A stretch of DNA of 64,000 nt, taken from positions 1-64,000 of IMG/VR virus record IMGVR_UViG_3300002092_000035. The stretch is one strand, 5' to 3'. Shown here in pieces: positions 1 to 64,000 of this stretch (its first letter is position 1; each line of letters starts with the position of its first letter). This DNA is from a virus. Made by a program: the position numbers and the translations under genes. The notes below the pieces were generated by a model that had not been told where the DNA came from, did not search any database, and saw only the letters and a program-made list of their open reading frames with translations.

Positions 1-1
1 A

Positions 2-307
2 GGAGGCGGCGGCCGAACCGGTGGAGGTAACGGCGGCAGTGGAGGCGGCGGCTACGGCGGCGGCGAGCTTCAGCCAAGTTTAAATGGTCAAAATGGAACC
101 CCCAACACAGGCAGCGGCGGCGGCGGCTATAATTGGAGCACCGGAACTGCTGCTGGATCAGGAGGTAACGGTGTTGTAATTCTTCGTTACCTCAGCACTA
201 GAGTGATTTCTATAGGCGTTGGATTGACTTACAGCACTGCTTCAGCCGGCGGTGATACCGTTGTAACATTTACGGCAGGCACCGGTACTGTTTCTTGGAT
301 TTCATGA
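2..307 (+). CDS. 3' end of glycine-rich virion/tail protein (partial)
   Basis: Open frame 2 to TGA305-307: GGGGRTGGGNGGSGGG...GSGGNGVVILRY...VVTFTAGTGTVSWIS. Confidence 0.75.
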   Translation, partial: GGGGRTGGGNGGSGGGGYGGGELQPSLNGQNGTPNTGSGGGGYNWSTGTAAGSGGNGVVILRYLSTRVISIGVGLTYSTASAGGDTVVTFTAGTGTVSWIS

Positions 308-353
308 CGGATATTCAAATATAGATAAATAATACAATAGATGAGAAAACAAT

Positions 354-1097
354 ATGGCATTATTTCCGGCATCACCGACTAACGGTCAAACAACAGTTGT
401 TAACGGGATAACCTATACCTATAATAGCAGTCAGACTGCTTGGATCAGGACAGGCACTACCATTACTCAGGGTGACCTATCGGTAAATGGAAACATAATT
501 GCTACCGGAAACGTATCTGCTAACTATTTTACGGGTAATGGTAGTCAATTAACTGGTATTACTGCGTCCGCAGGTAATTCTATCGTCAACGGCACATCAA
601 ATGTCAAGATTAACACATCGGGTGGAAATGTAACTACATCAGTCGGCGGCACTTCTAATGTACTCGTGATCACTGGTACCGGCGCCAATGTCACTGGTAC
701 CTTCAATGTTTCTGGTATATCTACCTTAGGACCAAATTCTAACGTAAATATTACTGGCGGTACTGCAAACTATGCATTAATTACAGACGGTTTAGGTAAT
801 CTATCTTGGTCAAATCCAGCATCTCAGAGGGTAAGAACAGTAACAACAAGTAACACTCTATTGGCAACAGATCAAGTAGTACTTGTAAATAGTGCAAATT
901 CGGTAACAATAACATTGCCACTTGCAACAGCAACACTAGGCAACACCTTTGCTATCAAGAACATCGGAACAGGACAAGTAACTGTCCAATGTTCTGGTGC
1001 AGATACGCTTGATGGTGCAGCAAACATAATAATAAGATTCCAATACTCAGCATTTGATGCATATAGTGTTTCTGCTGGAATATACAGTATATTTTAA
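354..1097 (+). CDS. tail fibre-like protein
   Basis: N-terminal FPASPTNGQ motif, G/N/T-rich repeats, C-terminal VTITLP..IKNIG domain; upstream TAAATA. Confidence 0.7.
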   Translation: MALFPASPTNGQTTVVNGITYTYNSSQTAWIRTGTTITQGDLSVNGNIIATGNVSANYFTGNGSQLTGITASAGNSIVNGTSNVKINTSGGNVTTSVGGTSNVLVITGTGANVTGTFNVSGISTLGPNSNVNITGGTANYALITDGLGNLSWSNPASQRVRTVTTSNTLLATDQVVLVNSANSVTITLPLATATLGNTFAIKNIGTGQVTVQCSGADTLDGAANIIIRFQYSAFDAYSVSAGIYSIF

Positions 1098-1106
1098 GGA
1101 AAAACA

Positions 1107-2663
1107 ATGGCATATTTTGAAACGATAACACTACAAGATGGAATATCACTCTTTACTGGTAGCATCACTCCTATATCGTTGAGCGGCGCGTCTTGCAGCG
1201 GAACAACATTAACGACAACGGGGTCTCCGGCATTAACAACAGGCATGACAATATACGCACAGGGTGCCGTAGGTCAATTCAGCCTTGGTACTATCGTAAG
1301 CGGTTCAGTGAATACATGGACTGTCAGTATCGGCGGAACTATTGCTGCTCAGACAATGATTGCTATAATATTAGGTGCTGGTTCATCAATCAATACGACA
1401 AGCTATCCACTGGTTGTTATTCAAACAACGACAACAAGTACATTATCACTAAACATTGAAGGCTCAAACGACGGTACAAACTGGTTCCAATTATTCCTCT
1501 CTTCACCAAATGAACCATCTATTCTAGATAACATTTCAAGCAGTGGGTTGTACTCATTAAAGACATCATCGCTTTACATTCGTTACAACCTATTAGAATA
1601 CAACGGTAATACTGCAATCACGCTCAATATACAGGGAAGAAGCGGATCAGGTCTCCCGGGCGGCGCAGATAATCTTACATTAGCACTTGATGCTAAGAAT
1701 GTTACACCAATTTATGTATCATATCAACCGGGGCAAAGCGGCGTCAAGCAAGATGCTCAGAACGCATTTGTATTGAGTGATGCTCCTGCTCCGGTAGTTG
1801 TCAACGCTCAGGTAGGTCAAACAACGATCATTGATACACAAGGGTATCAAACATTACAACTTACAACTGGTACGACATTTGCTGCTTCAGGTGGTTTTCA
1901 AGTATCAAACGACGGCATAACATTTGCACTCAACCAAGATGCTCTTTCCTCAGCAGCCGGCGGGCAGATGTCTACGGCAATTGTAGCTTCTGTCACTTAT
2001 ACTTTTAACTGCACGGCTCGTTATGTTCGCATCGTACCTACGACTGCGGGAGCATTTACATATTTCTTAAGAAATGGTGTCACTGGCATTGTAGCACAAA
2101 ACTTAACAGCAATTGGTGGTACAGCAGTTTCTGCTGCTACTGCTCAACTCGGTATCAACGTAGTGCAGTGGGGAGCAGGTGCTGTTGTTAACGGCGGTCT
2201 TGCAGGTACAGTCGGCGTTGGTGGTGGTACGGCGATAACAACGGCAGGTACGGCGCCCACAGTCAACCCTGTTCCAGCTGGCATCATTGATACATCAGGC
2301 TTTGGACGCAGAACATTAGGAGATATCGGTGGTCGTACTTTCGTTACTGGATACAACGTCAACACTCCGGTTTCAACCGCTGCTTCTGCTTCTACTACAG
2401 CGGCACAGCAGACCAACGCTGCTTTCGCAGTTGGTGCTTTATTAAATACGTTTGCAGGGACAGCAGCACTGAACGTGCAAGACACTACCCAATTTGAAGG
2501 ACAGTCAATTATAGAAATGCTCTTTCAGATGCTGCTAGAACTTAGGATCGCTAATCAACAGCGATATGAGATGCCATGGTTGCTAAATAATGGCATAATA
2601 AATGGTATGGATCCACCAGAAAACTTCCGTCAGGATCCGACAGCCTTCACTTTACAGTCGTAA
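1107..2663 (+). CDS. virion structural/tail protein
   Basis: 518 aa, T/G/S/A-rich beta-type composition, AGGA RBS. Confidence 0.6.
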   Translation: MAYFETITLQDGISLFTGSITPISLSGASCSGTTLTTTGSPALTTGMTIYAQGAVGQFSLGTIVSGSVNTWTVSIGGTIAAQTMIAIILGAGSSINTTSYPLVVIQTTTTSTLSLNIEGSNDGTNWFQLFLSSPNEPSILDNISSSGLYSLKTSSLYIRYNLLEYNGNTAITLNIQGRSGSGLPGGADNLTLALDAKNVTPIYVSYQPGQSGVKQDAQNAFVLSDAPAPVVVNAQVGQTTIIDTQGYQTLQLTTGTTFAASGGFQVSNDGITFALNQDALSSAAGGQMSTAIVASVTYTFNCTARYVRIVPTTAGAFTYFLRNGVTGIVAQNLTAIGGTAVSAATAQLGINVVQWGAGAVVNGGLAGTVGVGGGTAITTAGTAPTVNPVPAGIIDTSGFGRRTLGDIGGRTFVTGYNVNTPVSTAASASTTAAQQTNAAFAVGALLNTFAGTAALNVQDTTQFEGQSIIEMLFQMLLELRIANQQRYEMPWLLNNGIINGMDPPENFRQDPTAFTLQS

Positions 2664-2718
2664 AGTATAATTTTACAGTCACAAAGTATAAATACATTAA
2701 CAACAGGAGATTTTATAA

Positions 2719-3360
2719 ATGTTAACACAAGGACAAGTAGGACCAGTTACAGCAACTTCATCAATTGGTTCTGGTACTCTAACCCCAACTCGCTTAGGCA
2801 ACATGGGCGACGCCATCGTTTCAGAACTACACGGACGTTATTATGAAGCCAATTACCGTAGAAACAAGTTCTACGGTTCAAACGGTGCTACACCCTCTGT
2901 AACCACACTCGCATTAGCTACAACATACACTGGACTGTGTCTCTATAATCCAGCAGGTTCCACAGTCAACCTTGTCATTGATAAGGTTGGTTACAGCTTT
3001 CTAGTTGCATTTGCTGCTGCATCAACTATCGGACTAATGGTTGGATATTCTGCTGCTGGTATCGTCACTGCTACTGCTGCTGCTTCTCCAGGTGCATCTA
3101 GCTTCGTTGGTGTTGGTGCAACTGGTCAGGGCAAGGTCGCATTATCTGCAACTCTAGTTGGTACTCCTACCCTACATACAGTGTTCGGTCAGGGTCTAAC
3201 TGGTGCTATTACAACAGTCCCTGCAATTCAGAACACAATCTATGACTTTGAAGGTTCGGTAATTTTGCCACCAGGTGCATATGCAGCCATCTATACATCA
3301 ACTGTATCTGGTGCGGCTTCACTGGCAGCATCATTTCAGTGGGAAGAAGTTCCACTCTAA
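2719..3360 (+). CDS. virion structural protein
   Basis: 213 aa A/G/T-rich; TATAAATA and AGGAG upstream. Confidence 0.6.
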   Translation: MLTQGQVGPVTATSSIGSGTLTPTRLGNMGDAIVSELHGRYYEANYRRNKFYGSNGATPSVTTLALATTYTGLCLYNPAGSTVNLVIDKVGYSFLVAFAAASTIGLMVGYSAAGIVTATAAASPGASSFVGVGATGQGKVALSATLVGTPTLHTVFGQGLTGAITTVPAIQNTIYDFEGSVILPPGAYAAIYTSTVSGAASLAASFQWEEVPL

Positions 3361-3386
3361 GATTAATATTACTACTGGTAACAACT

Positions 3387-3420
3387 GGCCCTTACAGCAA
3401 TGTGAGGGCCTATTTGTTTT
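3387..3420 (+). terminator. intrinsic terminator
   Basis: GGCCCTTACA-GCAA-TGTGAGGGCC followed by TATTTGTTTT. Confidence 0.75.
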
Positions 3421-3454
3421 ATATCACATATAACCAACGAAGATAAGTACAAAT

Positions 3455-3898
3455 GTGCTTAATATATTCCTATTAGATTTTTATACTCGCCTCAAAGCCT
3501 GGCATCAACTCAAAGAAGACCTTACTGGGGCAGACATAGAAACAATCTGCATTGAGGTTGATAGATTCTGGCAAAAGACGCCACTAAGTACAAGGTATCT
3601 TCACCATGACGAGATTGAATCTTGGCCTGATCCCTGGAATCTACTGAATGACAACACATATTGCCTCTACGGACGGGCATTAGGAATGATCTATACACTG
3701 ATGTTATTGGGTATGAAAGACATTGACTTTGTTGACGGAATAGATGATAATGATGAGAGTGTCGTATTAGTATTAGTGGATAACGCAAAATATATCATGA
3801 ATTGGTGCCCTGAGTCGGTGTTAAATACTAATCTATCAGCATTCAAGAACATTAGGTATTTGGATACCGATCCATTGGTAAAGAAAACAGGCAAATGA
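3455..3898 (+). CDS. hypothetical protein
   Basis: 147 aa ORF overlapping the nrdA start (ATGA). Confidence 0.65.
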   Translation: MLNIFLLDFYTRLKAWHQLKEDLTGADIETICIEVDRFWQKTPLSTRYLHHDEIESWPDPWNLLNDNTYCLYGRALGMIYTLMLLGMKDIDFVDGIDDNDESVVLVLVDNAKYIMNWCPESVLNTNLSAFKNIRYLDTDPLVKKTGK

Positions 3899-5547
3899 AG
3901 ATTAATGTAGTAAAAAGATCCGGCGGCGCAGAACAACTTGATCTAGCGAAGTGGCAAGCGCAAATCACTAAAATTTGCAATGGCACATCTGATATCAGTC
4001 AGTCAATGATTGAGATCAAAGCAAGTCCGCACTTCTATGACGGCATCACCACACGGGAGATTGACGAGATCACACTGCGGGCGGTCGTTGATCTTATTGA
4101 TGTTGAATCTAATCCAACAGTTGGTCATACAAATTATCAATATGTCGCTGGTAAGCAGCGACTATCTATGCTCCGTAAAGATGTATTTGGTCAATATACG
4201 CCTCCCCATCTCTATGACATCGTGAAGAAGAATGTTGAGACGGGCCTATATACAGCAGAACTACTAGAATGGTATTCCGAAGATGATTGGAATCGTATGG
4301 ATGAGATCGTTGATCATTCTAAGGATGAGACTTATTCTTATGCAGCGATTGCACAACTCATTGAGAAATATCTAGTAAGAAACAGATCAACGAAAGAAAT
4401 CTATGAAACTCCTCAAATTAGGTATATGGTGGCAGCAGCTACCGTCTTCCACGGTGAAGACCCTAGCAAGCGCCTTAAGTTCATTAAAGAATATTATAAC
4501 GCTGCCAGTGATGGTCTTTTCACTCTGGCTACTCCTGTACTTGCAGGTCTTGGGACCCCTACGAAACAATTTAGTAGTTGTGTTCTTATCCGTAGTGATG
4601 ACGATTTGGACTCAATATTTGCATCGGGAGAAATGATGGCAAAGTATGCTAGCAAACGTGCTGGCATTGGTCTAGAAATTGGCAGACTTCGTTCTCTCGG
4701 TTCGCCTATTCGAGGGGGCGAAATCATGCACACTGGTATGATTCCGTTTCTAAAGAAGTGGTTTGGTGATCTGCGCAGTTGTAGTCAAGGAGGCATCCGT
4801 AATGCTAGTGCTACTGTCTTTTACCCTATCTGGCACCATCAGTTTGATGATTTGATCGTATTGAAGAACAATCAGGGCACGGAAGAGACTCGTGTCCGTC
4901 ATATGGATTATGGTGTCGTTCTGTCTGCATTCTTTTGGCGTCGTTTCAAGAATAAAGAGAACATCACATTCTTTGATCCAAACGAAGTGCCGGACTTGTA
5001 TGAAGCATTCTACAAGAATACACAAAAGTTTGAAGAACTCTATGTAAAGTATGAGAAGCGTAAGGACTTGCGTAAGAAGACCATGAGTGCTGAAGAAGTA
5101 TTCAAGGGCGGCATTCTCAAAGAACGCACAGATACTGGTCGCATCTATCTTGTATTCATTGACAATGTAATGAACCAAGGCCCGTTTGATCCCGAATATC
5201 ATACGATCTATCAATCTAATCTTTGTTGCGTAACTGGTGATACCCGAGTTACTTTCCAACACGAGAACGGAACTATTGAGCAAATTTCTATGTCTAGTGC
5301 AGTTGAAAGATTTGAGTTAGGTGGTTTAACCACTTCAAAAATCAAAAGTTTTAATAACGGTCAAGTATCTTGGGAAAATGTTTCTGCCGCAATCAAAACA
5401 AAGACAGTAACCGAACTATATGAAATTGAAGATGAGAACGGTAATGTGCTGCGATGCACCGGGGATCACCTGATTTTTACTAAGAATAAAGGATATATCA
5501 GGGCAGATGAATTGACAGAAACCGACGAGTTATGTATTAAATTATGA
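3895..5547 (+). CDS. nrdA: class Ia ribonucleotide reductase alpha, N-part fused to split intein N-half
   Basis: ATP cone (VVKRSG), ATPVLAG, FSSC, SQGGIR, ..QSNLC then intein block A CVTGDT (5227) and LRCTGDH block B. Confidence 0.95.
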   Translation: MKINVVKRSGGAEQLDLAKWQAQITKICNGTSDISQSMIEIKASPHFYDGITTREIDEITLRAVVDLIDVESNPTVGHTNYQYVAGKQRLSMLRKDVFGQYTPPHLYDIVKKNVETGLYTAELLEWYSEDDWNRMDEIVDHSKDETYSYAAIAQLIEKYLVRNRSTKEIYETPQIRYMVAAATVFHGEDPSKRLKFIKEYYNAASDGLFTLATPVLAGLGTPTKQFSSCVLIRSDDDLDSIFASGEMMAKYASKRAGIGLEIGRLRSLGSPIRGGEIMHTGMIPFLKKWFGDLRSCSQGGIRNASATVFYPIWHHQFDDLIVLKNNQGTEETRVRHMDYGVVLSAFFWRRFKNKENITFFDPNEVPDLYEAFYKNTQKFEELYVKYEKRKDLRKKTMSAEEVFKGGILKERTDTGRIYLVFIDNVMNQGPFDPEYHTIYQSNLCCVTGDTRVTFQHENGTIEQISMSSAVERFELGGLTTSKIKSFNNGQVSWENVSAAIKTKTVTELYEIEDENGNVLRCTGDHLIFTKNKGYIRADELTETDELCIKL

Positions 5548-5645
5548 TTAAAATTAGAAAAATAACAGTAGAACCCACTGACGTTTATGATATATCTGTT
5601 CCTGAAACAGAGTGCTTCTTTGCAGACAATATCCTTGTCCACAAT
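5227..5645 (+). mobile_element. naturally split intein (IntN 106 aa 5227-5544; IntC 34 aa 5544-5645)
   Basis: Starts with Cys1, has TxDH, ends VYDISV...ILVHN followed by Cys+1; halves in different frames with ATGA overlap. Confidence 0.92.
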
Positions 5646-6623
5646 TGCGAGATCCTTCTTCCTACAAAGTCGTTCAAGCGGTTAGATGACGCTTCCGGCC
5701 GGATAGCCCTCTGCACCTTGGGGTCGGTAAATTGGGGAGCATTCCGCAATCCAGAAGATATGCGCCGTGTTTGTCGCATTCTACAGCGTAGTCTATGTAA
5801 CATCCTAGATTATCAAGATTTCTTGAGCATTCAGAGCAAGTTGAGCAATGATGAGATTCAACCGTTGGGTATCGGAATCACTAATCTCGCTTACTGGCAT
5901 GCGAAGCGTAACTATAAGTATGGTGAGCAAGATGCTCTACAAGATGTAAAGACATGGATGGAGCATCAGGCATTCTATCTCACCGAAGCGACAGTAGAAC
6001 TCGCAAAAGAACGCGGCGCCTGTTTGCATTCGGATAAAACAAGATACGGTCAAGGAATCTTCCCTTGGGAACTCAGAGCAACCGGAGTTAATGAACTTGC
6101 AGACTTTGCTCCTGAATTAGATTGGGAAACGCTACGTACTGACATGAAGCAGTACGGTGTTCGCAACGCGACATTGATGGCAGTTGCACCAGTTGAATCT
6201 TCATCTGTAGTCATCAACTCTACGAACGGTATTGAGATGCCGATGTCTCTGATCTCTGTGAAGGAATCAAAGGCTGGCTCATTCATTCAAGTTGTTCCGG
6301 AATATCACAAGCTGAAGAATAAGTATCAGATGATGTGGGAGCAGATAGATTGTGCAGGATATCTCAAGACTGCTGCTGTTCTCGCAGTATATGTTGATCA
6401 GTCAATATCTACAAATACTTTCTACAATCCAGCCCACTTCCCTGGTCGTAAGGTACCTACTACACTCATCGCTAAGAACTTGATGCAGGCTCATTTGTGG
6501 GGAATCAAGACTTTCTACTACTCACTAATCAACAAGCAAGGTAGTAAAGAGGAAGAAGAAGCACCGCTAGAGATAATTGACTTTGATGATGAAGATGAGT
6601 CCTGCGAATCTTGCAAGCTGTAG
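5544..6623 (+). CDS. nrdA: split intein C-half fused to ribonucleotide reductase alpha C-part
   Basis: HN/CEILLP, IALCTLGS, APVESSS, DQSISTN, KTFYY, C-terminal CESCKL. Confidence 0.95.
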   Translation: MIKIRKITVEPTDVYDISVPETECFFADNILVHNCEILLPTKSFKRLDDASGRIALCTLGSVNWGAFRNPEDMRRVCRILQRSLCNILDYQDFLSIQSKLSNDEIQPLGIGITNLAYWHAKRNYKYGEQDALQDVKTWMEHQAFYLTEATVELAKERGACLHSDKTRYGQGIFPWELRATGVNELADFAPELDWETLRTDMKQYGVRNATLMAVAPVESSSVVINSTNGIEMPMSLISVKESKAGSFIQVVPEYHKLKNKYQMMWEQIDCAGYLKTAAVLAVYVDQSISTNTFYNPAHFPGRKVPTTLIAKNLMQAHLWGIKTFYYSLINKQGSKEEEEAPLEIIDFDDEDESCESCKL

Positions 6624-6677
6624 CTTGTAAACTGTAAAAGCCTGTAAACTATGATAAATAGATTACAGGAGATACAA

Positions 6678-7355
6678 ATGGATTATCAGCGCATATATGA
6701 CAGGTTGATTGAACGAGGGAAGAATAGAATGTTAAGTGAATACACCGAAAAGCATCATGTTCATCCTAAGTGTTTAGGAGGCACAGACGATAATTATAAT
6801 CTAGTGGAGCTAACACCGGAAGAACACTATCTATGTCATCAACTCTTGGTTAAGATTTATCCTAATAATCCTAAGCTACTTAATGCTGCACTTTTTATGA
6901 CTGCGAATGGCATGGGGAGACGCAGTAACAAGGTATATGGTTGGCTGAAGCGGAAATATTCTGAATATATGCGAGGTCCAAACAACCCCAGTAAAATTAC
7001 AGGACCGTGGAATAAAGGCAAAACCGGATATAAGGTTACGGTGAATTTTTCAGATGAGTTTTTGAAGCAAACGTCTGAACGAATGAAGATTAATAACCCT
7101 AACTCAGGTATCAAGCCATGGAATCATCCTAGAGCAACTGACTATTCTAAATCAGTATGGAAACAGGCTGAATTATTATATGAGTTGTGGGTTAATAACT
7201 CATATCCATCTTACTCTAAACTCTATTACCTTGCTAATGGAAAGTGTTATACTACTGAAAGCAAAGTTATAGGTCCTTATATGAATATGATAAAATATTT
7301 TAGAAATGGTTGGATTCCAACTCAAGACACAGAATGGAAGAGTTGCAAGCTATGA
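6678..7355 (+). CDS. HNH homing endonuclease
   Basis: EKHHVHPKCLGG..NLVELTPEEHYLCH; likely start 6678 after AGGAG. Confidence 0.85.
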   Translation: MDYQRIYDRLIERGKNRMLSEYTEKHHVHPKCLGGTDDNYNLVELTPEEHYLCHQLLVKIYPNNPKLLNAALFMTANGMGRRSNKVYGWLKRKYSEYMRGPNNPSKITGPWNKGKTGYKVTVNFSDEFLKQTSERMKINNPNSGIKPWNHPRATDYSKSVWKQAELLYELWVNNSYPSYSKLYYLANGKCYTTESKVIGPYMNMIKYFRNGWIPTQDTEWKSCKL

Positions 7356-7729
7356 GAAAGACAGTATTATCAATATGGATTGGCGTAATGGTTCTCTTTG
7401 GAGGATACGTTACCGTTGACTATTATGGCAAAGTATACAAGTCTGCTGAAAAGCCTTCAGAAGCTGTTGCATCTGCTATGGCACCGACTGAGGAAGCATC
7501 GGCGGACCAGGATATGCAGGCCCCGCCTTCAGAGGCAAAGACGGAAGAATCCCCTACGCCAGTTCCTGTCCCTGAAGAGAAGCCTATGACTATGAATGTG
7601 AAAACTCCTATTGCTTCTTTTGACTTAACAGCGTATAATAGCATGGGATGGGCATTCATCGCAAAACTACTAACACTAATTCTAGTCACATACGGTGGAA
7701 TTAGATTTATCAATAAGAAGATGGCATGA
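7352..7729 (+). CDS. membrane protein
   Basis: Two hydrophobic segments flanking a P/E/A-rich linker. Confidence 0.65.
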   Translation: MRKTVLSIWIGVMVLFGGYVTVDYYGKVYKSAEKPSEAVASAMAPTEEASADQDMQAPPSEAKTEESPTPVPVPEEKPMTMNVKTPIASFDLTAYNSMGWAFIAKLLTLILVTYGGIRFINKKMA

Positions 7730-7799
7730 GCAAAGAACAACACAACCTAAACACCAAGACAAACTGCATTGGTCACGCGATGTCTAAAGGACCACATTC

Positions 7800-8420
7800 A
7801 TGTTAGAAACAATTTGTGATATTTTAGTAGACGCCTACAAGCGTAACTGGATTACTAGTCGTGATGGAAACATCTCCATTAGGCACCATGAGCGTGACCA
7901 CTTTTACATTACCCCGAGCGGCGTTCGTAAGCAGACTCTCCAACCCGACCAGTTTAAGAAGATTGGAATTAAAGGAGAAATCTGGTATGAACTCCCCTAC
8001 ACTGACATCAGCAAGAATCTCACTCCTAGCGGTGAGATTCCTTTGCATTTTGGTTTGCAACGAGCTATGGGCCAACATGCAGATGACGTAAGAGTCATCG
8101 TGCATCTTCATCCTACTTATTGCGTAGCAGCGATGCATGCCGGAATTGAACTCAATGAACTCGTAAAGAGTTTTCCGGAACTCAGCCGATATACGAATGT
8201 AGGAAAGAACGTAGGAGACGTTCCTCCTATCAGCCAGCAACTCGCTGATGAATGTTTTAAATCCTTTAATCTTGACAGTCAAGGTAACATAGACTATGAT
8301 ATAATAGGGATCAAGGGTCACGGAGTTGTTTCCGTATCCACATCACCTTGGAGAGCATATGAACATGTGGAACGCCTTGAACATATTTGTAAGATCGTTC
8401 TCGCATCAGGAAACTATTAA
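7800..8420 (+). CDS. class II aldolase/adducin family protein (FucA/MtnB-like)
   Basis: GNISIR, TPSG, PSGE..LH, VHLHP, GHGV motifs. Confidence 0.85.
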   Translation: MLETICDILVDAYKRNWITSRDGNISIRHHERDHFYITPSGVRKQTLQPDQFKKIGIKGEIWYELPYTDISKNLTPSGEIPLHFGLQRAMGQHADDVRVIVHLHPTYCVAAMHAGIELNELVKSFPELSRYTNVGKNVGDVPPISQQLADECFKSFNLDSQGNIDYDIIGIKGHGVVSVSTSPWRAYEHVERLEHICKIVLASGNY

Positions 8421-9520
8421 TGTCTAAAGCACAATACAATCTACATACTAAAACGGACTATCTTAGTCGCAAGATGTTCCTTGATCCTGCAGGTCCGGTA
8501 ACTATTCAAAGGTTTGAAGAAGTCAAGTATCAGAAGTTACAGAAGTTTGACCAGACTGCTCGCGGATACTACTGGACTCCGGAAGAAATTTCTCTCACTA
8601 AAGATTCTCCGGACTTCAAAGATGCTAGTGATACAGTGCAGCACATCTTCACGGGTAACATACTAAGACAAACTGCATTGGACAGTTTGCAGGGCAGGGC
8701 CCCGGCGCAAGTATTCACTCCAGTTTGTTCTATCCCTGAACTTGAAGCTATTATGAGTAACTGGAGCTTCTTTGAGACTAACATTCACTCTCGGTCGTAT
8801 TCACACATTATCCGTAATATCTACAATGTGCCAAAAGAAGTGTTCAACACGATTCACGACACTAAAGAGATCATTGACATGGCCTCTAGCATCGGTAACT
8901 ATTATGATGCCCTTCATACGCTAAACTGTAAGAAGGAATTAGGAATAGCAGTATCAGAACACGAACACATCAAAGCCATCTGGTTAGCACTCCATGCATC
9001 ATACGCACTTGAAGCATTTCGTTTTATGGTGTCGTTTGCTACTTCTCTCGCGATGGTCGAGAACAAGATTTTCATGGGGAACGGTAATATCATCAGTCTC
9101 ATTCTACAAGACGAACTCTTGCACAAAGAATGGACTGCTTGGATCATCAATCAAGTCATCAAGGAAGATTCTCGTTTCGCCAAGGTCAAAGACGAATGTG
9201 AAAACGAAGTGCGTCAGATTTACGAAGATGTGATCCGCGAAGAAAAGGAATGGGCTGACTATCTATTCAAGAAGGGCCCGGTCATTGGTCTCAATGCTAA
9301 CATCCTTAAGGATTTTGTAGATTACACTGCGGTGGATTCTCTCAAACAGATTGGCTTGAAGTATTGGAATCTAGCACCAAAGACTACTCCTATCCCTTGG
9401 TTCAACAAGCACACTGATACAAGCAAGAAGCAAACTGCTTTACAAGAGTCCGAGAGCACTTCGTATGTAATCGGAATCCTCACTGATCACTTAGACTATG
9501 ATGAGCTACCTAATCTATGA
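8420..9520 (+). CDS. nrdB: ribonucleotide reductase beta subunit
   Basis: WTPEEI, DSLQGR, ETNIHSRSY, LEAFRF, DELLH, ALQESE. Confidence 0.95.
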   Translation: MSKAQYNLHTKTDYLSRKMFLDPAGPVTIQRFEEVKYQKLQKFDQTARGYYWTPEEISLTKDSPDFKDASDTVQHIFTGNILRQTALDSLQGRAPAQVFTPVCSIPELEAIMSNWSFFETNIHSRSYSHIIRNIYNVPKEVFNTIHDTKEIIDMASSIGNYYDALHTLNCKKELGIAVSEHEHIKAIWLALHASYALEAFRFMVSFATSLAMVENKIFMGNGNIISLILQDELLHKEWTAWIINQVIKEDSRFAKVKDECENEVRQIYEDVIREEKEWADYLFKKGPVIGLNANILKDFVDYTAVDSLKQIGLKYWNLAPKTTPIPWFNKHTDTSKKQTALQESESTSYVIGILTDHLDYDELPNL

Positions 9521-9734
9521 AAAGTCTTTCGTATGGCAAAGTAGGCAATTGGAATCTTAAAGGTAAGAAATCTAAAGCATTCATGGCTGGAAAATATGTT
9601 GAGGATGTTGTTCAGAACTTCAAAGAAGCCGAACGCAAGAAAGAAGATCGCAAAGAGATTCAAAAGATACTGGGCTACTCTAGAATTGGCAATAGCAGCA
9701 ACAAATACTAATAAACAAAGATAAGGAGATAACT

Positions 9735-9968
9735 ATGCAAAAAGCAATCGTATGGAGTAAGGACAACTGTAGCTTTTGCCTATCGGCAAAGAACCTGCTG
9801 ACAGCAAGAGGTATTGAGTTTGAAGAACGCAAGATTGGTCACGGCTACACTAAGGAACAGCTCCTAGAAGCAGTACCTAATGCAAAAACAGTCCCGCAGA
9901 TTTTTCTTGACGGAGAATATGTAGGTGGCTACACAGAACTAAAAGAAAAACTGATAGAAGCAGCATAA
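9735..9968 (+). CDS. glutaredoxin
   Basis: CSFC, TVPQIF, GG motifs. Confidence 0.9.
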   Translation: MQKAIVWSKDNCSFCLSAKNLLTARGIEFEERKIGHGYTKEQLLEAVPNAKTVPQIFLDGEYVGGYTELKEKLIEAA

Positions 9969-10655
9969 TCACTTAAACTTACAACGTTCACCGTGTGATC
10001 TAGAAAAGTTGCGTATGTCCACCTCTTTATTACAGTGTGGGCATACCTTTTTAGGAACAAGCTTACCGTACATTGGATTTTTTTCCCCGGGACTGCCATA
10101 TTTTATACTACGTTCTTTTTCTGAATATAGTTTGGATAATGGAATGCCCTTGTTCCATGCCGGGTAACCTTTGTTAGCGTTGGATATCCTGCGCCGAGTT
10201 TCTTCTGTTTGTATTCTGCCGGTTGCTTTTTCTCGGATGAGTTCTATGGTACTTTCTTTGTGCGTTTTTCCGTACAAAGGATGGTTCTCTCCTTGATTCC
10301 ATCCTTCTGGCATTTTTCTTCCCTTAAGAGCGATGCTGCGTCTGTGATTGGATTCAGGTGTTTGTATAGCGCCTGATTGTCCTTCGCCACCATCCGTTCT
10401 ATTAAGGAGAATACCAGTACTAATATCCTTGCGACCATACCACCTAATGTATCTTCGCTCTAATGCAAATGCTCCTACTTGAGTCAAGCTTCTTTCAAGG
10501 AATACGATTTTGGATCTATCTTTGGGAACACTAACTGTGTGATTCGGATCATACGCCCGTTTGTCTTTACCTTTTCCAATATAATAAGGTGTTCCGGCTT
10601 TAGCAGTTTTAGAATCTTTTGTTCTTAGATAGGCATACACGTAATAAATAGTCAT
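9969..10655 (-). CDS. GIY-YIG-like homing endonuclease with NUMOD3 repeats
   Basis: [25 protein letters not shown]; likely start 10655. Confidence 0.85.
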
Positions 10656-10740
10656 GCTGATTGCTCCTTTAAGCATTAGAGTAGTTGGGTGTTTCCGCAC
10701 CGCGAACTACAACTTTATTTATCATTAAGGAATAATAATA

Positions 10741-11040
10741 ATGACTATTACTATAGGCGAAGTTTGGACGTTCAAATTAACATCAGGTGAAGAGGTTTTA
10801 GGAAAAGTTACTGCAATTGACGAACATCTTATATCACTAAAAGACCCAGTATCAGTTGCCCCTGGGCCACAGGGATTAGGATTGATGCAGAGTATGTTTA
10901 CCGCAGACCCCAAAGATCCTGCAAGACTGAATATTAATAACGTAACTATCTATGCGCTAACCGACGAATCCGTGAAAGCTAAATACATAGAAGCGACAAC
11001 TGGACTTGCAGTCCCAACTAAGAAGTTGATCCTAGGATAA
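10741..11040 (+). CDS. hypothetical phage protein (Sm-like)
   Basis: TFKLTSGEEVLGK motif. Confidence 0.6.
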   Translation: MTITIGEVWTFKLTSGEEVLGKVTAIDEHLISLKDPVSVAPGPQGLGLMQSMFTADPKDPARLNINNVTIYALTDESVKAKYIEATTGLAVPTKKLILG

Positions 11041-11043
11041 CGA

Positions 11044-11310
11044 ATGGCAAAGTTAAGCAGAAAAGGTGATAAGGATTCCGGTGGCGGCAAGATCGTCAGG
11101 GGAGCCAGCACCGTTTTTGCTAACGGCATTGCAGTAGGATTACATGTGAGTGATATAACTCCACATGGTGGCGGCCCGCACAAATCAGCAAAGACAACAT
11201 CAGCGAGTTCTACTGTTTTTGCTGAAGGGGTAGCTGTTCTTAAGGTTGGATCTGGTAACTCGTGCGGACATCCCATCACTGATGGTAGTCCTGATGTATT
11301 CGTACCTTAA
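11044..11310 (+). CDS. PAAR spike-tip protein (gp5.4-like)
   Basis: SRKGD, GASTVFANG, SCGH, GSPDVFV. Confidence 0.85.
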   Translation: MAKLSRKGDKDSGGGKIVRGASTVFANGIAVGLHVSDITPHGGGPHKSAKTTSASSTVFAEGVAVLKVGSGNSCGHPITDGSPDVFVP

Positions 11311-11319
11311 AGGATAATC

Positions 11320-13830
11320 ATGGCAGATTCAGGCGTTCAGAGTCCATTAGGAATCAATGTATTAGGGTCGGTGTTAAACAACACTGGCCTAAACATCAAC
11401 TCAGTATCTGCTGGTTATATGGGATCAAGCAAGACTAATGCAGATTATACATTTGGTAGTCTAGTTAACGACACTGTTTTGTATAATGTAACCCGTGCCA
11501 TTAATGCAGGTTATGGAGTTCTATCTGACGCGACTTACAACAATCTTATCTCTATCGGTGCAAATACTATCCCTGCATTAGGCAACTCTATTCCGCCTAC
11601 TTATCTTGCACAGGATCCTGCAGGAGTTTGGACTGATACTGCCCAAGCTATTGCTACTCAGCATAGCGTTACTCCGGCGATGGCTGCACCAGCTACATCA
11701 GGATATCCTATATCATATGGTAATACTGGTCAAGGACAAGATGCTTCATGGTTGCCTTATAACACGACGAATCCAAACAAAGCAGTAACTCAATGGGGTT
11801 ATATTAGACTACATGCATTACAAGCATGGAATGAATTCAACTGGAATGGGAATGCAGTAGATCAATCTACGCCTGAATATAAAGAGTTTTGCTCATCATT
11901 TCTGTCTTACAACTCAGCCGCATCCTCCTCTAATAAGTCTATCATATCTATTGGCAACTCTGACACTTTTATGCAGGGTGTTTATAGTAACATGAACGAT
12001 CTTATTACTGCTGATATAGCAGGGGTAAGCTTATCTACACTTGATTTCGGGAATGACCTGATTAATCAGGGAAAGATTATCAATCTAAAGAACATTGAGA
12101 CTTTCGGGTTACCCTCCAATCTACTTGCTACTTTAGGGCAAAACTATGCGATGACAGAAGACCTCATCCTTGCACTGTTGTCAGCAGGATTAACTAGAAA
12201 TGATATCACTTCAATATCAACCGGCAGTGCGTCTAACGTAAATGCACTCATAGAACAACAGATTTACGGGGCATTCTTGATCATTGTAGGAGAGAATCTA
12301 ACAAACATTCTCGCTATACTGCAATGCAATCTCCCTAATATCACTACGCTTGCAGACTTGTTGAATCTACGACTACTATTCCCTACTAGCTACGCATCTT
12401 TGACCGTGCCTATCTACAATGCTAATCCCGGACCTACTAATAGCAAGACATACTATCTTATCTATCAGGATGGAGGAGTAAATACCTCTCTGAGTGCTCC
12501 TGCTATTCAGAGTTACGTGGGAACTATAATTCCTTCAGGAACTCCTCCGACTAGAGACACTGCATTATCCCCGCAGAACTATTCGGAGTTGCCAATCGGA
12601 TTCAATTCATATTTAATAGGCATTCTTCCAAATGAGCAAGCAGTAGCAGCCGGCGCCTTCTCATACACGATGCAGCAGATCAAAAACATTAGAAACGTAG
12701 ACATCCTTAAGTTGGCTAAGGTCGCTCAAGGAATAGAGACTACTCTAGATTTGCCCCTAGTAGCAGGAACTGATAAACCTACAGCCCAATCAGCAACAGA
12801 TTACGGTAAGCAAGTATGTTCGTTAGGAAGCGGGCCTTCAGGGTCGTATACCCTTTCGGACTTCTTTGGTTGTATGTCTGGTTTACCTTATCCTTGGCAA
12901 CTCATACAACAGAGAATCAACCAACTTGCTACGAGCAACCTGTATAGCATCTATGAGCAACTGTACAACGCAGTGATAACATCAGGTTCAGTGCAGACTT
13001 ATATTGATCAAGCTAATTCAGAGATCGCTGCTATCAAAGAATCTAACCCAAACATCTCGCTCCATCTTAATACATATTGGAATATATGTGGAGATCAGTT
13101 GGCTAGAGAGCAAAGAGCAAGGTACACGAATCTCCCGCCAGTTTCTATTCCTAAAGATTATTTTCAGAATCAGTATCCAGCATCGCTATCTAACTTTGTA
13201 GACTCGGTCCCTACCTTTTCTACTGACACTAGACCACATATGGCTGCTCAAACGCTAGAAGCGATCAGTGATCTTAATGATCTAGGTGGCCAGAGCCTTG
13301 TTGCTATGATGAGACAAGAAAGAAATCAAGTCAGGCTCAGTAATTTAGGAATTGAGCCAGACAACAATATAGATGATCAACTAACACCTGTCCAAATTAA
13401 GACTGTGACGACTAACGGAACAATTGATGGAGCAACCAGCGGAATTCCTAGTTGTGGTAACGAGTATACTCTACCTGCCTGGCCAGGAAATGATCAAACC
13501 GGTAATGTTGTTACACCAGTACCATTAGGTATCTATGATTCTTCTATTGGCTTTCAATCAATCCCTACTAATATAGCAGGAGATATAACACAAATCTTAG
13601 ATTGTAATCCTAATCCGGTAGCAAACCCAGTAGTGCCAGCCGGTCCAGTAAATAGCGGACCTGCTATTAGCATTGTCATCATCGCTCCACCGTCTGAATA
13701 CGATCCTACTAATCTGCCACCTAATCTAAATCCTAACTTTATTAGTAGCACGTTACTTCCTGCAAGTCCTAGTGTATCTGCTGCCATTGAGCATGTGATC
13801 ACTTGTAACTGTGATTGCTGGGTGCATTAA
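11320..13830 (+). CDS. large virion-associated hypothetical protein
   Basis: 836 aa, follows PAAR, ends TCNCDCW. Confidence 0.6.
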   Translation: MADSGVQSPLGINVLGSVLNNTGLNINSVSAGYMGSSKTNADYTFGSLVNDTVLYNVTRAINAGYGVLSDATYNNLISIGANTIPALGNSIPPTYLAQDPAGVWTDTAQAIATQHSVTPAMAAPATSGYPISYGNTGQGQDASWLPYNTTNPNKAVTQWGYIRLHALQAWNEFNWNGNAVDQSTPEYKEFCSSFLSYNSAASSSNKSIISIGNSDTFMQGVYSNMNDLITADIAGVSLSTLDFGNDLINQGKIINLKNIETFGLPSNLLATLGQNYAMTEDLILALLSAGLTRNDITSISTGSASNVNALIEQQIYGAFLIIVGENLTNILAILQCNLPNITTLADLLNLRLLFPTSYASLTVPIYNANPGPTNSKTYYLIYQDGGVNTSLSAPAIQSYVGTIIPSGTPPTRDTALSPQNYSELPIGFNSYLIGILPNEQAVAAGAFSYTMQQIKNIRNVDILKLAKVAQGIETTLDLPLVAGTDKPTAQSATDYGKQVCSLGSGPSGSYTLSDFFGCMSGLPYPWQLIQQRINQLATSNLYSIYEQLYNAVITSGSVQTYIDQANSEIAAIKESNPNISLHLNTYWNICGDQLAREQRARYTNLPPVSIPKDYFQNQYPASLSNFVDSVPTFSTDTRPHMAAQTLEAISDLNDLGGQSLVAMMRQERNQVRLSNLGIEPDNNIDDQLTPVQIKTVTTNGTIDGATSGIPSCGNEYTLPAWPGNDQTGNVVTPVPLGIYDSSIGFQSIPTNIAGDITQILDCNPNPVANPVVPAGPVNSGPAISIVIIAPPSEYDPTNLPPNLNPNFISSTLLPASPSVSAAIEHVITCNCDCWVH

Positions 13831-13877
13831 ATATTACCTCTGAGTCTTTAGAGCATACATAATATAGAGGAGTATCC

Positions 13878-14981
13878 ATGACATATTTATTTACAAGCGA
13901 GTCCGTGAGCGAAGGTCATCCGGACAAGGTCGCCGATGCAATCAGCGACGGTATCCTAGACATGTTTATGTCGCATCGTGATCCATTTATGAGATGCGCC
14001 TGTGAAACACTAGTTACAACAAATCAAGTCATTATTGCAGGAGAATACAAAGGTCCGGTAATTGACAACCTAGATTTGGAGTATTTGATTCGCAAGGTCG
14101 TTAAGAATATCGGATACGAACAAGAAGGTTTTCATTGGCAAAACTTACAAATTTCTAATCTTATGCATGGACAAAGTGACGACATTGCATTAGGCACCGA
14201 TAACTTTGGTGCAGGTGATCAAGGATTGATGTTCGGATATGCATGTGATGAGACGCCAAACTTTATGCCGGCTCCTCTCTACTACAGTCATACTATCGTA
14301 GAAGCATTATCACATTGGCGAAAGAACAAAAATGTTCTTTGGTTAGGTCCTGATGCAAAAAGTCAAATTACGATGGAATACAATGATGATGCTACTGTCA
14401 ATCGCATTGATAAGATCGTCTGTTCAACGCAGCATCATCCAGATGTGAGTATTGAGGATGTGAGATCGGGTGTAGAAACTATCATTCGGGCTGCCCTTCC
14501 TGAAAATCTCGTTGACGACAACACGCAATTTCTTATCAACCCAACTGGAAGATTTGTGATCGGTGGTCCAGATGGTGATACTGGTTTGACTGGCCGCAAG
14601 ATCATTGTTGACACATATGGTGGCATGGCACCGCATGGTGGTGGAGCATTCTCTGGTAAAGATCCTACTAAGGTTGATCGGTCAGCATCATACATGGCTC
14701 GTTATCTTGCAAAGAATATTGTTGCATCGGGTCAGGCAAAATGGGCTCAAATTCAGTTGAGTTATGCGATTGGAATGCGAGATCCAACAAGCGTGTATGT
14801 TGAGAGCGACGGTGACAGCAGAGAGTTAACTAAGTGGATTATTGACAATGTTGATCTCACTCCGACTGGTATTATCAATCGTTTCAACTTATTCTCTCCT
14901 ATCTATAGCTCAACTACTAACTACGGTCATTTCGGTAAAGATTATCTACCTTGGGAAAAAGTGGATCTTTTTAAACAATGA
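13878..14981 (+). CDS. metK: S-adenosylmethionine synthetase
   Basis: FTSESVSEGHPDK, GAGDQG, GGGAFSGKDPTKVDRS. Confidence 0.97.
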   Translation: MTYLFTSESVSEGHPDKVADAISDGILDMFMSHRDPFMRCACETLVTTNQVIIAGEYKGPVIDNLDLEYLIRKVVKNIGYEQEGFHWQNLQISNLMHGQSDDIALGTDNFGAGDQGLMFGYACDETPNFMPAPLYYSHTIVEALSHWRKNKNVLWLGPDAKSQITMEYNDDATVNRIDKIVCSTQHHPDVSIEDVRSGVETIIRAALPENLVDDNTQFLINPTGRFVIGGPDGDTGLTGRKIIVDTYGGMAPHGGGAFSGKDPTKVDRSASYMARYLAKNIVASGQAKWAQIQLSYAIGMRDPTSVYVESDGDSRELTKWIIDNVDLTPTGIINRFNLFSPIYSSTTNYGHFGKDYLPWEKVDLFKQ

Positions 14982-15919
14982 TAACAGAGTGGTTTGACGG
15001 CAAAGACGGTTTTATGAGGAAAACTGTTGAGAAAGATCCTGACGGAAAAAATCATAAATTTACCCTAGAAATCCTAGAAAAAGAAATCTCTGAAAATCTC
15101 TCTTTTGACGAGATTATGCAAGATCATGTAAGTCATAGACAGACAAAAACAGTAGAAGTCTTATATAGCGGAGGAATTGATAGCGAGGGCATTTTGAATA
15201 GCCTTCACACGAGCGGGGTGCCAGTAACTGCGATCACGATGAGATTAATGGCAAACGGATATCCTATCAATACACATGACTTGTATTACAGTGAAAAATT
15301 CTGCCGTGAAAATGGAATTACTCAAAAAATCATTGATTTAGATGTAAAAACTTTTTACGAGAGTGGTAAATTTTTAGATTATATAGAACCTTATACTATA
15401 AGGATGCCGCACGTAGCTACTCATTTTTGGCTATTTGAACAGACGACTGGTTTTCCTGTATTAGGAGGCTGCTATTTTTGGCCATGGACTCGCGACATTG
15501 AAGGGGTACCTACTAAAATTATAAGTCCAAATAGATATGACTATACTTGCTACCAGATATTCTTGAGAGACAATGGAATCCATGGCATAGGGGATATGCT
15601 AGGTTGGAGCTTAGAAAGCAACATCATTCAAATCAAGGCTCATAACGAAGTCGTAAAAAAGGGAATATATCATGCTGGTACCGGCAGTTCTTTCCCTAAT
15701 TTTAAATGTAGCTTGCAACATGAATTGGGATTTACTAGATGCGAACCCCGTATGAAAAATTATGGGTATGAGTTCGTGGATACTAGCATATTAGATATTG
15801 CTACTATTAGACAACAGACTACAAACCTATTAGGTGAAGTTAGCAGTAAAATCGTTTGGTCAAAACAGATTGCAGATGTCTTAGGTGGAGCTCCGGGATC
15901 CAATGATAGGTATAAATGA
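14978..15919 (+). CDS. PP-loop (SGGIDS) adenine-nucleotide-binding protein
   Basis: VLYSGGIDSE motif. Confidence 0.6.
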   Translation: MITEWFDGKDGFMRKTVEKDPDGKNHKFTLEILEKEISENLSFDEIMQDHVSHRQTKTVEVLYSGGIDSEGILNSLHTSGVPVTAITMRLMANGYPINTHDLYYSEKFCRENGITQKIIDLDVKTFYESGKFLDYIEPYTIRMPHVATHFWLFEQTTGFPVLGGCYFWPWTRDIEGVPTKIISPNRYDYTCYQIFLRDNGIHGIGDMLGWSLESNIIQIKAHNEVVKKGIYHAGTGSSFPNFKCSLQHELGFTRCEPRMKNYGYEFVDTSILDIATIRQQTTNLLGEVSSKIVWSKQIADVLGGAPGSNDRYK

Positions 15920-16010
15920 AAGATTTAAATTTTTGGTGATTTTGTAGTTGACAATTCTGCCTAACTTTGATATTATTACTATACTAAATTAACGTAAGGT
16001 TCCAAGGTCA

Positions 16011-16346
16011 ATGTTATTTTCCCCTACGCAAAATGGTTGGCACGTTGATCGCGGAGGAACCAAACAATGGTATCTGAACGGCAAACTTCACCGAGAAGAT
16101 GGCCCGGCAGTTGAACATGCAGATGGCTCCAAAGAATGGTATCTGAACGGCAAAATTCACCGAGAAGATGGCCCGGCATTTGAAGGTGCAGATGGCACCA
16201 AAGAATGGTATCTGAACGGCAACCCTCACCGAGAAGATGGACCGGCATTTGAATATGCAGATGGCACCAAAGTTTGGTATCTGAACGGCACAGAAATAGA
16301 TCAACTCGTCTATTGGGTAACTACAAAAGAAAGACAGATGGCATAA
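16011..16346 (+). CDS. MORN-like repeat protein (WYLNGKLHREDGPA)
   Basis: 22-aa repeats. Confidence 0.8.
   Translation: MLFSPTQNGWHVDRGGTKQWYLNGKLHREDGPAVEHADGSKEWYLNGKIHREDGPAFEGADGTKEWYLNGNPHREDGPAFEYADGTKVWYLNGTEIDQLVYWVTTKERQMA
16059..16290 (+). repeat. 66-bp coding tandem repeat, about 3.5 copies
   Basis: TGGTATCTGAACGGCA...CACCGAGAAGATGG recurs every 66 bp. Confidence 0.85.
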
Positions 16347-16349
16347 TAT

Positions 16350-16388
16350 CGGTTGACATCACCTACCCGTTTTGCTATATTGAATCAT
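16350..16388 (+). promoter_or_regulatory. phage early sigma70-type promoter
   Basis: CGGTTGACA..TACCCGTTTTGCTATATTGAATCAT; near-identical motifs at ~22175, ~39195, ~52378 and ~63705-63742 (minus). Confidence 0.7.
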
Positions 16389-16410
16389 GGACATTAAGAG
16401 AGAAAACACA

Positions 16411-16683
16411 ATGTGGACAATCGCTAAGGTTCTTGACGGTTTCGCTGATCTTCCTAATGAACGTTTTCATACCTTTGCTGTCAAGTATGACGGCGAGATT
16501 GTTGGAAAGCTCCGCTATGATCGCGGTCGGTGGAAATCAGCAGGTGGTCCCGCTTGGCAAGGAACTCTGTTCAAGACCTCGCTTCACGGACGCAACGATC
16601 CGTCAGGCTATGTCGGCGTCGGTTACTACAACAAAGACAAGAGCAAGGTTCTTGCTTGGTTCAAGACCGGAGAGTATGATTAA
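16411..16683 (+). CDS. hypothetical early protein
   Basis: ORF downstream of early promoter. Confidence 0.6.
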   Translation: MWTIAKVLDGFADLPNERFHTFAVKYDGEIVGKLRYDRGRWKSAGGPAWQGTLFKTSLHGRNDPSGYVGVGYYNKDKSKVLAWFKTGEYD

Positions 16684-16685
16684 GG

Positions 16686-16880
16686 ATGAGTGCCGCTGCT
16701 TGTAAAATATGCGGAAAACTATCAGAAAGGGAATGGCATCATTTTCCTAAACGCAAGCCGCCCTACGATGTCCCGTATGAAGCTACCCTGTATCATCGTG
16801 ATCCTTTTTGGGGCGCCGGCGACCTAGAAGAATATTGCGGGCCAACTTGTTCTACACAAGCTTACCTTAACAAAGAGTAG
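16686..16880 (+). CDS. small Cys-containing protein
   Basis: CxxC...CxxxC. Confidence 0.55.
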   Translation: MSAAACKICGKLSEREWHHFPKRKPPYDVPYEATLYHRDPFWGAGDLEEYCGPTCSTQAYLNKE

Positions 16881-16898
16881 ACAAGGAAAAGAAATATC

Positions 16899-17429
16899 AT
16901 GGTGTCTAAAAGTCCTCAGAGGAACACTTTTCAGCGAGACAGTTATATCCAACGAAAAGCCAAAGAAGGCAAGACTCCTGAGAACGATGAGAGTGTTAAG
17001 GCTATGGTAGCATATTATGACAGTTGGAACGCAGAGGCTGAAAGGCGGGCAGAAGATCCTGAATGGCAGAAGGACAACATGGAATACGATCTTCGTTCCA
17101 CTGATTGGATTCTAGAAAAGGCTCGTGCTTCTGACGGATATGCTCAAAACCTTTATGCCGCTATGTGTAATAATGAGTTCATCAAGAATGATGTGTGGCC
17201 TATTCTACAAGAAAAAACCTGGAGTGCAAGCTGGCGTTATGCTGGTGGCATCATCGCCGATATGCTAGGCAAAGGTGATTACATGGATTGGTACTGTAGC
17301 GGCATCGGCAGCGGTCTGGGTAATGGCGATGAAGACGGTAGTCTAGGGTATGTAGCAGAAAGGGTAGTCACTGATGAGATTCGTGAAGACCTAATTAAAT
17401 TAGGGTGGATTGTCGCCGACAATAAATAG
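16899..17429 (+). CDS. hypothetical protein
   Basis: 176 aa, AGGA RBS. Confidence 0.7.
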   Translation: MVSKSPQRNTFQRDSYIQRKAKEGKTPENDESVKAMVAYYDSWNAEAERRAEDPEWQKDNMEYDLRSTDWILEKARASDGYAQNLYAAMCNNEFIKNDVWPILQEKTWSASWRYAGGIIADMLGKGDYMDWYCSGIGSGLGNGDEDGSLGYVAERVVTDEIREDLIKLGWIVADNK

Positions 17430-17696
17430 TATTGAGAGGTACACCCATGAATCTTAATAATCTAGGAGCAGGCAAGAAACTGATAAATCATGTCATTGCT
17501 CAGGGCAAGACAAAAAATCGTATTAGTCAGCAAGTGAAGATGCAAAAGAATTCATTTAATGCGAAGACCCGCCCGACTAAATGAAGAATTAATTAATCAA
17601 ATGTGTTTATAAGATTGAAAGCCTTGCCAGGGGTAACAAGGATGATGCCCGAAATAGTTGATTAATACTAAAATTAGTAGTATTATAAGAAACAAT

Positions 17697-17771
17697 GCGT
17701 TTGAGGCTAAATGGCATAGCAAGGGTCTCTAAAGCCCGAGATAGCAGGTTCAAATCCTGTCAGACGCGCCA
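17697..17771 (+). tRNA. amber suppressor tRNA (anticodon CTA)
   Basis: GCGTTTG/CAGACGC-GCCA, loop CT-CTA-AA, T loop GGTTCAAATCC. Confidence 0.85.
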
Positions 17772-17810
17772 ATTTTAGGAAATATTATGCAAGATTTTAG
17801 GAGAAATGTC

Positions 17811-18170
17811 ATGCATTCGGTTAAGATTAATCGGTTAGAACTATTAAAGATTGTGCAGACTAACAGACAAAAGCATATCACGGACTTCAACGAAGCAGTT
17901 GAAGATTATAAGAAGGCTGCTATCAAGCTAGCCGAAGCAAATCTTGAACTAGCACAGACTGGCGACGTAGAAAGCATCATTAAGATGAGGGCCGCCCCTT
18001 CTCGTCCAGTTAGCTACGAAAAGGAATATGGTCGTGGTATCCGCATGCTGGAACTCAGCGTTGAGGAAGTCATTGATGTTACCGAAGATGTGTTTAACCA
18101 ACTTGTACTTGATGAGTGGGCCTGGAAGAACGCATTTACTGCTACTTCTGCATCTTACAAGAGTTATTAA
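17811..18170 (+). CDS. hypothetical protein
   Basis: Helical ORF with AGGAG RBS. Confidence 0.7.
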   Translation: MHSVKINRLELLKIVQTNRQKHITDFNEAVEDYKKAAIKLAEANLELAQTGDVESIIKMRAAPSRPVSYEKEYGRGIRMLELSVEEVIDVTEDVFNQLVLDEWAWKNAFTATSASYKSY

Positions 18171-18319
18171 GAAGCAAAGTACGAAAAGACGAACGTTATA
18201 GATTTGGATGCTGAATTTGATGAGGAGGACGAAGATGATGATGATGATTGATACCCAAAACAGTTGAAAATACTATACAGGTTGATATAATGATCATACT
18301 TAGACTTTAAGGAGATAAT

Positions 18320-18853
18320 ATGAGTGCAGAGTTACCCGCTGTCGTTCCGGCAGTCGTCTTTAAGACCCGAGTCCGCGATGAAAGCATTGAAGGACCTAAT
18401 CCCTATCGCTGGCAAGACGTAAATTCTTACGACTACTTTGCAGGCAAGCGAGTTGTTCTCTTCTCTCTTCCGGGAGCATTTACCCCTACCTGTTCAACCT
18501 ATCAACTTCCTGGCTTTGAAGAAAGCTTTCAAGCCTTTAAGGACCTAGGAATTGATGAGATTTATTGTATCTCAGTCAATGATGCATTCGTCATGAACAA
18601 GTGGGCAGAAGATCAAAATATTCAGAATGTCAAGGTTATCCCTGATGGTTCCGGGCTGTTCACTGCTAGCATGAATATGCTTGTTCAGAAAGACAATCTT
18701 GGTTTTGGTGTCCGTTCTTGGCGATACGCTGTTGTCGTTAATAACGGAACGATTGAGAAGTGGTTCATTGAGCCGGGAATTGAGCATAACTGTGAGACTG
18801 ACCCATACGGTGAGTCTTCTCCCGCAAACATCTTGTCCTATCTGAATAACTGA
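18320..18853 (+). CDS. peroxiredoxin (Prx5/redoxin family)
   Basis: FSLPGAFTPTCS, SVNDAFVM, RSWRY. Confidence 0.92.
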   Translation: MSAELPAVVPAVVFKTRVRDESIEGPNPYRWQDVNSYDYFAGKRVVLFSLPGAFTPTCSTYQLPGFEESFQAFKDLGIDEIYCISVNDAFVMNKWAEDQNIQNVKVIPDGSGLFTASMNMLVQKDNLGFGVRSWRYAVVVNNGTIEKWFIEPGIEHNCETDPYGESSPANILSYLNN

Positions 18854-18864
18854 TAAATATAAGC

Positions 18865-19077
18865 ATGTATGAGAGCGATCCAGATGCGGCTAAACCTGAA
18901 ATCAAGTTACCTAAAGGTAATCCTGATAAGAAGGTAGCCACTCTGGAAGCCAAAATAACTGCACTGTCAGACAGGCTCTCGCGAGTGATAGCGGACAATG
19001 AGCAGCTACGACGCGATATAAAGCGGAATGCTCAAGACATTCAGCTACTAACCAATGCAGTTGCAAAAAGGAAATAG
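18865..19077 (+). CDS. small coiled-coil protein
   Basis: Heptad pattern; TAAATA upstream. Confidence 0.55.
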   Translation: MYESDPDAAKPEIKLPKGNPDKKVATLEAKITALSDRLSRVIADNEQLRRDIKRNAQDIQLLTNAVAKRK

Positions 19078-19078
19078 A

Positions 19079-19354
19079 ATGAAAATTAAAATTGATGACG
19101 ATATGGCTGACAAGATCGTTATTGCTAGGCTTAGTGAATCTGCCCGGTATATCAAGGATGATATAAACAATCTTATCTCCAAAGGTGAACTCCAGCCATA
19201 TCAAAGAGAAGACCTAAAGAATCATATTAGCGACCTAGCAGCTTTGAATCGGGTTTTAGAATACTTCGGCGGCGAGCAGATTGATTGGACTGGATATGTT
19301 CAGATTGAAAAACGCTTTACTGAGGCAATGATCGCCTTTGAGGAACAATCATGA
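19079..19354 (+). CDS. hypothetical protein
   Basis: ORF in operon. Confidence 0.6.
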   Translation: MKIKIDDDMADKIVIARLSESARYIKDDINNLISKGELQPYQREDLKNHISDLAALNRVLEYFGGEQIDWTGYVQIEKRFTEAMIAFEEQS

Positions 19355-19839
19355 GTTGGGTAGATGCTGTTACCCGTAGCATTCCTCCATATGCTATTGA
19401 CATTAAAACTAACCTAGAACTTGCGATGAAGCATAGCAGTCTTAGTGAAATAGATGCACATGCTTGTGCATTGGCTGCGGCCTGTGCGATGAGCAACGGT
19501 GGTCTAGCATTTGAGATTTCCATGAGCGGTCCATTGATCGGGAAAGATGAAAGGGACATTGCCAAGACTGCCGCTGTATCAGTAGCGATGCTTGACACCT
19601 ACTATTCTTTTGCTAATAGCGTAGTAGACCCGTCTACTCCTGCTATCACCGTTGCATACACCGGAACAGACAAGACTAAGTTCGTGATGTATTCGCTTTC
19701 AGCCGCAGTAACATTAAAGAGTAGTTATACCGAACTCTATTTTGACCAGCTGCTATTTGATGGCCTCTCTGAAAAGGAAGTACAGGATATTGCGAAGATT
19801 GCAGCAGTGATTGCTGCGGTTAACAAGATCGTTACTTGA
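19351..19839 (+). CDS. AhpD-like (carboxymuconolactone decarboxylase family) protein
   Basis: IPPYAIDIKTNL N-terminus and ..IAAVIAAV end; CxxC appears lost. Confidence 0.65.
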   Translation: MSWVDAVTRSIPPYAIDIKTNLELAMKHSSLSEIDAHACALAAACAMSNGGLAFEISMSGPLIGKDERDIAKTAAVSVAMLDTYYSFANSVVDPSTPAITVAYTGTDKTKFVMYSLSAAVTLKSSYTELYFDQLLFDGLSEKEVQDIAKIAAVIAAVNKIVT

Positions 19840-20389
19840 TTCCGATAATCATAAATCTATCATACCCGTTATCACGATATCTGATCTCTTTGAGATCGCA
19901 AAATAGATATTCTGACAGCGGGTATTTTGCTTTTAGCTGCCCCAGAGAACGGTTAGGGTTCACACATTTCCAGATGTCATCATCTGCCGTTTGAACATTA
20001 CTTGATTGAATGCACACCATCGTGCCTTCTTCAATATTTTCAAACCATTGATTGCTTTCCATATGCTCGGGGGAACAATTGATCACCAGGTCGTAGCCTG
20101 ACAGATTTTCAAGGGCTGCATCTGCTATCTTGTTCTCGACCTTGCTATCTTTACCTATCCGCCATGCTTCGGTTATTCTGTCAGCAATCTCTTTCGTCTC
20201 AGGATCCTTATCAATACCTAAAATGTATTGATATCGGTTTGAGTTCCGCGTAAGAAGCATGAATGACAAAACATTGTACCAGCTACCTAAAATAACAATC
20301 TTTATGTTAGCGTGAATGAATCTTTCAAGTTCTTCACATAACCATAGCTTACTAGATATCTGTCCGTGAGAGAACGCATCAAAATTCAT
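19832..20389 (-). CDS. class I SAM-dependent methyltransferase-like protein
   Basis: ILGSWY..IDKDP..DLVINCSPEH. Confidence 0.65.
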   Translation of the reverse strand: MNFDAFSHGQISSKLWLCEELERFIHANIKIVILGSWYNVLSFMLLTRNSNRYQYILGIDKDPETKEIADRITEAWRIGKDSKVENKIADAALENLSGYDLVINCSPEHMESNQWFENIEEGTMVCIQSSNVQTADDDIWKCVNPNRSLGQLKAKYPLSEYLFCDLKEIRYRDNGYDRFMIIGIK

Positions 20390-20940
20390 ACTAGATAGTC
20401 AGCAAACAATTCCTTGGCACCTGCCATCGTAAAACGCTTCCTGTCAGCGTCCTTGAAGATTAACGATATGCAAAAACGATCTTCATCTGCATTCGTGACA
20501 TTATGAGGAGTTCCAGCTTGTATTACATATGAAGACCCGTCCAATAAAGGTGCAGCTTCAATCAATGTTACTTCATTTGGTTCATAAGCAAGATACTTAG
20601 TGTTAATGACAGTTAGCGACGGCTCTTTGTTTTTTGCAAAATCTTTCACGCTATACCAGTTCATGGTACTGCCCCTTCCACCGTAGATATAATTCAATTT
20701 GGTATAATCTCCACCGTGTTCATCAATATGAATTGGAGTCTCGCGACCCGGCGGCGTATGAAAACATTCTGCCCAGACCATGATTAGATGGTGTTTCTCG
20801 CAGAAATCCAATATCCCAGGGCTCAAGAGATCAAATGAAACTTTGGTCTGCCTGAATTGTCCGGTCCTTCGCTCTTCCATATCAAATGCGTCGGTCAAGG
20901 GGTTGATGTTGAGGTTTACTTGTAGATGATGAGTGTCCAT
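20386..20940 (-). CDS. cupin/2OG-Fe(II)-like protein
   Basis: HID...PHNV...R motif. Confidence 0.55.
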   Translation of the reverse strand: MDTHHLQVNLNINPLTDAFDMEERRTGQFRQTKVSFDLLSPGILDFCEKHHLIMVWAECFHTPPGRETPIHIDEHGGDYTKLNYIYGGRGSTMNWYSVKDFAKNKEPSLTVINTKYLAYEPNEVTLIEAAPLLDGSSYVIQAGTPHNVTNADEDRFCISLIFKDADRKRFTMAGAKELFADYLV

Positions 20941-21052
20941 AACAATATTTAGTCATGTAAATCTTTTTTTAATTTTTCGGTTAACACAACGTCATTCGCT
21001 ACTTTGTAGTAATGATGCAGTAGCGCCGCTAAATATAAAATAGGAGTCTGAC

Positions 21053-22153
21053 ATGAATAATTATTTTCTAGGGCCTGACCGTACTATTGAAAAACGATTA
21101 GCGCCGCATCGGAATTTGACAACTCGACCAACCGACAAAAATTATATATACATTGAGTTTTTTGCAGACTATTCTCTTGTTGATGTGCATAAGTGTTTAA
21201 CGGATGATGAGTTAAAGCAGATTCGTGATGGGAATACTATTCTTGTGCTATCCAATACATATGAAGCTTTTCATCATATTGTTGAACCTATCTATAATGA
21301 GGTGGTGATCAAATTAAGTATACCCCCCGGAAATATCATATTAATGAGCGAGTCCGCAGACATTGATCAGGAAGTAAATCGAATTGCAGCAAAATATAAT
21401 CTACCTGAATTGCAATGCGAATGGTCCAGAATATATGAATACTACATTACCAAATATCGAGCGACAGGTAATTTTCCAATGTTAATTCATAAGCCATATG
21501 AAAAGAAATTTCTCAATTTCAATCGTCGCTGGAGACCGCATAGACCAGTGTTCGTCTCCTTGCTTAAGCTGCATGGCCTCCTAGATTCCGGTTATGTAAG
21601 CTTCGCGTCCGGACAGGACGAACCTGGCGATTGGAATAGAATCTGGGATGGAATTGTAACCATGGAACCATCATTAATTCCTCACAAAAACGAAATTGTG
21701 AATATGCCTCCGCTATACCTAGATTCTACAGATTTAGGAGAGCTTCTGATGTTTTTAACACCTGCAACTGAAGAATATTATGCAAACACTTACTTCAGTG
21801 TAGTAAGTGAAACAAACTTTTATGCTGAGTTAGGTCCAGGCTTATTTGCAAGCGAGAAAACATTTAAACCTATCATGATGAAACATCCGTTTATCCTGCT
21901 GAGTCGGCCACATTCGTTAGATATGCTACGAAAGATCGGCTATCAAACATTTGACGGTATCATTGATGAATCGTATGATCAGGAAGAAAATGATCAGAAA
22001 CGCATGATGATGGTTTTAGAAGAAACTAAACGATTGTCGTCATTGAATACCGAAGAACTCACTGACTTCCTCAACAATGCCAAAATCATATGTGAGCATA
22101 ATTACCAAACCTTACATGCTAAAACAGACTGGGTTACTAAAAAAGATCGATAA
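21053..22153 (+). CDS. glycosyltransferase-like protein
   Basis: NRRWRPHR, SVVSET, SEKTFKP, GYQTF..IDESYD; paralog of 33745. Confidence 0.6.
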   Translation: MNNYFLGPDRTIEKRLAPHRNLTTRPTDKNYIYIEFFADYSLVDVHKCLTDDELKQIRDGNTILVLSNTYEAFHHIVEPIYNEVVIKLSIPPGNIILMSESADIDQEVNRIAAKYNLPELQCEWSRIYEYYITKYRATGNFPMLIHKPYEKKFLNFNRRWRPHRPVFVSLLKLHGLLDSGYVSFASGQDEPGDWNRIWDGIVTMEPSLIPHKNEIVNMPPLYLDSTDLGELLMFLTPATEEYYANTYFSVVSETNFYAELGPGLFASEKTFKPIMMKHPFILLSRPHSLDMLRKIGYQTFDGIIDESYDQEENDQKRMMMVLEETKRLSSLNTEELTDFLNNAKIICEHNYQTLHAKTDWVTKKDR

Positions 22154-22240
22154 ATGCTAAATTCTGTAATTAGGGGTTGACAATGGTTACCCGTTTTGTT
22201 ATAGTGAATCATAGAGATTGAAACAAAGAAAGTTTGCATC

Positions 22241-22465
22241 ATGAACCGCTTTCAGATGATCAGCAACAACGGCAGCGTGTTTAAGGAAGCCACTGTCACC
22301 CTGTCTACCGTAGAAATGCCCCGATGGCCTGGAATCGACCTGGGATACACCTACGAATCCTGCTTGTTTAGTTCCGAAGAGTCCGAGGTTCTAGCCCGGT
22401 ACCATGATCGTAGCGAAGCGATTGCCGGACATGTTGAACTGGAAAAAAAGTTCAACTTGCAATAA
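22241..22465 (+). CDS. hypothetical early protein
   Basis: ORF after early promoter. Confidence 0.55.
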   Translation: MNRFQMISNNGSVFKEATVTLSTVEMPRWPGIDLGYTYESCLFSSEESEVLARYHDRSEAIAGHVELEKKFNLQ

Positions 22466-22473
22466 GTTTTCGG

Positions 22474-22502
22474 TTGACATTAGCATAAAGCAGTGCTAAG
22501 AT
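22474..22502 (+). promoter_or_regulatory. sigma70 promoter for leader/tRNA array
   Basis: TTGACA-N17-TAAGAT. Confidence 0.65.
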
Positions 22503-22576
22503 ACAAATAAGCTGAAGAAAGCGAAAAAACAGTAGTTAATTCAGCATAAAAATTTACAGGACTAAATACACTTACT

Positions 22577-22714
22577 ATGATGAACACTACTTGTCAGATA
22601 TCGCAGCAACATGGCCTCTGGGTAAGAGAAACCTCTATGGCATCAGTATTGCCAGCGTATCCAACAAGTATTCGCGGAGACTTTAATCAAACAAAAGGTC
22701 CGGGGATTAAGTAA
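22577..22714 (+). CDS. putative 45-aa leader peptide of tRNA operon
   Basis: MMNTTCQISQQHGLWVRETSMASVLPAYPTSIRGDFNQTKGPGIK; all 20 aa; directly before a terminator. Confidence 0.55.
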   Translation: MMNTTCQISQQHGLWVRETSMASVLPAYPTSIRGDFNQTKGPGIK

Positions 22715-22741
22715 ACAAGTCATCATAACTTAGTTTATTTA

Positions 22742-22780
22742 GGCCCTGGGAATCGCGAGACTCTCAGGGTTTTCCAGTTT
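22742..22780 (+). terminator. terminator/attenuator hairpin
   Basis: GGCCCTGGGA...TCTCAGGGTT followed by TT CCAG TTT. Confidence 0.6.
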
Positions 22781-23068
22781 AAAGTGCAAGTCGGAACGAG
22801 GCTGCAAAGCACTATAAAAAATGAACGGGCGGTGTTAGGGATGAAATCTGCGGAGGTAACGCAGAGAGTAAAAACTTTCAGTGAGGGACAATGTGATCCC
22901 TCGCAAGCGGGAAAGTCCGAAATGCTGGACAACATAATCTCGCTTGTCAACAAAAGGCTAACCTATATCATTTGACAACATCGTTGATCTAAACGACAGC
23001 CCCTAGACTTTTGAACTTTCTGGAAAAAGCACATCATCGGTGTTTTCAAATGCTATATACTTCTTTAT

Positions 23069-23142
23069 TGAGGGATCGTCTAAAGGTAAGACATTCGTTT
23101 TTGGTGCGAATTATCTGGGTTCGAGTCCTAGTCCCTCAGCCA
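23069..23142 (+). tRNA. tRNA-Gln(TTG)
   Basis: Cloverleaf, CCA. Confidence 0.9.
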
Positions 23143-23150
23143 ATTAATAT

Positions 23151-23226
23151 GCCGTCTTAGCTCAGTTGGTAGAGCGTCACACTAGTAATGTGAATGTCAG
23201 GGGTTCGAATCCTCTAGACGGCACCA
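23151..23226 (+). tRNA. tRNA-Thr(AGT)
   Basis: TCACA-CTAGTAA-TGTGA, CCA. Confidence 0.9.
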
Positions 23227-23240
23227 TAACTCCTTAACAT

Positions 23241-23318
23241 GCATCTGTATGCCGCCTGTCTTCGAAACAGGAGAAAGCTAATGGACACATGTAGGTTCGA
23301 GTCCTACCAGATGCGCCA
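23241..23318 (+). tRNA. atypical D-armless tRNA-Arg(TCG)
   Basis: Perfect acceptor, anticodon and T arms, no D arm, long variable region. Confidence 0.65.
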
Positions 23319-23337
23319 CATATTCCTTTCAAATAAC

Positions 23338-23412
23338 GGGTGATTAGCTCAGAGGCAGAGCAACGGGCCCTTAACCCGTAGGTCGAGATTTCGAAATTCT
23401 CATCACCCTCCA
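23338..23412 (+). tRNA. tRNA-Lys(CTT), C33
   Basis: ACGGG-CCCTTAA-CCCGT. Confidence 0.85.
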
Positions 23413-23420
23413 ATCTATAT

Positions 23421-23495
23421 TGAGGAATCGTCTAACTGGTAGGACGTGAGACCCTGAATCTCAAGACCTAGGTTCGAACCCTAGTTCCTCATCCA
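23421..23495 (+). tRNA. tRNA-Gln(CTG), C33
   Basis: TGAGA-CCCTGAA-TCTCA. Confidence 0.88.
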
Positions 23496-23584
23496 AATAT
23501 ATACTGATAATCGGTCGCAACGGGGTGATGTGAGTGTTGCGTGATTGAGGACGACCATCCTTCCTCTCCCACAGAAAGTTTCAT

Positions 23585-23658
23585 GTACGCTAAGTGTTAC
23601 GGTAGCACTCCTGGTTCCAACCCAGGCAGCGTGGGTTCAACTCCTACAGCGTATGCCA
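23585..23658 (+). tRNA. tRNA-Trp(CCA)
   Basis: CCTGG-TTCCAAC-CCAGG, G73. Confidence 0.85.
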
Positions 23659-23665
23659 ATTTCAT

Positions 23666-23743
23666 GCACCCGTAGCTCAGATGGATTAGAGCATACCGCT
23701 ACGAACGGTAAGGTCGGGAGTTCAAGTCTCTCCGGGTGTGCCA
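23666..23743 (+). tRNA. tRNA-Arg(ACG)
   Basis: Cloverleaf, CCA. Confidence 0.92.
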
Positions 23744-23762
23744 ATTTAACAAAGGAAACACA

Positions 23763-24143
23763 ATGAGTTATCATCTATTTCTAGACGATGTGCGTATGCC
23801 AGGTGATGCATCTTGGGTCAGGTTACCTTCAGCCCGATATGACATCGTCCGCAACTATGATGAGTTTGTAGAGTTTATTCAAGAACGCGGTGTTCCTGAA
23901 TTCGTGTCATTTGACCATGATCTTGCTGATCAACACTATGTTGCTATGCTACTAGAGTCACAAGGTAAACACGCTGATTACGGTCCTGAGAAGTCAGGAT
24001 ATGATTGTGCTAAGTGGCTTGTGAATTTCTGTGACGATCAAGGCGTGAAATTTCCTGGATATGCAGTGCATTCTATGAATCCTGCAGGAGCAGAAAACAT
24101 TATCAATTATATAGAGAATGCTAAAAAGCATCTGGGTCTATAG
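23763..24143 (+). CDS. cyclic-phosphate-processing receiver-domain protein
   Basis: LFLDDVR, SFDHDL, SGYDCAKW, VHSMNPAG; the end overlaps tRNA-Val. Confidence 0.75.
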   Translation: MSYHLFLDDVRMPGDASWVRLPSARYDIVRNYDEFVEFIQERGVPEFVSFDHDLADQHYVAMLLESQGKHADYGPEKSGYDCAKWLVNFCDDQGVKFPGYAVHSMNPAGAENIINYIENAKKHLGL

Positions 24144-24208
24144 TTCATCGGTAGAACGCTTCCTTGACATGGAAGAGGTGGTAGGTTCAATTCCTACTAG
24201 ACCCACCA
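24134..24208 (+). tRNA. tRNA-Val(GAC)
   Basis: Cloverleaf, CCA. Confidence 0.9.
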
Positions 24209-24291
24209 AAGTTTATGGCCCTGCATCTTAATAATGTTATATTCCAACCATAGCATCGTTTTGATAGAAAAACTCGGGGTCGCCAATTCAA

Positions 24292-24384
24292 GGAAGCGTG
24301 GCAGAGTGGCTTAATGCACCGGGCCGGAAACTCGGAATACCTGTAACAACGGGTGTCGTGAGTTCAAATCTCACCGCTTCCGCC
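24292..24384 (+). tRNA. tRNA-Ser(GGA), C33
   Basis: Class II, CCGGG-CCGGAAA-CTCGG. Confidence 0.88.
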
Positions 24385-24416
24385 AAAAGATATTTTACGC
24401 TGAGGTCATTTTTCGG

Positions 24417-24490
24417 TTGACTTTGGGCAGAGTATCATATACATTAAGAAAATAGAGAGAGCAGCGATGTTCTCTCGTTCTTTGACATCG
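24417..24490 (+). promoter_or_regulatory. promoter plus boxB/boxA antitermination-like site
   Basis: TTGACT-N17-TACATT; GAGAGAGCA-GCGA-TGTTCTCTC; GTTCTTTGACATCG. Confidence 0.65.
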
Positions 24491-24575
24491 TTAGAAAATA
24501 ATAAGTCTTACGGTGCTTGTGTCGTTTCCAGGTGCACAAGATTAAAGACGAAGCCGGTTCTCTCCGTCGCCGTTT

Positions 24576-24708
24576 AGACTTATTAAGTGAATGCATCACT
24601 ACGGAGATGTGACCCCGTAGCTCGTTCGTCTAGTTGGCTAGGACACCTGTCACATAGGAGAGATGAGTTCAAAGCTCATACGACACGATGCATTCTCTTA
24701 ATAAGTCT
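24576..24708 (+). ncRNA. long-stem cassette A enclosing a degenerate tRNA-Asp
   Basis: AGACTTATTAAGTGAATGCATC/GATGCATTCTCTTAATAAGTCT. Confidence 0.55.
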
Positions 24709-24935
24709 TGTATGATCTGGTGTTTTTAGGAAGGGAGTTCCTAGTGGCGAATTCTGTCGTTCTGACTAGTGACAGAGAGGATAGGTCAGTATCCTAGGGA
24801 AGTGCAATTCTTCCAAACTCTCTTCTTAAGAACATCATTAGTTGCTGGATTACTATTCTTCGGTGTCCATGGTCTGAAGAGGTGCGTACCAGTAGAGGAT
24901 CCCGGCACCTCTATAAAAACGAGGAAGAATTTACT

Positions 24936-25010
24936 GCTTAAGTAGCTCAGTGGTAGAGCGCGATCCTGAAGAGTTCGGCGTCGGTGGTTCGATCCCATCC
25001 TTAGGCACCA
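24936..25010 (+). tRNA. tRNA-Phe(GAA)
   Basis: Cloverleaf, CCA. Confidence 0.85.
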
Positions 25011-25017
25011 TTACAAT

Positions 25018-25041
25018 GCGAGTATGGCGAAATTGGTAGAC
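25018..25041 (+). pseudogene. 5' remnant of disrupted tRNA-Leu
   Basis: GCGAGTA-TGGCGAAATTGGTAGAC; acceptor partner at 25865-25875. Confidence 0.7.
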
Positions 25042-25084
25042 TAAATGATAAATAAGTGTGTCACCCAATTAAGGATACACTATT

Positions 25085-25756
25085 ATGAATAAAACAGGTC
25101 CCAAAAAAGCAGAACCAATTGTAACAACTGATCTATGTGAATACGGTTGTAACAATACTGCGGCATACAAAAACAAGTCAGGTAAATTGATGTGCGGTCC
25201 GAATGCTGCGTCTTGCCCTGAGATTAAAGAGAAAAATTCAGCAGGCGGCAAAAAAGCATATGCGTCTGCACTCAGACCATCTGCAACAGAAGCATATGAA
25301 ATGTTAAGCGACGATGCCAAATTGAACATGAAATGGAATGCGGGAAAAAGATTCGCAGACTTTTCATATCAAGGCAAAGGTCAGCATAAAAATGCATTAA
25401 TAGCAGAACGCGGATATAAGTGCGAAGGATGCGAACTCACTGAATGGAGAGGTAAACCAATAACATTGGAACTTGAGCACAAAAATGCTGATAGAAAAGA
25501 TAATACAAGAGAAAATCTTGAACTATTATGTCCTAACTGTCATGCTCAAACACCTACTTGGAGACGAGGGTTACAAGGATTGACAAAAGGTTTCAAGAAA
25601 AAAAGATACTCAGATGAAATCATGATTGATGCAATAAAGTCATCGCATACACTTAATGCTGTTTTAGAAAAATTGGATCTACGATATGGTTCAGCTAAGA
25701 CCATAGTTGATCTAATTTCAAAACATAATCTTTCCTTCATGAAAAAAGACGAATAA
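25085..25756 (+). CDS. HNH homing endonuclease
   Basis: CEGC..LELEHKN..N..NLELLCPNCH; paralog of 36962. Confidence 0.88.
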   Translation: MNKTGPKKAEPIVTTDLCEYGCNNTAAYKNKSGKLMCGPNAASCPEIKEKNSAGGKKAYASALRPSATEAYEMLSDDAKLNMKWNAGKRFADFSYQGKGQHKNALIAERGYKCEGCELTEWRGKPITLELEHKNADRKDNTRENLELLCPNCHAQTPTWRRGLQGLTKGFKKKRYSDEIMIDAIKSSHTLNAVLEKLDLRYGSAKTIVDLISKHNLSFMKKDE

Positions 25757-25761
25757 ATTTA

Positions 25762-25846
25762 GGGCATCTGCTGTAATGGTAGCCAGGCTGGTTTTAGAAA
25801 CCAGTGATGTAATGTCGTCTCGGTTCGAGTCCGAGGATGCCCACCA
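25762..25846 (+). tRNA. tRNA-Leu(TAG)
   Basis: Class II cloverleaf, CCA. Confidence 0.9.
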
Positions 25847-25854
25847 AATAAATG

Positions 25855-25875
25855 CGAGTCCCTCTACTCGCACCA
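25855..25875 (+). pseudogene. 3' remnant of disrupted tRNA-Leu
   Basis: CGAGTCCCTC-TACTCGC-ACCA pairs with 25018-25024. Confidence 0.7.
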
Positions 25876-25880
25876 AATAT

Positions 25881-25992
25881 GTCAGAGTAGCCCAAAGTTT
25901 AGACTGTTTCTTAAATATAAGAGGTTTTCTAACAGATAGAGGCAACCGGTATAAAGGTTCCAGTGAAGGTTTGAGTCCTTCCTCTGACACCA
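25881..25992 (+). ncRNA. tRNA-like RNA (Leu-like body, expanded D loop, no canonical anticodon arm)
   Basis: GTCAGAG/CTCTGAC-ACCA, T arm GAAGG-TTTGAGT-CCTTC. Confidence 0.55.
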
Positions 25993-26079
25993 AAATATCC
26001 ACTCGGTTCGAGTCCGAGCTAGGCATGGGGATGGCCTCCTATTGTTGAAGTGCTCACCGGGAGCGGATACTAAATCTAT

Positions 26080-26157
26080 GCCACTCTAGTGTTAGCGGTT
26101 AAAGCACACAAGTTTGTGGAACTTGGCGGGTAGGTTCGAATCCTACGAGTGGTACCA
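26080..26157 (+). tRNA. tRNA-His(GTG), no G-1, A73
   Basis: GCCACTC/GAGTGGT-ACCA preceded by T. Confidence 0.88.
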
Positions 26158-26158
26158 A

Positions 26159-26770
26159 TCAAAGTCTCATCTCAATGAGATGAGGATACTTTTTAGATAG
26201 AGCATCTAGGGTGATGCCTATGAAAGATAATGAAAATATAGAACGAACAGTCTCGATGTTTTCCACACTGTGGTATTGTTTGACATCTAGCCCATACCAT
26301 GATTGATCATTCATTTGGTAGATGCGATCTATCTCAGAACCGGCATATTTCATTTCTCCTGCAGCTAATGCATATCCTTCTTTATCATACTGATTATAAG
26401 TGATAGTCCTTACTTCGGTTCCTCCAGGAGAGAGTATGTAATTCAAAGTAGTGATCCTATACTGATCGGTGTGAGGGGGATATCTTGCTACAATAGAGGT
26501 ATCCTCATTTATTAAGCTTATTCCTCCAACATGTACGGTTTCTTCGAACAGATGACCGTACTCTTTTCTTCCTAACTCAGTCAATTCGCTGCTGCCTAGA
26601 TATGAACAAAATGCTAAGTTTTTTTCATTAGGATAATTACTATAAACCCAATGTCTGACATTGTTTATATAAACCATATCTTCTTCGGTTTTTGGTCTGT
26701 TGGCTATTTGGTTAAGTGACTCAAGTATTTCTTCACTAGGTTTAGGAAGATTCAATTTTAAATAGTTCAT
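26159..26770 (-). CDS. cupin/2OG-Fe(II)-like protein
   Basis: PHTD...HSVEN..R; likely start 26770; similar to 20386. Confidence 0.6.
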   Translation of the reverse strand: MNYLKLNLPKPSEEILESLNQIANRPKTEEDMVYINNVRHWVYSNYPNEKNLAFCSYLGSSELTELGRKEYGHLFEETVHVGGISLINEDTSIVARYPPHTDQYRITTLNYILSPGGTEVRTITYNQYDKEGYALAAGEMKYAGSEIDRIYQMNDQSWYGLDVKQYHSVENIETVRSIFSLSFIGITLDALSKKYPHLIEMRL

Positions 26771-26782
26771 ACAAGTATTTAT

Positions 26783-26866
26783 GCCCCGGTGGTGAAATGG
26801 GAGACACAGCAGACTCAAAATCTGCCGCTGCAAGGCGTGTTGGTTCGAGTCCGACCCGGGGCACCA
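26783..26866 (+). tRNA. tRNA-Leu(CAA)
   Basis: Class II cloverleaf. Confidence 0.92.
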
Positions 26867-26875
26867 AAAGTTTAC

Positions 26876-26910
26876 GGTCCTGTAGCTCAACGGTAGTGCG
26901 GTGTCCTTAA
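26876..26910 (+). pseudogene. 5' half of a truncated tRNA (ends in anticodon loop CTTA)
   Basis: GGTCCTG-TAGCTCAACGGTAGTGC-GGTGTC-CTTAA with no 3' half. Confidence 0.65.
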
Positions 26911-26949
26911 TTCTAATCTAAGATAAATAATCATAGCAGGAGAAATGCC

Positions 26950-27597
26950 ATGATTAGAACAAAATTGCTTTGTGAGAAATGCAACATTGAAATTAGTAAA
27001 TCAAATTTCAAGAAGCATGATTTATCATGCGATGGTCCTAAAATAAAAAAGATTAGAGGAATTGATTTTGATCCTAATCATGGATATAAGAACGGAACAA
27101 GAAAGGCATGGAACTTTGGTCTTACGGATGAAACTGATAAGAGAGTAAAAAGCCTTAACGACAAAGTGAGAGAGACAAAATCCAAGAATGATTATTCGGG
27201 ATGGAATCATTCTGATAAAACAAAAGAAACTCTTTCAATACTAGCTTGTTCTAGGTTAGCAAAGCATTCAAAATATTCTAAGAATGTTGAGTATAAACCA
27301 GGTATAATATTAGAATCTTCTTATGAAGTGAGTGTTGCAGAAATTTTAGATGAATTGAACATAGTGTGGGAAAAAGTAAGGCAAGGATATGTATGGAATG
27401 ATAACGGTAAACGCCGTAGATATATCCCAGATTTTTATATTCCAAAATACAATGTGTTTCTAGACCCAAAAAATGATTACCTGATCAACAAAGATAAGGT
27501 CAAAATAGAAAGTGCAATGGCTATGAATAATATAGTGGTTCACGTTCTATCAGCATCTCAAATTAATCGCGAATACATATCAAGTTTATTTCTGTAG
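26950..27597 (+). CDS. PD-(D/E)XK-type homing endonuclease
   Basis: N-terminal CxxC..H..C, NUMOD-like, ESSYE..YIPDFY..LDPK. Confidence 0.8.
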   Translation: MIRTKLLCEKCNIEISKSNFKKHDLSCDGPKIKKIRGIDFDPNHGYKNGTRKAWNFGLTDETDKRVKSLNDKVRETKSKNDYSGWNHSDKTKETLSILACSRLAKHSKYSKNVEYKPGIILESSYEVSVAEILDELNIVWEKVRQGYVWNDNGKRRRYIPDFYIPKYNVFLDPKNDYLINKDKVKIESAMAMNNIVVHVLSASQINREYISSLFL

Positions 27598-27615
27598 TTT
27601 AACAGTAACGATTTT

Positions 27616-27707
27616 GGACGGGCATCTGGTGGTGGCAAGGGTCTTATAATCCCTTTGGTCAGCTGATTACTGATTTGCTGAGAGTTCGATCCTCTCCCTG
27701 TCTACCA
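27616..27707 (+). tRNA. tRNA-Ile(TAT) with long variable arm
   Basis: GGACGGG/CCTGTCT-ACCA; AGGGT-CTTATAA-TCCCT. Confidence 0.75.
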
Positions 27708-27815
27708 ACATTCACGCTGCCCTGACTGCGAAGAGGGGAACTCGCTACCCGCAAGGGAAAAGTTGGAACAAGACAGCGGGTCCAACAGCGTGACACTATT
27801 TTAGAAAGAGGAAAA

Positions 27816-28046
27816 ATGTCTAGAAAAGCTGATCTAAAGGATGATCTGAATAAGCATACACTGACATATGTCAAGCATACAGTTGAAGAGATTAAAAGGT
27901 TGCGACACTGGTTTGCCGGATTCCAAGCAGCAGGTGGCACCCTTCCGGCATGTGAACAGAGTTTTAGTGCGTTGCACAAAGCACACATTCTGTTAGACGA
28001 CTATGCAAGTTTGATAGAAAAACACAGAAAGCTTGATAAAGACTAG
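27816..28046 (+). CDS. hypothetical protein
   Basis: GAGG RBS. Confidence 0.55.
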   Translation: MSRKADLKDDLNKHTLTYVKHTVEEIKRLRHWFAGFQAAGGTLPACEQSFSALHKAHILLDDYASLIEKHRKLDKD

Positions 28047-28114
28047 CCGATCATCGTTGATCGTGGCATAAATAGTGTCATAGGTTTTGCCTATAACACA
28101 CAGAGAGTCACCCA

Positions 28115-28483
28115 ATGAAAAAAATATTCGTAGCACTAGCAGTGCTATTGTCCATATGGACACCGTCTGTATCCTTTGCTAATCCTAATGAAGGAGTTGA
28201 CAGATATGTTTTCTTACAAAAAACGATTGAACGCAAAGATGTTCGTATAATAGTAGTAACATACAAATCATACGGCGAACTTGAAGCAGCAGTAAGGTCG
28301 CACATCGGTGCTGACCCAAAATATAGTGCTATCAGGGCTCATAGAGTCCAAGCATTCAGCGTCCTTCAGAAGCCCAACTACGATGTATGTACTATTCACA
28401 TGATTGACCCTATCATCTCATATGAGCCTGAATATATAGGACACGAGTTGATGCACTGTGTATACGGTGAATTTCACAAATAA
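28115..28483 (+). CDS. secreted HExxH-containing protein
   Basis: Signal peptide; GHELMHC. Confidence 0.65.
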   Translation: MKKIFVALAVLLSIWTPSVSFANPNEGVDRYVFLQKTIERKDVRIIVVTYKSYGELEAAVRSHIGADPKYSAIRAHRVQAFSVLQKPNYDVCTIHMIDPIISYEPEYIGHELMHCVYGEFHK

Positions 28484-28487
28484 TTAC

Positions 28488-28782
28488 GCGCCGATAGCTC
28501 AATTGGTTAGAGCCGACCGCTTACTGTAATATGTGGGCCTCTATGATGGAAACATTATAGATGTAAGTGATCAAATTCGGGGAACCCTTTCAAATGGCGA
28601 TCCCGAGCCAAGCCCTGCAAAGGGAAGGTGTAGAGACTAGACGGTCACCATCTAAGTCGTAAGATATGATGAAGGTATAGTCCAGACCACAAATCGGTCG
28701 TCTTTTATATGACCGAGTAACGAAAGCTATAGTGGTAAGCATAACGGTCTGGTTGGGGGTTCGAGTCCCTCTCGGCGCACCA
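28488..28782 (+). tRNA. tRNA(CAT), Ile2-like, interrupted by group I intron
   Basis: GCGCCGA/TCGGCGC-ACCA; spliced arm GACCG-CT^CATAA-CGGTC. Confidence 0.85.
28522..28739 (+). mobile_element. group I intron (IC3-like, about 218 nt, no ORF)
   Basis: P AAATTCGGGGAA, Q ATCCCGAGCC, R GTAGAGACTAGACG, S AAGGTATAGTCC, terminal G. Confidence 0.85.
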
Positions 28783-28888
28783 AATATATATACATATGCA
28801 TTTAAGCATAAGTATATATGGGATTTGCTTCCTAATAGGCACGAGATGGGTCACGGTTAGCCCATCACCCTTTAAAAGGATAACAGTA

Positions 28889-29086
28889 ATGAAACAGATT
28901 GACAAAAGTTTTGGATACGGAATCTATCATAACCGAGTAGCGGTCATCCAAGAGAATGGTGACAAATATTTTGTTGATCTGTATCTAGATGAGATCCTTC
29001 ATAGAACAGTTGATGTTTCTGATAGGTCGCTTCGGTATGCAGAAGATACTGCGGAAAATTGGACTACAGGAATAATCAAAGACTAG
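28889..29086 (+). CDS. hypothetical protein
   Basis: AGGA RBS. Confidence 0.55.
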   Translation: MKQIDKSFGYGIYHNRVAVIQENGDKYFVDLYLDEILHRTVDVSDRSLRYAEDTAENWTTGIIKD

Positions 29087-29107
29087 ACACAGAAAACAGG
29101 AGTAATC

Positions 29108-29671
29108 ATGCCCGTATTGGCTTTAGATATCTCAGGTATACCCCGGACTTGGGTTTCACACGATGACGCAATCACCTATCACGCGAAGAATTTAGTAGCT
29201 TGGTCTCTAGGCGATGTAGTTGCTAGATACCGGGGAGGAGTTCAAAAGAATGGTACCCAGAGTTATCTTGAAACTCCGAGCATCATCGCTGTAAAAGGCA
29301 TCGGTTTTGATTTCCGCAAACACAACAGGGTCATATTGACCAACAAGACGCTATTTGCTAGAGATCGTAGCGTCTGTGCTTACTGTGGCAAACATCATTC
29401 TAATCACGCTGGATTGAGTCGCGATCATATCATACCTAGATATCATGGCGGCACAGATGAGTGGATGAATGTTGTTACTTCGTGTAAGCCTTGTAATCAA
29501 AAGAAAGGATGTCTGACGCTGAAACAAGCGAAGATGGAACTGATCTATGTTCCATACGAGCCTAATCACTACGAACATCTGCTCTTACAGAATAGACATG
29601 TTCTCGCTGATCAAATGGATTATCTGCTTGCAGGTGTGCCTAAGCACAGCAGAATTATTTCTATGAACTAG
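29108..29671 (+). CDS. HNH nuclease (McrA-like family)
   Basis: LFARD..CAYCG..DHIIP..GG..W.NVVTSCKPCN.KKG. Confidence 0.88.
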   Translation: MPVLALDISGIPRTWVSHDDAITYHAKNLVAWSLGDVVARYRGGVQKNGTQSYLETPSIIAVKGIGFDFRKHNRVILTNKTLFARDRSVCAYCGKHHSNHAGLSRDHIIPRYHGGTDEWMNVVTSCKPCNQKKGCLTLKQAKMELIYVPYEPNHYEHLLLQNRHVLADQMDYLLAGVPKHSRIISMN

Positions 29672-29696
29672 ATTACTTGATTAAATATCTCTATGA

Positions 29697-29771
29697 TGGA
29701 CAATAGTTCAATGGTAGAATCCCGCACTGTTAATGCGGTTGTTGTAGGTTCGAGTCCTACTTGTCCAGCCA
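29697..29771 (+). tRNA. tRNA-Asn(GTT)
   Basis: Cloverleaf. Confidence 0.9.
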
Positions 29772-29775
29772 ATTT

Positions 29776-30093
29776 TTACTTTCTGCTTTGTAGAAGTTTA
29801 TGTATGTCGTTATGAAGGTCTTTGATTTCTGTTAATTCTTGCATGATCATCCGATGATCTTCTTCTGCTCTTTTTTCAGATTTCTCACTATTCACTGATT
29901 GACCTACCATGATTATGCTTAGTAGAACTAGTTGTAAGAATGTCTGAGCTATCCATGTGATGAGTGTTGCTACTCCCCCGTGGATAGCTGCAGGCAGACT
30001 TACCATCGCTAGTAGCGTAAATGCATAGGCACACCACATTGTTCCGACAATGTTGGTAACGATAGTAGCAAGTTTTTTATTGAAGTTTTCCAT
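29776..30093 (-). CDS. small membrane protein (DUF1003-like)
   Basis: VGTMWCAY..QLVLLSIIMVGQ. Confidence 0.7.
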   Translation of the reverse strand: MENFNKKLATIVTNIVGTMWCAYAFTLLAMVSLPAAIHGGVATLITWIAQTFLQLVLLSIIMVGQSVNSEKSEKRAEEDHRMIMQELTEIKDLHNDIHKLLQSRK

Positions 30094-30143
30094 ATGTATC
30101 TCACTTTTTAATATTTATCATGCAGTGAGATATATACTAGTAT

Positions 30144-30219
30144 GCCCGTATGGCACAGCTGGTAGCGCGCCACACTTGTAATGTGGAGGTCCGGGGTTCG
30201 AACCCTCGTGCGGGCACCA
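30144..30219 (+). tRNA. tRNA-Thr(TGT)
   Basis: Cloverleaf. Confidence 0.92.
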
Positions 30220-30222
30220 TAC

Positions 30223-30298
30223 GTCTCCATAGCTCAGTGGATAGAGCAACAGCCTTCTAAGCTGTGGGTCGCAGGTTCGAATCCTGCTGGGGATGCCA
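30223..30298 (+). tRNA. tRNA-Arg(TCT)
   Basis: Cloverleaf. Confidence 0.92.
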
Positions 30299-30349
30299 GT
30301 TTATATTTCGTGATGCTGTTGCATCGCTAAATATCTTGTAAAGTTTAAC

Positions 30350-30425
30350 GGGGAATTAGCTCATTTGGTAGAGCGTCTGATTTGCATTCAGAAGGTGAGC
30401 GGTTCGATCCCGCTATTCTCCACCA
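30350..30425 (+). tRNA. tRNA-Ala(TGC)
   Basis: Cloverleaf, G3-U70. Confidence 0.92.
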
Positions 30426-30435
30426 AACATTATAT

Positions 30436-30513
30436 CGGGGATTAGCTCAGTCTGGCCAGAGCATTCCGTTTGGGACGGAAGGGTCGTAGGTTCGAATCCT
30501 ACATTCCCGACCA
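30436..30513 (+). tRNA. tRNA-Pro(TGG)
   Basis: Cloverleaf. Confidence 0.92.
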
Positions 30514-30575
30514 TTTATTAGATACCGACCAAATTTAAGAATTAGCACACTGCTTGGATATAGTATAAATAAATC

Positions 30576-32504
30576 ATGCAAAAGAAAAAACTGACCTTTG
30601 TCAACCCTAATTTTCAACAAGGCCCAAGAGAATTTAATGCGTATTATCTTCCTTATACGACCGGCGTGTTGTGGAGCTATGCGATACAATTTGAAAATAT
30701 CAGAGATAATTACTCCTTAGGTGGGTTCATCTGGCGACGCGATGATATACAAACTGTAATAGAATCTCTCATGGATAGCGATATTGTTGTGCTATCTACA
30801 TACATATGGAATAGGTCTTACAATCATGTTGTCGGTAGAGAATTAAAAAAAGCCAATCCTAACGTGTTTATAATGGCAGGAGGTCCGGAACCGCCGGTAT
30901 CCGATCCCAACTTCTTTGAGCGGTTTCCGTATATAGATGTCTGTGGGGTCCAGGAAGGGGAACGGTCTTTCACTGCGGTCCTAGAAGAACATCTTAAAGA
31001 GAATCCTGATTATACTCATATCAAAGGATTGTTGGTAAATGATAACGGCAAGACGATCAACACTGGACCCGCTGTAAGAATAGAAAAGTTAGATGACATT
31101 CCTAGCCCGTACCTTACAGGAATTTTTGATGATCTTGTCAGAGAAAATCCAGATATCAACTGGAACGTTACTGTAGAAACGAATCGCGGATGTCCCTATA
31201 TGTGCACCTTTTGTGACTGGGGAAGTCTGACCTATAGTAAAGTAAAGAAGTTTGACATAGAACGGGTGTTTAAGGAACTAGATTGGGCGGGCCAACAGGA
31301 ATGTGACTATTTACATTTTACTGATGCTAACTTCGGCATCTTTCCTGAACGTGACATGTCTATTGCAAAGAAACTCGTAGCTGTTCAGAAAGAATACAAT
31401 AATCCTAAGACATATGGCATGGCTTGGGCAAAAAACCAGAAGAAAGAAGTCGTTGATATCGTCAGAGTGTTGATGAATGAAGGCGGCAACAAGATTGGTC
31501 TCAATCTTTCAGTACAGACAATGGATGAGAACACCCTAGATATCATTAAACGAAAAAATCTGGGAATGAACCAAATTGAAGAAGTATTCCAACTGTGTGA
31601 AGAGAATGGTATTCCTTTATTTACTGAATTGATTTTGGGCCTGCCAGGGGAAACACTTGAAACTTGGAAGAATAACTTCTACGCATTGTATAAAGCAGGT
31701 AACCATACTGGTATTACTGTATATCAAGCACAGTTGCTTGAGAATGCAGAGATGAACCTTACCCAGAAGCAAGAGTATGATCTAAAGGGGCAAATTGTAT
31801 ATGATTATCTAGTAGGAACGTACAACGAACACGAACTGCGTGAAGGCGTTGAAGTAGTAGTATCTACTAGGGACCTTACTCCCGAGAAGATGAATCAAGC
31901 ACAGGTTCATTCTTGGTATCAGAATACTTTTCATATTGACGGTATCACCAATTACATCAGTCGTGCATTATATAAACTGTATGGAATAGAATACGCTGAT
32001 TTCTATGAAGGACTATTTGAACATATCAAAACTGATTTCTGGCTAAATTCAGAAGTAGAACGTATCTCAAAGTATTTTCGAGGATGGGGAGAACAAGGTG
32101 CTATCAATCACCCTCCTATTCAAGGCATTGAGATTCACGGACACAACCTGATCTATTCAACAATCATCAACATCAGTAGCCAAAATAAACATGACCACAT
32201 CTTAGATGTAGTAGAGTCTTATCTTCGTAAAACTTTCGTCATTGAAGAATCGCTATTACAAGATATGATGACCCTGCAACGAAACTATCTGATAGACCAT
32301 GTTAATATCAAATCCTATCCTAAAATAATTAAGTTTAAACATGATATAGTAGGGTATGTACAAGGACAATGTGATATTGATACTCCTGCTGAATATGAAT
32401 TTGATTTTCCAGAAGACAAAGACATGAATCTAAAAAGATTCTGTGAACAACTTTTCTTCGCTCGCCGCAGGAATTTTGGTAAAGCGTGGTTAACTAAGTT
32501 GTAA
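30576..32504 (+). CDS. B12-binding radical SAM protein
   Basis: STYIWN, GGPE, ETNRGCPYMCTFC, DANFG. Confidence 0.88.
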   Translation: MQKKKLTFVNPNFQQGPREFNAYYLPYTTGVLWSYAIQFENIRDNYSLGGFIWRRDDIQTVIESLMDSDIVVLSTYIWNRSYNHVVGRELKKANPNVFIMAGGPEPPVSDPNFFERFPYIDVCGVQEGERSFTAVLEEHLKENPDYTHIKGLLVNDNGKTINTGPAVRIEKLDDIPSPYLTGIFDDLVRENPDINWNVTVETNRGCPYMCTFCDWGSLTYSKVKKFDIERVFKELDWAGQQECDYLHFTDANFGIFPERDMSIAKKLVAVQKEYNNPKTYGMAWAKNQKKEVVDIVRVLMNEGGNKIGLNLSVQTMDENTLDIIKRKNLGMNQIEEVFQLCEENGIPLFTELILGLPGETLETWKNNFYALYKAGNHTGITVYQAQLLENAEMNLTQKQEYDLKGQIVYDYLVGTYNEHELREGVEVVVSTRDLTPEKMNQAQVHSWYQNTFHIDGITNYISRALYKLYGIEYADFYEGLFEHIKTDFWLNSEVERISKYFRGWGEQGAINHPPIQGIEIHGHNLIYSTIINISSQNKHDHILDVVESYLRKTFVIEESLLQDMMTLQRNYLIDHVNIKSYPKIIKFKHDIVGYVQGQCDIDTPAEYEFDFPEDKDMNLKRFCEQLFFARRRNFGKAWLTKL

Positions 32505-32525
32505 GTAAAATATCTTCACCGGCAA

Positions 32526-32753
32526 ATGGCAATACAGATACGACAGCTTAAAGAATGGAAAGGATACAATTCCTTTACCGTTCCCATTGTATTTGGAATT
32601 CCTATCCCTGACCAAAACGATGTAAATCTATTGAAATCTCAGTATCCAGGAAACTATCATGTTCTGCTGACAACAATCGGAAATTCCTTTGAGAATTGTA
32701 TCGTGTTTGATGATCCAACAGAAGAATCGTTTTTTATATTGAAGTATCTATAG
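32526..32753 (+). CDS. small protein related to the 48.6-50.5 kb paralog family
   Basis: C-terminus VFDDPTEESFFILKYL. Confidence 0.55.
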   Translation: MAIQIRQLKEWKGYNSFTVPIVFGIPIPDQNDVNLLKSQYPGNYHVLLTTIGNSFENCIVFDDPTEESFFILKYL

Positions 32754-32768
32754 ACGATAAGTATTATC

Positions 32769-33755
32769 ATGACTAAAAGAATATTGGTATGCGGGGCCGG
32801 TGGATTTATCGGAACACATTTAGTAGAGAGCCTTAAGGCACAAGGTCACTATGTGGTAGGTGCAGATTTAAAAAAGCCACAATACACTACTTCATCAGCA
32901 GATAGATTTTATCAATCATGTGATCTCCGTGACAAGTATTATGTAGAGAAGCTGTTTATACAAGAATCTTTTGATGAGATTTATCAGTTGGCGGCAGATA
33001 TGGGTGGCGCTGGATATGTTTTCACTGGAAAACATGATGCAGATATCATGCACAACTCAGCGTCTATCAATCTAAACATCGTATCTGCGATGATAGCACA
33101 CAATGTAAAGAAAGTGTTTTATAGCTCGTCTGCGTGTATTTATCCTGAATACAAACAACTGGATCCAGATAATGTCTGCCTAGAAGAATCAGCAGCATAC
33201 CCAGCAGCCCCGGACAGCGAATACGGTTGGGAGAAGTTATTCTCTGAGAGATTGTATATGAATTATGCTAAGAACTACGGCATAGATGCCCGTATAGCAC
33301 GATTTCATAATGTATTTGGACCTAAAGGTTCTTGGAATAATGGCAAAGAGAAGTCTCCTGCTGCACTGTGCCGAAAGGTAGCAATGGCAAACGAAGGGGA
33401 TGAAATAGAAGTCTGGGGTAACGGAACTCAGTCTAGATCATTCCTTTACATAGACGAGTGTATTGAAGGCATACACAGAATTATGGAAAGCGACTATGCG
33501 TCGCCGCTAAATTTAGGAAGCGAACGCCAGGTATCTATCAATGAACTTGTGGGCATAATATCTAGGGCAGCAAACAAAAAAGTAAAAATCAATAATGTTC
33601 CTGGACCGACGGGTGTCATGGGTAGAACATCAGACAATAATCTTCTGCGTAAAACATTAGACTGGACCCCTGATGAAGATTTAGAAGGGGGCATATTAAA
33701 GACTTATCGTTGGATCGCCGAACAAATAGCACAAGGGAAATCAGATGAAAATTAA
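32769..33755 (+). CDS. NAD-dependent epimerase (GDP-mannose 3,5-epimerase-like)
   Basis: GAGGFIG, LAADMGG, YSSSACIYP, YGWEK. Confidence 0.9.
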   Translation: MTKRILVCGAGGFIGTHLVESLKAQGHYVVGADLKKPQYTTSSADRFYQSCDLRDKYYVEKLFIQESFDEIYQLAADMGGAGYVFTGKHDADIMHNSASINLNIVSAMIAHNVKKVFYSSSACIYPEYKQLDPDNVCLEESAAYPAAPDSEYGWEKLFSERLYMNYAKNYGIDARIARFHNVFGPKGSWNNGKEKSPAALCRKVAMANEGDEIEVWGNGTQSRSFLYIDECIEGIHRIMESDYASPLNLGSERQVSINELVGIISRAANKKVKINNVPGPTGVMGRTSDNNLLRKTLDWTPDEDLEGGILKTYRWIAEQIAQGKSDEN

Positions 33756-35055
33756 AGTAGTTTACAACTGGATCGGTCCTGCTGGTCCCACTGATAACAA
33801 CTATCTTCCTAATGTGCTGAGTTTTGCACAGGCATTTGATGAAAATAATCATATTCCTCCTCAATGGAATGCAGATTGGACTTGGCAGCAGTTTTTCTCT
33901 CACGGGAATGAACATTTTGAGATTTGTCCTTCAGTAGCAATTAGTGAGAACGATGATAGTCTGTTTGTTTTTCCAGTCGCATTGTCTTGGAGAAATATTA
34001 TTCCAACTTATTATCTCAAAAATTTAGGCATCTTAGAGGCTTCGCGTATCCCAGCGAATATTTTAAACTGTATCAAACATCATAATGGTTATTTCGTTAT
34101 TGATTTTTCAGGGGAAGGTCACGGAATACGGGATACAGACTTTGATCATATGCATTCTTATTTTACTCATCTCAAAATCCCCTTGAGAAAAATTATATAT
34201 ATCACTGGATCATCAAACAGTGCAGATTTGTATGCCAAATACTGTTCAGGTAGAGGTATCTCTGCTACTGATAGGATGAACTTAGTGACTTATGTCAGGG
34301 GAACAGTGCATGTAGTCTCTAAAAGCATAAGTGAACCTGATTATGATAGTGAAACCGTTCCTAAAAAACTTTTCTTGTCTTGGAACAAAAGAACAAGAAA
34401 GCATCGCTTTGATATAGCATTACTGTTAGAGAAGCATGATCTAGTGGATAGAAGCTATCTGAGTTTTCATAATGAAGAGACCGGAATAGGATTCAAAGAA
34501 ACTTATCGTAATATAGGGGGAATTACCGATACGACTTTGGGCATAACACCTAAGGTAATAGATAGATTTGCTTCTAAATTGCCATTAGTGTTAGACGGTG
34601 AAACCAATCTCTATAAGATACTGTTTACTAATTTAGAGGTTACAACTAGACCGTTTTATCAAAATAGTCTGATCAGTCTTATAACAGAGACCCATTTCTA
34701 CGAAGAACATACATGTTTAACCGAAAAGTCATTCAAACAAGCCAAAGAGAAACACCCCTTTATTATCGTAGGCGGCGTAGGATCTCTCAAGTATCTGCGT
34801 GAATTAGGTTTTAAAACCTTTAGTGATTTCTGGGATGAATCTTATGATGATTGTAAGGATCCGGTAGAAAGAATGCAACGCATAGATTCTCTGATCAAAA
34901 ATATCGGTGAATGGACTCCGGAACAACTTCTAGATTTCAGACGAAAGGTCAAACCTATAGTAGAGCATAACTTCAAGGTGTTTGATACCGAAATGGTGAA
35001 AAATGCACTGAGGCTATCATTAAACAAAATCAATGATATAGTTACTGCTGTATAA
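33745..35055 (+). CDS. glycosyltransferase-like protein
   Basis: ITET..TEKSFK..HPF..GFKTF..WDESYD; paralog of 21053. Confidence 0.6.
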   Translation: MKIKVVYNWIGPAGPTDNNYLPNVLSFAQAFDENNHIPPQWNADWTWQQFFSHGNEHFEICPSVAISENDDSLFVFPVALSWRNIIPTYYLKNLGILEASRIPANILNCIKHHNGYFVIDFSGEGHGIRDTDFDHMHSYFTHLKIPLRKIIYITGSSNSADLYAKYCSGRGISATDRMNLVTYVRGTVHVVSKSISEPDYDSETVPKKLFLSWNKRTRKHRFDIALLLEKHDLVDRSYLSFHNEETGIGFKETYRNIGGITDTTLGITPKVIDRFASKLPLVLDGETNLYKILFTNLEVTTRPFYQNSLISLITETHFYEEHTCLTEKSFKQAKEKHPFIIVGGVGSLKYLRELGFKTFSDFWDESYDDCKDPVERMQRIDSLIKNIGEWTPEQLLDFRRKVKPIVEHNFKVFDTEMVKNALRLSLNKINDIVTAV

Positions 35056-35114
35056 AAATATATTGATCAGGCTGTTTGAGCGTAAATATCAATACAAACT
35101 TAATGAGAGGCTAA

Positions 35115-36299
35115 ATGAAAAAAATTGCGATGATTGGTGTTGGTAAGCTAGGCCAAGACTGTGCTGAAATGATGGCAGAGAAGCATGATGTAGTTGGGTA
35201 CGATGTATCACCGAGAAATCCAACTTTTCCAATGAAGGATACCATTAGAGAAGCAGTGGAAGGTAGAGAATTAATCTTTATCGCAGCTCCTACTCCACAC
35301 GATCCTGTCTATGGTGGCGAGACTCCTACGAGTCATCTTCCTAACAAGGACTTTGACTATACGATTGTTAGAGAGATTCTAGCCGAAGTCAACAAGTATG
35401 TTAACCCGACACAACTCGTCGTACTGATCAGCACTGTTCTTCCTGGAACAATTCGCAGAGAACTCCGCCCGGAAATCACCAACGCACGATTCATCTACAA
35501 TCCTTATCTCATCGCAATGGGAACTATCAAGTGGGACATGGTGAATCCTGAAATGGTAATTGTCGGTACTGATGACGGTTCTATCACAGGTGATGCGAAG
35601 GAACTGATTGACTTCTACAAGACATTCATGCAGAACGATCCAAGATACGAAGTTGGTACTTGGGATGAAGCAGAAGCTATCAAGATTTTTTATAACACCT
35701 TCATCTCTGCCAAAGTTGGTATCGTCAACATGATTCAAGATGTCGCTGAAAAGAATGGCAACATGAATGTTGATGTTGTGACAGGAGCACTCGCTCGCTC
35801 AAATTACCGCATTACTGGTCCAGCATACATGCAAGCAGGTATGGGCGATGGCGGAGCCTGTCATCCGCGTGATAATATCGCGCTACGCTACATGGCAGAA
35901 CAACTTGATCTAGGATATGACTTGTTTGATAGCATCATGCGAGCAAGAGAAGTTCAAGCTGAGAACATGGCCATGACTGTTCTTAACTATGGAAAGAACA
36001 TTACAATTGTTGGCAAGGCTTATAAGCCCGGCGTGCATTACACGAATGGTTCTTCTTCTATGCTCGTAGCATATTACATTGAGGAACAAGGTGGAACCGT
36101 CAACTACTATGATGAACACACCGGTGACCTAGATTTTAAGAGTGACACTACTGATGTCTATCTCATTGGCTACTGGGATGATTATGTGAAGGCACTGAAC
36201 TTCCCTGCTAAGTCGGTCGTGATTGATCCTTGGCGAAAGATTGATGATACGCAGCATTCCGGTAAGATCGTTCATTACGGCAATACCCGATTGATGTAA
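35115..36299 (+). CDS. UDP-glucose/GDP-mannose dehydrogenase family
   Basis: GVGKLG, PTP, STVLPGT, AEAIK..N, GGACHPRD. Confidence 0.9.
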   Translation: MKKIAMIGVGKLGQDCAEMMAEKHDVVGYDVSPRNPTFPMKDTIREAVEGRELIFIAAPTPHDPVYGGETPTSHLPNKDFDYTIVREILAEVNKYVNPTQLVVLISTVLPGTIRRELRPEITNARFIYNPYLIAMGTIKWDMVNPEMVIVGTDDGSITGDAKELIDFYKTFMQNDPRYEVGTWDEAEAIKIFYNTFISAKVGIVNMIQDVAEKNGNMNVDVVTGALARSNYRITGPAYMQAGMGDGGACHPRDNIALRYMAEQLDLGYDLFDSIMRAREVQAENMAMTVLNYGKNITIVGKAYKPGVHYTNGSSSMLVAYYIEEQGGTVNYYDEHTGDLDFKSDTTDVYLIGYWDDYVKALNFPAKSVVIDPWRKIDDTQHSGKIVHYGNTRLM

Positions 36300-36307
36300 A
36301 ATATTAT

Positions 36308-36382
36308 GCCCGGTTAGCGCAGCGGTAGAGCGTCTGGTTTACATCCAGAATGTCGGCGGTTCAATCCCGTCACCGGGTACCA
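36308..36382 (+). tRNA. tRNA-Val(TAC)
   Basis: Cloverleaf. Confidence 0.92.
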
Positions 36383-36431
36383 TTTCTTTTAATATTAGCA
36401 TAAATATAATCTCTTACAGAAAGGTACTACA

Positions 36432-36824
36432 TTGGCTTTATTTCACAAACATCTCATCGTCCGTGCAGAAGTAAACGAACCAATCACGTGTCCTCAAACG
36501 GTATCTAAGATATGGATGCCAGCATTGATTGACCGTATTGGTATGAAGATTCTTATGGGACCTTATGCTGTTTATAGTGAGATGGAGGGCAATCGTGGAC
36601 TTACCTGTGCTACGATCATTGAAACTAGTCATATCGTGATGCACATCTGGGACGAGATTAGCCCTGCGACGGTTCAATTAGATGTCTATACTTGCGGTCC
36701 TTTAGACCCGTATGCTGTAGTAGAGTCACTCAAGGAAATGGACCCAGTCCACATTGACATGAAGTATCTTGATCGTGAACATGACCTGATCGACCTGCCT
36801 GTTCCTGTTGAGTTTGAAGATTAA
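36432..36824 (+). CDS. speD: S-adenosylmethionine decarboxylase proenzyme
   Basis: HLI, IIETSHIVMHIW, DVYTC. Confidence 0.8.
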   Translation: MALFHKHLIVRAEVNEPITCPQTVSKIWMPALIDRIGMKILMGPYAVYSEMEGNRGLTCATIIETSHIVMHIWDEISPATVQLDVYTCGPLDPYAVVESLKEMDPVHIDMKYLDREHDLIDLPVPVEFED

Positions 36825-36836
36825 TTAAAAAAAGAC

Positions 36837-36901
36837 TTGACATCCATTATATAATGTCGTAAGATGAGGACAGTTGAGAGATCAACTGTTCTTTGACATC
36901 G
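36837..36901 (+). promoter_or_regulatory. promoter plus boxB/boxA antitermination-like site
   Basis: TTGACA-N17-TAAGAT; ACAGTTGA-GAGA-TCAACTGT; GTTCTTTGACATCG. Confidence 0.7.
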
Positions 36902-36961
36902 TTAAATATTTTAACTGAAAAGTTTGTCTACCAAGCATAAATACATAATAGGAGAATTGTT

Positions 36962-37558
36962 ATGTATTGTGATTATGGCTGCGGACAGCCTTCTCAGTAT
37001 CTGCTTAAGAATGGTAAAAAATGCTGTTCTAAACGACCTTCAGGTTGCCCAGAGATAAAAAAGAAAAATTCTATTTCTACCAAAAAAGCATACGAAGTAG
37101 GGGCGAGACCATCTGCAAAAGATTCATACTTATTATTGAGTGAAAATGCTAAAGCTAGCATGAATTGGAATAAAGAAAATTATTCTTCAACTGAATTTGA
37201 ATACGGTGGACCAGGGAGTCACAAAAAAGCCTTGATCAAGGAACGAGGTCATAAATGTGAAGGTTGTGGATTGACCCGATGGCAGGAATCAATAATTCCT
37301 CTAGAATTAGAACACATCGACGGTGACAACAGAAATAACATAAAAGAAAACCTTAAGTTACTATGTTGTAATTGTCACGCTCTGACTTCTACCTGGCGAG
37401 GAAGAAATATTAATACAGGAAAAATTAAGGTCAGTGACGAAGAACTATTGACAGCATTAAAAGAGTGTAGTAGTATACGAAAGGCCCTACAAAAAGTAGG
37501 ACTTACTCCTAAAGGAGGAAATTATATTAGAGCGAATAAGTTAAAGATGCGCCTGTAG
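36962..37558 (+). CDS. HNH homing endonuclease
   Basis: LELEHIDG..N..NLKLLCCNCH; stop lies inside tRNA-Leu(TAA). Confidence 0.88.
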   Translation: MYCDYGCGQPSQYLLKNGKKCCSKRPSGCPEIKKKNSISTKKAYEVGARPSAKDSYLLLSENAKASMNWNKENYSSTEFEYGGPGSHKKALIKERGHKCEGCGLTRWQESIIPLELEHIDGDNRNNIKENLKLLCCNCHALTSTWRGRNINTGKIKVSDEELLTALKECSSIRKALQKVGLTPKGGNYIRANKLKMRL

Positions 37559-37625
37559 CCCAACCGGCAGAGGCCACAGACTTAAAATCTGTCAAGTATG
37601 AGTTCGAATCTCATCAGGCGCACCA
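37549..37625 (+). tRNA. tRNA-Leu(TAA), short variable arm
   Basis: ACAGA-CTTAAAA-TCTGT, 77 nt. Confidence 0.85.
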
Positions 37626-37666
37626 AACTTATTATACGACTTTGATCATTTAGACGAAAGGAAAAA

Positions 37667-37906
37667 ATGTTCTATGAAAAATGTGCTGAATTACTCGGCA
37701 CCACATATGAATGTAAACCTTTTCCCTACTGTCGACCTACTCGGTGGAACAATCGTTCTCCTGGGCAAGGTAGATATCCGGGCTTCGGTCAGATACGAAA
37801 ATTTGGTAACGGATTCTATGTCTCACTCAGACATCCAATCTCGCATCAAAAATACTATCGGCTAGAAGATGAAGTGTTTGCATTTCTCAGAGGTTTATCA
37901 TTGTGA
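37667..37906 (+). CDS. hypothetical protein
   Basis: AGGA RBS. Confidence 0.55.
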   Translation: MFYEKCAELLGTTYECKPFPYCRPTRWNNRSPGQGRYPGFGQIRKFGNGFYVSLRHPISHQKYYRLEDEVFAFLRGLSL

Positions 37907-37907
37907 T

Positions 37908-37997
37908 AAACTTATTAGATGAATACACTTACTTATATTTTAACGGCCCTACAAGGCACGGGCGTATAAGAGCAGAGTGTATTCTTCTAACAAGTTT
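37908..37997 (+). ncRNA. long-stem cassette B
   Basis: AAACTTATTAGATGAATACAC/GTGTATTCTTCTAACAAGTTT. Confidence 0.55.
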
Positions 37998-37999
37998 AT

Positions 38000-38076
38000 G
38001 GTCCCTTAGATTACGCTGGCTAGATCGCTACCCTTTCAAGGTAGAGGAACGGGATCGACACCCGTAGGGACTACCA
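38000..38076 (+). tRNA. tRNA-Glu(TTC)
   Basis: Cloverleaf. Confidence 0.88.
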
Positions 38077-38081
38077 ATAAC

Positions 38082-38165
38082 GGGGTAGAAGCATCAAGGT
38101 GATGCCGGGGACTGTAAATCCCCCGTCTTCGGACATGCCTGGTTCGATTCCAGGATACCCCACCA
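38082..38165 (+). tRNA. tRNA-Tyr(GTA)
   Basis: Class II cloverleaf. Confidence 0.88.
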
Positions 38166-38170
38166 ATTAT

Positions 38171-38286
38171 GTGTCATCCTTAGGGAAGTGAATACGATGT
38201 CAAAAATCCTGGCCGGATCGGAAGTGGCGCCCCACTTGGGTCTTGACATTAAGTAGCTTTTGTGGTAACGCACAAATGACACACCA
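38171..38286 (+). ncRNA. tRNA-like RNA with acceptor stem and CCA
   Basis: GTGTCAT/ATGACAC-ACCA with a long internal stem. Confidence 0.5.
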
Positions 38287-38299
38287 ATGATGCGATTTT

Positions 38300-38334
38300 G
38301 GACATGCCTGGTTCGATTCCAGGATACCCCACCA
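38300..38334 (+). repeat. exact 35-bp duplicate of the tRNA-Tyr 3' end
   Basis: Identical to 38131-38165. Confidence 0.9.
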
Positions 38335-38375
38335 TTTTTTTAAGAGTAACAGTAACAAAAACTAAATATCTATAT

Positions 38376-38465
38376 GGAGAGGTACTCAAGTGGTTTACGA
38401 GACTGGTCTTGAAAACCAGCGAGGATGAAAGTCCTCCGTGGGTTCGAATCCCACCCTCTCCGCCA
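38376..38465 (+). tRNA. tRNA-Ser(TGA)
   Basis: Class II cloverleaf. Confidence 0.92.
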
Positions 38466-38473
38466 ATGTTAAT

Positions 38474-38548
38474 GCGGGTATCGTATAGTGGTTATTACGT
38501 GGCCTTGCCAAGGCTAGGAGGAGGGTTCGATTCCCTCTACCCGCTCCA
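38474..38548 (+). tRNA. tRNA-Gly(GCC)
   Basis: Cloverleaf, U73. Confidence 0.92.
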
Positions 38549-38555
38549 ATTTTAT

Positions 38556-38647
38556 GGAGAGTTGCCAGAGTGGCCGAATGGGCTGGTTTGCTAAACCATT
38601 GTACCCCTCAAAGGGTACCGAGGGTTCGAATCCCTCACTCTCCGCCA
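38556..38647 (+). tRNA. tRNA-Ser(GCT)
   Basis: Class II cloverleaf. Confidence 0.92.
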
Positions 38648-38664
38648 ATACACAGGTTGACATT

Positions 38665-39009
38665 ATGAACTTTGAGATAGATCCGGAATTTATAACATCC
38701 ATCTCTGTAGTGACAGAGTATCATCGTGCTAAGGATCCTGCTAATCCAACCCCAGAAGAATTTATGGCCATCATAAAAGATGGACCCGTAAGAAGCACTT
38801 CTTACTCAACTGTAGATCATCCTGAATACGATAAGTTAAGGAATAATCTCGGAGACCTCGGTTATATAAAGATTGAGCGTATGTGGTGGAACGGCGATCG
38901 GGTCCTAAAAAGATTTACATTGAATGGAATCCCGTTCAAAAAGGATGATCAATTTAGCTGTGCTAGCGCGATGAAGCATCATCTAGAATACAAGAGAAAA
39001 TATAAATAG
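38665..39009 (+). CDS. hypothetical protein
   Basis: Likely start 38665. Confidence 0.6.
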   Translation: MNFEIDPEFITSISVVTEYHRAKDPANPTPEEFMAIIKDGPVRSTSYSTVDHPEYDKLRNNLGDLGYIKIERMWWNGDRVLKRFTLNGIPFKKDDQFSCASAMKHHLEYKRKYK

Positions 39010-39263
39010 ACACACTTACACAGAGGATACACACATGAATAAGTCACATTTACCAGCAATGCTGGCCACAAGTTTATTGCTATTCGTATTAGCATCAAAC
39101 GCATATGTCATCTATATGACATACAAACATCCTGATTGGATGGTTCTCACTTACACATTGCCTCCCATCACTTAATTTAAAAAAGGTCATTTTTCGGTTG
39201 ACTTCGGGTATTCGGTTTGCTATATTGAATCATAGACAGACACACACAAACGGAGTTACTCAG

Positions 39264-39611
39264 ATGGCTTATATGAATTCCGAAAAGAAGGCAATCATCG
39301 CTTCTAACTTGAAGCCTGTTCTTAAGAAGTTCGGTGTTAAAGGCAGCCTTTCAGTAGACCATCACTCAAGCATCGTGCTGACTCTCAAGTCCGGCAAGAT
39401 TGAGTTTGGCTCTGATCGTCAGCAAGTGAATCCTTACTGGTTCCACGAGCATTACGATGGTGTTGCTAAGGAGTTTCTGACCGAAGCATTTGCTGCTCTC
39501 AAGAGTGCAGGCTGGTACAACAATACTCGTTCAGAAATTGACTATTTTGACATCGCTTACTATGTTGACATCAACATCGGTAAGTGGAACAAGCCCTATC
39601 AATTTATTTAA
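39264..39611 (+). CDS. hypothetical early protein
   Basis: GGAG RBS after early promoter; NTRSEIDYFDIAYY motif. Confidence 0.7.
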   Translation: MAYMNSEKKAIIASNLKPVLKKFGVKGSLSVDHHSSIVLTLKSGKIEFGSDRQQVNPYWFHEHYDGVAKEFLTEAFAALKSAGWYNNTRSEIDYFDIAYYVDINIGKWNKPYQFI

Positions 39612-39626
39612 TTTAAGGAACATAAA

Positions 39627-39821
39627 ATGGGACTATCTACAGACTATCTCAATGCTGACCCTCTCTACAGACGGGCCCGGCAACTAGGTAACAGGCATGA
39701 CCGGCCTTCTTTTGAAATTCAGCCGGGCGGAAGGATACATCCTCTTGTCACTGTTGCTATTTGGGCAGTGATCGTTCTAAGCACTGGTATCGGTGCCGCG
39801 ATGTATGCCTCAAAACTTTAG
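39627..39821 (+). CDS. small membrane protein
   Basis: C-terminal hydrophobic helix. Confidence 0.5.
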   Translation: MGLSTDYLNADPLYRRARQLGNRHDRPSFEIQPGGRIHPLVTVAIWAVIVLSTGIGAAMYASKL

Positions 39822-39827
39822 AATAAT

Positions 39828-39909
39828 GCGCCGGTGGCAGATCGGTAATGCGGTGGACTGCAAATCCACTCCGAAAGGGTAGTAGGTTCAATTCCTATCC
39901 GGCGCTCCA
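39828..39909 (+). tRNA. tRNA-Cys(GCA)
   Basis: Cloverleaf with small extra arm, U73. Confidence 0.88.
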
Positions 39910-40007
39910 ACTATATATCGGTACCGATTGAAGTCACCTGATGACATAGGGCGGATCGGTTAAAAGAATGCATGTGTGACTGCCGATACCGTTGCATTGA
40001 AGATTAT

Positions 40008-40083
40008 ACCTGCGTAGCTCAGTGGTAGTAGCATCGTGCTGATAACACGAAGGTCGGTAGTTCAACTCTACCCGCAGGTACCA
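40008..40083 (+). tRNA. tRNA-Ile(GAT)
   Basis: Cloverleaf. Confidence 0.9.
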
Positions 40084-40090
40084 ATTCTAA

Positions 40091-40126
40091 GGGTTATAGG
40101 CTCTCCGGCTGAGCATACGACTTTAA
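40091..40126 (+). pseudogene. degenerate 5' half of a tRNA-Lys
   Basis: GGGTTAT..GCTC..GAGC-ATACGA-CTTTAA. Confidence 0.5.
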
Positions 40127-40175
40127 GTTAAATGCTCTAATAGGTATAAATATCAATGCACAACGGAGCATTGAT

Positions 40176-40751
40176 ATGGATAATAGAAAAAAACCCAAGA
40201 CTGAAAAATGGCTTAAGGCTATGGCAGATCGAAGGGGCAATGGAGCTAATCAATATACTAAAGCCAAAGCATTAGGAAACCCAAAACCAGAATTGACTGC
40301 CGAACAAATACAAAAAAGAAAAAACAGTCATACAGGAAAAACTCATACAGAAGAAACTAAAGATAAAATAAGAATCAGTCGTTTAGCATTCCTGCAAGAA
40401 AACCCACACATGGTTCCTTATAAGCTGAATCACTACTCAAAAGGAAGATCATATCCTGAAGAATACTGGAAAGCGGTGCTAGATTCAAACAACTTAATTT
40501 ACGAAGAACAATATCAGATAGGAATATATCAACTAGATTTTGCCTTTGTTGATTTGAAAATAGATTTAGAGATTGATGGCGATCAGCATTATTTAGATCA
40601 ACGGATAGCTGCTAGTGATATTAGAAGAACCAAATATCTTGAAGAATTGGGATGGAAAACGATAAGAGTAAGATGGTCAAACTATAAGAAACTAGCAGAT
40701 AAAAAACAGTTTGTTGATGAAATTGTAAAAGCATTGAGTATGGGCTCGTAG
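40176..40751 (+). CDS. DUF559/Vsr-like homing endonuclease with NUMOD3
   Basis: SYPE..YQLDFA..LEIDGDQH..D..R..L..LGW..IR; stop lies inside tRNA-Lys. Confidence 0.85.
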   Translation: MDNRKKPKTEKWLKAMADRRGNGANQYTKAKALGNPKPELTAEQIQKRKNSHTGKTHTEETKDKIRISRLAFLQENPHMVPYKLNHYSKGRSYPEEYWKAVLDSNNLIYEEQYQIGIYQLDFAFVDLKIDLEIDGDQHYLDQRIAASDIRRTKYLEELGWKTIRVRWSNYKKLADKKQFVDEIVKALSMGS

Positions 40752-40826
40752 GAGAATTGGTAAACCCAGCAGACTTTTAATCTGCCGCGAGAGCATCTGT
40801 CGGTTCGAGTCCGACCGAGCCCACCA
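40742..40826 (+). tRNA. tRNA-Lys(TTT) with class II-like body
   Basis: GCAGA-CTTTTAA-TCTGC plus extra arm. Confidence 0.85.
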
Positions 40827-40844
40827 AAAACTTAAAGGTGAACG

Positions 40845-41240
40845 ATGAAACATAAACTTTACTGTATTTTCGCAGACGAATCTGTTAAGAAAATGAACGG
40901 TATCAGGGGAAAAATGTGTACCCAGGCAGGCCACGCATATGTTCACTCAATATGGGATGCATTCGCACCAAGTTTCAACTTGATCAAAATGTTTCGTAAA
41001 ATCAAACAGGCGTATGCTTATAAACACAGTGAACGTGCATACAAAATCACGCTGAGGATATCCACTGTGGATGAGCTTAAAGCTCTCCAGGAAAAGTACC
41101 GAGACATTTGTGGTACCAGTCTGGTAACGGATGCAGGTTTCACCGTGTTTGCTGAGCCGACTACTACTTGTCTTGGAATTGGTCCAATACGAGAAGATAA
41201 AATCGGTGACGATCTAAAGGCACTAAAAACGTTTACTTAA
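40845..41240 (+). CDS. peptidyl-tRNA hydrolase, Pth2 family
   Basis: GKMCTQAGHA, KITL, DAGFT, TCLGIGP. Confidence 0.88.
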   Translation: MKHKLYCIFADESVKKMNGIRGKMCTQAGHAYVHSIWDAFAPSFNLIKMFRKIKQAYAYKHSERAYKITLRISTVDELKALQEKYRDICGTSLVTDAGFTVFAEPTTTCLGIGPIREDKIGDDLKALKTFT

Positions 41241-41241
41241 T

Positions 41242-41318
41242 GATGGGATAGCTCAGTTGGTCAGAGCGCAGGTCTCATACGCCTGATGTCGAAGGTTCAA
41301 ATCCTTCTCCCATCACCA
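41242..41318 (+). tRNA. tRNA-Met(CAT) elongator
   Basis: Cloverleaf with paired 1-72. Confidence 0.85.
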
Positions 41319-41326
41319 AACTATAT

Positions 41327-41403
41327 GGCTCCTGGGTCTGCATGGTGAAGACACCCGCCTGTCACGCGGGAGATGAGGGGATCGTTACCCCTAGGAGCCG
41401 CCA
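41327..41403 (+). tRNA. tRNA-Asp(GTC)
   Basis: Cloverleaf, G73. Confidence 0.88.
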
Positions 41404-41477
41404 ATTTTAATACCCAAAACAGTTTACTCTCATGAGAGAGTGTACTATAATAAGAAAATCAGAGATAAGGAAATCAC

Positions 41478-42044
41478 ATGAAGATCACTCTACGCAAGGC
41501 CAACGCAATTCAAGTAGCTGTCAACGATGCTATCAAGGGTCTTGACTTTAATTCTGTTGTTCACATCAATGAGTTTCAGACTCCTGATGCAGAGATCAAT
41601 GCACTTGCAACTAAGTTTGCAGATAATCTTGTTCGCCGGAATAGTTTGCTTGACGCCCTTTACGAGATTCGTAAGGCAGTCGCATCGGCAAATGATAGCA
41701 ACGGGATTGATGTTCGCCTAGCTGATGTCGCTCGTTTTGAGAAGGACTTACAGTTCTATAGCACCCACGCAAAGGGGTCTGTAATGACAGATTCTAATGT
41801 GATCGCTGGCAAGCTGGATAAGCTTCGTAACCGTAAGGAAGAATCTTATGGCTACGGACGAGACGCTACAATTGACACTTCAATCTTTACAACAGCACTA
41901 CTTGAATCCTTTAAGGGTATCGTCGTTGCTGCTAAGAAGGCAAAGCAGAAGTTACAGGATGAACTCCTTGAGTTGAACGTCCGCACTGAGATTGAGTTCT
42001 CGGCTGCTACAGTCGCGACACTCACAAAGGAAGGCATCCTTTAA
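41478..42044 (+). CDS. helical coiled-coil protein
   Basis: MKITLRKANAIQ...LQDELLELNVRTEI. Confidence 0.7.
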   Translation: MKITLRKANAIQVAVNDAIKGLDFNSVVHINEFQTPDAEINALATKFADNLVRRNSLLDALYEIRKAVASANDSNGIDVRLADVARFEKDLQFYSTHAKGSVMTDSNVIAGKLDKLRNRKEESYGYGRDATIDTSIFTTALLESFKGIVVAAKKAKQKLQDELLELNVRTEIEFSAATVATLTKEGIL

Positions 42045-42087
42045 AGTTTGGTAGTTAGACCCCTCGCAGTGGGGGTAAATTGCCCGG

Positions 42088-42318
42088 AAGAGAAAAGAGA
42101 GATTAGAATAGACACCCGTTCCAATTAAATTGGAACCAGCATCCGAAGCTCTTGAAAAGCTTCTCGCTAGTATGATCTAACCGTATTTTGTTGCATATTG
42201 TGGTTGAGAAATACACTGGCTTATTGTAGATTGTTCTTTGTTGATTGTTTGGTAGGTTGTTCTTGTACGAGACACCGATGCAGTTTGCACAGTCTATCAC
42301 TTGCTCTTTTCTTTTTCG
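42088..42318 (+). ncRNA. putative structured RNA with NTTGTNN heptamer repeats
   Basis: Purine arm GAAGAGAAAAGAG..ATAGAC pairs with GTCTAT..CTCTTTTCTTTTTC; internal repeats. Confidence 0.5.
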
Positions 42319-42349
42319 TAATTATTTTTAAAAAAGTTGAAAATAGTTC

Positions 42350-42420
42350 TTGACATTGGTATGAGGACTATATATAATAAGAAAATAAGAGATGAGAAAT
42401 CATCTTCGCTCTTTGAAATT
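42350..42420 (+). promoter_or_regulatory. promoter plus boxB/boxA antitermination-like site
   Basis: TTGACA-N17-TATAAT; AGATGA-GAAA-TCATCT; GCTCTTTGAAATT. Confidence 0.7.
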
Positions 42421-42430
42421 GTAGAATTTA

Positions 42431-42522
42431 TATTCTCATTAGATGAATACACAGGACGGACATAGCCCCCGTAACACGGGGCAGAATGGTGGTGACGACA
42501 GTGTGTTCTTCTAATGAGAATA
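42431..42522 (+). ncRNA. long-stem cassette C
   Basis: TATTCTCATTAGATGAATACAC/GTGTGTTCTTCTAATGAGAATA. Confidence 0.55.
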
Positions 42523-42611
42523 AGAATTGGGGGCATAGCCTCTTTAGGGTAGCAGGGAGTAATAAGTAGGTCGCAAGGCTAAAGGCATAAATACATTGAA
42601 GGAAACTTAAT

Positions 42612-43295
42612 ATGTATTATGTGTATATGCTTTTGGACCCACGTAAAGACAATATCCCTTTCTATATCGGAAAAGGTATCGGTGATAGATGGAAAGACCA
42701 TCTGAAAGAATCTGCTGATTCTACTATTAATGAGCGGAAGTTTTATACCATTCAAAAGATAGTTAAGTCGGGACTTGTAGTCGGCCACAAAATTGTCAAC
42801 TGGTTTGATGATGAAGAACAGGCATATGCGTTTGAAGAACAGTTGATTACTAAGTATGGTAGGAAGGGTTACGACCCAAATGGCATACTGACTAATATCT
42901 GTTTAGATTCTAGGCCTCCTAGGTGGCAAGAGGGACCTAAGCGAGACGAAATAATTCAAAAAATTAAAGCTACTAAAGCTAAAATGGATTTGTCTCACTC
43001 GCAACAGACCAAAGATGATATTGGAAATAAGTTGCGGGGCAAAAAAAAGCCGCCCCGATCAAAAGAACATTGTTTAGCGTTAAGTAACGCACTTAAAGGT
43101 AAACCGTTAACTAAGCCTTGCAAGGATGAAACAAGAAAGAAGCGTAGCGAGAATCAGCTAGGAAAGAAAGCAACTGCTGAAACTTGTGAGGCAATATCCA
43201 AAGCATTGACAGGCAGAACATTGACGGAAGAGCATATAGAAAAAATACGAGCCGCAAGGCTTGCTGCTATTGCTCGTAAAAAAGAACAGGATTAG
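42612..43295 (+). CDS. GIY-YIG (LEM-3-like) homing endonuclease with NUMOD3 repeats
   Basis: YYVYMLLDPR..PFYIGKG..R..H..E..LTN. Confidence 0.85.
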   Translation: MYYVYMLLDPRKDNIPFYIGKGIGDRWKDHLKESADSTINERKFYTIQKIVKSGLVVGHKIVNWFDDEEQAYAFEEQLITKYGRKGYDPNGILTNICLDSRPPRWQEGPKRDEIIQKIKATKAKMDLSHSQQTKDDIGNKLRGKKKPPRSKEHCLALSNALKGKPLTKPCKDETRKKRSENQLGKKATAETCEAISKALTGRTLTEEHIEKIRAARLAAIARKKEQD

Positions 43296-43323
43296 TTTCA
43301 GAAAAGAAAGTATAAATAATATT

Positions 43324-43448
43324 AGACTAGTTTGATGAATGCACTATGACCACATGAGCGGGGTAGCTCCCGGGAGAACTTAGCGGTTCTAAAACAAAAG
43401 TAGGAATGGATTGGTCTCTGTTCTGTAGTGCATTCTTCAAAATAGTTT
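43324..43448 (+). ncRNA. long-stem cassette D
   Basis: AGACTAGTTTGATGAATGCACTA/TAGTGCATTCTTCAAAATAGTTT. Confidence 0.55.
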
Positions 43449-43450
43449 AA

Positions 43451-43529
43451 AGCGGGATAGGGGAGTCGGGTCGTCCCCGCTGGTCTCATAAGCCGGAAAT
43501 CGGTGGTTCAAATCCATCTCCTGCACCCA
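43451..43529 (+). tRNA. tRNA-fMet-like (CAT)
   Basis: 1-72 mismatch, CT-CAT-AA loop. Confidence 0.8.
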
Positions 43530-43536
43530 ATTAGAT

Positions 43537-43610
43537 GCGGCTTTCGTATAATGGTATTATCACAGCCTTCCAAGCTGAGGACACGGGTTCAATTCCCGTA
43601 GGCCGCTCCA
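43537..43610 (+). tRNA. tRNA-Gly(TCC)
   Basis: Cloverleaf, U73. Confidence 0.92.
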
Positions 43611-43769
43611 AAGTTTAGACACACCATATGGAACATTCCGGGGCCGGCGTATGGTGTATATCTGATGAAAAGCTGACATTACGCAATCAATATTTAGTTT
43701 AAATCCATAGATGTCACATAAATAACTATGTAGATTATTAATCTATTAGAGACATCAAAGGAGACATTC

Positions 43770-43988
43770 ATGTCAGCTATTATCACTTTTCTAACTGGAA
43801 AGAAGACATATATCGTAGCACTCGTCGCCGCCCTCTTAGCCGGCGCACAAGCACTAGGTTATCATATTCCGGAATATGTGTATGTATTGCTTTCTGCTGC
43901 CGGCATCGGCTCATTCAGAGCAGCACTCAACACTATCAATGTTAGTGCCCCGGCTCCAACTGCCACAGCAACAAAGCCAAAGAAGTAA
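43770..43988 (+). CDS. holin-like small membrane protein
   Basis: GKKTYI, two TM segments, basic tail. Confidence 0.6.
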   Translation: MSAIITFLTGKKTYIVALVAALLAGAQALGYHIPEYVYVLLSAAGIGSFRAALNTINVSAPAPTATATKPKK

Positions 43989-44071
43989 CATTCTATCATA
44001 TACAGTGACTACAGGAGCCTAACGGCTCCTGTAACCATATGTAGATACCTTTTCCGGTAGATAAATACTAT

Positions 44072-44560
44072 ATGTTATTAATTTCATACCGCGGCATCTA
44101 TCAAGGTCAGAACTACGAGGATGCAAATAGCCCTGCTCAATTAAGGGATGCACTAAATCATGGCTTCTCTGTGTCAGTAGATACATGGAGAATAGATGGT
44201 GCTACTTATCTAGGAAATGATCAACCATTATATCTGATTGATGACAAATTCATACAAGGAAGCAGATTCTGGATTAATGCTAGGAATGCTGACATGGTAA
44301 CTTTCCTCTCATCACAGCCACCTAAGCTTTATCCAAACTGGTTCTACTATGATGATGATACTCCGCCCGCGTATGTGACGACTACGAGCGGTAAACTATG
44401 GACCTTCGGAACCGTGCCGATAGACAACACGAGTATAGTCGTTCTCCCGGAACTAGAAGATAGAGGGTTATTCAGCACCGTAAAACTGCGTTGCTATGGC
44501 ATATGCAGCACCTACCTGACTTTCATCAGAAGGATGCGTAATGAAGGCGAGTGGTATTAA
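44072..44560 (+). CDS. PLC-like/GDPD-like phosphodiesterase homolog
   Basis: ISYRG..NSP..VDTW..GICS (His of SHRG replaced). Confidence 0.55.
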   Translation: MLLISYRGIYQGQNYEDANSPAQLRDALNHGFSVSVDTWRIDGATYLGNDQPLYLIDDKFIQGSRFWINARNADMVTFLSSQPPKLYPNWFYYDDDTPPAYVTTTSGKLWTFGTVPIDNTSIVVLPELEDRGLFSTVKLRCYGICSTYLTFIRRMRNEGEWY

Positions 44561-44592
44561 TTTTATCCTATACTCAATAGTTAAATAATGTA

Positions 44593-45384
44593 ATGAGCAT
44601 TCTTGTAGCCATACTAACTAACCGTTTCCCCGATAAACTTGAACGGTGCATTGATTCTGTGAAATCGCAGACATCTGATATTGTTGTGGTCTGCAACACG
44701 CTTGACGTAGATTTTATACCCCGAGCCAGATATATTGCTGAATCTAATGATATTTCTTTTGTCATCACTGAATCAAATGGCACCCCGGCTAAAGGCAAGA
44801 ACTCAGTCCTAAATTATTTTACTAGAACCGACTATGAGTATCTATTCATCGTAGACGGTGATGATTTTCTAGGGAACAACGCGATTAGCAAGTTATCCAA
44901 AGTCATTGACGAGAATCCATGTGATGTGCTTACACTGGTATATGGCGAACAAGCATTAGTCGGTGATCAACGAATGTCAATCCTTGAATGGTCTACTACT
45001 GATGATTACAAACGAAAATTCACCACAAGAAAGACTGTTCGGAATATAAGACCGTTGTTGAAGATGAGAGAAGAATTGTATCGTATACTGCCATATAACA
45101 GATTCTTGCTCATATCTAAAAAAGCACTATCTTATTTTCAATTTGATGAGTCGTTGATTGGGTTGTCTGAGTATCACCTTTCTATAAAACTCTTGCACTA
45201 TACCAAAGATATCGTTTACAAAGGCTTATCTGCTAGCGACATCTATATATACGATGCTAATGATCCAGGCAACTATAGAAAGTTTATGGAAACGATTGAC
45301 GGAGAAGAGTTCGTCGGAAATCTATTACGTTCTTTAGATGAATACGACACCTCAGGAGGAATTGATGTCATTTCAGTTGGTTGA
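44593..45384 (+). CDS. glycosyltransferase family 2
   Basis: LERCIDSV, GKN, VDGDD. Confidence 0.8.
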   Translation: MSILVAILTNRFPDKLERCIDSVKSQTSDIVVVCNTLDVDFIPRARYIAESNDISFVITESNGTPAKGKNSVLNYFTRTDYEYLFIVDGDDFLGNNAISKLSKVIDENPCDVLTLVYGEQALVGDQRMSILEWSTTDDYKRKFTTRKTVRNIRPLLKMREELYRILPYNRFLLISKKALSYFQFDESLIGLSEYHLSIKLLHYTKDIVYKGLSASDIYIYDANDPGNYRKFMETIDGEEFVGNLLRSLDEYDTSGGIDVISVG

Positions 45385-45994
45385 TAGTAACGTAGCACTT
45401 GATTATATAGAACCGTTCTGCAAGGCAGCAGAGAATGATCCTTCCCCTGCTGCACAGAACATGATCATACCTAATTGGAAAAATTCTCCAGGATCTTTCC
45501 TCTATAAACTCTACGTTGACAAGATATACGACAAGGAAAACAAAGGTGGCTATCTGCTTCAAATTAAGGATGGCCAGATAATATCTGGATCCGGATTCAG
45601 CAGATGGAATGTAGATGAGAATGTATGTCTTTTATATTCTAGGACATACGTGCTGACTGAGCATAGAAACAATGGTGCACAAAGAGTAGGCAGATATAGC
45701 TGGGAACAACTCAAATACATGAGAGCATACCAGTATAAAGCAGGAATGATCACTTTCAATGAATACAATGCCCGACTCGTAGAACTTTTGAACGGGTATA
45801 ACTCTGCTGAACGGACCCACACTATAATAAACGGTGAATATTATAATCGTCACGGTAGAAAATTTGTACCTAGTATTACATACCCAAAAAAAGTAAACAT
45901 AAATCACACGAACCAGATAGTGGTATATTACTGTGATGATGCAAGTTATAAAGAAACTTTGTTAAATACGCTTAAGCAACATGAGATAGATTAG
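45365..45994 (+). CDS. GNAT-like protein
   Basis: RTYVLTEHRNNG motif A-like. Confidence 0.5.
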   Translation: MSFQLVDSNVALDYIEPFCKAAENDPSPAAQNMIIPNWKNSPGSFLYKLYVDKIYDKENKGGYLLQIKDGQIISGSGFSRWNVDENVCLLYSRTYVLTEHRNNGAQRVGRYSWEQLKYMRAYQYKAGMITFNEYNARLVELLNGYNSAERTHTIINGEYYNRHGRKFVPSITYPKKVNINHTNQIVVYYCDDASYKETLLNTLKQHEID

Positions 45995-46699
45995 GTGCTG
46001 TATCTTTTTACAATTTTAGGATGGATTTCTGTAGTAGCATTTGTTCCGATGTTGATGTATGCTACCTATTGGCAACTTGCTATCTGCGTATCAATGTATT
46101 TCATATACCAAACGTTCGGTGGAAACTTAGGTTATCATAGGCTTGCTAGTCATCGCTTATTCAACTGTCCTCGTTGGTTAGAACTCGTGTCAGTGACTAT
46201 AGGAGGATTGATGTTAAAATCTCCTGCAATCTATTGGGTAGCCCAGCATAATGCACATCACGCAAAGGCAGATACACTCGCTGATCCACACAGCATAGAG
46301 AGAAATGGATTCTTTAAAGCAGTCTTCATGATTCCAACCTGTTCAGATGGCATACAGATCAAGTATTATGCCCATCTCCTGCGTGACAAGTTTTACCTTT
46401 TTCAACGAGACTTCTATTGGTATATCATTGCGATTTATGTTTTGGTCCTCTATCTTATTGATCCTTTCTCGTTGGTCTATGCGTGGCTCGCCCCTTGTGG
46501 GCTCGTGCATATCGCTATGACGATGGCAGCGACATATTCACACCGCGGGGGTAAACCACACGATGACCCTATCTTTGCTCTATACAGCTTCGGTGAAGGT
46601 TGGCATAAGTTCCACCATGAGAACCCGAGAGAGTATAAGTTGCATCCCTCATTAGATATAACCGGAAACATTATTGATATGTTACGGGTCAAAAAATAA
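45995..46699 (+). CDS. acyl-CoA (delta-9-type) fatty acid desaturase
   Basis: His boxes HRLASH, HNAHH, GEGWHKFHH. Confidence 0.88.
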   Translation: MLYLFTILGWISVVAFVPMLMYATYWQLAICVSMYFIYQTFGGNLGYHRLASHRLFNCPRWLELVSVTIGGLMLKSPAIYWVAQHNAHHAKADTLADPHSIERNGFFKAVFMIPTCSDGIQIKYYAHLLRDKFYLFQRDFYWYIIAIYVLVLYLIDPFSLVYAWLAPCGLVHIAMTMAATYSHRGGKPHDDPIFALYSFGEGWHKFHHENPREYKLHPSLDITGNIIDMLRVKK

Positions 46700-46733
46700 T
46701 TGATTCTGCCTACAAATACTGTATAATGTAAAA

Positions 46734-47162
46734 ATGTCGGATGCATCTATTCCAAAAACATTAATATGCGAGAGCGTTAGAGAAGCCACAGTAGTCAACT
46801 GTGAAAAGTGCAGTGGGCTCGGATCAATTGAGTTGGTAGTAGAGAAAGATTATCATAAAAGATTATTTGAATCGGGTCGCTTTACCTGCGACACCTGTGA
46901 AGGTGACGGGCGGATGATATTGATTCAAGAACATTTCAAAATTGTTAGCATGCCTGAGCGGGAGTCAACAACAATTCCTTATCGTGGAAATGCATATACA
47001 CGCATTGATCCATTTCTAAAAGAATCTTGTCAAGTTGCATATACGATAGATCGCAGAGATTATAGCCTAGAAAATAAACATCCCGATCTAAAAGCACTAC
47101 CTTATGAAAATTATGATAAGCTAGCAGAGCAATACCGACTGGTAGGAATATTAAAGAAATAG
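46734..47162 (+). CDS. DnaJ-type zinc-finger protein
   Basis: CEKCSGLG, CDTCEGDG. Confidence 0.6.
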   Translation: MSDASIPKTLICESVREATVVNCEKCSGLGSIELVVEKDYHKRLFESGRFTCDTCEGDGRMILIQEHFKIVSMPERESTTIPYRGNAYTRIDPFLKESCQVAYTIDRRDYSLENKHPDLKALPYENYDKLAEQYRLVGILKK

Positions 47163-47223
47163 CATAAAAAGGCTTGACATTGCACTAGATATTTTGTAAT
47201 ATGATATTACAAAGGAGATCAAA

Positions 47224-47832
47224 ATGCCGTCAGTTTACCTCTATTCAGATCCGCACTTTGGCCACGCTGGCATCTGCCGGTTCATGGGTAAGGATGGTGT
47301 GACGAAGCTGCGTCCTTGGGATGATACCCAAGAGATGGATGATGAACTGGTCAGGCGATTCAACGACACGGTCAAGCCGAACGATAAGGTATATTTCTTA
47401 GGAGATGTAGCTATCAATCGTAAGGCTCTGGCTACAGTGCTGCGTCTGAATGGTGACAAGGTTCTGGTCCGCGGTAATCATGATATCTTCAAGGATAAGG
47501 ATTACACCGATGTTGGATTCCGATCACTGAGGTCTTATCATGTGATGAACGGCATGATCCTGAGTCACATACCCATTCATGATGCGAGTATGGGTCGTTT
47601 CGGAACTAACATTCACGGCCATCTGCATGACGGTCGGGTGAAGAAGGCTACCGGTGTCAATGTTGATACAGGTCAGGTTCTGTACGGTGACGATATTGAT
47701 CCGCGATACTTCTGTGTCTGCGTGGAGAATACCGACTTTGCCCCTATTCTGTTTGAAAATGCTATCAAGCGTATTGAAGCAGAAGGTGGAACAATCGGCT
47801 TTAAGAACGGCAACGGTCCATCAGCAATGTAA
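47224..47832 (+). CDS. calcineurin-like metallophosphoesterase
   Basis: DPH, GD, GNHD, H, GHLH. Confidence 0.9.
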   Translation: MPSVYLYSDPHFGHAGICRFMGKDGVTKLRPWDDTQEMDDELVRRFNDTVKPNDKVYFLGDVAINRKALATVLRLNGDKVLVRGNHDIFKDKDYTDVGFRSLRSYHVMNGMILSHIPIHDASMGRFGTNIHGHLHDGRVKKATGVNVDTGQVLYGDDIDPRYFCVCVENTDFAPILFENAIKRIEAEGGTIGFKNGNGPSAM

Positions 47833-47843
47833 AGGGTTGAGTA

Positions 47844-48260
47844 ATGGAAGAAATTCTAGACGCGGAATATATCCGCGATGAACTAAACAAATTCTTTGAA
47901 TATATCAAACCGAGCAAAAACGACATGCATTATCCTCTCTCTAACTATGAACAACTAAAACAACTAAGGTCAAAGACCGAAATCCTTGAAAAGGTTCTAG
48001 ATTACGCGATCAGGGCCCTTGAAAAGGGCATTACCCTTGATCAGTTATTGGCGAAAAACAAGACGGTCAGGACCTGGTATGACGCAGATATCCAATCTCG
48101 TGCAGCACAATCAGAGGCCGCAATAAAAGAGGCTGCTCGTGCAGCTAAGTTTGCTGAAAAGAAGCGATTAGCAGAGGAAGCCCGTGCTGCTGTTATGGCA
48201 AAAATGACGCCGGAAGAAATTGAGGCATTTGGCCTAAACAAGAAGCGAGCAAAGAAGTGA
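47844..48260 (+). CDS. hypothetical protein
   Basis: Helical ORF. Confidence 0.6.
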   Translation: MEEILDAEYIRDELNKFFEYIKPSKNDMHYPLSNYEQLKQLRSKTEILEKVLDYAIRALEKGITLDQLLAKNKTVRTWYDADIQSRAAQSEAAIKEAARAAKFAEKKRLAEEARAAVMAKMTPEEIEAFGLNKKRAKK

Positions 48261-48583
48261 GCGAAGAACTAAACATTGAACCTGAAGTTTACGCAGAAAT
48301 CCTGCGTAACACTGACAAGAAGAACTATATGGCAGCAGTTGATCGTATCACCCGCAAGGTTATAGTTTCTTTGGTTAAGTCTGGCCATGCTTCCTTCTTA
48401 TTCCTTGCGGATGATGAGGTTCGCGAGTACTGGGCAAAGCTGGCTAAGAATGCTGCTACTACAGTCGCACGGCGTAAGAAAGCACGAGAAATGTATGCTA
48501 CCAAGATCAACGCTTGGAATCGCCTGAGCGAAGCGGATCGCAAGACTCTCGGTTTGCGAAAGCCGATCGCGCCTAGGGATTGA
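48257..48583 (+). CDS. hypothetical protein
   Basis: C-terminus resembles that of 47844 (LSEADRKTLGL vs MTPEEIEAFGL). Confidence 0.6.
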   Translation: MSEELNIEPEVYAEILRNTDKKNYMAAVDRITRKVIVSLVKSGHASFLFLADDEVREYWAKLAKNAATTVARRKKAREMYATKINAWNRLSEADRKTLGLRKPIAPRD

Positions 48584-48620
48584 CGCATAGACCGAAAATC
48601 CTAGCACAGGTGGTAAATAC

Positions 48621-48875
48621 ATGGAAGAGATAGAGACATCCTTAGATGATTATTACATCACTTCTGGAATGCAATTGGTCGCCGACCTGGTCGGTTGGAT
48701 CAAAGTCGGCACCCATTTGCCTACTGGTGAGGTTTTGTATCTGCTTAGGCCTGAAATTGCAAGGTGGGTAGAAACACACCCGGCTCATCTTTGGTCTAAG
48801 CAGTCTAAACGTTTTATTGCACCATATACGATCAACGAAGAATTGTTATCTTGGATGATTTTGAAATGGCGATAA
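48621..48875 (+). CDS. paralog array member 1
   Basis: Ends SWMILKWR. Confidence 0.65.
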   Translation: MEEIETSLDDYYITSGMQLVADLVGWIKVGTHLPTGEVLYLLRPEIARWVETHPAHLWSKQSKRFIAPYTINEELLSWMILKWR

Positions 48876-48878
48876 CAG

Positions 48879-49157
48879 GTGAAAAATGCAAAAATAAGAA
48901 GAGTAATGATTATGGATAGGTATAGCGAACCAAAGCTAGAATTTAGACCAGCATCTAATCACCCGTTGGCTTTGGAGTATGCACTAGCTTATTATCCGGG
49001 TTGTTTTACTCCTACTGGATTAAGCGACTATCATACAAAAGAAGTCAAACAATGGTGCAAAGACAATAATTGTGGGGCGGTTGATTATTCTTATCCATAC
49101 ACTATCACTTTTCGTGATGAAAAAGAATTGGTTTGGTTTCTGATGAGGTGGACATGA
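48879..49157 (+). CDS. paralog array member 2
   Basis: Ends FRDEKELVWFLMRWT. Confidence 0.7.
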   Translation: MKNAKIRRVMIMDRYSEPKLEFRPASNHPLALEYALAYYPGCFTPTGLSDYHTKEVKQWCKDNNCGAVDYSYPYTITFRDEKELVWFLMRWT

Positions 49158-49471
49158 GTATGACATTAAGTAGAAAGATTGCACTAAACTCTACCTTTGG
49201 TCGCTTGGCAGAACATGACGCACCAAAGTTTAGGTGGCGTGATGGACATCCTGCAGGATACACGGATGATCTTGGCATCATTGCGGACCGTAACCAATGG
49301 GTAGATGCAGTGTCTTCTGGGTGGGTTTCCAATATCCAGCTGCACCAGGTCGAACCAATCCGAGAATGGTGTACACAGAATCTAAAGCACGGTTGCTGGC
49401 AGGTCGGCTTCTACTCTATATTTCTGAAAAATGAAAAAGATGTCGCTTGGTTTCTGTTGAGGTGGTCATGA
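49154..49471 (+). CDS. paralog array member 3
   Basis: N-terminal RKIALNSTFG; ends EKDVAWFLLRWS. Confidence 0.7.
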   Translation: MSMTLSRKIALNSTFGRLAEHDAPKFRWRDGHPAGYTDDLGIIADRNQWVDAVSSGWVSNIQLHQVEPIREWCTQNLKHGCWQVGFYSIFLKNEKDVAWFLLRWS

Positions 49472-49677
49472 CAACCTTTAAGTCAAATGGATATATGATG
49501 ACTGTTCCGGTGCTTCATCGGGCATATTATTCACCTAAGGAAGATTGGACCGCCGTTTATAGATGGTGTAAAGAAAACTGTAAAGGTAGGTGCTATACTA
49601 GTCCAAGTTGGGCCGGATACTTTGTTGAGTTTGAAGACGATGAAGACATGGTATGGTTTGGATTGAGGTGGTCATGA
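49468..49677 (+). CDS. paralog array member 4
   Basis: Ends FEDDEDMVWFGLRWS. Confidence 0.7.
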   Translation: MTTFKSNGYMMTVPVLHRAYYSPKEDWTAVYRWCKENCKGRCYTSPSWAGYFVEFEDDEDMVWFGLRWS

Positions 49678-49928
49678 CCACCCTAATCGCATACAACGAC
49701 TCGTTTATTTTTGAACGCAAAAGGGTTCAACGCCGCAAAGGTGGTTGCAGGAACATGTATGTGATCTCACTCAAATCATTCAGCGTTGCATCTAGTGAAA
49801 GAGCAGAAATACGAAAGACCATAAAAACCTTAAAGGGAACATTCATACATTCAATGTACTGGTCTGCTTCATTTCGCAAGCGAGAAGATGCTGAAAAGGC
49901 ATGGGTGTATCTGGCTTTGAAGTGGTAA
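49674..49928 (+). CDS. paralog array member 5
   Basis: Ends AWVYLALKW. Confidence 0.65.
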   Translation: MTTLIAYNDSFIFERKRVQRRKGGCRNMYVISLKSFSVASSERAEIRKTIKTLKGTFIHSMYWSASFRKREDAEKAWVYLALKW

Positions 49929-50146
49929 TGGTGAAAATTCGTATCAACCTGCGAGAACGAATGCCGGTATATCTAGAAAATTGGACACTCGCACACAATA
50001 TCCATCACGCTAAGTGGAAATATGTGGTGAGCAAGTTCGCCGCAACCACAAATGGAAAAATAGAGGGGCCCTATGGTTCACCGATATATTATCTAGTTTT
50101 TGAGGACGATAAGGACGCAACCTGGTTTTTATTGAAATGGTCATGA
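49928..50146 (+). CDS. paralog array member 6
   Basis: Ends FEDDKDATWFLLKWS. Confidence 0.7.
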   Translation: MVKIRINLRERMPVYLENWTLAHNIHHAKWKYVVSKFAATTNGKIEGPYGSPIYYLVFEDDKDATWFLLKWS

Positions 50147-50487
50147 ACACGAACGCTAAAGTCATTATATCGTTAATCAAACGGACCAGTGCTGCATCGC
50201 TTGCAGCACAAATAGCAGGTGTGCAGCCCATGACTGGTCCAGTTGGGCAAATCTTTGGGCTAAGACCTAGTATCCGCCAGAGAATTAAACCAGAGTTTCT
50301 CTACAATTCATGTCCCCGTGCAGGATATTATTCTAAGGTTGATCCAGAAGACTTTGTGGGAATATACGATTGGTGCAATAAGAATTTTGAAAATGAATTT
50401 TGGAACACACTGATTGACGAACACGGATACGAGGTTTTCCTTCAGAACGAGAAGGATGTTACCTGGTTTCTGATGAGGTGGTTATGA
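50143..50487 (+). CDS. paralog array member 7 with capsid-like N-terminal peptide
   Basis: ISLIKR..QIAGVQPMTGPVGQIF; ends EKDVTWFLMRWL. Confidence 0.7.
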   Translation: MNTNAKVIISLIKRTSAASLAAQIAGVQPMTGPVGQIFGLRPSIRQRIKPEFLYNSCPRAGYYSKVDPEDFVGIYDWCNKNFENEFWNTLIDEHGYEVFLQNEKDVTWFLMRWL

Positions 50488-50781
50488 GAATCATAGATGC
50501 GTTTATCAATTGGAATGATCGCTATAATCCATTCTGTATTGTCGTAAATTGGATAACAAGAAAATTGTTATTGTAAAAACATACTTGACATTATGTTAAA
50601 AGTAGTATATTATTACGATAATGAGTAGAAACACTAAAGAAATTATACTACTACTATGGTTTCTAACGTTCGCTTTTTTGTTGTGGATATTTTTTCTGAC
50701 TGTGGTGCTTGTATCACGAATTCTATTCGCGATAGACAAAATGCTCATCACAAACAGAAAACTATTTAAGAGGATCAGACG

Positions 50782-51234
50782 ATGGATACGACCTGGACAT
50801 TGAGATTACAAGAAGATCCTGAGACCGGTGAGTCTATCGTAGAATTTCCTCCTGAACTACTAGAGAGCATGGGATGGAAAGAAGGCGACACCTTTGTCTG
50901 GGAGATAGGGGAAGAAGGAGAAATCATATTGAGCAAGACTGACGAAACCGAATGGGTTCTTGTTGAGACTCTTTCGCAGTTCAAGACTAGCTATCTAGTT
51001 GAAGTGCCTAAAGGCAAAACAGAATATGCACTTGATACAGTAACTATGGAAGATGCTAAAGAGTTTAGTTCAGAGCACCTGCGACCTACTGATATCGTCA
51101 TCAACCATCGTATCGTCACTAAAGAAGAAGCATTAGCATTGTGTGATGAACGCAATCCATACGGTGCTTCTTGGGACGAAGAGACTAAGTTCAAGAACTT
51201 TTTCACAACTTGGAAAGAACAAAGCAATGACTGA
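50782..51234 (+). CDS. AbrB/MazE-like domain protein
   Basis: FPPELLESMGWKEGD. Confidence 0.7.
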   Translation: MDTTWTLRLQEDPETGESIVEFPPELLESMGWKEGDTFVWEIGEEGEIILSKTDETEWVLVETLSQFKTSYLVEVPKGKTEYALDTVTMEDAKEFSSEHLRPTDIVINHRIVTKEEALALCDERNPYGASWDEETKFKNFFTTWKEQSND

Positions 51235-51538
51235 CGTAGCAGAATACGTTTATGATGATATGACTGATGATGAGTTGAAGCACTTCGGTCCGTGGCTAAA
51301 AGAGATGCTAAAGATGGGATCGGTCACTGTTACCTTTACTAAGAAGGATGGCACCGAGCGTGTTATGGAATGCACATTGCAGCCTGAACTATTGCCTCCT
51401 GTCGTAGTGACAGAAGACGTAGAGCCAAAGAGGCAGAAGGCTGCTAATGAAGATGTCATGGCTGTATATGATTTGGAATCAAAAGGCTGGCGTAGCTTCA
51501 CGGTTCGTTCAGTGAAGAGACTAGTTTTTGATCTTTAA
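51227..51538 (+). CDS. SH3/Sm-like (WYL_2-type) protein
   Basis: VTFTKKDGTERVMECTL..VYDL...WRSF. Confidence 0.75.
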   Translation: MTDVAEYVYDDMTDDELKHFGPWLKEMLKMGSVTVTFTKKDGTERVMECTLQPELLPPVVVTEDVEPKRQKAANEDVMAVYDLESKGWRSFTVRSVKRLVFDL

Positions 51539-51820
51539 TATAAGTATTTAATAACAAGTTCAATGAGATAAGTAATATGTTGGGCATGAGAAAACCCGAC
51601 AAAAGAACCAATATTTCGCAAGTTATATTGATTCTTTAATTAGCTGACTTTCAGTTAATTGCCACTCGGCTACCTATAGAAAGGTATTTAAGCCGTATCC
51701 TAGATACGGCTTTACCATTTGTAGCAATCTGAGCGGAAGAGCTACTCTAAAGATGGATAGGAGTTCTTCGGAACACTAACCCCCTATCAGATCGCAGGGC
51801 GGCCCAATTAAGGAAATAGG

Positions 51821-52372
51821 ATGGTTTCTCAACTATCGGCTGTTAATTCGGCCAAAACATGGAAAGTGCTGATTGCCGCACTTTTTGTGACACTACTATG
51901 GCAAACACCTACTAAAGCACAAGACACACAGACAGTAGAATATAGAAATGCTAAATTTTTATCAATCATTGATATTGGTGAAAAAATTGAATACAATGAA
52001 AAAGACTTGATGTGTCTGGCGAAAAATATATACTATGAAGCCGGTGCTGAGGCTCTAACAGGCAGACTCGCAGTTGCCCAAGTCACACTAAATCGTACGG
52101 TACATCCAAAATTTAAAGGAACCATTTGTTCGGTTGTGATGGCACCGCATCAATTCTCCTGGACAGCCGAAAAAAATAAACGACAACATGTTCCTACCGG
52201 CACCAAATGGGAGTTGAGCCTAGCCACTGCTCAACAATTTCTTAATGGCAGTAGAATCAACGGAATGGAAGAAGCTATCTATTTCCATGAAAAAAGGATA
52301 AATCCTAACTGGAAAAGATTAGTAAAAGTAGCACAGATAGGTGGTCACATCTTTTTTAAAGAAAATGGATAA
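51821..52372 (+). CDS. cell wall hydrolase (SleB/Hydrolase_2)
   Basis: CLAKNIYYEAG, AVAQVTLNR, QFSW, GGHIFF. Confidence 0.9.
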   Translation: MVSQLSAVNSAKTWKVLIAALFVTLLWQTPTKAQDTQTVEYRNAKFLSIIDIGEKIEYNEKDLMCLAKNIYYEAGAEALTGRLAVAQVTLNRTVHPKFKGTICSVVMAPHQFSWTAEKNKRQHVPTGTKWELSLATAQQFLNGSRINGMEEAIYFHEKRINPNWKRLVKVAQIGGHIFFKENG

Positions 52373-52623
52373 AAAAGGTTGACAACCATAACCCTATTTG
52401 CTATATTAATAATAGAGCAAGAATTGTCTTAGCTCATTTTTCGAGGACTTACTATGCACACTTGGTGGCTTTTGATTCGTAATGATTTTGGCTCTCCTAT
52501 GCGTATTACTGTGCAAGCAGATAACGCATACCTAGCTTATCAACAAGCTAGGGCTATCTACGGTGATCGGTTGATCACTGAAAATGCAAATAAGTGCTAA
52601 TTGGCTCAAATTAAGGAAACTGG

Positions 52624-52980
52624 ATGACTACGCAAACTTTTACGGTTGTTGGTATTACACTACATAACGGTAATTCTAAGGTCCGATTTACGGATGACAT
52701 GGTCCGGCGTGTGAAGCAATTTGCTAAGGGTGGCGCTTCCCGGATTGATTTTATCACCCTTCCGACAGCGATGACTAAGATTGATGCACTCAACTATATG
52801 ACAACGCATCCTTCTTTCCAGTCTCCTGATGATCAAGCGACGATCAGTGAAACTCTTTACGAGAAGGAAAAGGAATCTCGTAAGGGTGAAGTGAAGGTTA
52901 AGCCTTCTCTTGCTGATATCGCTGCTCGTGCCCGTAAGGATGTCACCGTTAATGATATTCTGGAAACCGTCAACAGCTAA
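52624..52980 (+). CDS. hypothetical protein
   Basis: AGGA RBS. Confidence 0.65.
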   Translation: MTTQTFTVVGITLHNGNSKVRFTDDMVRRVKQFAKGGASRIDFITLPTAMTKIDALNYMTTHPSFQSPDDQATISETLYEKEKESRKGEVKVKPSLADIAARARKDVTVNDILETVNS

Positions 52981-52990
52981 GGATGATTAG

Positions 52991-53016
52991 AAAAGAGCCC
53001 CTTTTGGGGCTCTTTT
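52991..53016. terminator. bidirectional terminator
   Basis: AAAAGAGCCCC-TTTT-GGGGCTCTTTT between convergent blocks. Confidence 0.85.
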
Positions 53017-53021
53017 CCATA

Positions 53022-53813
53022 TTAGGTCGGATTGCTGATTGTCTGGATTACCCAGAAGTCGCTACTCAGTTGTGGGTTTTGGATAATTCCATATGGCATA
53101 TAAAAGTATCCGTTATCTCCCCAAGACGGACCCCAGCTGTTACGAACAATGAATCTCTGCTTAGAGTCGTTGTATCCTACGATGCATACTGCGTGTCCGC
53201 CTAGTAGTTGTTCTCTATGCACATCGGGCATAGGCATGATTCCCATGCTAGAAACGGCCGGGCTCTCAAAGCTGCTGTAGACGCTAAACCCGATAACAAC
53301 AGGATATCCCGAAGCAAGTGCATCTTTCACCGCATTAAAATCGGCTGCATTTTGATACTTAGTGATCTTTCTTTTAGCAGCATCTGCTAATGCTTCTGCT
53401 GAAGGAGCAGTTTTGAATTTGTTGATATGATATGGCCATAGCTTTTCTAGTGGTGCACCGTATGTATATCCTACTTTGATACCGTCACGAATCTGTGCTC
53501 CGGCATCTTTATTAACGGTTCCTTCCATCAATCTCTCGTAGTAATATATGAAGAGCCGGCTAATTTCCGTCTTTGTCTTGTAATTCTTGCGGTCCATTAG
53601 TTCAATCGCACCTGCGATTGCATTACCGGTGCAGGAACCTAAGCTACCTTGGTCATCTACTGGACTAGCCCATTGACGGAGATCAACTACGGGAGGGAGT
53701 GGTTTACCGGCTAGTGTATACTTCAAGTCTCTCTTGTCTGGGGTGTCTTTTACCCAGTGATATTTTGGTCTCTTAAGCTCAACTAGCATATCTTCAGTTA
53801 GTTGTTCAATCAT
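53022..53813 (-). CDS. papain-family (C1A) cysteine peptidase
   Basis: DQGSLGSCT, GGHAV, VRNSWG. Confidence 0.92.
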   Translation of the reverse strand: MIEQLTEDMLVELKRPKYHWVKDTPDKRDLKYTLAGKPLPPVVDLRQWASPVDDQGSLGSCTGNAIAGAIELMDRKNYKTKTEISRLFIYYYERLMEGTVNKDAGAQIRDGIKVGYTYGAPLEKLWPYHINKFKTAPSAEALADAAKRKITKYQNAADFNAVKDALASGYPVVIGFSVYSSFESPAVSSMGIMPMPDVHREQLLGGHAVCIVGYNDSKQRFIVRNSWGPSWGDNGYFYMPYGIIQNPQLSSDFWVIQTISNPT

Positions 53814-53918
53814 ATTATTTCTCCATTTTCTCGTTATTATTTATTGAGAAGGGGAAGACTAAAATATACGATTAGTATGGAAATGGTTGCATAGCTGAAA
53901 TCATGATTTATTTTTTAA

Positions 53919-54572
53919 TCATAATGTACAGGCGTTGAAGCCGGTTGGTGTAGAATATGTGTTCTGTGACAACTTTCTGAACATCCCGTTCAAACTACAG
54001 CCACCGCTTGAAGCAGACATCAATATAAATTGTAGCGACCCGGTACCTGGGATAGCAGTACCAGCAGAACTTACAGGATCCAGATACCAGTTAGAATTTC
54101 TTCCTAACCAAAATGTGTTAGCAGTTGCATCGTATGCAACTCGCATGATGTCGCCTGGCGCAAAGCCTCCGAGACTGGCTCCGCCAGTCATCCCACCATA
54201 CCCGTCGCCATTAGCTAGGTAAATACTAGGAACATTTGCATATCCACCTGGACTACTACTTCTGCACATTCCATATAATGTATACGGTAACCCGCCGCCT
54301 ATGTATTCTACTTCAAAGTAAAAACTATTTCCTTCGGATAAAGCAATTGTTCTTGCACCGTCGCTGCCGCCTTGGATTCCACCATATACCATGTTCCATG
54401 CACCAGTTCCACCGTTCGTTATAGTAGTGTAATCGGTGCCGGTAGCCCAACCTTGCACTATATAGGCCGCGTCAGCGACAGGCACGATACCCGTTACTGC
54501 AGGGGTACCACTTTCAATTGATATTCCACCACCCGAAAAGTTTAGTCCGCCACCCGAGATTGTAATAGTCAT
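53919..54572 (-). CDS. SPRY/B30.2-like lectin-fold virion protein
   Basis: FYFEVE..GD..VAYD..FWLGRN..W, PTGF end. Confidence 0.65.
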   Translation of the reverse strand: MTITISGGGLNFSGGGISIESGTPAVTGIVPVADAAYIVQGWATGTDYTTITNGGTGAWNMVYGGIQGGSDGARTIALSEGNSFYFEVEYIGGGLPYTLYGMCRSSSPGGYANVPSIYLANGDGYGGMTGGASLGGFAPGDIMRVAYDATANTFWLGRNSNWYLDPVSSAGTAIPGTGSLQFILMSASSGGCSLNGMFRKLSQNTYSTPTGFNACTL

Positions 54573-54591
54573 GTTATTTCCTTTATATTAA

Positions 54592-55329
54592 TTATAGACC
54601 GAATCGTGCTTTATTGTTATTCCAGTTTGTTGTTACACCGGTTGATGATAAAGCACCTTGGTATATTTGTATAATGGACAGGTTACCGCCCCAGTATTCT
54701 GCATTATCCCAACGCCTCATTAAGTTGATTCCACCTTGACTTGATATCGGTGCACCTCCTACTGCTGTAGTCTGTCCAACCAATGTATTGTTGACATATA
54801 ATTTAACTGTTGTGCCATCAAAGGTGCCTACGATTTGATACCAATTTCCTGCTGTTAATGTATATCCGCCGGGGGTTATTTGAAACCCTCCATTGAAGTA
54901 TCCTGCTTCTAAATTAGTAGTACTACTATCTAAAGCACCCAAGAAGTAATTGATTTCTCCGGTACTACCAGGATATAATTCAGTAACGATGCAAGGGCTT
55001 GCTCCGGTATTAGTACCAGTATAATAATGCCATGCTTCAACTGACCATGTACTTAAGCTAGCCAAACTAGAAGAACATTGTGCATATTGTCCTGCTCCGG
55101 GATCAAAAACCAAACTACCGCCGTTGCCACTATTATATGTTGGGCTGTTAACGAGAGTGAATGGCATTGAACCAATCGTGTCAGTCCATGTTGCACCTGA
55201 TCCAGGATAGCTTGCAGGGTTTCCAGCATCTAAACTCAATACTAAGTTTGCAATTGGTCCGCCGCCGGACCCTATGCCGATACCGGGTCCTATTTGTATT
55301 CCTGGTCCTATTGTTAGTGGTGCTACCAT
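54592..55329 (-). CDS. LamG/concanavalin-like virion protein
   Basis: LDAGNPASYPGSG..W.D; WYQIVGTFDG..LYVN. Confidence 0.8.
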   Translation of the reverse strand: MVAPLTIGPGIQIGPGIGIGSGGGPIANLVLSLDAGNPASYPGSGATWTDTIGSMPFTLVNSPTYNSGNGGSLVFDPGAGQYAQCSSSLASLSTWSVEAWHYYTGTNTGASPCIVTELYPGSTGEINYFLGALDSSTTNLEAGYFNGGFQITPGGYTLTAGNWYQIVGTFDGTTVKLYVNNTLVGQTTAVGGAPISSQGGINLMRRWDNAEYWGGNLSIIQIYQGALSSTGVTTNWNNNKARFGL

Positions 55330-55350
55330 GTTTTTATTCCTTAAAAATAA

Positions 55351-56109
55351 TTATAGTCCGTATCTTGCTTTTACTGCAACAAAGTTTTGATTTATTTCAG
55401 CTGGGTTAAGGGCACGATTATATATTAACACTTGTCCTATATTGCCCCTTAAGTAATTTCCAAAGCCAGGAAAATCTACGCCAATAAGTACATCAGAATT
55501 ATTACCTAAGTAACCTGTGCCTATTGTTTGACTAATCTGTTGTACTCCGTTATACCAAATACTGCGAGTTGTAGTATCCCATTCAACTACTACGTTCATC
55601 CAGTTAGTGCTAGGACTGCTAGGGGTCCAAGATGTAGTAACTAAATCAGCAGGGTCACTAGGTTCACGAAACCAAGCATTAAACAAGTACCCTGTTGATG
55701 ATGCACCAAATGCATTGAGGTTGCGATAAGTAGGAGTGCTTCCTATGTTTACCATTGTAAGATTGTTGGCGCCGGGCCATCCTGTAGGAATTTGTACCCA
55801 AGTACTGATAGTATAAGGGTTAGAGCCAAAGGGAATATTTGTAGGGCTGGTTTTTTCAAAGTATCCAGTAGCCCCGGTGCTAAAGTAACCACCGCCTGAA
55901 TTGGTATATGAAATATCACCTGAGTTCTGCATAGCAACATTATTGCCGTTGCCTGAAAGATCATACCAGGTAGTACCTGATCCAGAGTAACTAGCGGCAT
56001 CCGCCGCGTCTAAGTATAATTGTAAATTAGTTGATACGATTGGCACTGCACCAAATGTAATGCCACCGCCTATGTTGATTCCTGGTCCTATTGTTAATGG
56101 TGCTGCCAT
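55351..56109 (-). CDS. LamG/concanavalin-like virion protein
   Basis: LDAADAASYSGSGTTWYDLSG..IYNRAL. Confidence 0.8.
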   Translation of the reverse strand: MAAPLTIGPGINIGGGITFGAVPIVSTNLQLYLDAADAASYSGSGTTWYDLSGNGNNVAMQNSGDISYTNSGGGYFSTGATGYFEKTSPTNIPFGSNPYTISTWVQIPTGWPGANNLTMVNIGSTPTYRNLNAFGASSTGYLFNAWFREPSDPADLVTTSWTPSSPSTNWMNVVVEWDTTTRSIWYNGVQQISQTIGTGYLGNNSDVLIGVDFPGFGNYLRGNIGQVLIYNRALNPAEINQNFVAVKARYGL

Positions 56110-56149
56110 ATTATATTTCCTTTATTTTATTTAGTCTATGATATAACTG

Positions 56150-58414
56150 TTAAAGTTTAGTATAGCCCCAGTTAACAACTGCTGCGTTACCGCTATTGTT
56201 AGTGATACCAAACGTAAATACATTAGCAGTTGTAGTTGAAACCACAGCATTACTAATATTGTTTACAGTTCCAACAAACTGCGTGGGTATCGATGTAAGT
56301 ACTAATGCATTTCCGGCTGCGTAATACCAACCATAACTACTACCTAGTACTGGTACGTTGTTGTTAGTCACAACTGCTGTAGCAGTATATGTAACAATAC
56401 CATTTGGAATATTTCCTCTAACCCATATTGAGTAAGTACCGTTTAACGGTACTGAAAGATTTACGGTATTGGTTCCCGCCGCCAGTGTCCAGTTACCTGT
56501 CTCTTGCGTAGCAACACTAGTAAGTTGACTACCGTCACCGACAAAAGAATTTGCTGACACAACATTGGCATTGCTGATGTTGCCGCCACCAACAAGGTCA
56601 ACGCTGCTACCTGCACGAGACAACTCTAATGCATTGTTGGCATCACTGATTCTACCGAAAATGTTAGCAGTTAAGAATCCGCCGGTACCGAAGATGATGT
56701 CTTTAGTTGTACCTTCAATGCCTGTTGCTAGGACTAGATTTCCACCACCTGTAGCAGGTGCTTGCCCCGGAGGGTATGCTTGAGTTATTACGTAACCGTC
56801 TCCTGTACCTGTGATAGTATAATTAGGGTCATTAAAGAATGAACTCGTGAAGCCCAGATCAACCCAACCACCGTTGTCGTCTCCGTGATGTCCTTGTGCC
56901 ACTACGTCCGCGGATCCGATATCTGATACATTGGTAATAACTGTCTGAATGAAAGTGTCACTGTTGCTACTTATTACAATAGTAGGATTACCGATATTGG
57001 CTGCTATTTCACTCGCGCCTGGTCCAAGAGTAATAACATTTCCATTAACGTCCAAATTGCCAGGAGCAGTTAAGTTGCCGCCACTGTCAAATTCCCAAGT
57101 CTTGCCACCAGTTTGAATGTTGACATAACCTTCATTTATTTGACCGTTAGCTGAACCACCACCCCAAATATTGACATTGCCGCCACGGACGTTATAACCA
57201 TAACCACCAGTGATGTTTGTGTCACCGCCTATAGTGTGTCCTTGGCCACCTCGTATATCTACATATCCACCCGTGCCAAGATAATTAATACCGGCGTTGA
57301 TATCAATATAACCCGGAGCACCACCGGTAGTTGCTGAATCACCTGCCTCAATGCGAATATAACCGCCGTCACCACCACTACCACCTGTAGTGTTAGCACC
57401 ACCTTGACCACCACGAATCTTGATGTCGCCACCTGAGCCACTACCATCGCCACCTCGACCGGCCCATAGATAAATGTCACCACCTTCGCCGTAATCATAA
57501 CCTTGCCCTGGATTGATTACTAGTCGTTGACTGTTTTCATTGCTAACAGTACCATCAGGAGTGCTGATGATTGCTTCTTGCGAATTATCACCAAACAACA
57601 ATGTTTGACCTGTGATTGTACCACTAGGATTGTCGCCACGCTGAACTGTTAATGTTGGGAATATTGTGCTACCATCACCATTAAATGTCCAAACACCACC
57701 TTGAGTATTAGTATTATTGTCCCAAGACTGTATATAAACATTGCCGTCCCAACTTGTCATTACATTAGATTGATTGTCTTTGCCTAATATAAGATTTGCA
57801 TTGGCGCTAGCGACGAGGTGAAGGTCTGGTCCAGATGTTAAGAAGATATCTAAGTACGAACCACTATTAGCAGGATTTGGTTGTAAATGTAAGTTGCCTG
57901 TGCCAATGACATTGATATTATTGAATGTAACATTTCCTGTATTACTGCTGCCGGTAGCAGCGGTTATCCAAGTACCGTTTCCTGATAACACCTGATTGAT
58001 GTTGCCATTAAGATTGATAGTAGCGATGTTGCCTAAGCCAGAGATATTTGCTATATTGAGATTAGTTAGAAAGTGTCCACTACCGTAGTAGAAGTTGGCA
58101 TTGACGATGTTTCCACCATTAGTATTTCCAGCACTTATATTGCCTAGAACACTCAGTCTAGTGAGTGTGCCGACTGATGTGATGTTTGGTTGCGCAGCGT
58201 TAGTGACAGTCTGTGCGAGAAAAGCTTGTGCTACTGGAGGAAAATATGAACCACCGGCTCCATTTAGGATTATATTGCCGATGATCTGCAAGTTAGCTTT
58301 ATCCGTAGTAGGAGTGCCCTGCATACTTACTACTGGAAATAGTGTTGTATAAGAGATAGCGTTGCCGATGTCCGCTAATGCTGTGATCTTAATGCTTGAT
58401 GGTGTCGCACTCAT
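56150..58414 (-). CDS. tail fibre protein
   Basis: AQPNITSVGTL, Gly-rich GG.I.I.GG repeats. Confidence 0.75.
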   Translation of the reverse strand: MSATPSSIKITALADIGNAISYTTLFPVVSMQGTPTTDKANLQIIGNIILNGAGGSYFPPVAQAFLAQTVTNAAQPNITSVGTLTRLSVLGNISAGNTNGGNIVNANFYYGSGHFLTNLNIANISGLGNIATINLNGNINQVLSGNGTWITAATGSSNTGNVTFNNINVIGTGNLHLQPNPANSGSYLDIFLTSGPDLHLVASANANLILGKDNQSNVMTSWDGNVYIQSWDNNTNTQGGVWTFNGDGSTIFPTLTVQRGDNPSGTITGQTLLFGDNSQEAIISTPDGTVSNENSQRLVINPGQGYDYGEGGDIYLWAGRGGDGSGSGGDIKIRGGQGGANTTGGSGGDGGYIRIEAGDSATTGGAPGYIDINAGINYLGTGGYVDIRGGQGHTIGGDTNITGGYGYNVRGGNVNIWGGGSANGQINEGYVNIQTGGKTWEFDSGGNLTAPGNLDVNGNVITLGPGASEIAANIGNPTIVISSNSDTFIQTVITNVSDIGSADVVAQGHHGDDNGGWVDLGFTSSFFNDPNYTITGTGDGYVITQAYPPGQAPATGGGNLVLATGIEGTTKDIIFGTGGFLTANIFGRISDANNALELSRAGSSVDLVGGGNISNANVVSANSFVGDGSQLTSVATQETGNWTLAAGTNTVNLSVPLNGTYSIWVRGNIPNGIVTYTATAVVTNNNVPVLGSSYGWYYAAGNALVLTSIPTQFVGTVNNISNAVVSTTTANVFTFGITNNSGNAAVVNWGYTKL

Positions 58415-58503
58415 ATTATAGTTCCCGCTGGCTGTAATTTACCGGAGCATATACTCCTTATGATGTATTTATCATATTGGGGGGAATTACAGAGTGTAGA
58501 GAG

Positions 58504-58833
58504 TTACTGGTCTTTGGGTTGGAAAGAGTCGCCGCAACCGCAAGATGACTTTGCATTAGGGTTGCTTATGACAAACTTAGAACCAGTTAGATCCTCTTTG
58601 AAGTCAACGATTGAACCTTGAAGATACGGTAACGAGATCGCATCTACGAGAACAGTAGTTTCTCCTGCTGGAACCTGAATATCATCTTCTGCTATCTCGT
58701 CATCAATAGCGAAACCATATGTCATTCCGGCACAGCCTTTGCCAGACACGAACATTCTCAACTTAGCCCCCGGACCCTCAGTGGAGAGTACCCTTATTAT
58801 CTTGTCTTGTGCTTCTTTTGTGATCATCAACAT
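58504..58833 (-). CDS. A-type Fe-S carrier (IscA/ErpA/HesB)
   Basis: GCAG..Y, NPNA..CGCG.SF. Confidence 0.9.
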   Translation of the reverse strand: MLMITKEAQDKIIRVLSTEGPGAKLRMFVSGKGCAGMTYGFAIDDEIAEDDIQVPAGETTVLVDAISLPYLQGSIVDFKEDLTGSKFVISNPNAKSSCGCGDSFQPKDQ

Positions 58834-58837
58834 GATA

Positions 58838-59584
58838 TTATTTAGTCCCTTCTGGTTCCCAGATCATATTTTTACTTTTGTTGAGTGGCTTGTAACCTTG
58901 TTTTCGGTAGAACTTGATTAGATTACCTTGCTTCACGGCACCCTTATCCCATGGATATAGTGTTAGTGTGATGCCGTCTTCTCGTGCTAAGTCCTGTAGT
59001 ATCTTCATGGCCTTGGTACCTGCACCTACTCGTAATGGATAGGCTTGAATCCATTTAATTTCTACTGCACCGCGTTTGCTAAAGCTAGGAGTAAGTTCAA
59101 AAAGTGCAAACTGCTGATCATCACCGGTTCCGCCCAACGGCATGACATGATTGTTTTGAAACTGTTGCGGGAACATGTCATATACTTTTTTAATCCATGC
59201 TTTAGCTGCTGAGTTGTCAGATAGTTTGATTCTGATAGGTTCATCATTCTCATCAAGCGAGTCAGGTAACTTGCTCACTAGTTCTGCTAGAGGAATAGAG
59301 TCTACCACTTCATACCCATACTTCTCATACTTCTCTGGTGGAATAGATGAGATGATGTTACCGTCATCTAGCACTGCATCACCGTGAACAATCATATTAG
59401 GCTTTCTGCCCCAGAAACGAATGGTAGCGTGTTCGGGATTGAGACGGGAGAGTTCCTGTCCTACATAAGAATAGCATGTGTTTTTTTCTGCGGAGCTACC
59501 GTGTAGGTATCCATCAATCATTTTGTTCAGGGCGTTATCTAAACTAGTGTTAGACCCCTCAACGATGAACTCTCTAGCTCTCAT
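58838..59584 (-). CDS. GNAT-fold-containing protein
   Basis: RVGAGTKAM..L..FYRKQGY. Confidence 0.6.
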   Translation of the reverse strand: MRAREFIVEGSNTSLDNALNKMIDGYLHGSSAEKNTCYSYVGQELSRLNPEHATIRFWGRKPNMIVHGDAVLDDGNIISSIPPEKYEKYGYEVVDSIPLAELVSKLPDSLDENDEPIRIKLSDNSAAKAWIKKVYDMFPQQFQNNHVMPLGGTGDDQQFALFELTPSFSKRGAVEIKWIQAYPLRVGAGTKAMKILQDLAREDGITLTLYPWDKGAVKQGNLIKFYRKQGYKPLNKSKNMIWEPEGTK

Positions 59585-60138
59585 AGCGACTTACCCCACC
59601 TAGTGGAAATCACATTCCAGTTGATGATCTTCCAAAGTTCTCTGAGATACTTCTTCTTATCGGATCCATAATCCAACAAAAACGCATGTTCCCACCAATC
59701 AACAAGTAGCAGAATATCGTCACGAACCTCATGATTCTTGATAGTCTTGATCTTACCATCGTATGCTAGATATACCCAGCCGGATCCTTCTATCTTCATA
59801 GCGATATCTTCTACGTCATCTTTGAAAGCGTCAAAACTACCGAAGTGTTTATTAATGAATCCTACCATTGGACCATTTGGCTTGTTGTTATTTCTCACTT
59901 CTCTGAACTGAGGGAACCACATGTTGTGAAGAAAGGCTCCTGCAAAGTTAAACTCAAGGTCACCTTCTTTATCGTTATAGCGTTGAGCATAACCTTTGGC
60001 TAGCTTGTTGTAATGCAATTCTAGGGTATCCTTACCCATGATCGGGGAGACCTCTCGCTCAGTAAAGTTGAGCGGAATAATCTCAATGTCAGCAGGTTTT
60101 GACTTTGATTCTAGAAGATTTAGTAGATCACGCATCAT
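59581..60138 (-). CDS. Fe/Mn superoxide dismutase
   Basis: LHY, FLHN, GSGW, DWWEHA. Confidence 0.85.
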   Translation of the reverse strand: MMRDLLNLLESKSKPADIEIIPLNFTEREVSPIMGKDTLELHYNKLAKGYAQRYNDKEGDLEFNFAGAFLHNMWFPQFREVRNNNKPNGPMVGFINKHFGSFDAFKDDVEDIAMKIEGSGWVYLAYDGKIKTIKNHEVRDDILLLVDWWEHAFLLDYGSDKKKYLRELWKIINWNVISTRWGKSL

Positions 60139-60150
60139 CTATTTATGCGT

Positions 60151-60366
60151 TTACTTGCGGCGAATAATCCTACCGCGAGTTATATCATATGGGCTGATCT
60201 CTACCTCAACCTTATCGCCCATTAGAATGCGTATCTCATATTGCCGCATTTTGCCAGCGATATAACTTATTACTTCTATTCCATTATCAAGTTTGACCTT
60301 GAAGGTCGCATTTGGTAACACATCTACAACCTCTCCTTCAAACTTGACTATATCTTCTTTAGACAT
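60151..60366 (-). CDS. infA: translation initiation factor IF-1
   Basis: [47 protein letters not shown]. Confidence 0.95.
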
Positions 60367-60368
60367 GC

Positions 60369-60848
60369 TTATTTCTTTAATAAGTCCCATACTGACTTCT
60401 TTTCAAGGACTTCTTCTGGGATGTTCTTCACCAGTTCGCGATAGCGATCCCCGAGTTCTTTGAGTTCTGTCCAGATTTCTTCAAGTTCCTCATTAGGATG
60501 AAGGATACCTAATCGCTGTTCAATCCTTTCAAGTGTATCTGTTAAACTCTTGCCCTTGATACTGATATCACCATCAAAAGTAGCGTCACCTTTAACACTA
60601 AATGGTTGAGGTGACGGTGTCACTGTTCCGGCCCAGGTCATTGAGTAATATGTCCCTCCGGCCGCACCTCCGACACCGCTTGACCCCACAGAGCCGCCAT
60701 GGCTAATGTTAGTGCCGCTCCCGCCTCCTGAAAAAATCATGTTCACGGGCGCCGTAGTAGATATACTAGTTACTCTTGTCGGTATGTTTGTAACAGATAA
60801 GTTACCAAGACCTGTAATAGATACACCATGATAATCGTCGTCTATCAT
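60369..60848 (-). CDS. hypothetical protein
   Basis: Low-complexity N-terminus; IEQRLGIL motif. Confidence 0.6.
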
Positions 60849-61033
60849 TTATTTGCTTTCTTTAAATATAATTTGCCCTTGTCATCAATGCCGATCTCTA
60901 CTTCATCGCCTTCTTTCCATCCTAGATCCTTTAACAGAGGAATAGGTATAGGAATGATGATATCATCTGAATCTGGGTCTTCTTGTGTGATTACCTCATA
61001 GCGAACGCCATGTTGCTTTGCTTGTTTAGCCAT
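60845..61033 (-). CDS. AbrB/MazE-like protein
   Basis: IPIPLLKDLGWKEGD. Confidence 0.75.
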   Translation of the reverse strand: MAKQAKQHGVRYEVITQEDPDSDDIIIPIPIPLLKDLGWKEGDEVEIGIDDKGKLYLKKANK

Positions 61034-61036
61034 ATG

Positions 61037-61225
61037 CTATTCTATGCGACCTAAGCGGTGAAGCAGTAGACCAATATGATGCAGGTCAGGATGTGCGTCA
61101 CGATCACTGTAACCTTCCATATCGTTACAGTATCTAAGATATACCTTCAAGGCTCGCTTGAGCAATGGGATATCCATCGGGGCCAAAACATTCTTTGCAC
61201 CGGATCTGGTAACTGTTGTGTTCAT
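61037..61225 (-). CDS. hypothetical protein
   Basis: TAAATA upstream. Confidence 0.5.
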   Translation of the reverse strand: MNTTVTRSGAKNVLAPMDIPLLKRALKVYLRYCNDMEGYSDRDAHPDLHHIGLLLHRLGRIE

Positions 61226-61260
61226 ATTAGTATTTATTCACTGTCATGGTTGATATTTTT

Positions 61261-61818
61261 TTACCAAGACCTGCATGACCAGTAGTTGGCTTTCCAACGG
61301 GGTCCTGGATTGTCGCAGTGATGTCTGGCTCTATAAGACTTACGGCGAGCCGGATTAGACTTCTTGATACGCATCGTCTTGTCTCCGAAGTTCACCTTAA
61401 CGACCTTGCCGTTTGGTTTTCGGACATAGACTTTACTTTTTTTAACATCACCCTGCATCTTCTTACCGAGAGGAACTTTGCGACCGTGATACTCGGCTTC
61501 ATCTACTGTTCCGCTTGAGGCAGCATCTCCGCCGCCACCGAGTTTCATATACTCTTCAAGGTCTTCCGACTCTACTAGAACACCATTGAAGTCAAGAAAC
61601 TCTATAGCATCTTCATCAAGGTGAATGATGATGCCATCTTCCATAAAGCCGACTACCCCTGTCTCAATGACAAAGTTCTCGCCGAGTTCTATTCCAAAAC
61701 TATCATGTAGTTGGATATAATTCTCGTTGCAGTCATCTTCCATTGCTCTTACGAGTTTATACAGGTCTCTAGTGTCCATCATAGTCTCCGATATGCTTCT
61801 ATTTATCTTTGAATACAC
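61261..61818 (-). CDS. hypothetical protein, acidic N-part and basic C-domain
   Basis: EAEYHGRKV..VKVNFGD..RKSYRARHHC..YWSC. Confidence 0.7.
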   Translation of the reverse strand: MYSKINRSISETMMDTRDLYKLVRAMEDDCNENYIQLHDSFGIELGENFVIETGVVGFMEDGIIIHLDEDAIEFLDFNGVLVESEDLEEYMKLGGGGDAASSGTVDEAEYHGRKVPLGKKMQGDVKKSKVYVRKPNGKVVKVNFGDKTMRIKKSNPARRKSYRARHHCDNPGPRWKANYWSCRSW

Positions 61819-62344
61819 GCTTTAGAGTGTTGATGACATCGCTGATCGGCTGTTCGTCAGCCTGATACTTGATTCCGATGCCACCTGCTTCTTGCCACTT
61901 CGTGATATTAGGAGTGTAATCGTCAATCAGGACATTAGGAGTGCCGTCTGGTTGGACAGCATACTTATACTTCTCGTGGTCAAATATCTCGCTGTCCGGC
62001 GATACATTCAGATGTTTCTTTAGCCACTCTCGCTTGCCCTTGATACTGCCCTCTTTATCAAAGTTTAGCGGGCTGCTAAGGATAGTGAATCCACCGGCAA
62101 CCTTTTTGATCAATCTCGCGAGTTGGTTAGTTGAAGAGAAGGGACTGATGTCTCGGAAGAGTTCATACGCATTAGAGTCCTTGAAGAATGTTTCCCATTG
62201 CTCTGGGGTCATACTCTTGTAGTGATCTACATCATAGATTTCAGCAGCATAGTTGTATAGATCAGCAATTACCCCATCCATATCAAGGAAAACCTTGGGT
62301 TTACTCTTGGTCTCTACGCCTTCAAGGAGTTCTTCTATTCTCAT
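61799..62344 (-). CDS. 5'(3')-deoxyribonucleotidase (HAD)
   Basis: LDMDGVIAD, LSSP, K..W, LIDD. Confidence 0.88.
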   Translation of the reverse strand: MRIEELLEGVETKSKPKVFLDMDGVIADLYNYAAEIYDVDHYKSMTPEQWETFFKDSNAYELFRDISPFSSTNQLARLIKKVAGGFTILSSPLNFDKEGSIKGKREWLKKHLNVSPDSEIFDHEKYKYAVQPDGTPNVLIDDYTPNITKWQEAGGIGIKYQADEQPISDVINTLKRVFKDK

Positions 62345-62365
62345 AATCTAATCATAGCATGACTA

Positions 62366-62632
62366 CTATTCAATGTCAACTTGTTTATGTTTGGGCCTTC
62401 GTTCAGGTTCATAGTCACGGCCCGGAATTGGAGTAAGATCAGGCACGATATGGCTGAACTCTATGATATCGCTACCATAACGCAATGTAAACAGTGATGT
62501 GACCTTATCATCAGAGAACCCTAATAGGAGATGCTTCTGAAAAGCGACCTTGAAGCGAACCTTGTTGTTCTTCGCATCCTGTAGGATATCAGCAAACTTA
62601 TTTGATTCGCGATTAAAGAGTAGATATTTCAT
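62366..62632 (-). CDS. hypothetical protein
   Basis: ORF in operon. Confidence 0.55.
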   Translation of the reverse strand: MKYLLFNRESNKFADILQDAKNNKVRFKVAFQKHLLLGFSDDKVTSLFTLRYGSDIIEFSHIVPDLTPIPGRDYEPERRPKHKQVDIE

Positions 62633-62832
62633 CAAGTTTTCCACAATAAAAAGTTAACATAATCTCTTTCAGTCTCAAAGAGGAACACAAAACTATTCCA
62701 TTGATCACGATGATCTTCTGTGTATTTCCAGTCAGACTGGCAATTCCTCACGCACCAATCTACGACAGATTGTAACTCACCATACTTCGTAGTGACAGTA
62801 GCCTTAAAGGCTGTCTGGGTATTGATGGACAT
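62632..62832 (-). CDS. small protein related to paralog family
   Basis: WC..NC..W..FLFETERDYVNFLLW. Confidence 0.6.
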   Translation of the reverse strand: MSINTQTAFKATVTTKYGELQSVVDWCVRNCQSDWKYTEDHRDQWNSFVFLFETERDYVNFLLWKT

Positions 62833-63322
62833 TAACTCCGCTTATCATCAAAAACTTTATTCCAGCGTCATCACGATACTGGTTCTTATAGTATATAGTC
62901 GTGATTCCAGACTGAAAAATAAGTTTAGCACAGTCCATACAAGGAGCATGTGTGCAGAACATAGTAGCACCTTCGCTTGACTCTGTGCTTCTCGCGACCT
63001 TGAGAATGGCGTTGCTTTCGGAGTGGAGTACCTCTGGACGAGTTTTTAACGCATATTGTCTACCGTCACTTTCAATTAATGGAAATATTTCAGTCCATGG
63101 GCGGAAAGACATTGGGTCTATCTCTCCTCGAAAGCTGTCTAATTTATATTCTTTGTGTTCACAGTTGTTATCCCATCCGCTAGGCATTCCATTATATCCA
63201 GTAGCGATGATCTGACTATCACCTTTAACGATGACGGCTCCGACCTTCAATCGTTTGGCATAACTAAGGCTGGCCGTTAACTCAGCAAAGTCCATGAAGT
63301 ATTTGATAAACTTAGGTTTCAT
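62804..63322 (-). CDS. dCMP deaminase
   Basis: KVGAVIV, GYNG, HSESNAI, PCMDC. Confidence 0.92.
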   Translation of the reverse strand: MKPKFIKYFMDFAELTASLSYAKRLKVGAVIVKGDSQIIATGYNGMPSGWDNNCEHKEYKLDSFRGEIDPMSFRPWTEIFPLIESDGRQYALKTRPEVLHSESNAILKVARSTESSEGATMFCTHAPCMDCAKLIFQSGITTIYYKNQYRDDAGIKFLMISGVNVHQYPDSL

Positions 63323-63349
63323 GGCTCATCTCCTTCGTAACATTTTCTA

Positions 63350-63682
63350 TCATATCTTAATCCAATCACGATGAGGTGGAAGGAGTTTCGTCTCCTCAAC
63401 ATATTTAGCGTGCCATGATCCGCAGTTGTTGACTTCTTCAAGAGTTCCGTAGACAAACTCGCTCATCTCGCCGCACAGACCATAGTATTGACTGTATCCA
63501 TCATACTCTCCGAGAGCATAAGTGTAAACGCCATCTCGCCAAAAAACTAGACTAGCCCAATATCCACCGTCAGAATCTTGATTAGCTTCTGCATCAAGCT
63601 TCTTTTGAGCAAATTTCTCAAGATCAACATCATCGCCAATCTCAATCCATTCGTCCTCATACATAGTCCAATAAGTTGCCAT
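63350..63682 (-). CDS. hypothetical early protein
   Basis: Follows minus-strand early promoter at ~63705-63742. Confidence 0.6.
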   Translation of the reverse strand: MATYWTMYEDEWIEIGDDVDLEKFAQKKLDAEANQDSDGGYWASLVFWRDGVYTYALGEYDGYSQYYGLCGEMSEFVYGTLEEVNNCGSWHAKYVEETKLLPPHRDWIKI

Positions 63683-64000
63683 CTTTATCTATTTCCTGTG
63701 TCTATGACTCAGTATATCAAAACGGGTAACAGATGTCAACCGAAAAGGTCTCACGATTCTTTTACTATCTTGGCCCAGTCTAAATACGAATCATCCTCAC
63801 CAAAATCGGATTCTTCTTCTGCATGTTCTTGGCAAAACGGATGATTACCCGAAAACTGAGTATACCTTATCCAGACTGCTGGTTCATCGCATATAATGCA
63901 AAGTTCATTTTCATCGTTCATTGCTCATCTCCCTCATTTGCTTTAGAATATTTTCCAATGGTTCCTGTAGCATAACTCTACTATTTTTATCCTTTATGTG

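What the first reader, a model, noticed from the sequence alone, without database searches (positions are those of the whole stretch)
49154..50487. Array members display peptides resembling core phage proteins (gp23 Gol region; PolB motif B): possible immune decoys
Seen: the 50143 gene begins ..IISLIKRTSAASLAAQIAGVQPMTGPVGQIFGLR, matching the T4-type major capsid segment (..VRRAIPNLIAFDICGVQPM..PTG..F). In T4 this is the Gol peptide that triggers the Lit defence protease. The 49154 gene begins RKIALNSTFG, resembling family B polymerase KxxxNSxYG; this is a shorter, weaker match. Inference: the shared C-terminal domain is a scaffold presenting fragments of defence-triggering proteins to titrate host sensors or interfere with competing phages.
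Basis: partly seen in the sequence, partly recalled or inferred. Interest (0 to 1): 0.78.

Follow-up and report, generated by a model that had tools for sequence, protein, structure and literature searches.

The report
Phage mini-proteins displaying core-protein motifs
An uncultured giant T4-like phage carries a row of tiny genes that join one small folded domain to short copies of the most conserved stretches of essential phage proteins (clearly the capsid protein, possibly the DNA polymerase). The design recurs in many phages, including two that can be grown in the lab, but its purpose is untested.

Summary

- **Capsid piece.** Gene 50143-50487 carries a true homologue of the gp23 "Gol" block at residues 5-52 (Pfam Gp23, E 1.5e-10). 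It aligns to T4 gp23 residues 94-129. It is fused to a ~48-residue alpha-beta-beta-alpha domain shared by all seven array genes.
- **Polymerase piece.** Gene 49154-49471 starts with a motif that looks like PolB motif B. It is not significant alone. However, 28 distinct relatives keep exactly the Q-K-I..N..Y-G positions.
- **Family size.** There are 8, 17 and 29 copies in three related ~360-kb phage genomes. There are 32 hits in the cultured Sinorhizobium phage Phosso and 5 in Agrobacterium phage Atu_ph07.
- **Other heads.** Other members carry four different conserved gp23 blocks, the ribonucleotide-reductase active-site loop, and a piece of an unknown 628-residue protein.
- **Level of conservation.** Heads are about 50% identical in DNA to the phage's own genes, so what is conserved is the peptide. 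Heads are predicted disordered and the scaffold folded.
- **Function.** The decoy or mimic function is untested. I give it about 0.3.
- **Earlier work.** This scan has met the same design before on other DNA (e1-5358976, e1-5342551, e1-4035658). I found no published description in phages. The nearest in print is the ankyrin fusions of Bodo saltans virus.

The parts
47174..47202 (+). Sigma-70-like promoter (TTGACA, 17 nt, TAATAT). It probably drives the transcription unit 47224 -> array.
   Evidence: No terminator-like site and no stronger promoter lie between it and the array. No T4-type late-promoter motif lies near the array. Early timing is an inference.
48621..48875 (+). Array gene 1 (84 aa), a family member. 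Its scaffold is homologous to that of a relative's Gol-headed member. Its own head may be a decayed Gol block, but this is not significant.
   Evidence: E 5e-7 to the family HMM. E 3e-11 to G2 13507-13854; head versus gp23, E 7.8.
48879..49157 (+). Array gene 2 (92 aa), a family member. A metagenomic relative (P0019) carries an extra head that weakly resembles the gp23 helix block.
   Evidence: E 1e-16. P0019 versus Gp23 profile positions 170-219, E 0.028.
49154..49471 (+). Array gene 3 (105 aa). It has a disordered head (residues 1-20) with a PolB-motif-B-like string at residues 7-16 (nt 49172-49201), followed by a folded core (residues 21-105).
49468..49677 (+). Array gene 4 (69 aa), the commonest family type. 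No recognisable core-gene head.
   Evidence: (E 6e-25).
49674..49928 (+). Array gene 5 (84 aa), a divergent family member.
   Evidence: P0011; E 2e-8.
49928..50146 (+). Array gene 6 (72 aa), a family member.
   Evidence: P0012; E 5e-13.
50143..50487 (+). Array gene 7 (114 aa): gp23 Gol-block head, linker and family scaffold.
50155..50298 (+). The gp23-derived head within gene 7 (residues 5-52). A run of 12 residues around the GVQPM motif is identical to the gp23 of two complete relatives.
50341..50484 (+). Constant C-terminal domain of gene 7 (residues 67-114), alpha-beta-beta-alpha, pLDDT about 90.
62635..62832 (-). A lone eighth family member (66 aa) outside the array.
   Evidence: (E 3e-7).

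Best explanation
The array 48621-50487 belongs to a large, undescribed family of phage mini-proteins built from two modules.

Module 1 is a constant folded scaffold of about 45-85 residues. It ends in a helix with the W-F-x-L-R-W signature.

Module 2 is a variable, unstructured N-terminal 'head'. In a sizeable minority of members the head is an old copy of one of the most conserved linear blocks of an essential phage protein, kept at the peptide level. Gene 7 carries the Gol block of the major capsid protein. Gene 3 probably carries motif B of the family-B DNA polymerase.

Proposed mechanism (inferred, not shown): the genes are transcribed from a host-type promoter before late proteins appear. 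The exposed head then competes with the same stretch of the real (nascent or unfolded) protein for whatever binds it. For the Gol head that would be EF-Tu and the defence proteins that read short capsid motifs (Lit-type, CapRel-type). The scaffold keeps the peptide soluble and may prevent productive activation.

Shown here: homology of the capsid heads, recurrence, peptide-level conservation, folded scaffold with disordered head, and family size.

Inferred: early timing, any binding partner, and any benefit to the phage.
For: Homology of the gene 7 head to gp23:
- (T4 residues 94-129).

The same block is fused to family scaffolds elsewhere:
- Two further genes of a complete 364-kb relative: E 5e-12 and 6e-7.
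- A high-GC metagenome contig.

Other gp23 blocks serve as heads:
- The C-terminal block: P0146, P0148 and P0151 at 36-44 bits, against a shuffled maximum of 30.3.
- The A-K-x-R-x-L-K-A-x-W block: a profile of 11 heads hits gp23 first, at E 6e-4.
- Phosso gene L159:1321-1701.

An RNR active-site loop serves as a head in the relative: 10 of 12 residues identical.

Heads map to conserved blocks of gp23: mean conservation 0.52 against 0.37 overall, permutation p 0.004.

DNA identity of heads to the phage's own genes is only 0.48-0.56, and many identical residues use different codons.

Type-B heads keep K, N, Y and G at 0.89-0.96 with variable positions between them.

AlphaFold2 models: heads have pLDDT below 50-60 and scaffolds 84-94.

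Family size and spread.

A host-type promoter lies upstream and no late-promoter motif is nearby.

[quoted passage not shown] Lit and CapRel read short capsid motifs, and many defence receptors sense core phage proteins (preprint 10.64898/2026.01.04.697583).
Against: - No binding, expression or phenotype data exist, and no RNA run was listed.
- Free Gol peptide activates Lit, so a plain copy could harm the phage.
- The RNR and PolB motifs are buried catalytic loops, which are odd baits for sensors of folded proteins.
- Most family members (including genes 2, 4, 5 and 6 here) have heads with no detectable source, so head display may not be the family's core function.
- The conserved-block result is biased, because copies of poorly conserved segments would no longer be detectable.
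- The PolB assignment of gene 3 is not statistically secure.
- An earlier, similar case in this scan (e1-4035658) was later priced at only 13/100 for the mimicry reading.
Confidence: 0.3

Rival explanations
1. Recombination by-products. The array is a fast-shuffling cassette region: each gene's 3' end is a repeated sequence that also forms the next gene's ribosome site and start. Core-gene snippets were captured by illegitimate recombination as passengers. They persist only because they are harmless N-terminal tails, and the scaffold alone carries the (unknown) function.
For: - Stop/start overlaps and a repeated 3' end are present.
- Most members lack any recognisable head.
- Close variants of gene 3 differ mainly in the head while the remaining 83 residues are identical, which suggests head swapping.
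- Some gene callers start gene 7 at an internal Met after the GVQPM motif (P0003, P0005).
Against: - The DNA has diverged to about 50% identity while the motif residues stay put. Neutral tails of that age should be unrecognisable.
- The same Gol block sits on at least three unrelated backbones and in phages of very different GC content.
- Captured pieces come from conserved blocks, not random parts of the genes (with a detection-bias caveat).
Confidence: 0.22
2. Self-targeting address tags. The head docks the scaffold onto the cognate protein's folding or assembly intermediates by replacing the equivalent segment. This either assists or regulates the phage's own assembly, or poisons the homologous proteins of a co-infecting related phage (a dominant-negative effect).
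For: - Heads are copies of segments that make conserved intramolecular or intersubunit contacts.
- In the gene 7 model the first strand and helix of the head pack weakly against the scaffold, so the scaffold has a free strand edge.
- Jumbo-phage genomes in this clade are rich in weapons against competitors, such as homing nucleases and inteins.
Against: - The core motif is identical to the phage's own protein, so self-poisoning would be expected.
- Catalytic loops of RNR and PolB are not assembly interfaces.
- The packing in the model has low confidence.
Confidence: 0.15
3. Footprints of, or helpers for, mobile elements. The copied blocks are classic intein and homing-endonuclease insertion sites. 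The heads are remnants of target-site flanks, or serve the mobility or immunity of such elements.
For: - The window's own RNR gene is split by a split intein inserted exactly inside the active-site loop (between the two Cys of S-N-L-C/C-E-I). That is the same loop copied as a head in the relative.
- PolB motifs are known intein sites (established knowledge).
- First-stage notes report nuclease cassettes with gene remnants among this genome's tRNA genes (e1-5984348, not checked).
Against: - No nuclease or intein domain is found in any array protein.
- The arrays are not next to gp23, PolB or RNR.
- DNA identity to the targets is about 50%, too low for recognition or recombination.
- The coincidence is also expected simply because both phenomena favour the most conserved motifs.
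Confidence: 0.08

Closest known systems
Gol region of T4 gp23 in the Gol / Lit / EF-Tu exclusion system (prophage e14)
   Same: It is the same stretch of the major capsid protein (gene 7 residues 7-42 align to T4 gp23 residues 94-129). It is the most conserved block of gp23. It acts as a short linear peptide that binds EF-Tu (PMC3014915).
   Different: There the peptide is part of the capsid protein and is the trigger of a host suicide protease. Here it is a separate, probably early-expressed mini-gene of the phage, fused to a scaffold. Whether it binds EF-Tu, triggers or blocks anything is unknown.
[quoted passage not shown] 2018, PMC5871332)
   Same: An expanded paralogous gene family of a giant virus in which a constant binding scaffold is fused to fragments of the virus's own essential genes (DNA polymerase, MutS). 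The authors proposed a decoy role.
   Different: That is a eukaryotic giant virus with an ankyrin scaffold, and the idea was never tested. Here it is a tailed phage with an unrelated ~48-residue alpha/beta scaffold and short linear motifs rather than domain fragments.
Other head-plus-handle mini-protein families noted earlier in this scan (e1-5358976 'LRW cassette', e1-5342551, e1-4035658, e1-5759298)
   Same: The same design: tiny tandem genes, one shared small module, and conserved capsid, portal or replication blocks as the variable part. e1-5358976 appears from its description to be this same LRW family.
   Different: These are unpublished AI notes on other genomes. Several use different handles at the other end of the protein. 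None has functional data.
Phage anti-defence mimics and sponges (e.g. Ocr DNA mimic, Tad/Acb nucleotide sponges)
   Same: Small, early phage proteins that act by occupying a host factor rather than by catalysis (established knowledge).
   Different: None of them is a copy of the phage's own structural or replication protein, and none comes as an array with interchangeable baits.

Membership tests
Gp23 major capsid protein (Pfam PF07068) | Significant match to the family profile | tested here: met
   E 1.5e-10, 41.5 bits against a cut-off of 24.4, for gene 7.
Gp23 major capsid protein (Pfam PF07068) | Covers the whole capsid fold (about 376 profile positions), so it could be a capsid subunit | tested here: not met
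   Only profile positions 5-51 are present. The rest of the 114-residue protein is the array scaffold. It is a fragment, not a capsid protein.
Gol peptide (cofactor of the Lit protease) | Corresponds to the Gol region of T4 gp23 | tested here: met
   It aligns to T4 gp23 residues 94-129. [quoted passage not shown] The exact published residue numbers were not available in the texts I read.
Gol peptide (cofactor of the Lit protease) | Binds EF-Tu domains II-III and enables Lit cleavage of EF-Tu | not testable with these tools
   This needs biochemistry or a complex prediction. Only monomer folding was available.
Family B DNA polymerase, motif B (K-x3-N-S-x-Y-G) | The motif is present with its invariant residues | tested here: inconclusive
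   Gene 3 has R-K-I-A-L-N-S-T-F-G, with Y replaced by F. Local alignment to the relatives' PolB motif B scores 42, with about 10 of 18 positions identical. BLAST gives 24 bits, within noise. The profile gives E 3.6. The pattern is unique to PolB among 216,107 residues.
Family B DNA polymerase | Polymerase fold or domains (PF00136) | tested here: not met
   No PF00136 match anywhere in the 91-kb record. Gene 3 is 105 residues long with an unrelated fold.
W-F-x-L-R-W scaffold mini-protein family (unnamed, undescribed) | C-terminal ~45-residue alpha-beta-beta-alpha domain with conserved W...F..E.D..WF.LRW, always at the C-terminus of 50-145-residue proteins | tested here: met
   All seven array genes meet it. 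The profile finds 56 representatives, all 51-141 aa with the domain at the C-terminus. Model pLDDT is about 90.
W-F-x-L-R-W scaffold mini-protein family (unnamed, undescribed) | Occurs in tandem arrays with overlapping stop and start codons in large T4-like phage genomes | tested here: met
   The window array; arrays in the 361-kb and 364-kb relatives; Phosso; L163.
BsV-type fusions of essential-gene fragments to an expanded scaffold family | Expanded paralogous family carrying fragments of the virus's own essential genes | tested here: met
BsV-type fusions of essential-gene fragments to an expanded scaffold family | Ankyrin-repeat scaffold | tested here: not met
   No ankyrin or any other Pfam family on the scaffold. 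This is an analogy of design, not membership.
Homing endonuclease / intein remnants | Nuclease or intein domain, or adjacency to the target gene, or DNA homology with it | tested here: not met
   No such domain. The arrays are far from gp23, PolB and RNR. DNA identity is 0.48-0.56.

The most novel reading that the evidence does not exclude
Giant T4-like phages keep an interchangeable library of bait peptides: exposed copies of the invariant linear motifs of their own capsid, polymerase and reductase proteins, mounted on one small scaffold and made early. The library would pre-occupy or disarm host factors that read those motifs on nascent phage proteins (EF-Tu with Lit-type or CapRel-type sensors, and perhaps sensors still unknown). 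This would be a counter-defence by self-mimicry.
Probability: 0.2. Interest if true: 0.88.

Novelty: categorically new. Interest (0 to 1): 0.72.

Why it matters
Bacterial immunity is now known to sense most of the core phage proteome, and Lit and CapRel read short capsid motifs. No phage countermeasure based on copies of the phage's own conserved peptides has been described.

If these mini-proteins are baits, their heads would be a ready-made catalogue of the linear motifs that hosts (or rival phages) recognise. That catalogue includes motifs for which no sensor is yet known, such as the PolB and RNR loops.

The family is present in two cultured phages: Sinorhizobium phage Phosso (32 copies, including a capsid-headed one) and Agrobacterium phage Atu_ph07. 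The question can therefore be tested with ordinary genetics.

If they turn out to be junk, they still document an unusual mode of gene birth by cassette shuffling in jumbo phages.

Tried and rejected
- The 342,875-bp Logan contig that holds near-identical copies of genes 3 and 7 could not be fetched. The window phage's own gp23 and PolB therefore remain unseen, and no codon-level dN/dS on close orthologues was possible.
- **Expression.** No RNA holder was listed for the array.
- **Scaffold annotation.** The scaffold has no match in Pfam, PHROGs, NCBIfam or PADLOC.
- **Scaffold fold.** Structure searches gave only generic two-layer alpha/beta matches (best Z 6.1 and 5.9) and unnamed phage proteins.
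- **Absent from closest cultured relatives.** The family was not found in the closest cultured relatives by capsid sequence, Vibrio phage 2.275.O and Klebsiella phage K64-1.
- **Rejected: DNA-level function.** Heads as homology arms or nuclease targets is rejected, because DNA identity to the phage's own genes is about 50%.
- **Rejected: P0141 as PolB motif A.** P0141's head fits a 628-residue protein of unknown function better (score 58 against 31).
- **Unproven: PolB motif A in the relative.** The PolB motif-A look of relative gene G2 202112-202390 stays unproven (score 45, not the top BLAST hit).
- **Not supported: gene 1 head.** Gene 1's head as a decayed Gol block is not supported (E 7.8).
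- **Wider scans for gene 7.** Viral and metagenome contig scans found only a true gp23 (L002) and one high-GC array (L163).
- **Late promoter.** The T4 late-promoter motif is not enriched and is absent near the array.
Full report
**What is at the coordinates.**
- Window 48621-50487 holds seven small plus-strand genes of 69-114 residues. Their stop and start codons overlap or abut.
- All seven end in the same module of about 45 residues. An eighth, solitary member lies at 62635-62832 on the minus strand.
- A sigma-70-like promoter lies at 47174-47202, upstream of the three genes that precede the array. The next strong one follows the array at 50585-50613.
- The T4 late-promoter motif is absent from this region. 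The array is therefore probably read by unmodified host polymerase, that is early. This is an inference.

**The capsid piece is real.**
- Residues 5-52 of the last gene (50143-50487) match Pfam Gp23 above its curated cut-off (E 1.5e-10, profile positions 5-51 of 376). They also match the PHROG of major head proteins.
- tblastn finds gp23 genes of 812 phages.
- Against solved T4 capsids, the stretch aligns to residues 94-129 of full-length gp23.
- A T4 review (PMC3014915) describes the Gol region as a 29-residue stretch within the first quarter of gp23. It is the most conserved part of the protein, it binds EF-Tu domains II-III, and it thereby lets the Lit protease cut EF-Tu.

**The phage and its relatives.**
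- The record containing the window is 91 kb, an estimated quarter of the genome. It has no full gp23 and no PolB.
- A search with an 836-residue window protein found two complete relatives with terminal repeats, of 360,683 and 364,247 bp. I fetched both whole.
- They encode a 398-residue gp23, a 902-residue PolB and a 774-residue RNR.
- Their gp23 is 67% identical to that of Vibrio phage 2.275.O and 57% to Klebsiella phage K64-1. This places the clade among the giant T4-related phages.
- A 12-residue run around the GVQPM motif of gene 7 is identical to these relatives' gp23, whereas T4 differs there. The head therefore comes from this clade's own capsid gene.

**The family is large.**
- A profile of the shared module found 56 representative proteins among 1.8 billion. 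All are 51-141 residues long with the module at the C-terminus.
- A wider alignment found 92 clusters, on contigs of up to 512 kb.
- A local HMM counts 8, 17 and 29 members in the window's record and the two complete relatives, mostly in tandem arrays.
- The family has no match in Pfam, PHROGs, NCBIfam or PADLOC. ESM Atlas neighbours are all unnamed viral clusters.

**The fusions are not one-off.**

Gol-block heads elsewhere:
- The 364-kb relative has two more Gol-block heads on two different family backbones (E 5e-12 and 6e-7).
- A high-GC metagenome contig has another, inside its own array.

Other sources of heads:
- Among about 77 distinct heads of the gene-3 subfamily, several are the C-terminal gp23 block (36-44 bits, against a shuffled maximum of 30.3).
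- Eleven carry the gp23 A-K-x-R-x-L-K-A-x-W block. Their profile hits gp23 first among 618 large ORFs, at E 6e-4.
- One protein carries two blocks in tandem (P0088).
- One member of the relative begins with the RNR active-site loop, with 10 of 12 residues identical.
- Another head (P0141) matches a 628-residue protein of unknown function.

On an alignment of seven diverse gp23 proteins, the four head-mapped segments have mean conservation 0.52 against 0.37 for the whole protein (permutation p 0.004). The Gol block is the single most conserved stretch. One caveat applies: copies of poorly conserved segments would no longer be recognisable, so this test is biased toward the result.

**The polymerase piece.**
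- Gene 3 (49154-49471) starts with a string that aligns to motif B of the relatives' PolB at about 10 of 18 positions. PolB is its best hit among the large ORFs, but at a noise-level score.
- BLAST against phages and a head profile do not reach significance.
- Two facts favour the reading. The pattern is unique to PolB motif B in 216,107 residues. And 28 distinct homologous heads keep Q, K, I, N, Y and G at 0.82-0.96 while the positions between them vary at 0.25-0.39. These are the residues that define motif B.
- I regard the assignment as likely but unproven.

**Peptide, not DNA.**
- Heads are only 0.48-0.56 identical in nucleotides to the genome's own genes. Many shared residues use different codons. 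This excludes recent duplication, homology arms and nuclease target mimicry.
- With the pattern, it argues for long-term selection on the peptide.
- A close variant of gene 3 (P0007) differs at about half of the head positions while the remaining 83 residues are identical. Heads therefore also get exchanged.

**Structure.**
- AlphaFold2 models give a confident scaffold. For gene 7, residues 67-114 form alpha-beta-beta-alpha at pLDDT about 90. For gene 3, residues 21-105 have block means of 67-94, and 91-94 from residue 51 onward.
- The heads have low confidence: mostly 30-59 in gene 7, and below 50 for residues 1-20 of gene 3.
- Fold searches return only generic two-layer alpha/beta matches (Z at most 6.1) and unnamed phage proteins.
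- The scaffold has no conserved polar residues that suggest catalysis. It looks like a handle.

**Mechanism.**

The anatomy fits a display design: a folded handle, an exposed conserved peptide, many interchangeable versions, and probably early expression.
- The most economical function is competition for whatever reads these linear motifs on the real proteins.
- For Gol, a partner is known in principle: EF-Tu, with Lit. A 2026 preprint shows that many receptors sense core phage proteins. It notes that Lit and CapRel, unlike Avs receptors, read short motifs, and that EF-Tu is also built into the capsid-sensing Avs7 complex.
- Against this, free Gol activates Lit, the catalytic loops are buried in native proteins, and most members have heads of no traceable origin.
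- I put the mimicry reading at about 0.3 and neutral recombination by-products at about 0.2. The alternatives involving docking onto the phage's own proteins, poisoning a competitor's proteins, or mobile elements rank lower.
- One coincidence is worth recording. The window's own RNR is split by a split intein inserted exactly inside the loop that serves as a head in the relative. This may only reflect that both phenomena favour invariant motifs.

**Known or new.**
- I found no description of such phage genes in four literature searches or in a comparative review of jumbo phages.
- The nearest published parallel is the ankyrin-repeat family of Bodo saltans virus. [quoted passage not shown]
- This scan has noted the same design several times on other DNA. 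That includes what seems to be this same family (e1-5358976), and a checked case in which the mimicry reading was later priced at 13/100 (e1-4035658).

**A route to experiment.**
- The family model hits the cultured Sinorhizobium phage Phosso 32 times and Agrobacterium phage Atu_ph07 5 times.
- Phosso has a 126-residue member headed by the gp23 C-terminal block. It also has a separate 226-residue protein containing a Gol block.

Noticed in passing
window 3895-6623: The ribonucleotide reductase large subunit is encoded as two ORFs joined by a split intein. The N-extein ends in the active-site S-N-L-C, and the intein starts with C-V-T-G-D-T. The second ORF starts with the C-intein, which ends in V-H-N, followed by C-E-I-L-L-P. 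The insertion point lies inside the same loop that a relative's mini-protein copies as its head.
   Followed up: partly
window 62635-62832 (-): A solitary eighth member of the scaffold family (66 aa), 12 kb from the array, on the other strand among the putative structural genes.
   Followed up: partly
window 48621-48875: Gene 1's scaffold is homologous (E 3e-11) to a relative's member that has a clear Gol head. Gene 1's own head lines up with the Gol block at the right place (V-G...P-T-G...L-R), but without significance. It may be a decayed copy.
   Followed up: partly
window 50484-50576: A 30-codon ORF starts inside the stop codon of the last array gene (ATGA overlap) and ends just before the next promoter at 50585-50613. 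It lacks the family module.
   Followed up: no
L103:2112-2390 (-) and L103:1469-1810 (-) (364-kb relative, record positions 202112-202390 and 201469-201810): These are neighbouring array genes of the relative. One begins with a D-V-N-S-M-Y-P string like PolB motif A (unproven). The next begins with the RNR active-site loop (10 of 12 identical).
   Followed up: partly
L102:3248-5134 (+) (364-kb relative): A 628-residue protein with no PHROG match whose residues 193-209 are copied as the head of a metagenomic mini-protein (P0141). If heads mark essential conserved proteins, this unknown protein is probably one.
   Followed up: no
L163 (metagenome contig JACCDR011917299.1, 1753 bp): A high-GC phage fragment with at least five tandem mini-genes ending in variants of the same C-terminal helix. 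The first is headed by a long gp23 N-terminal piece that includes the Gol block.
   Followed up: partly
L158:1396-2076 (+) (Sinorhizobium phage Phosso): A 226-residue Phosso protein carries a Gol-like block followed by a glycine-rich, collagen-like stretch and an acidic tail, with no family scaffold. Capsid-block copies therefore also occur on other carriers.
   Followed up: no
window 44593-46699 and 30576-36299: Auxiliary genes that are unusual for a phage: glycosyltransferase, a fatty-acid-desaturase-like membrane protein, B12-binding radical SAM enzyme, nucleotide-sugar epimerase, UDP-glucose dehydrogenase and SAM synthetase (13878-14981).
   Followed up: no
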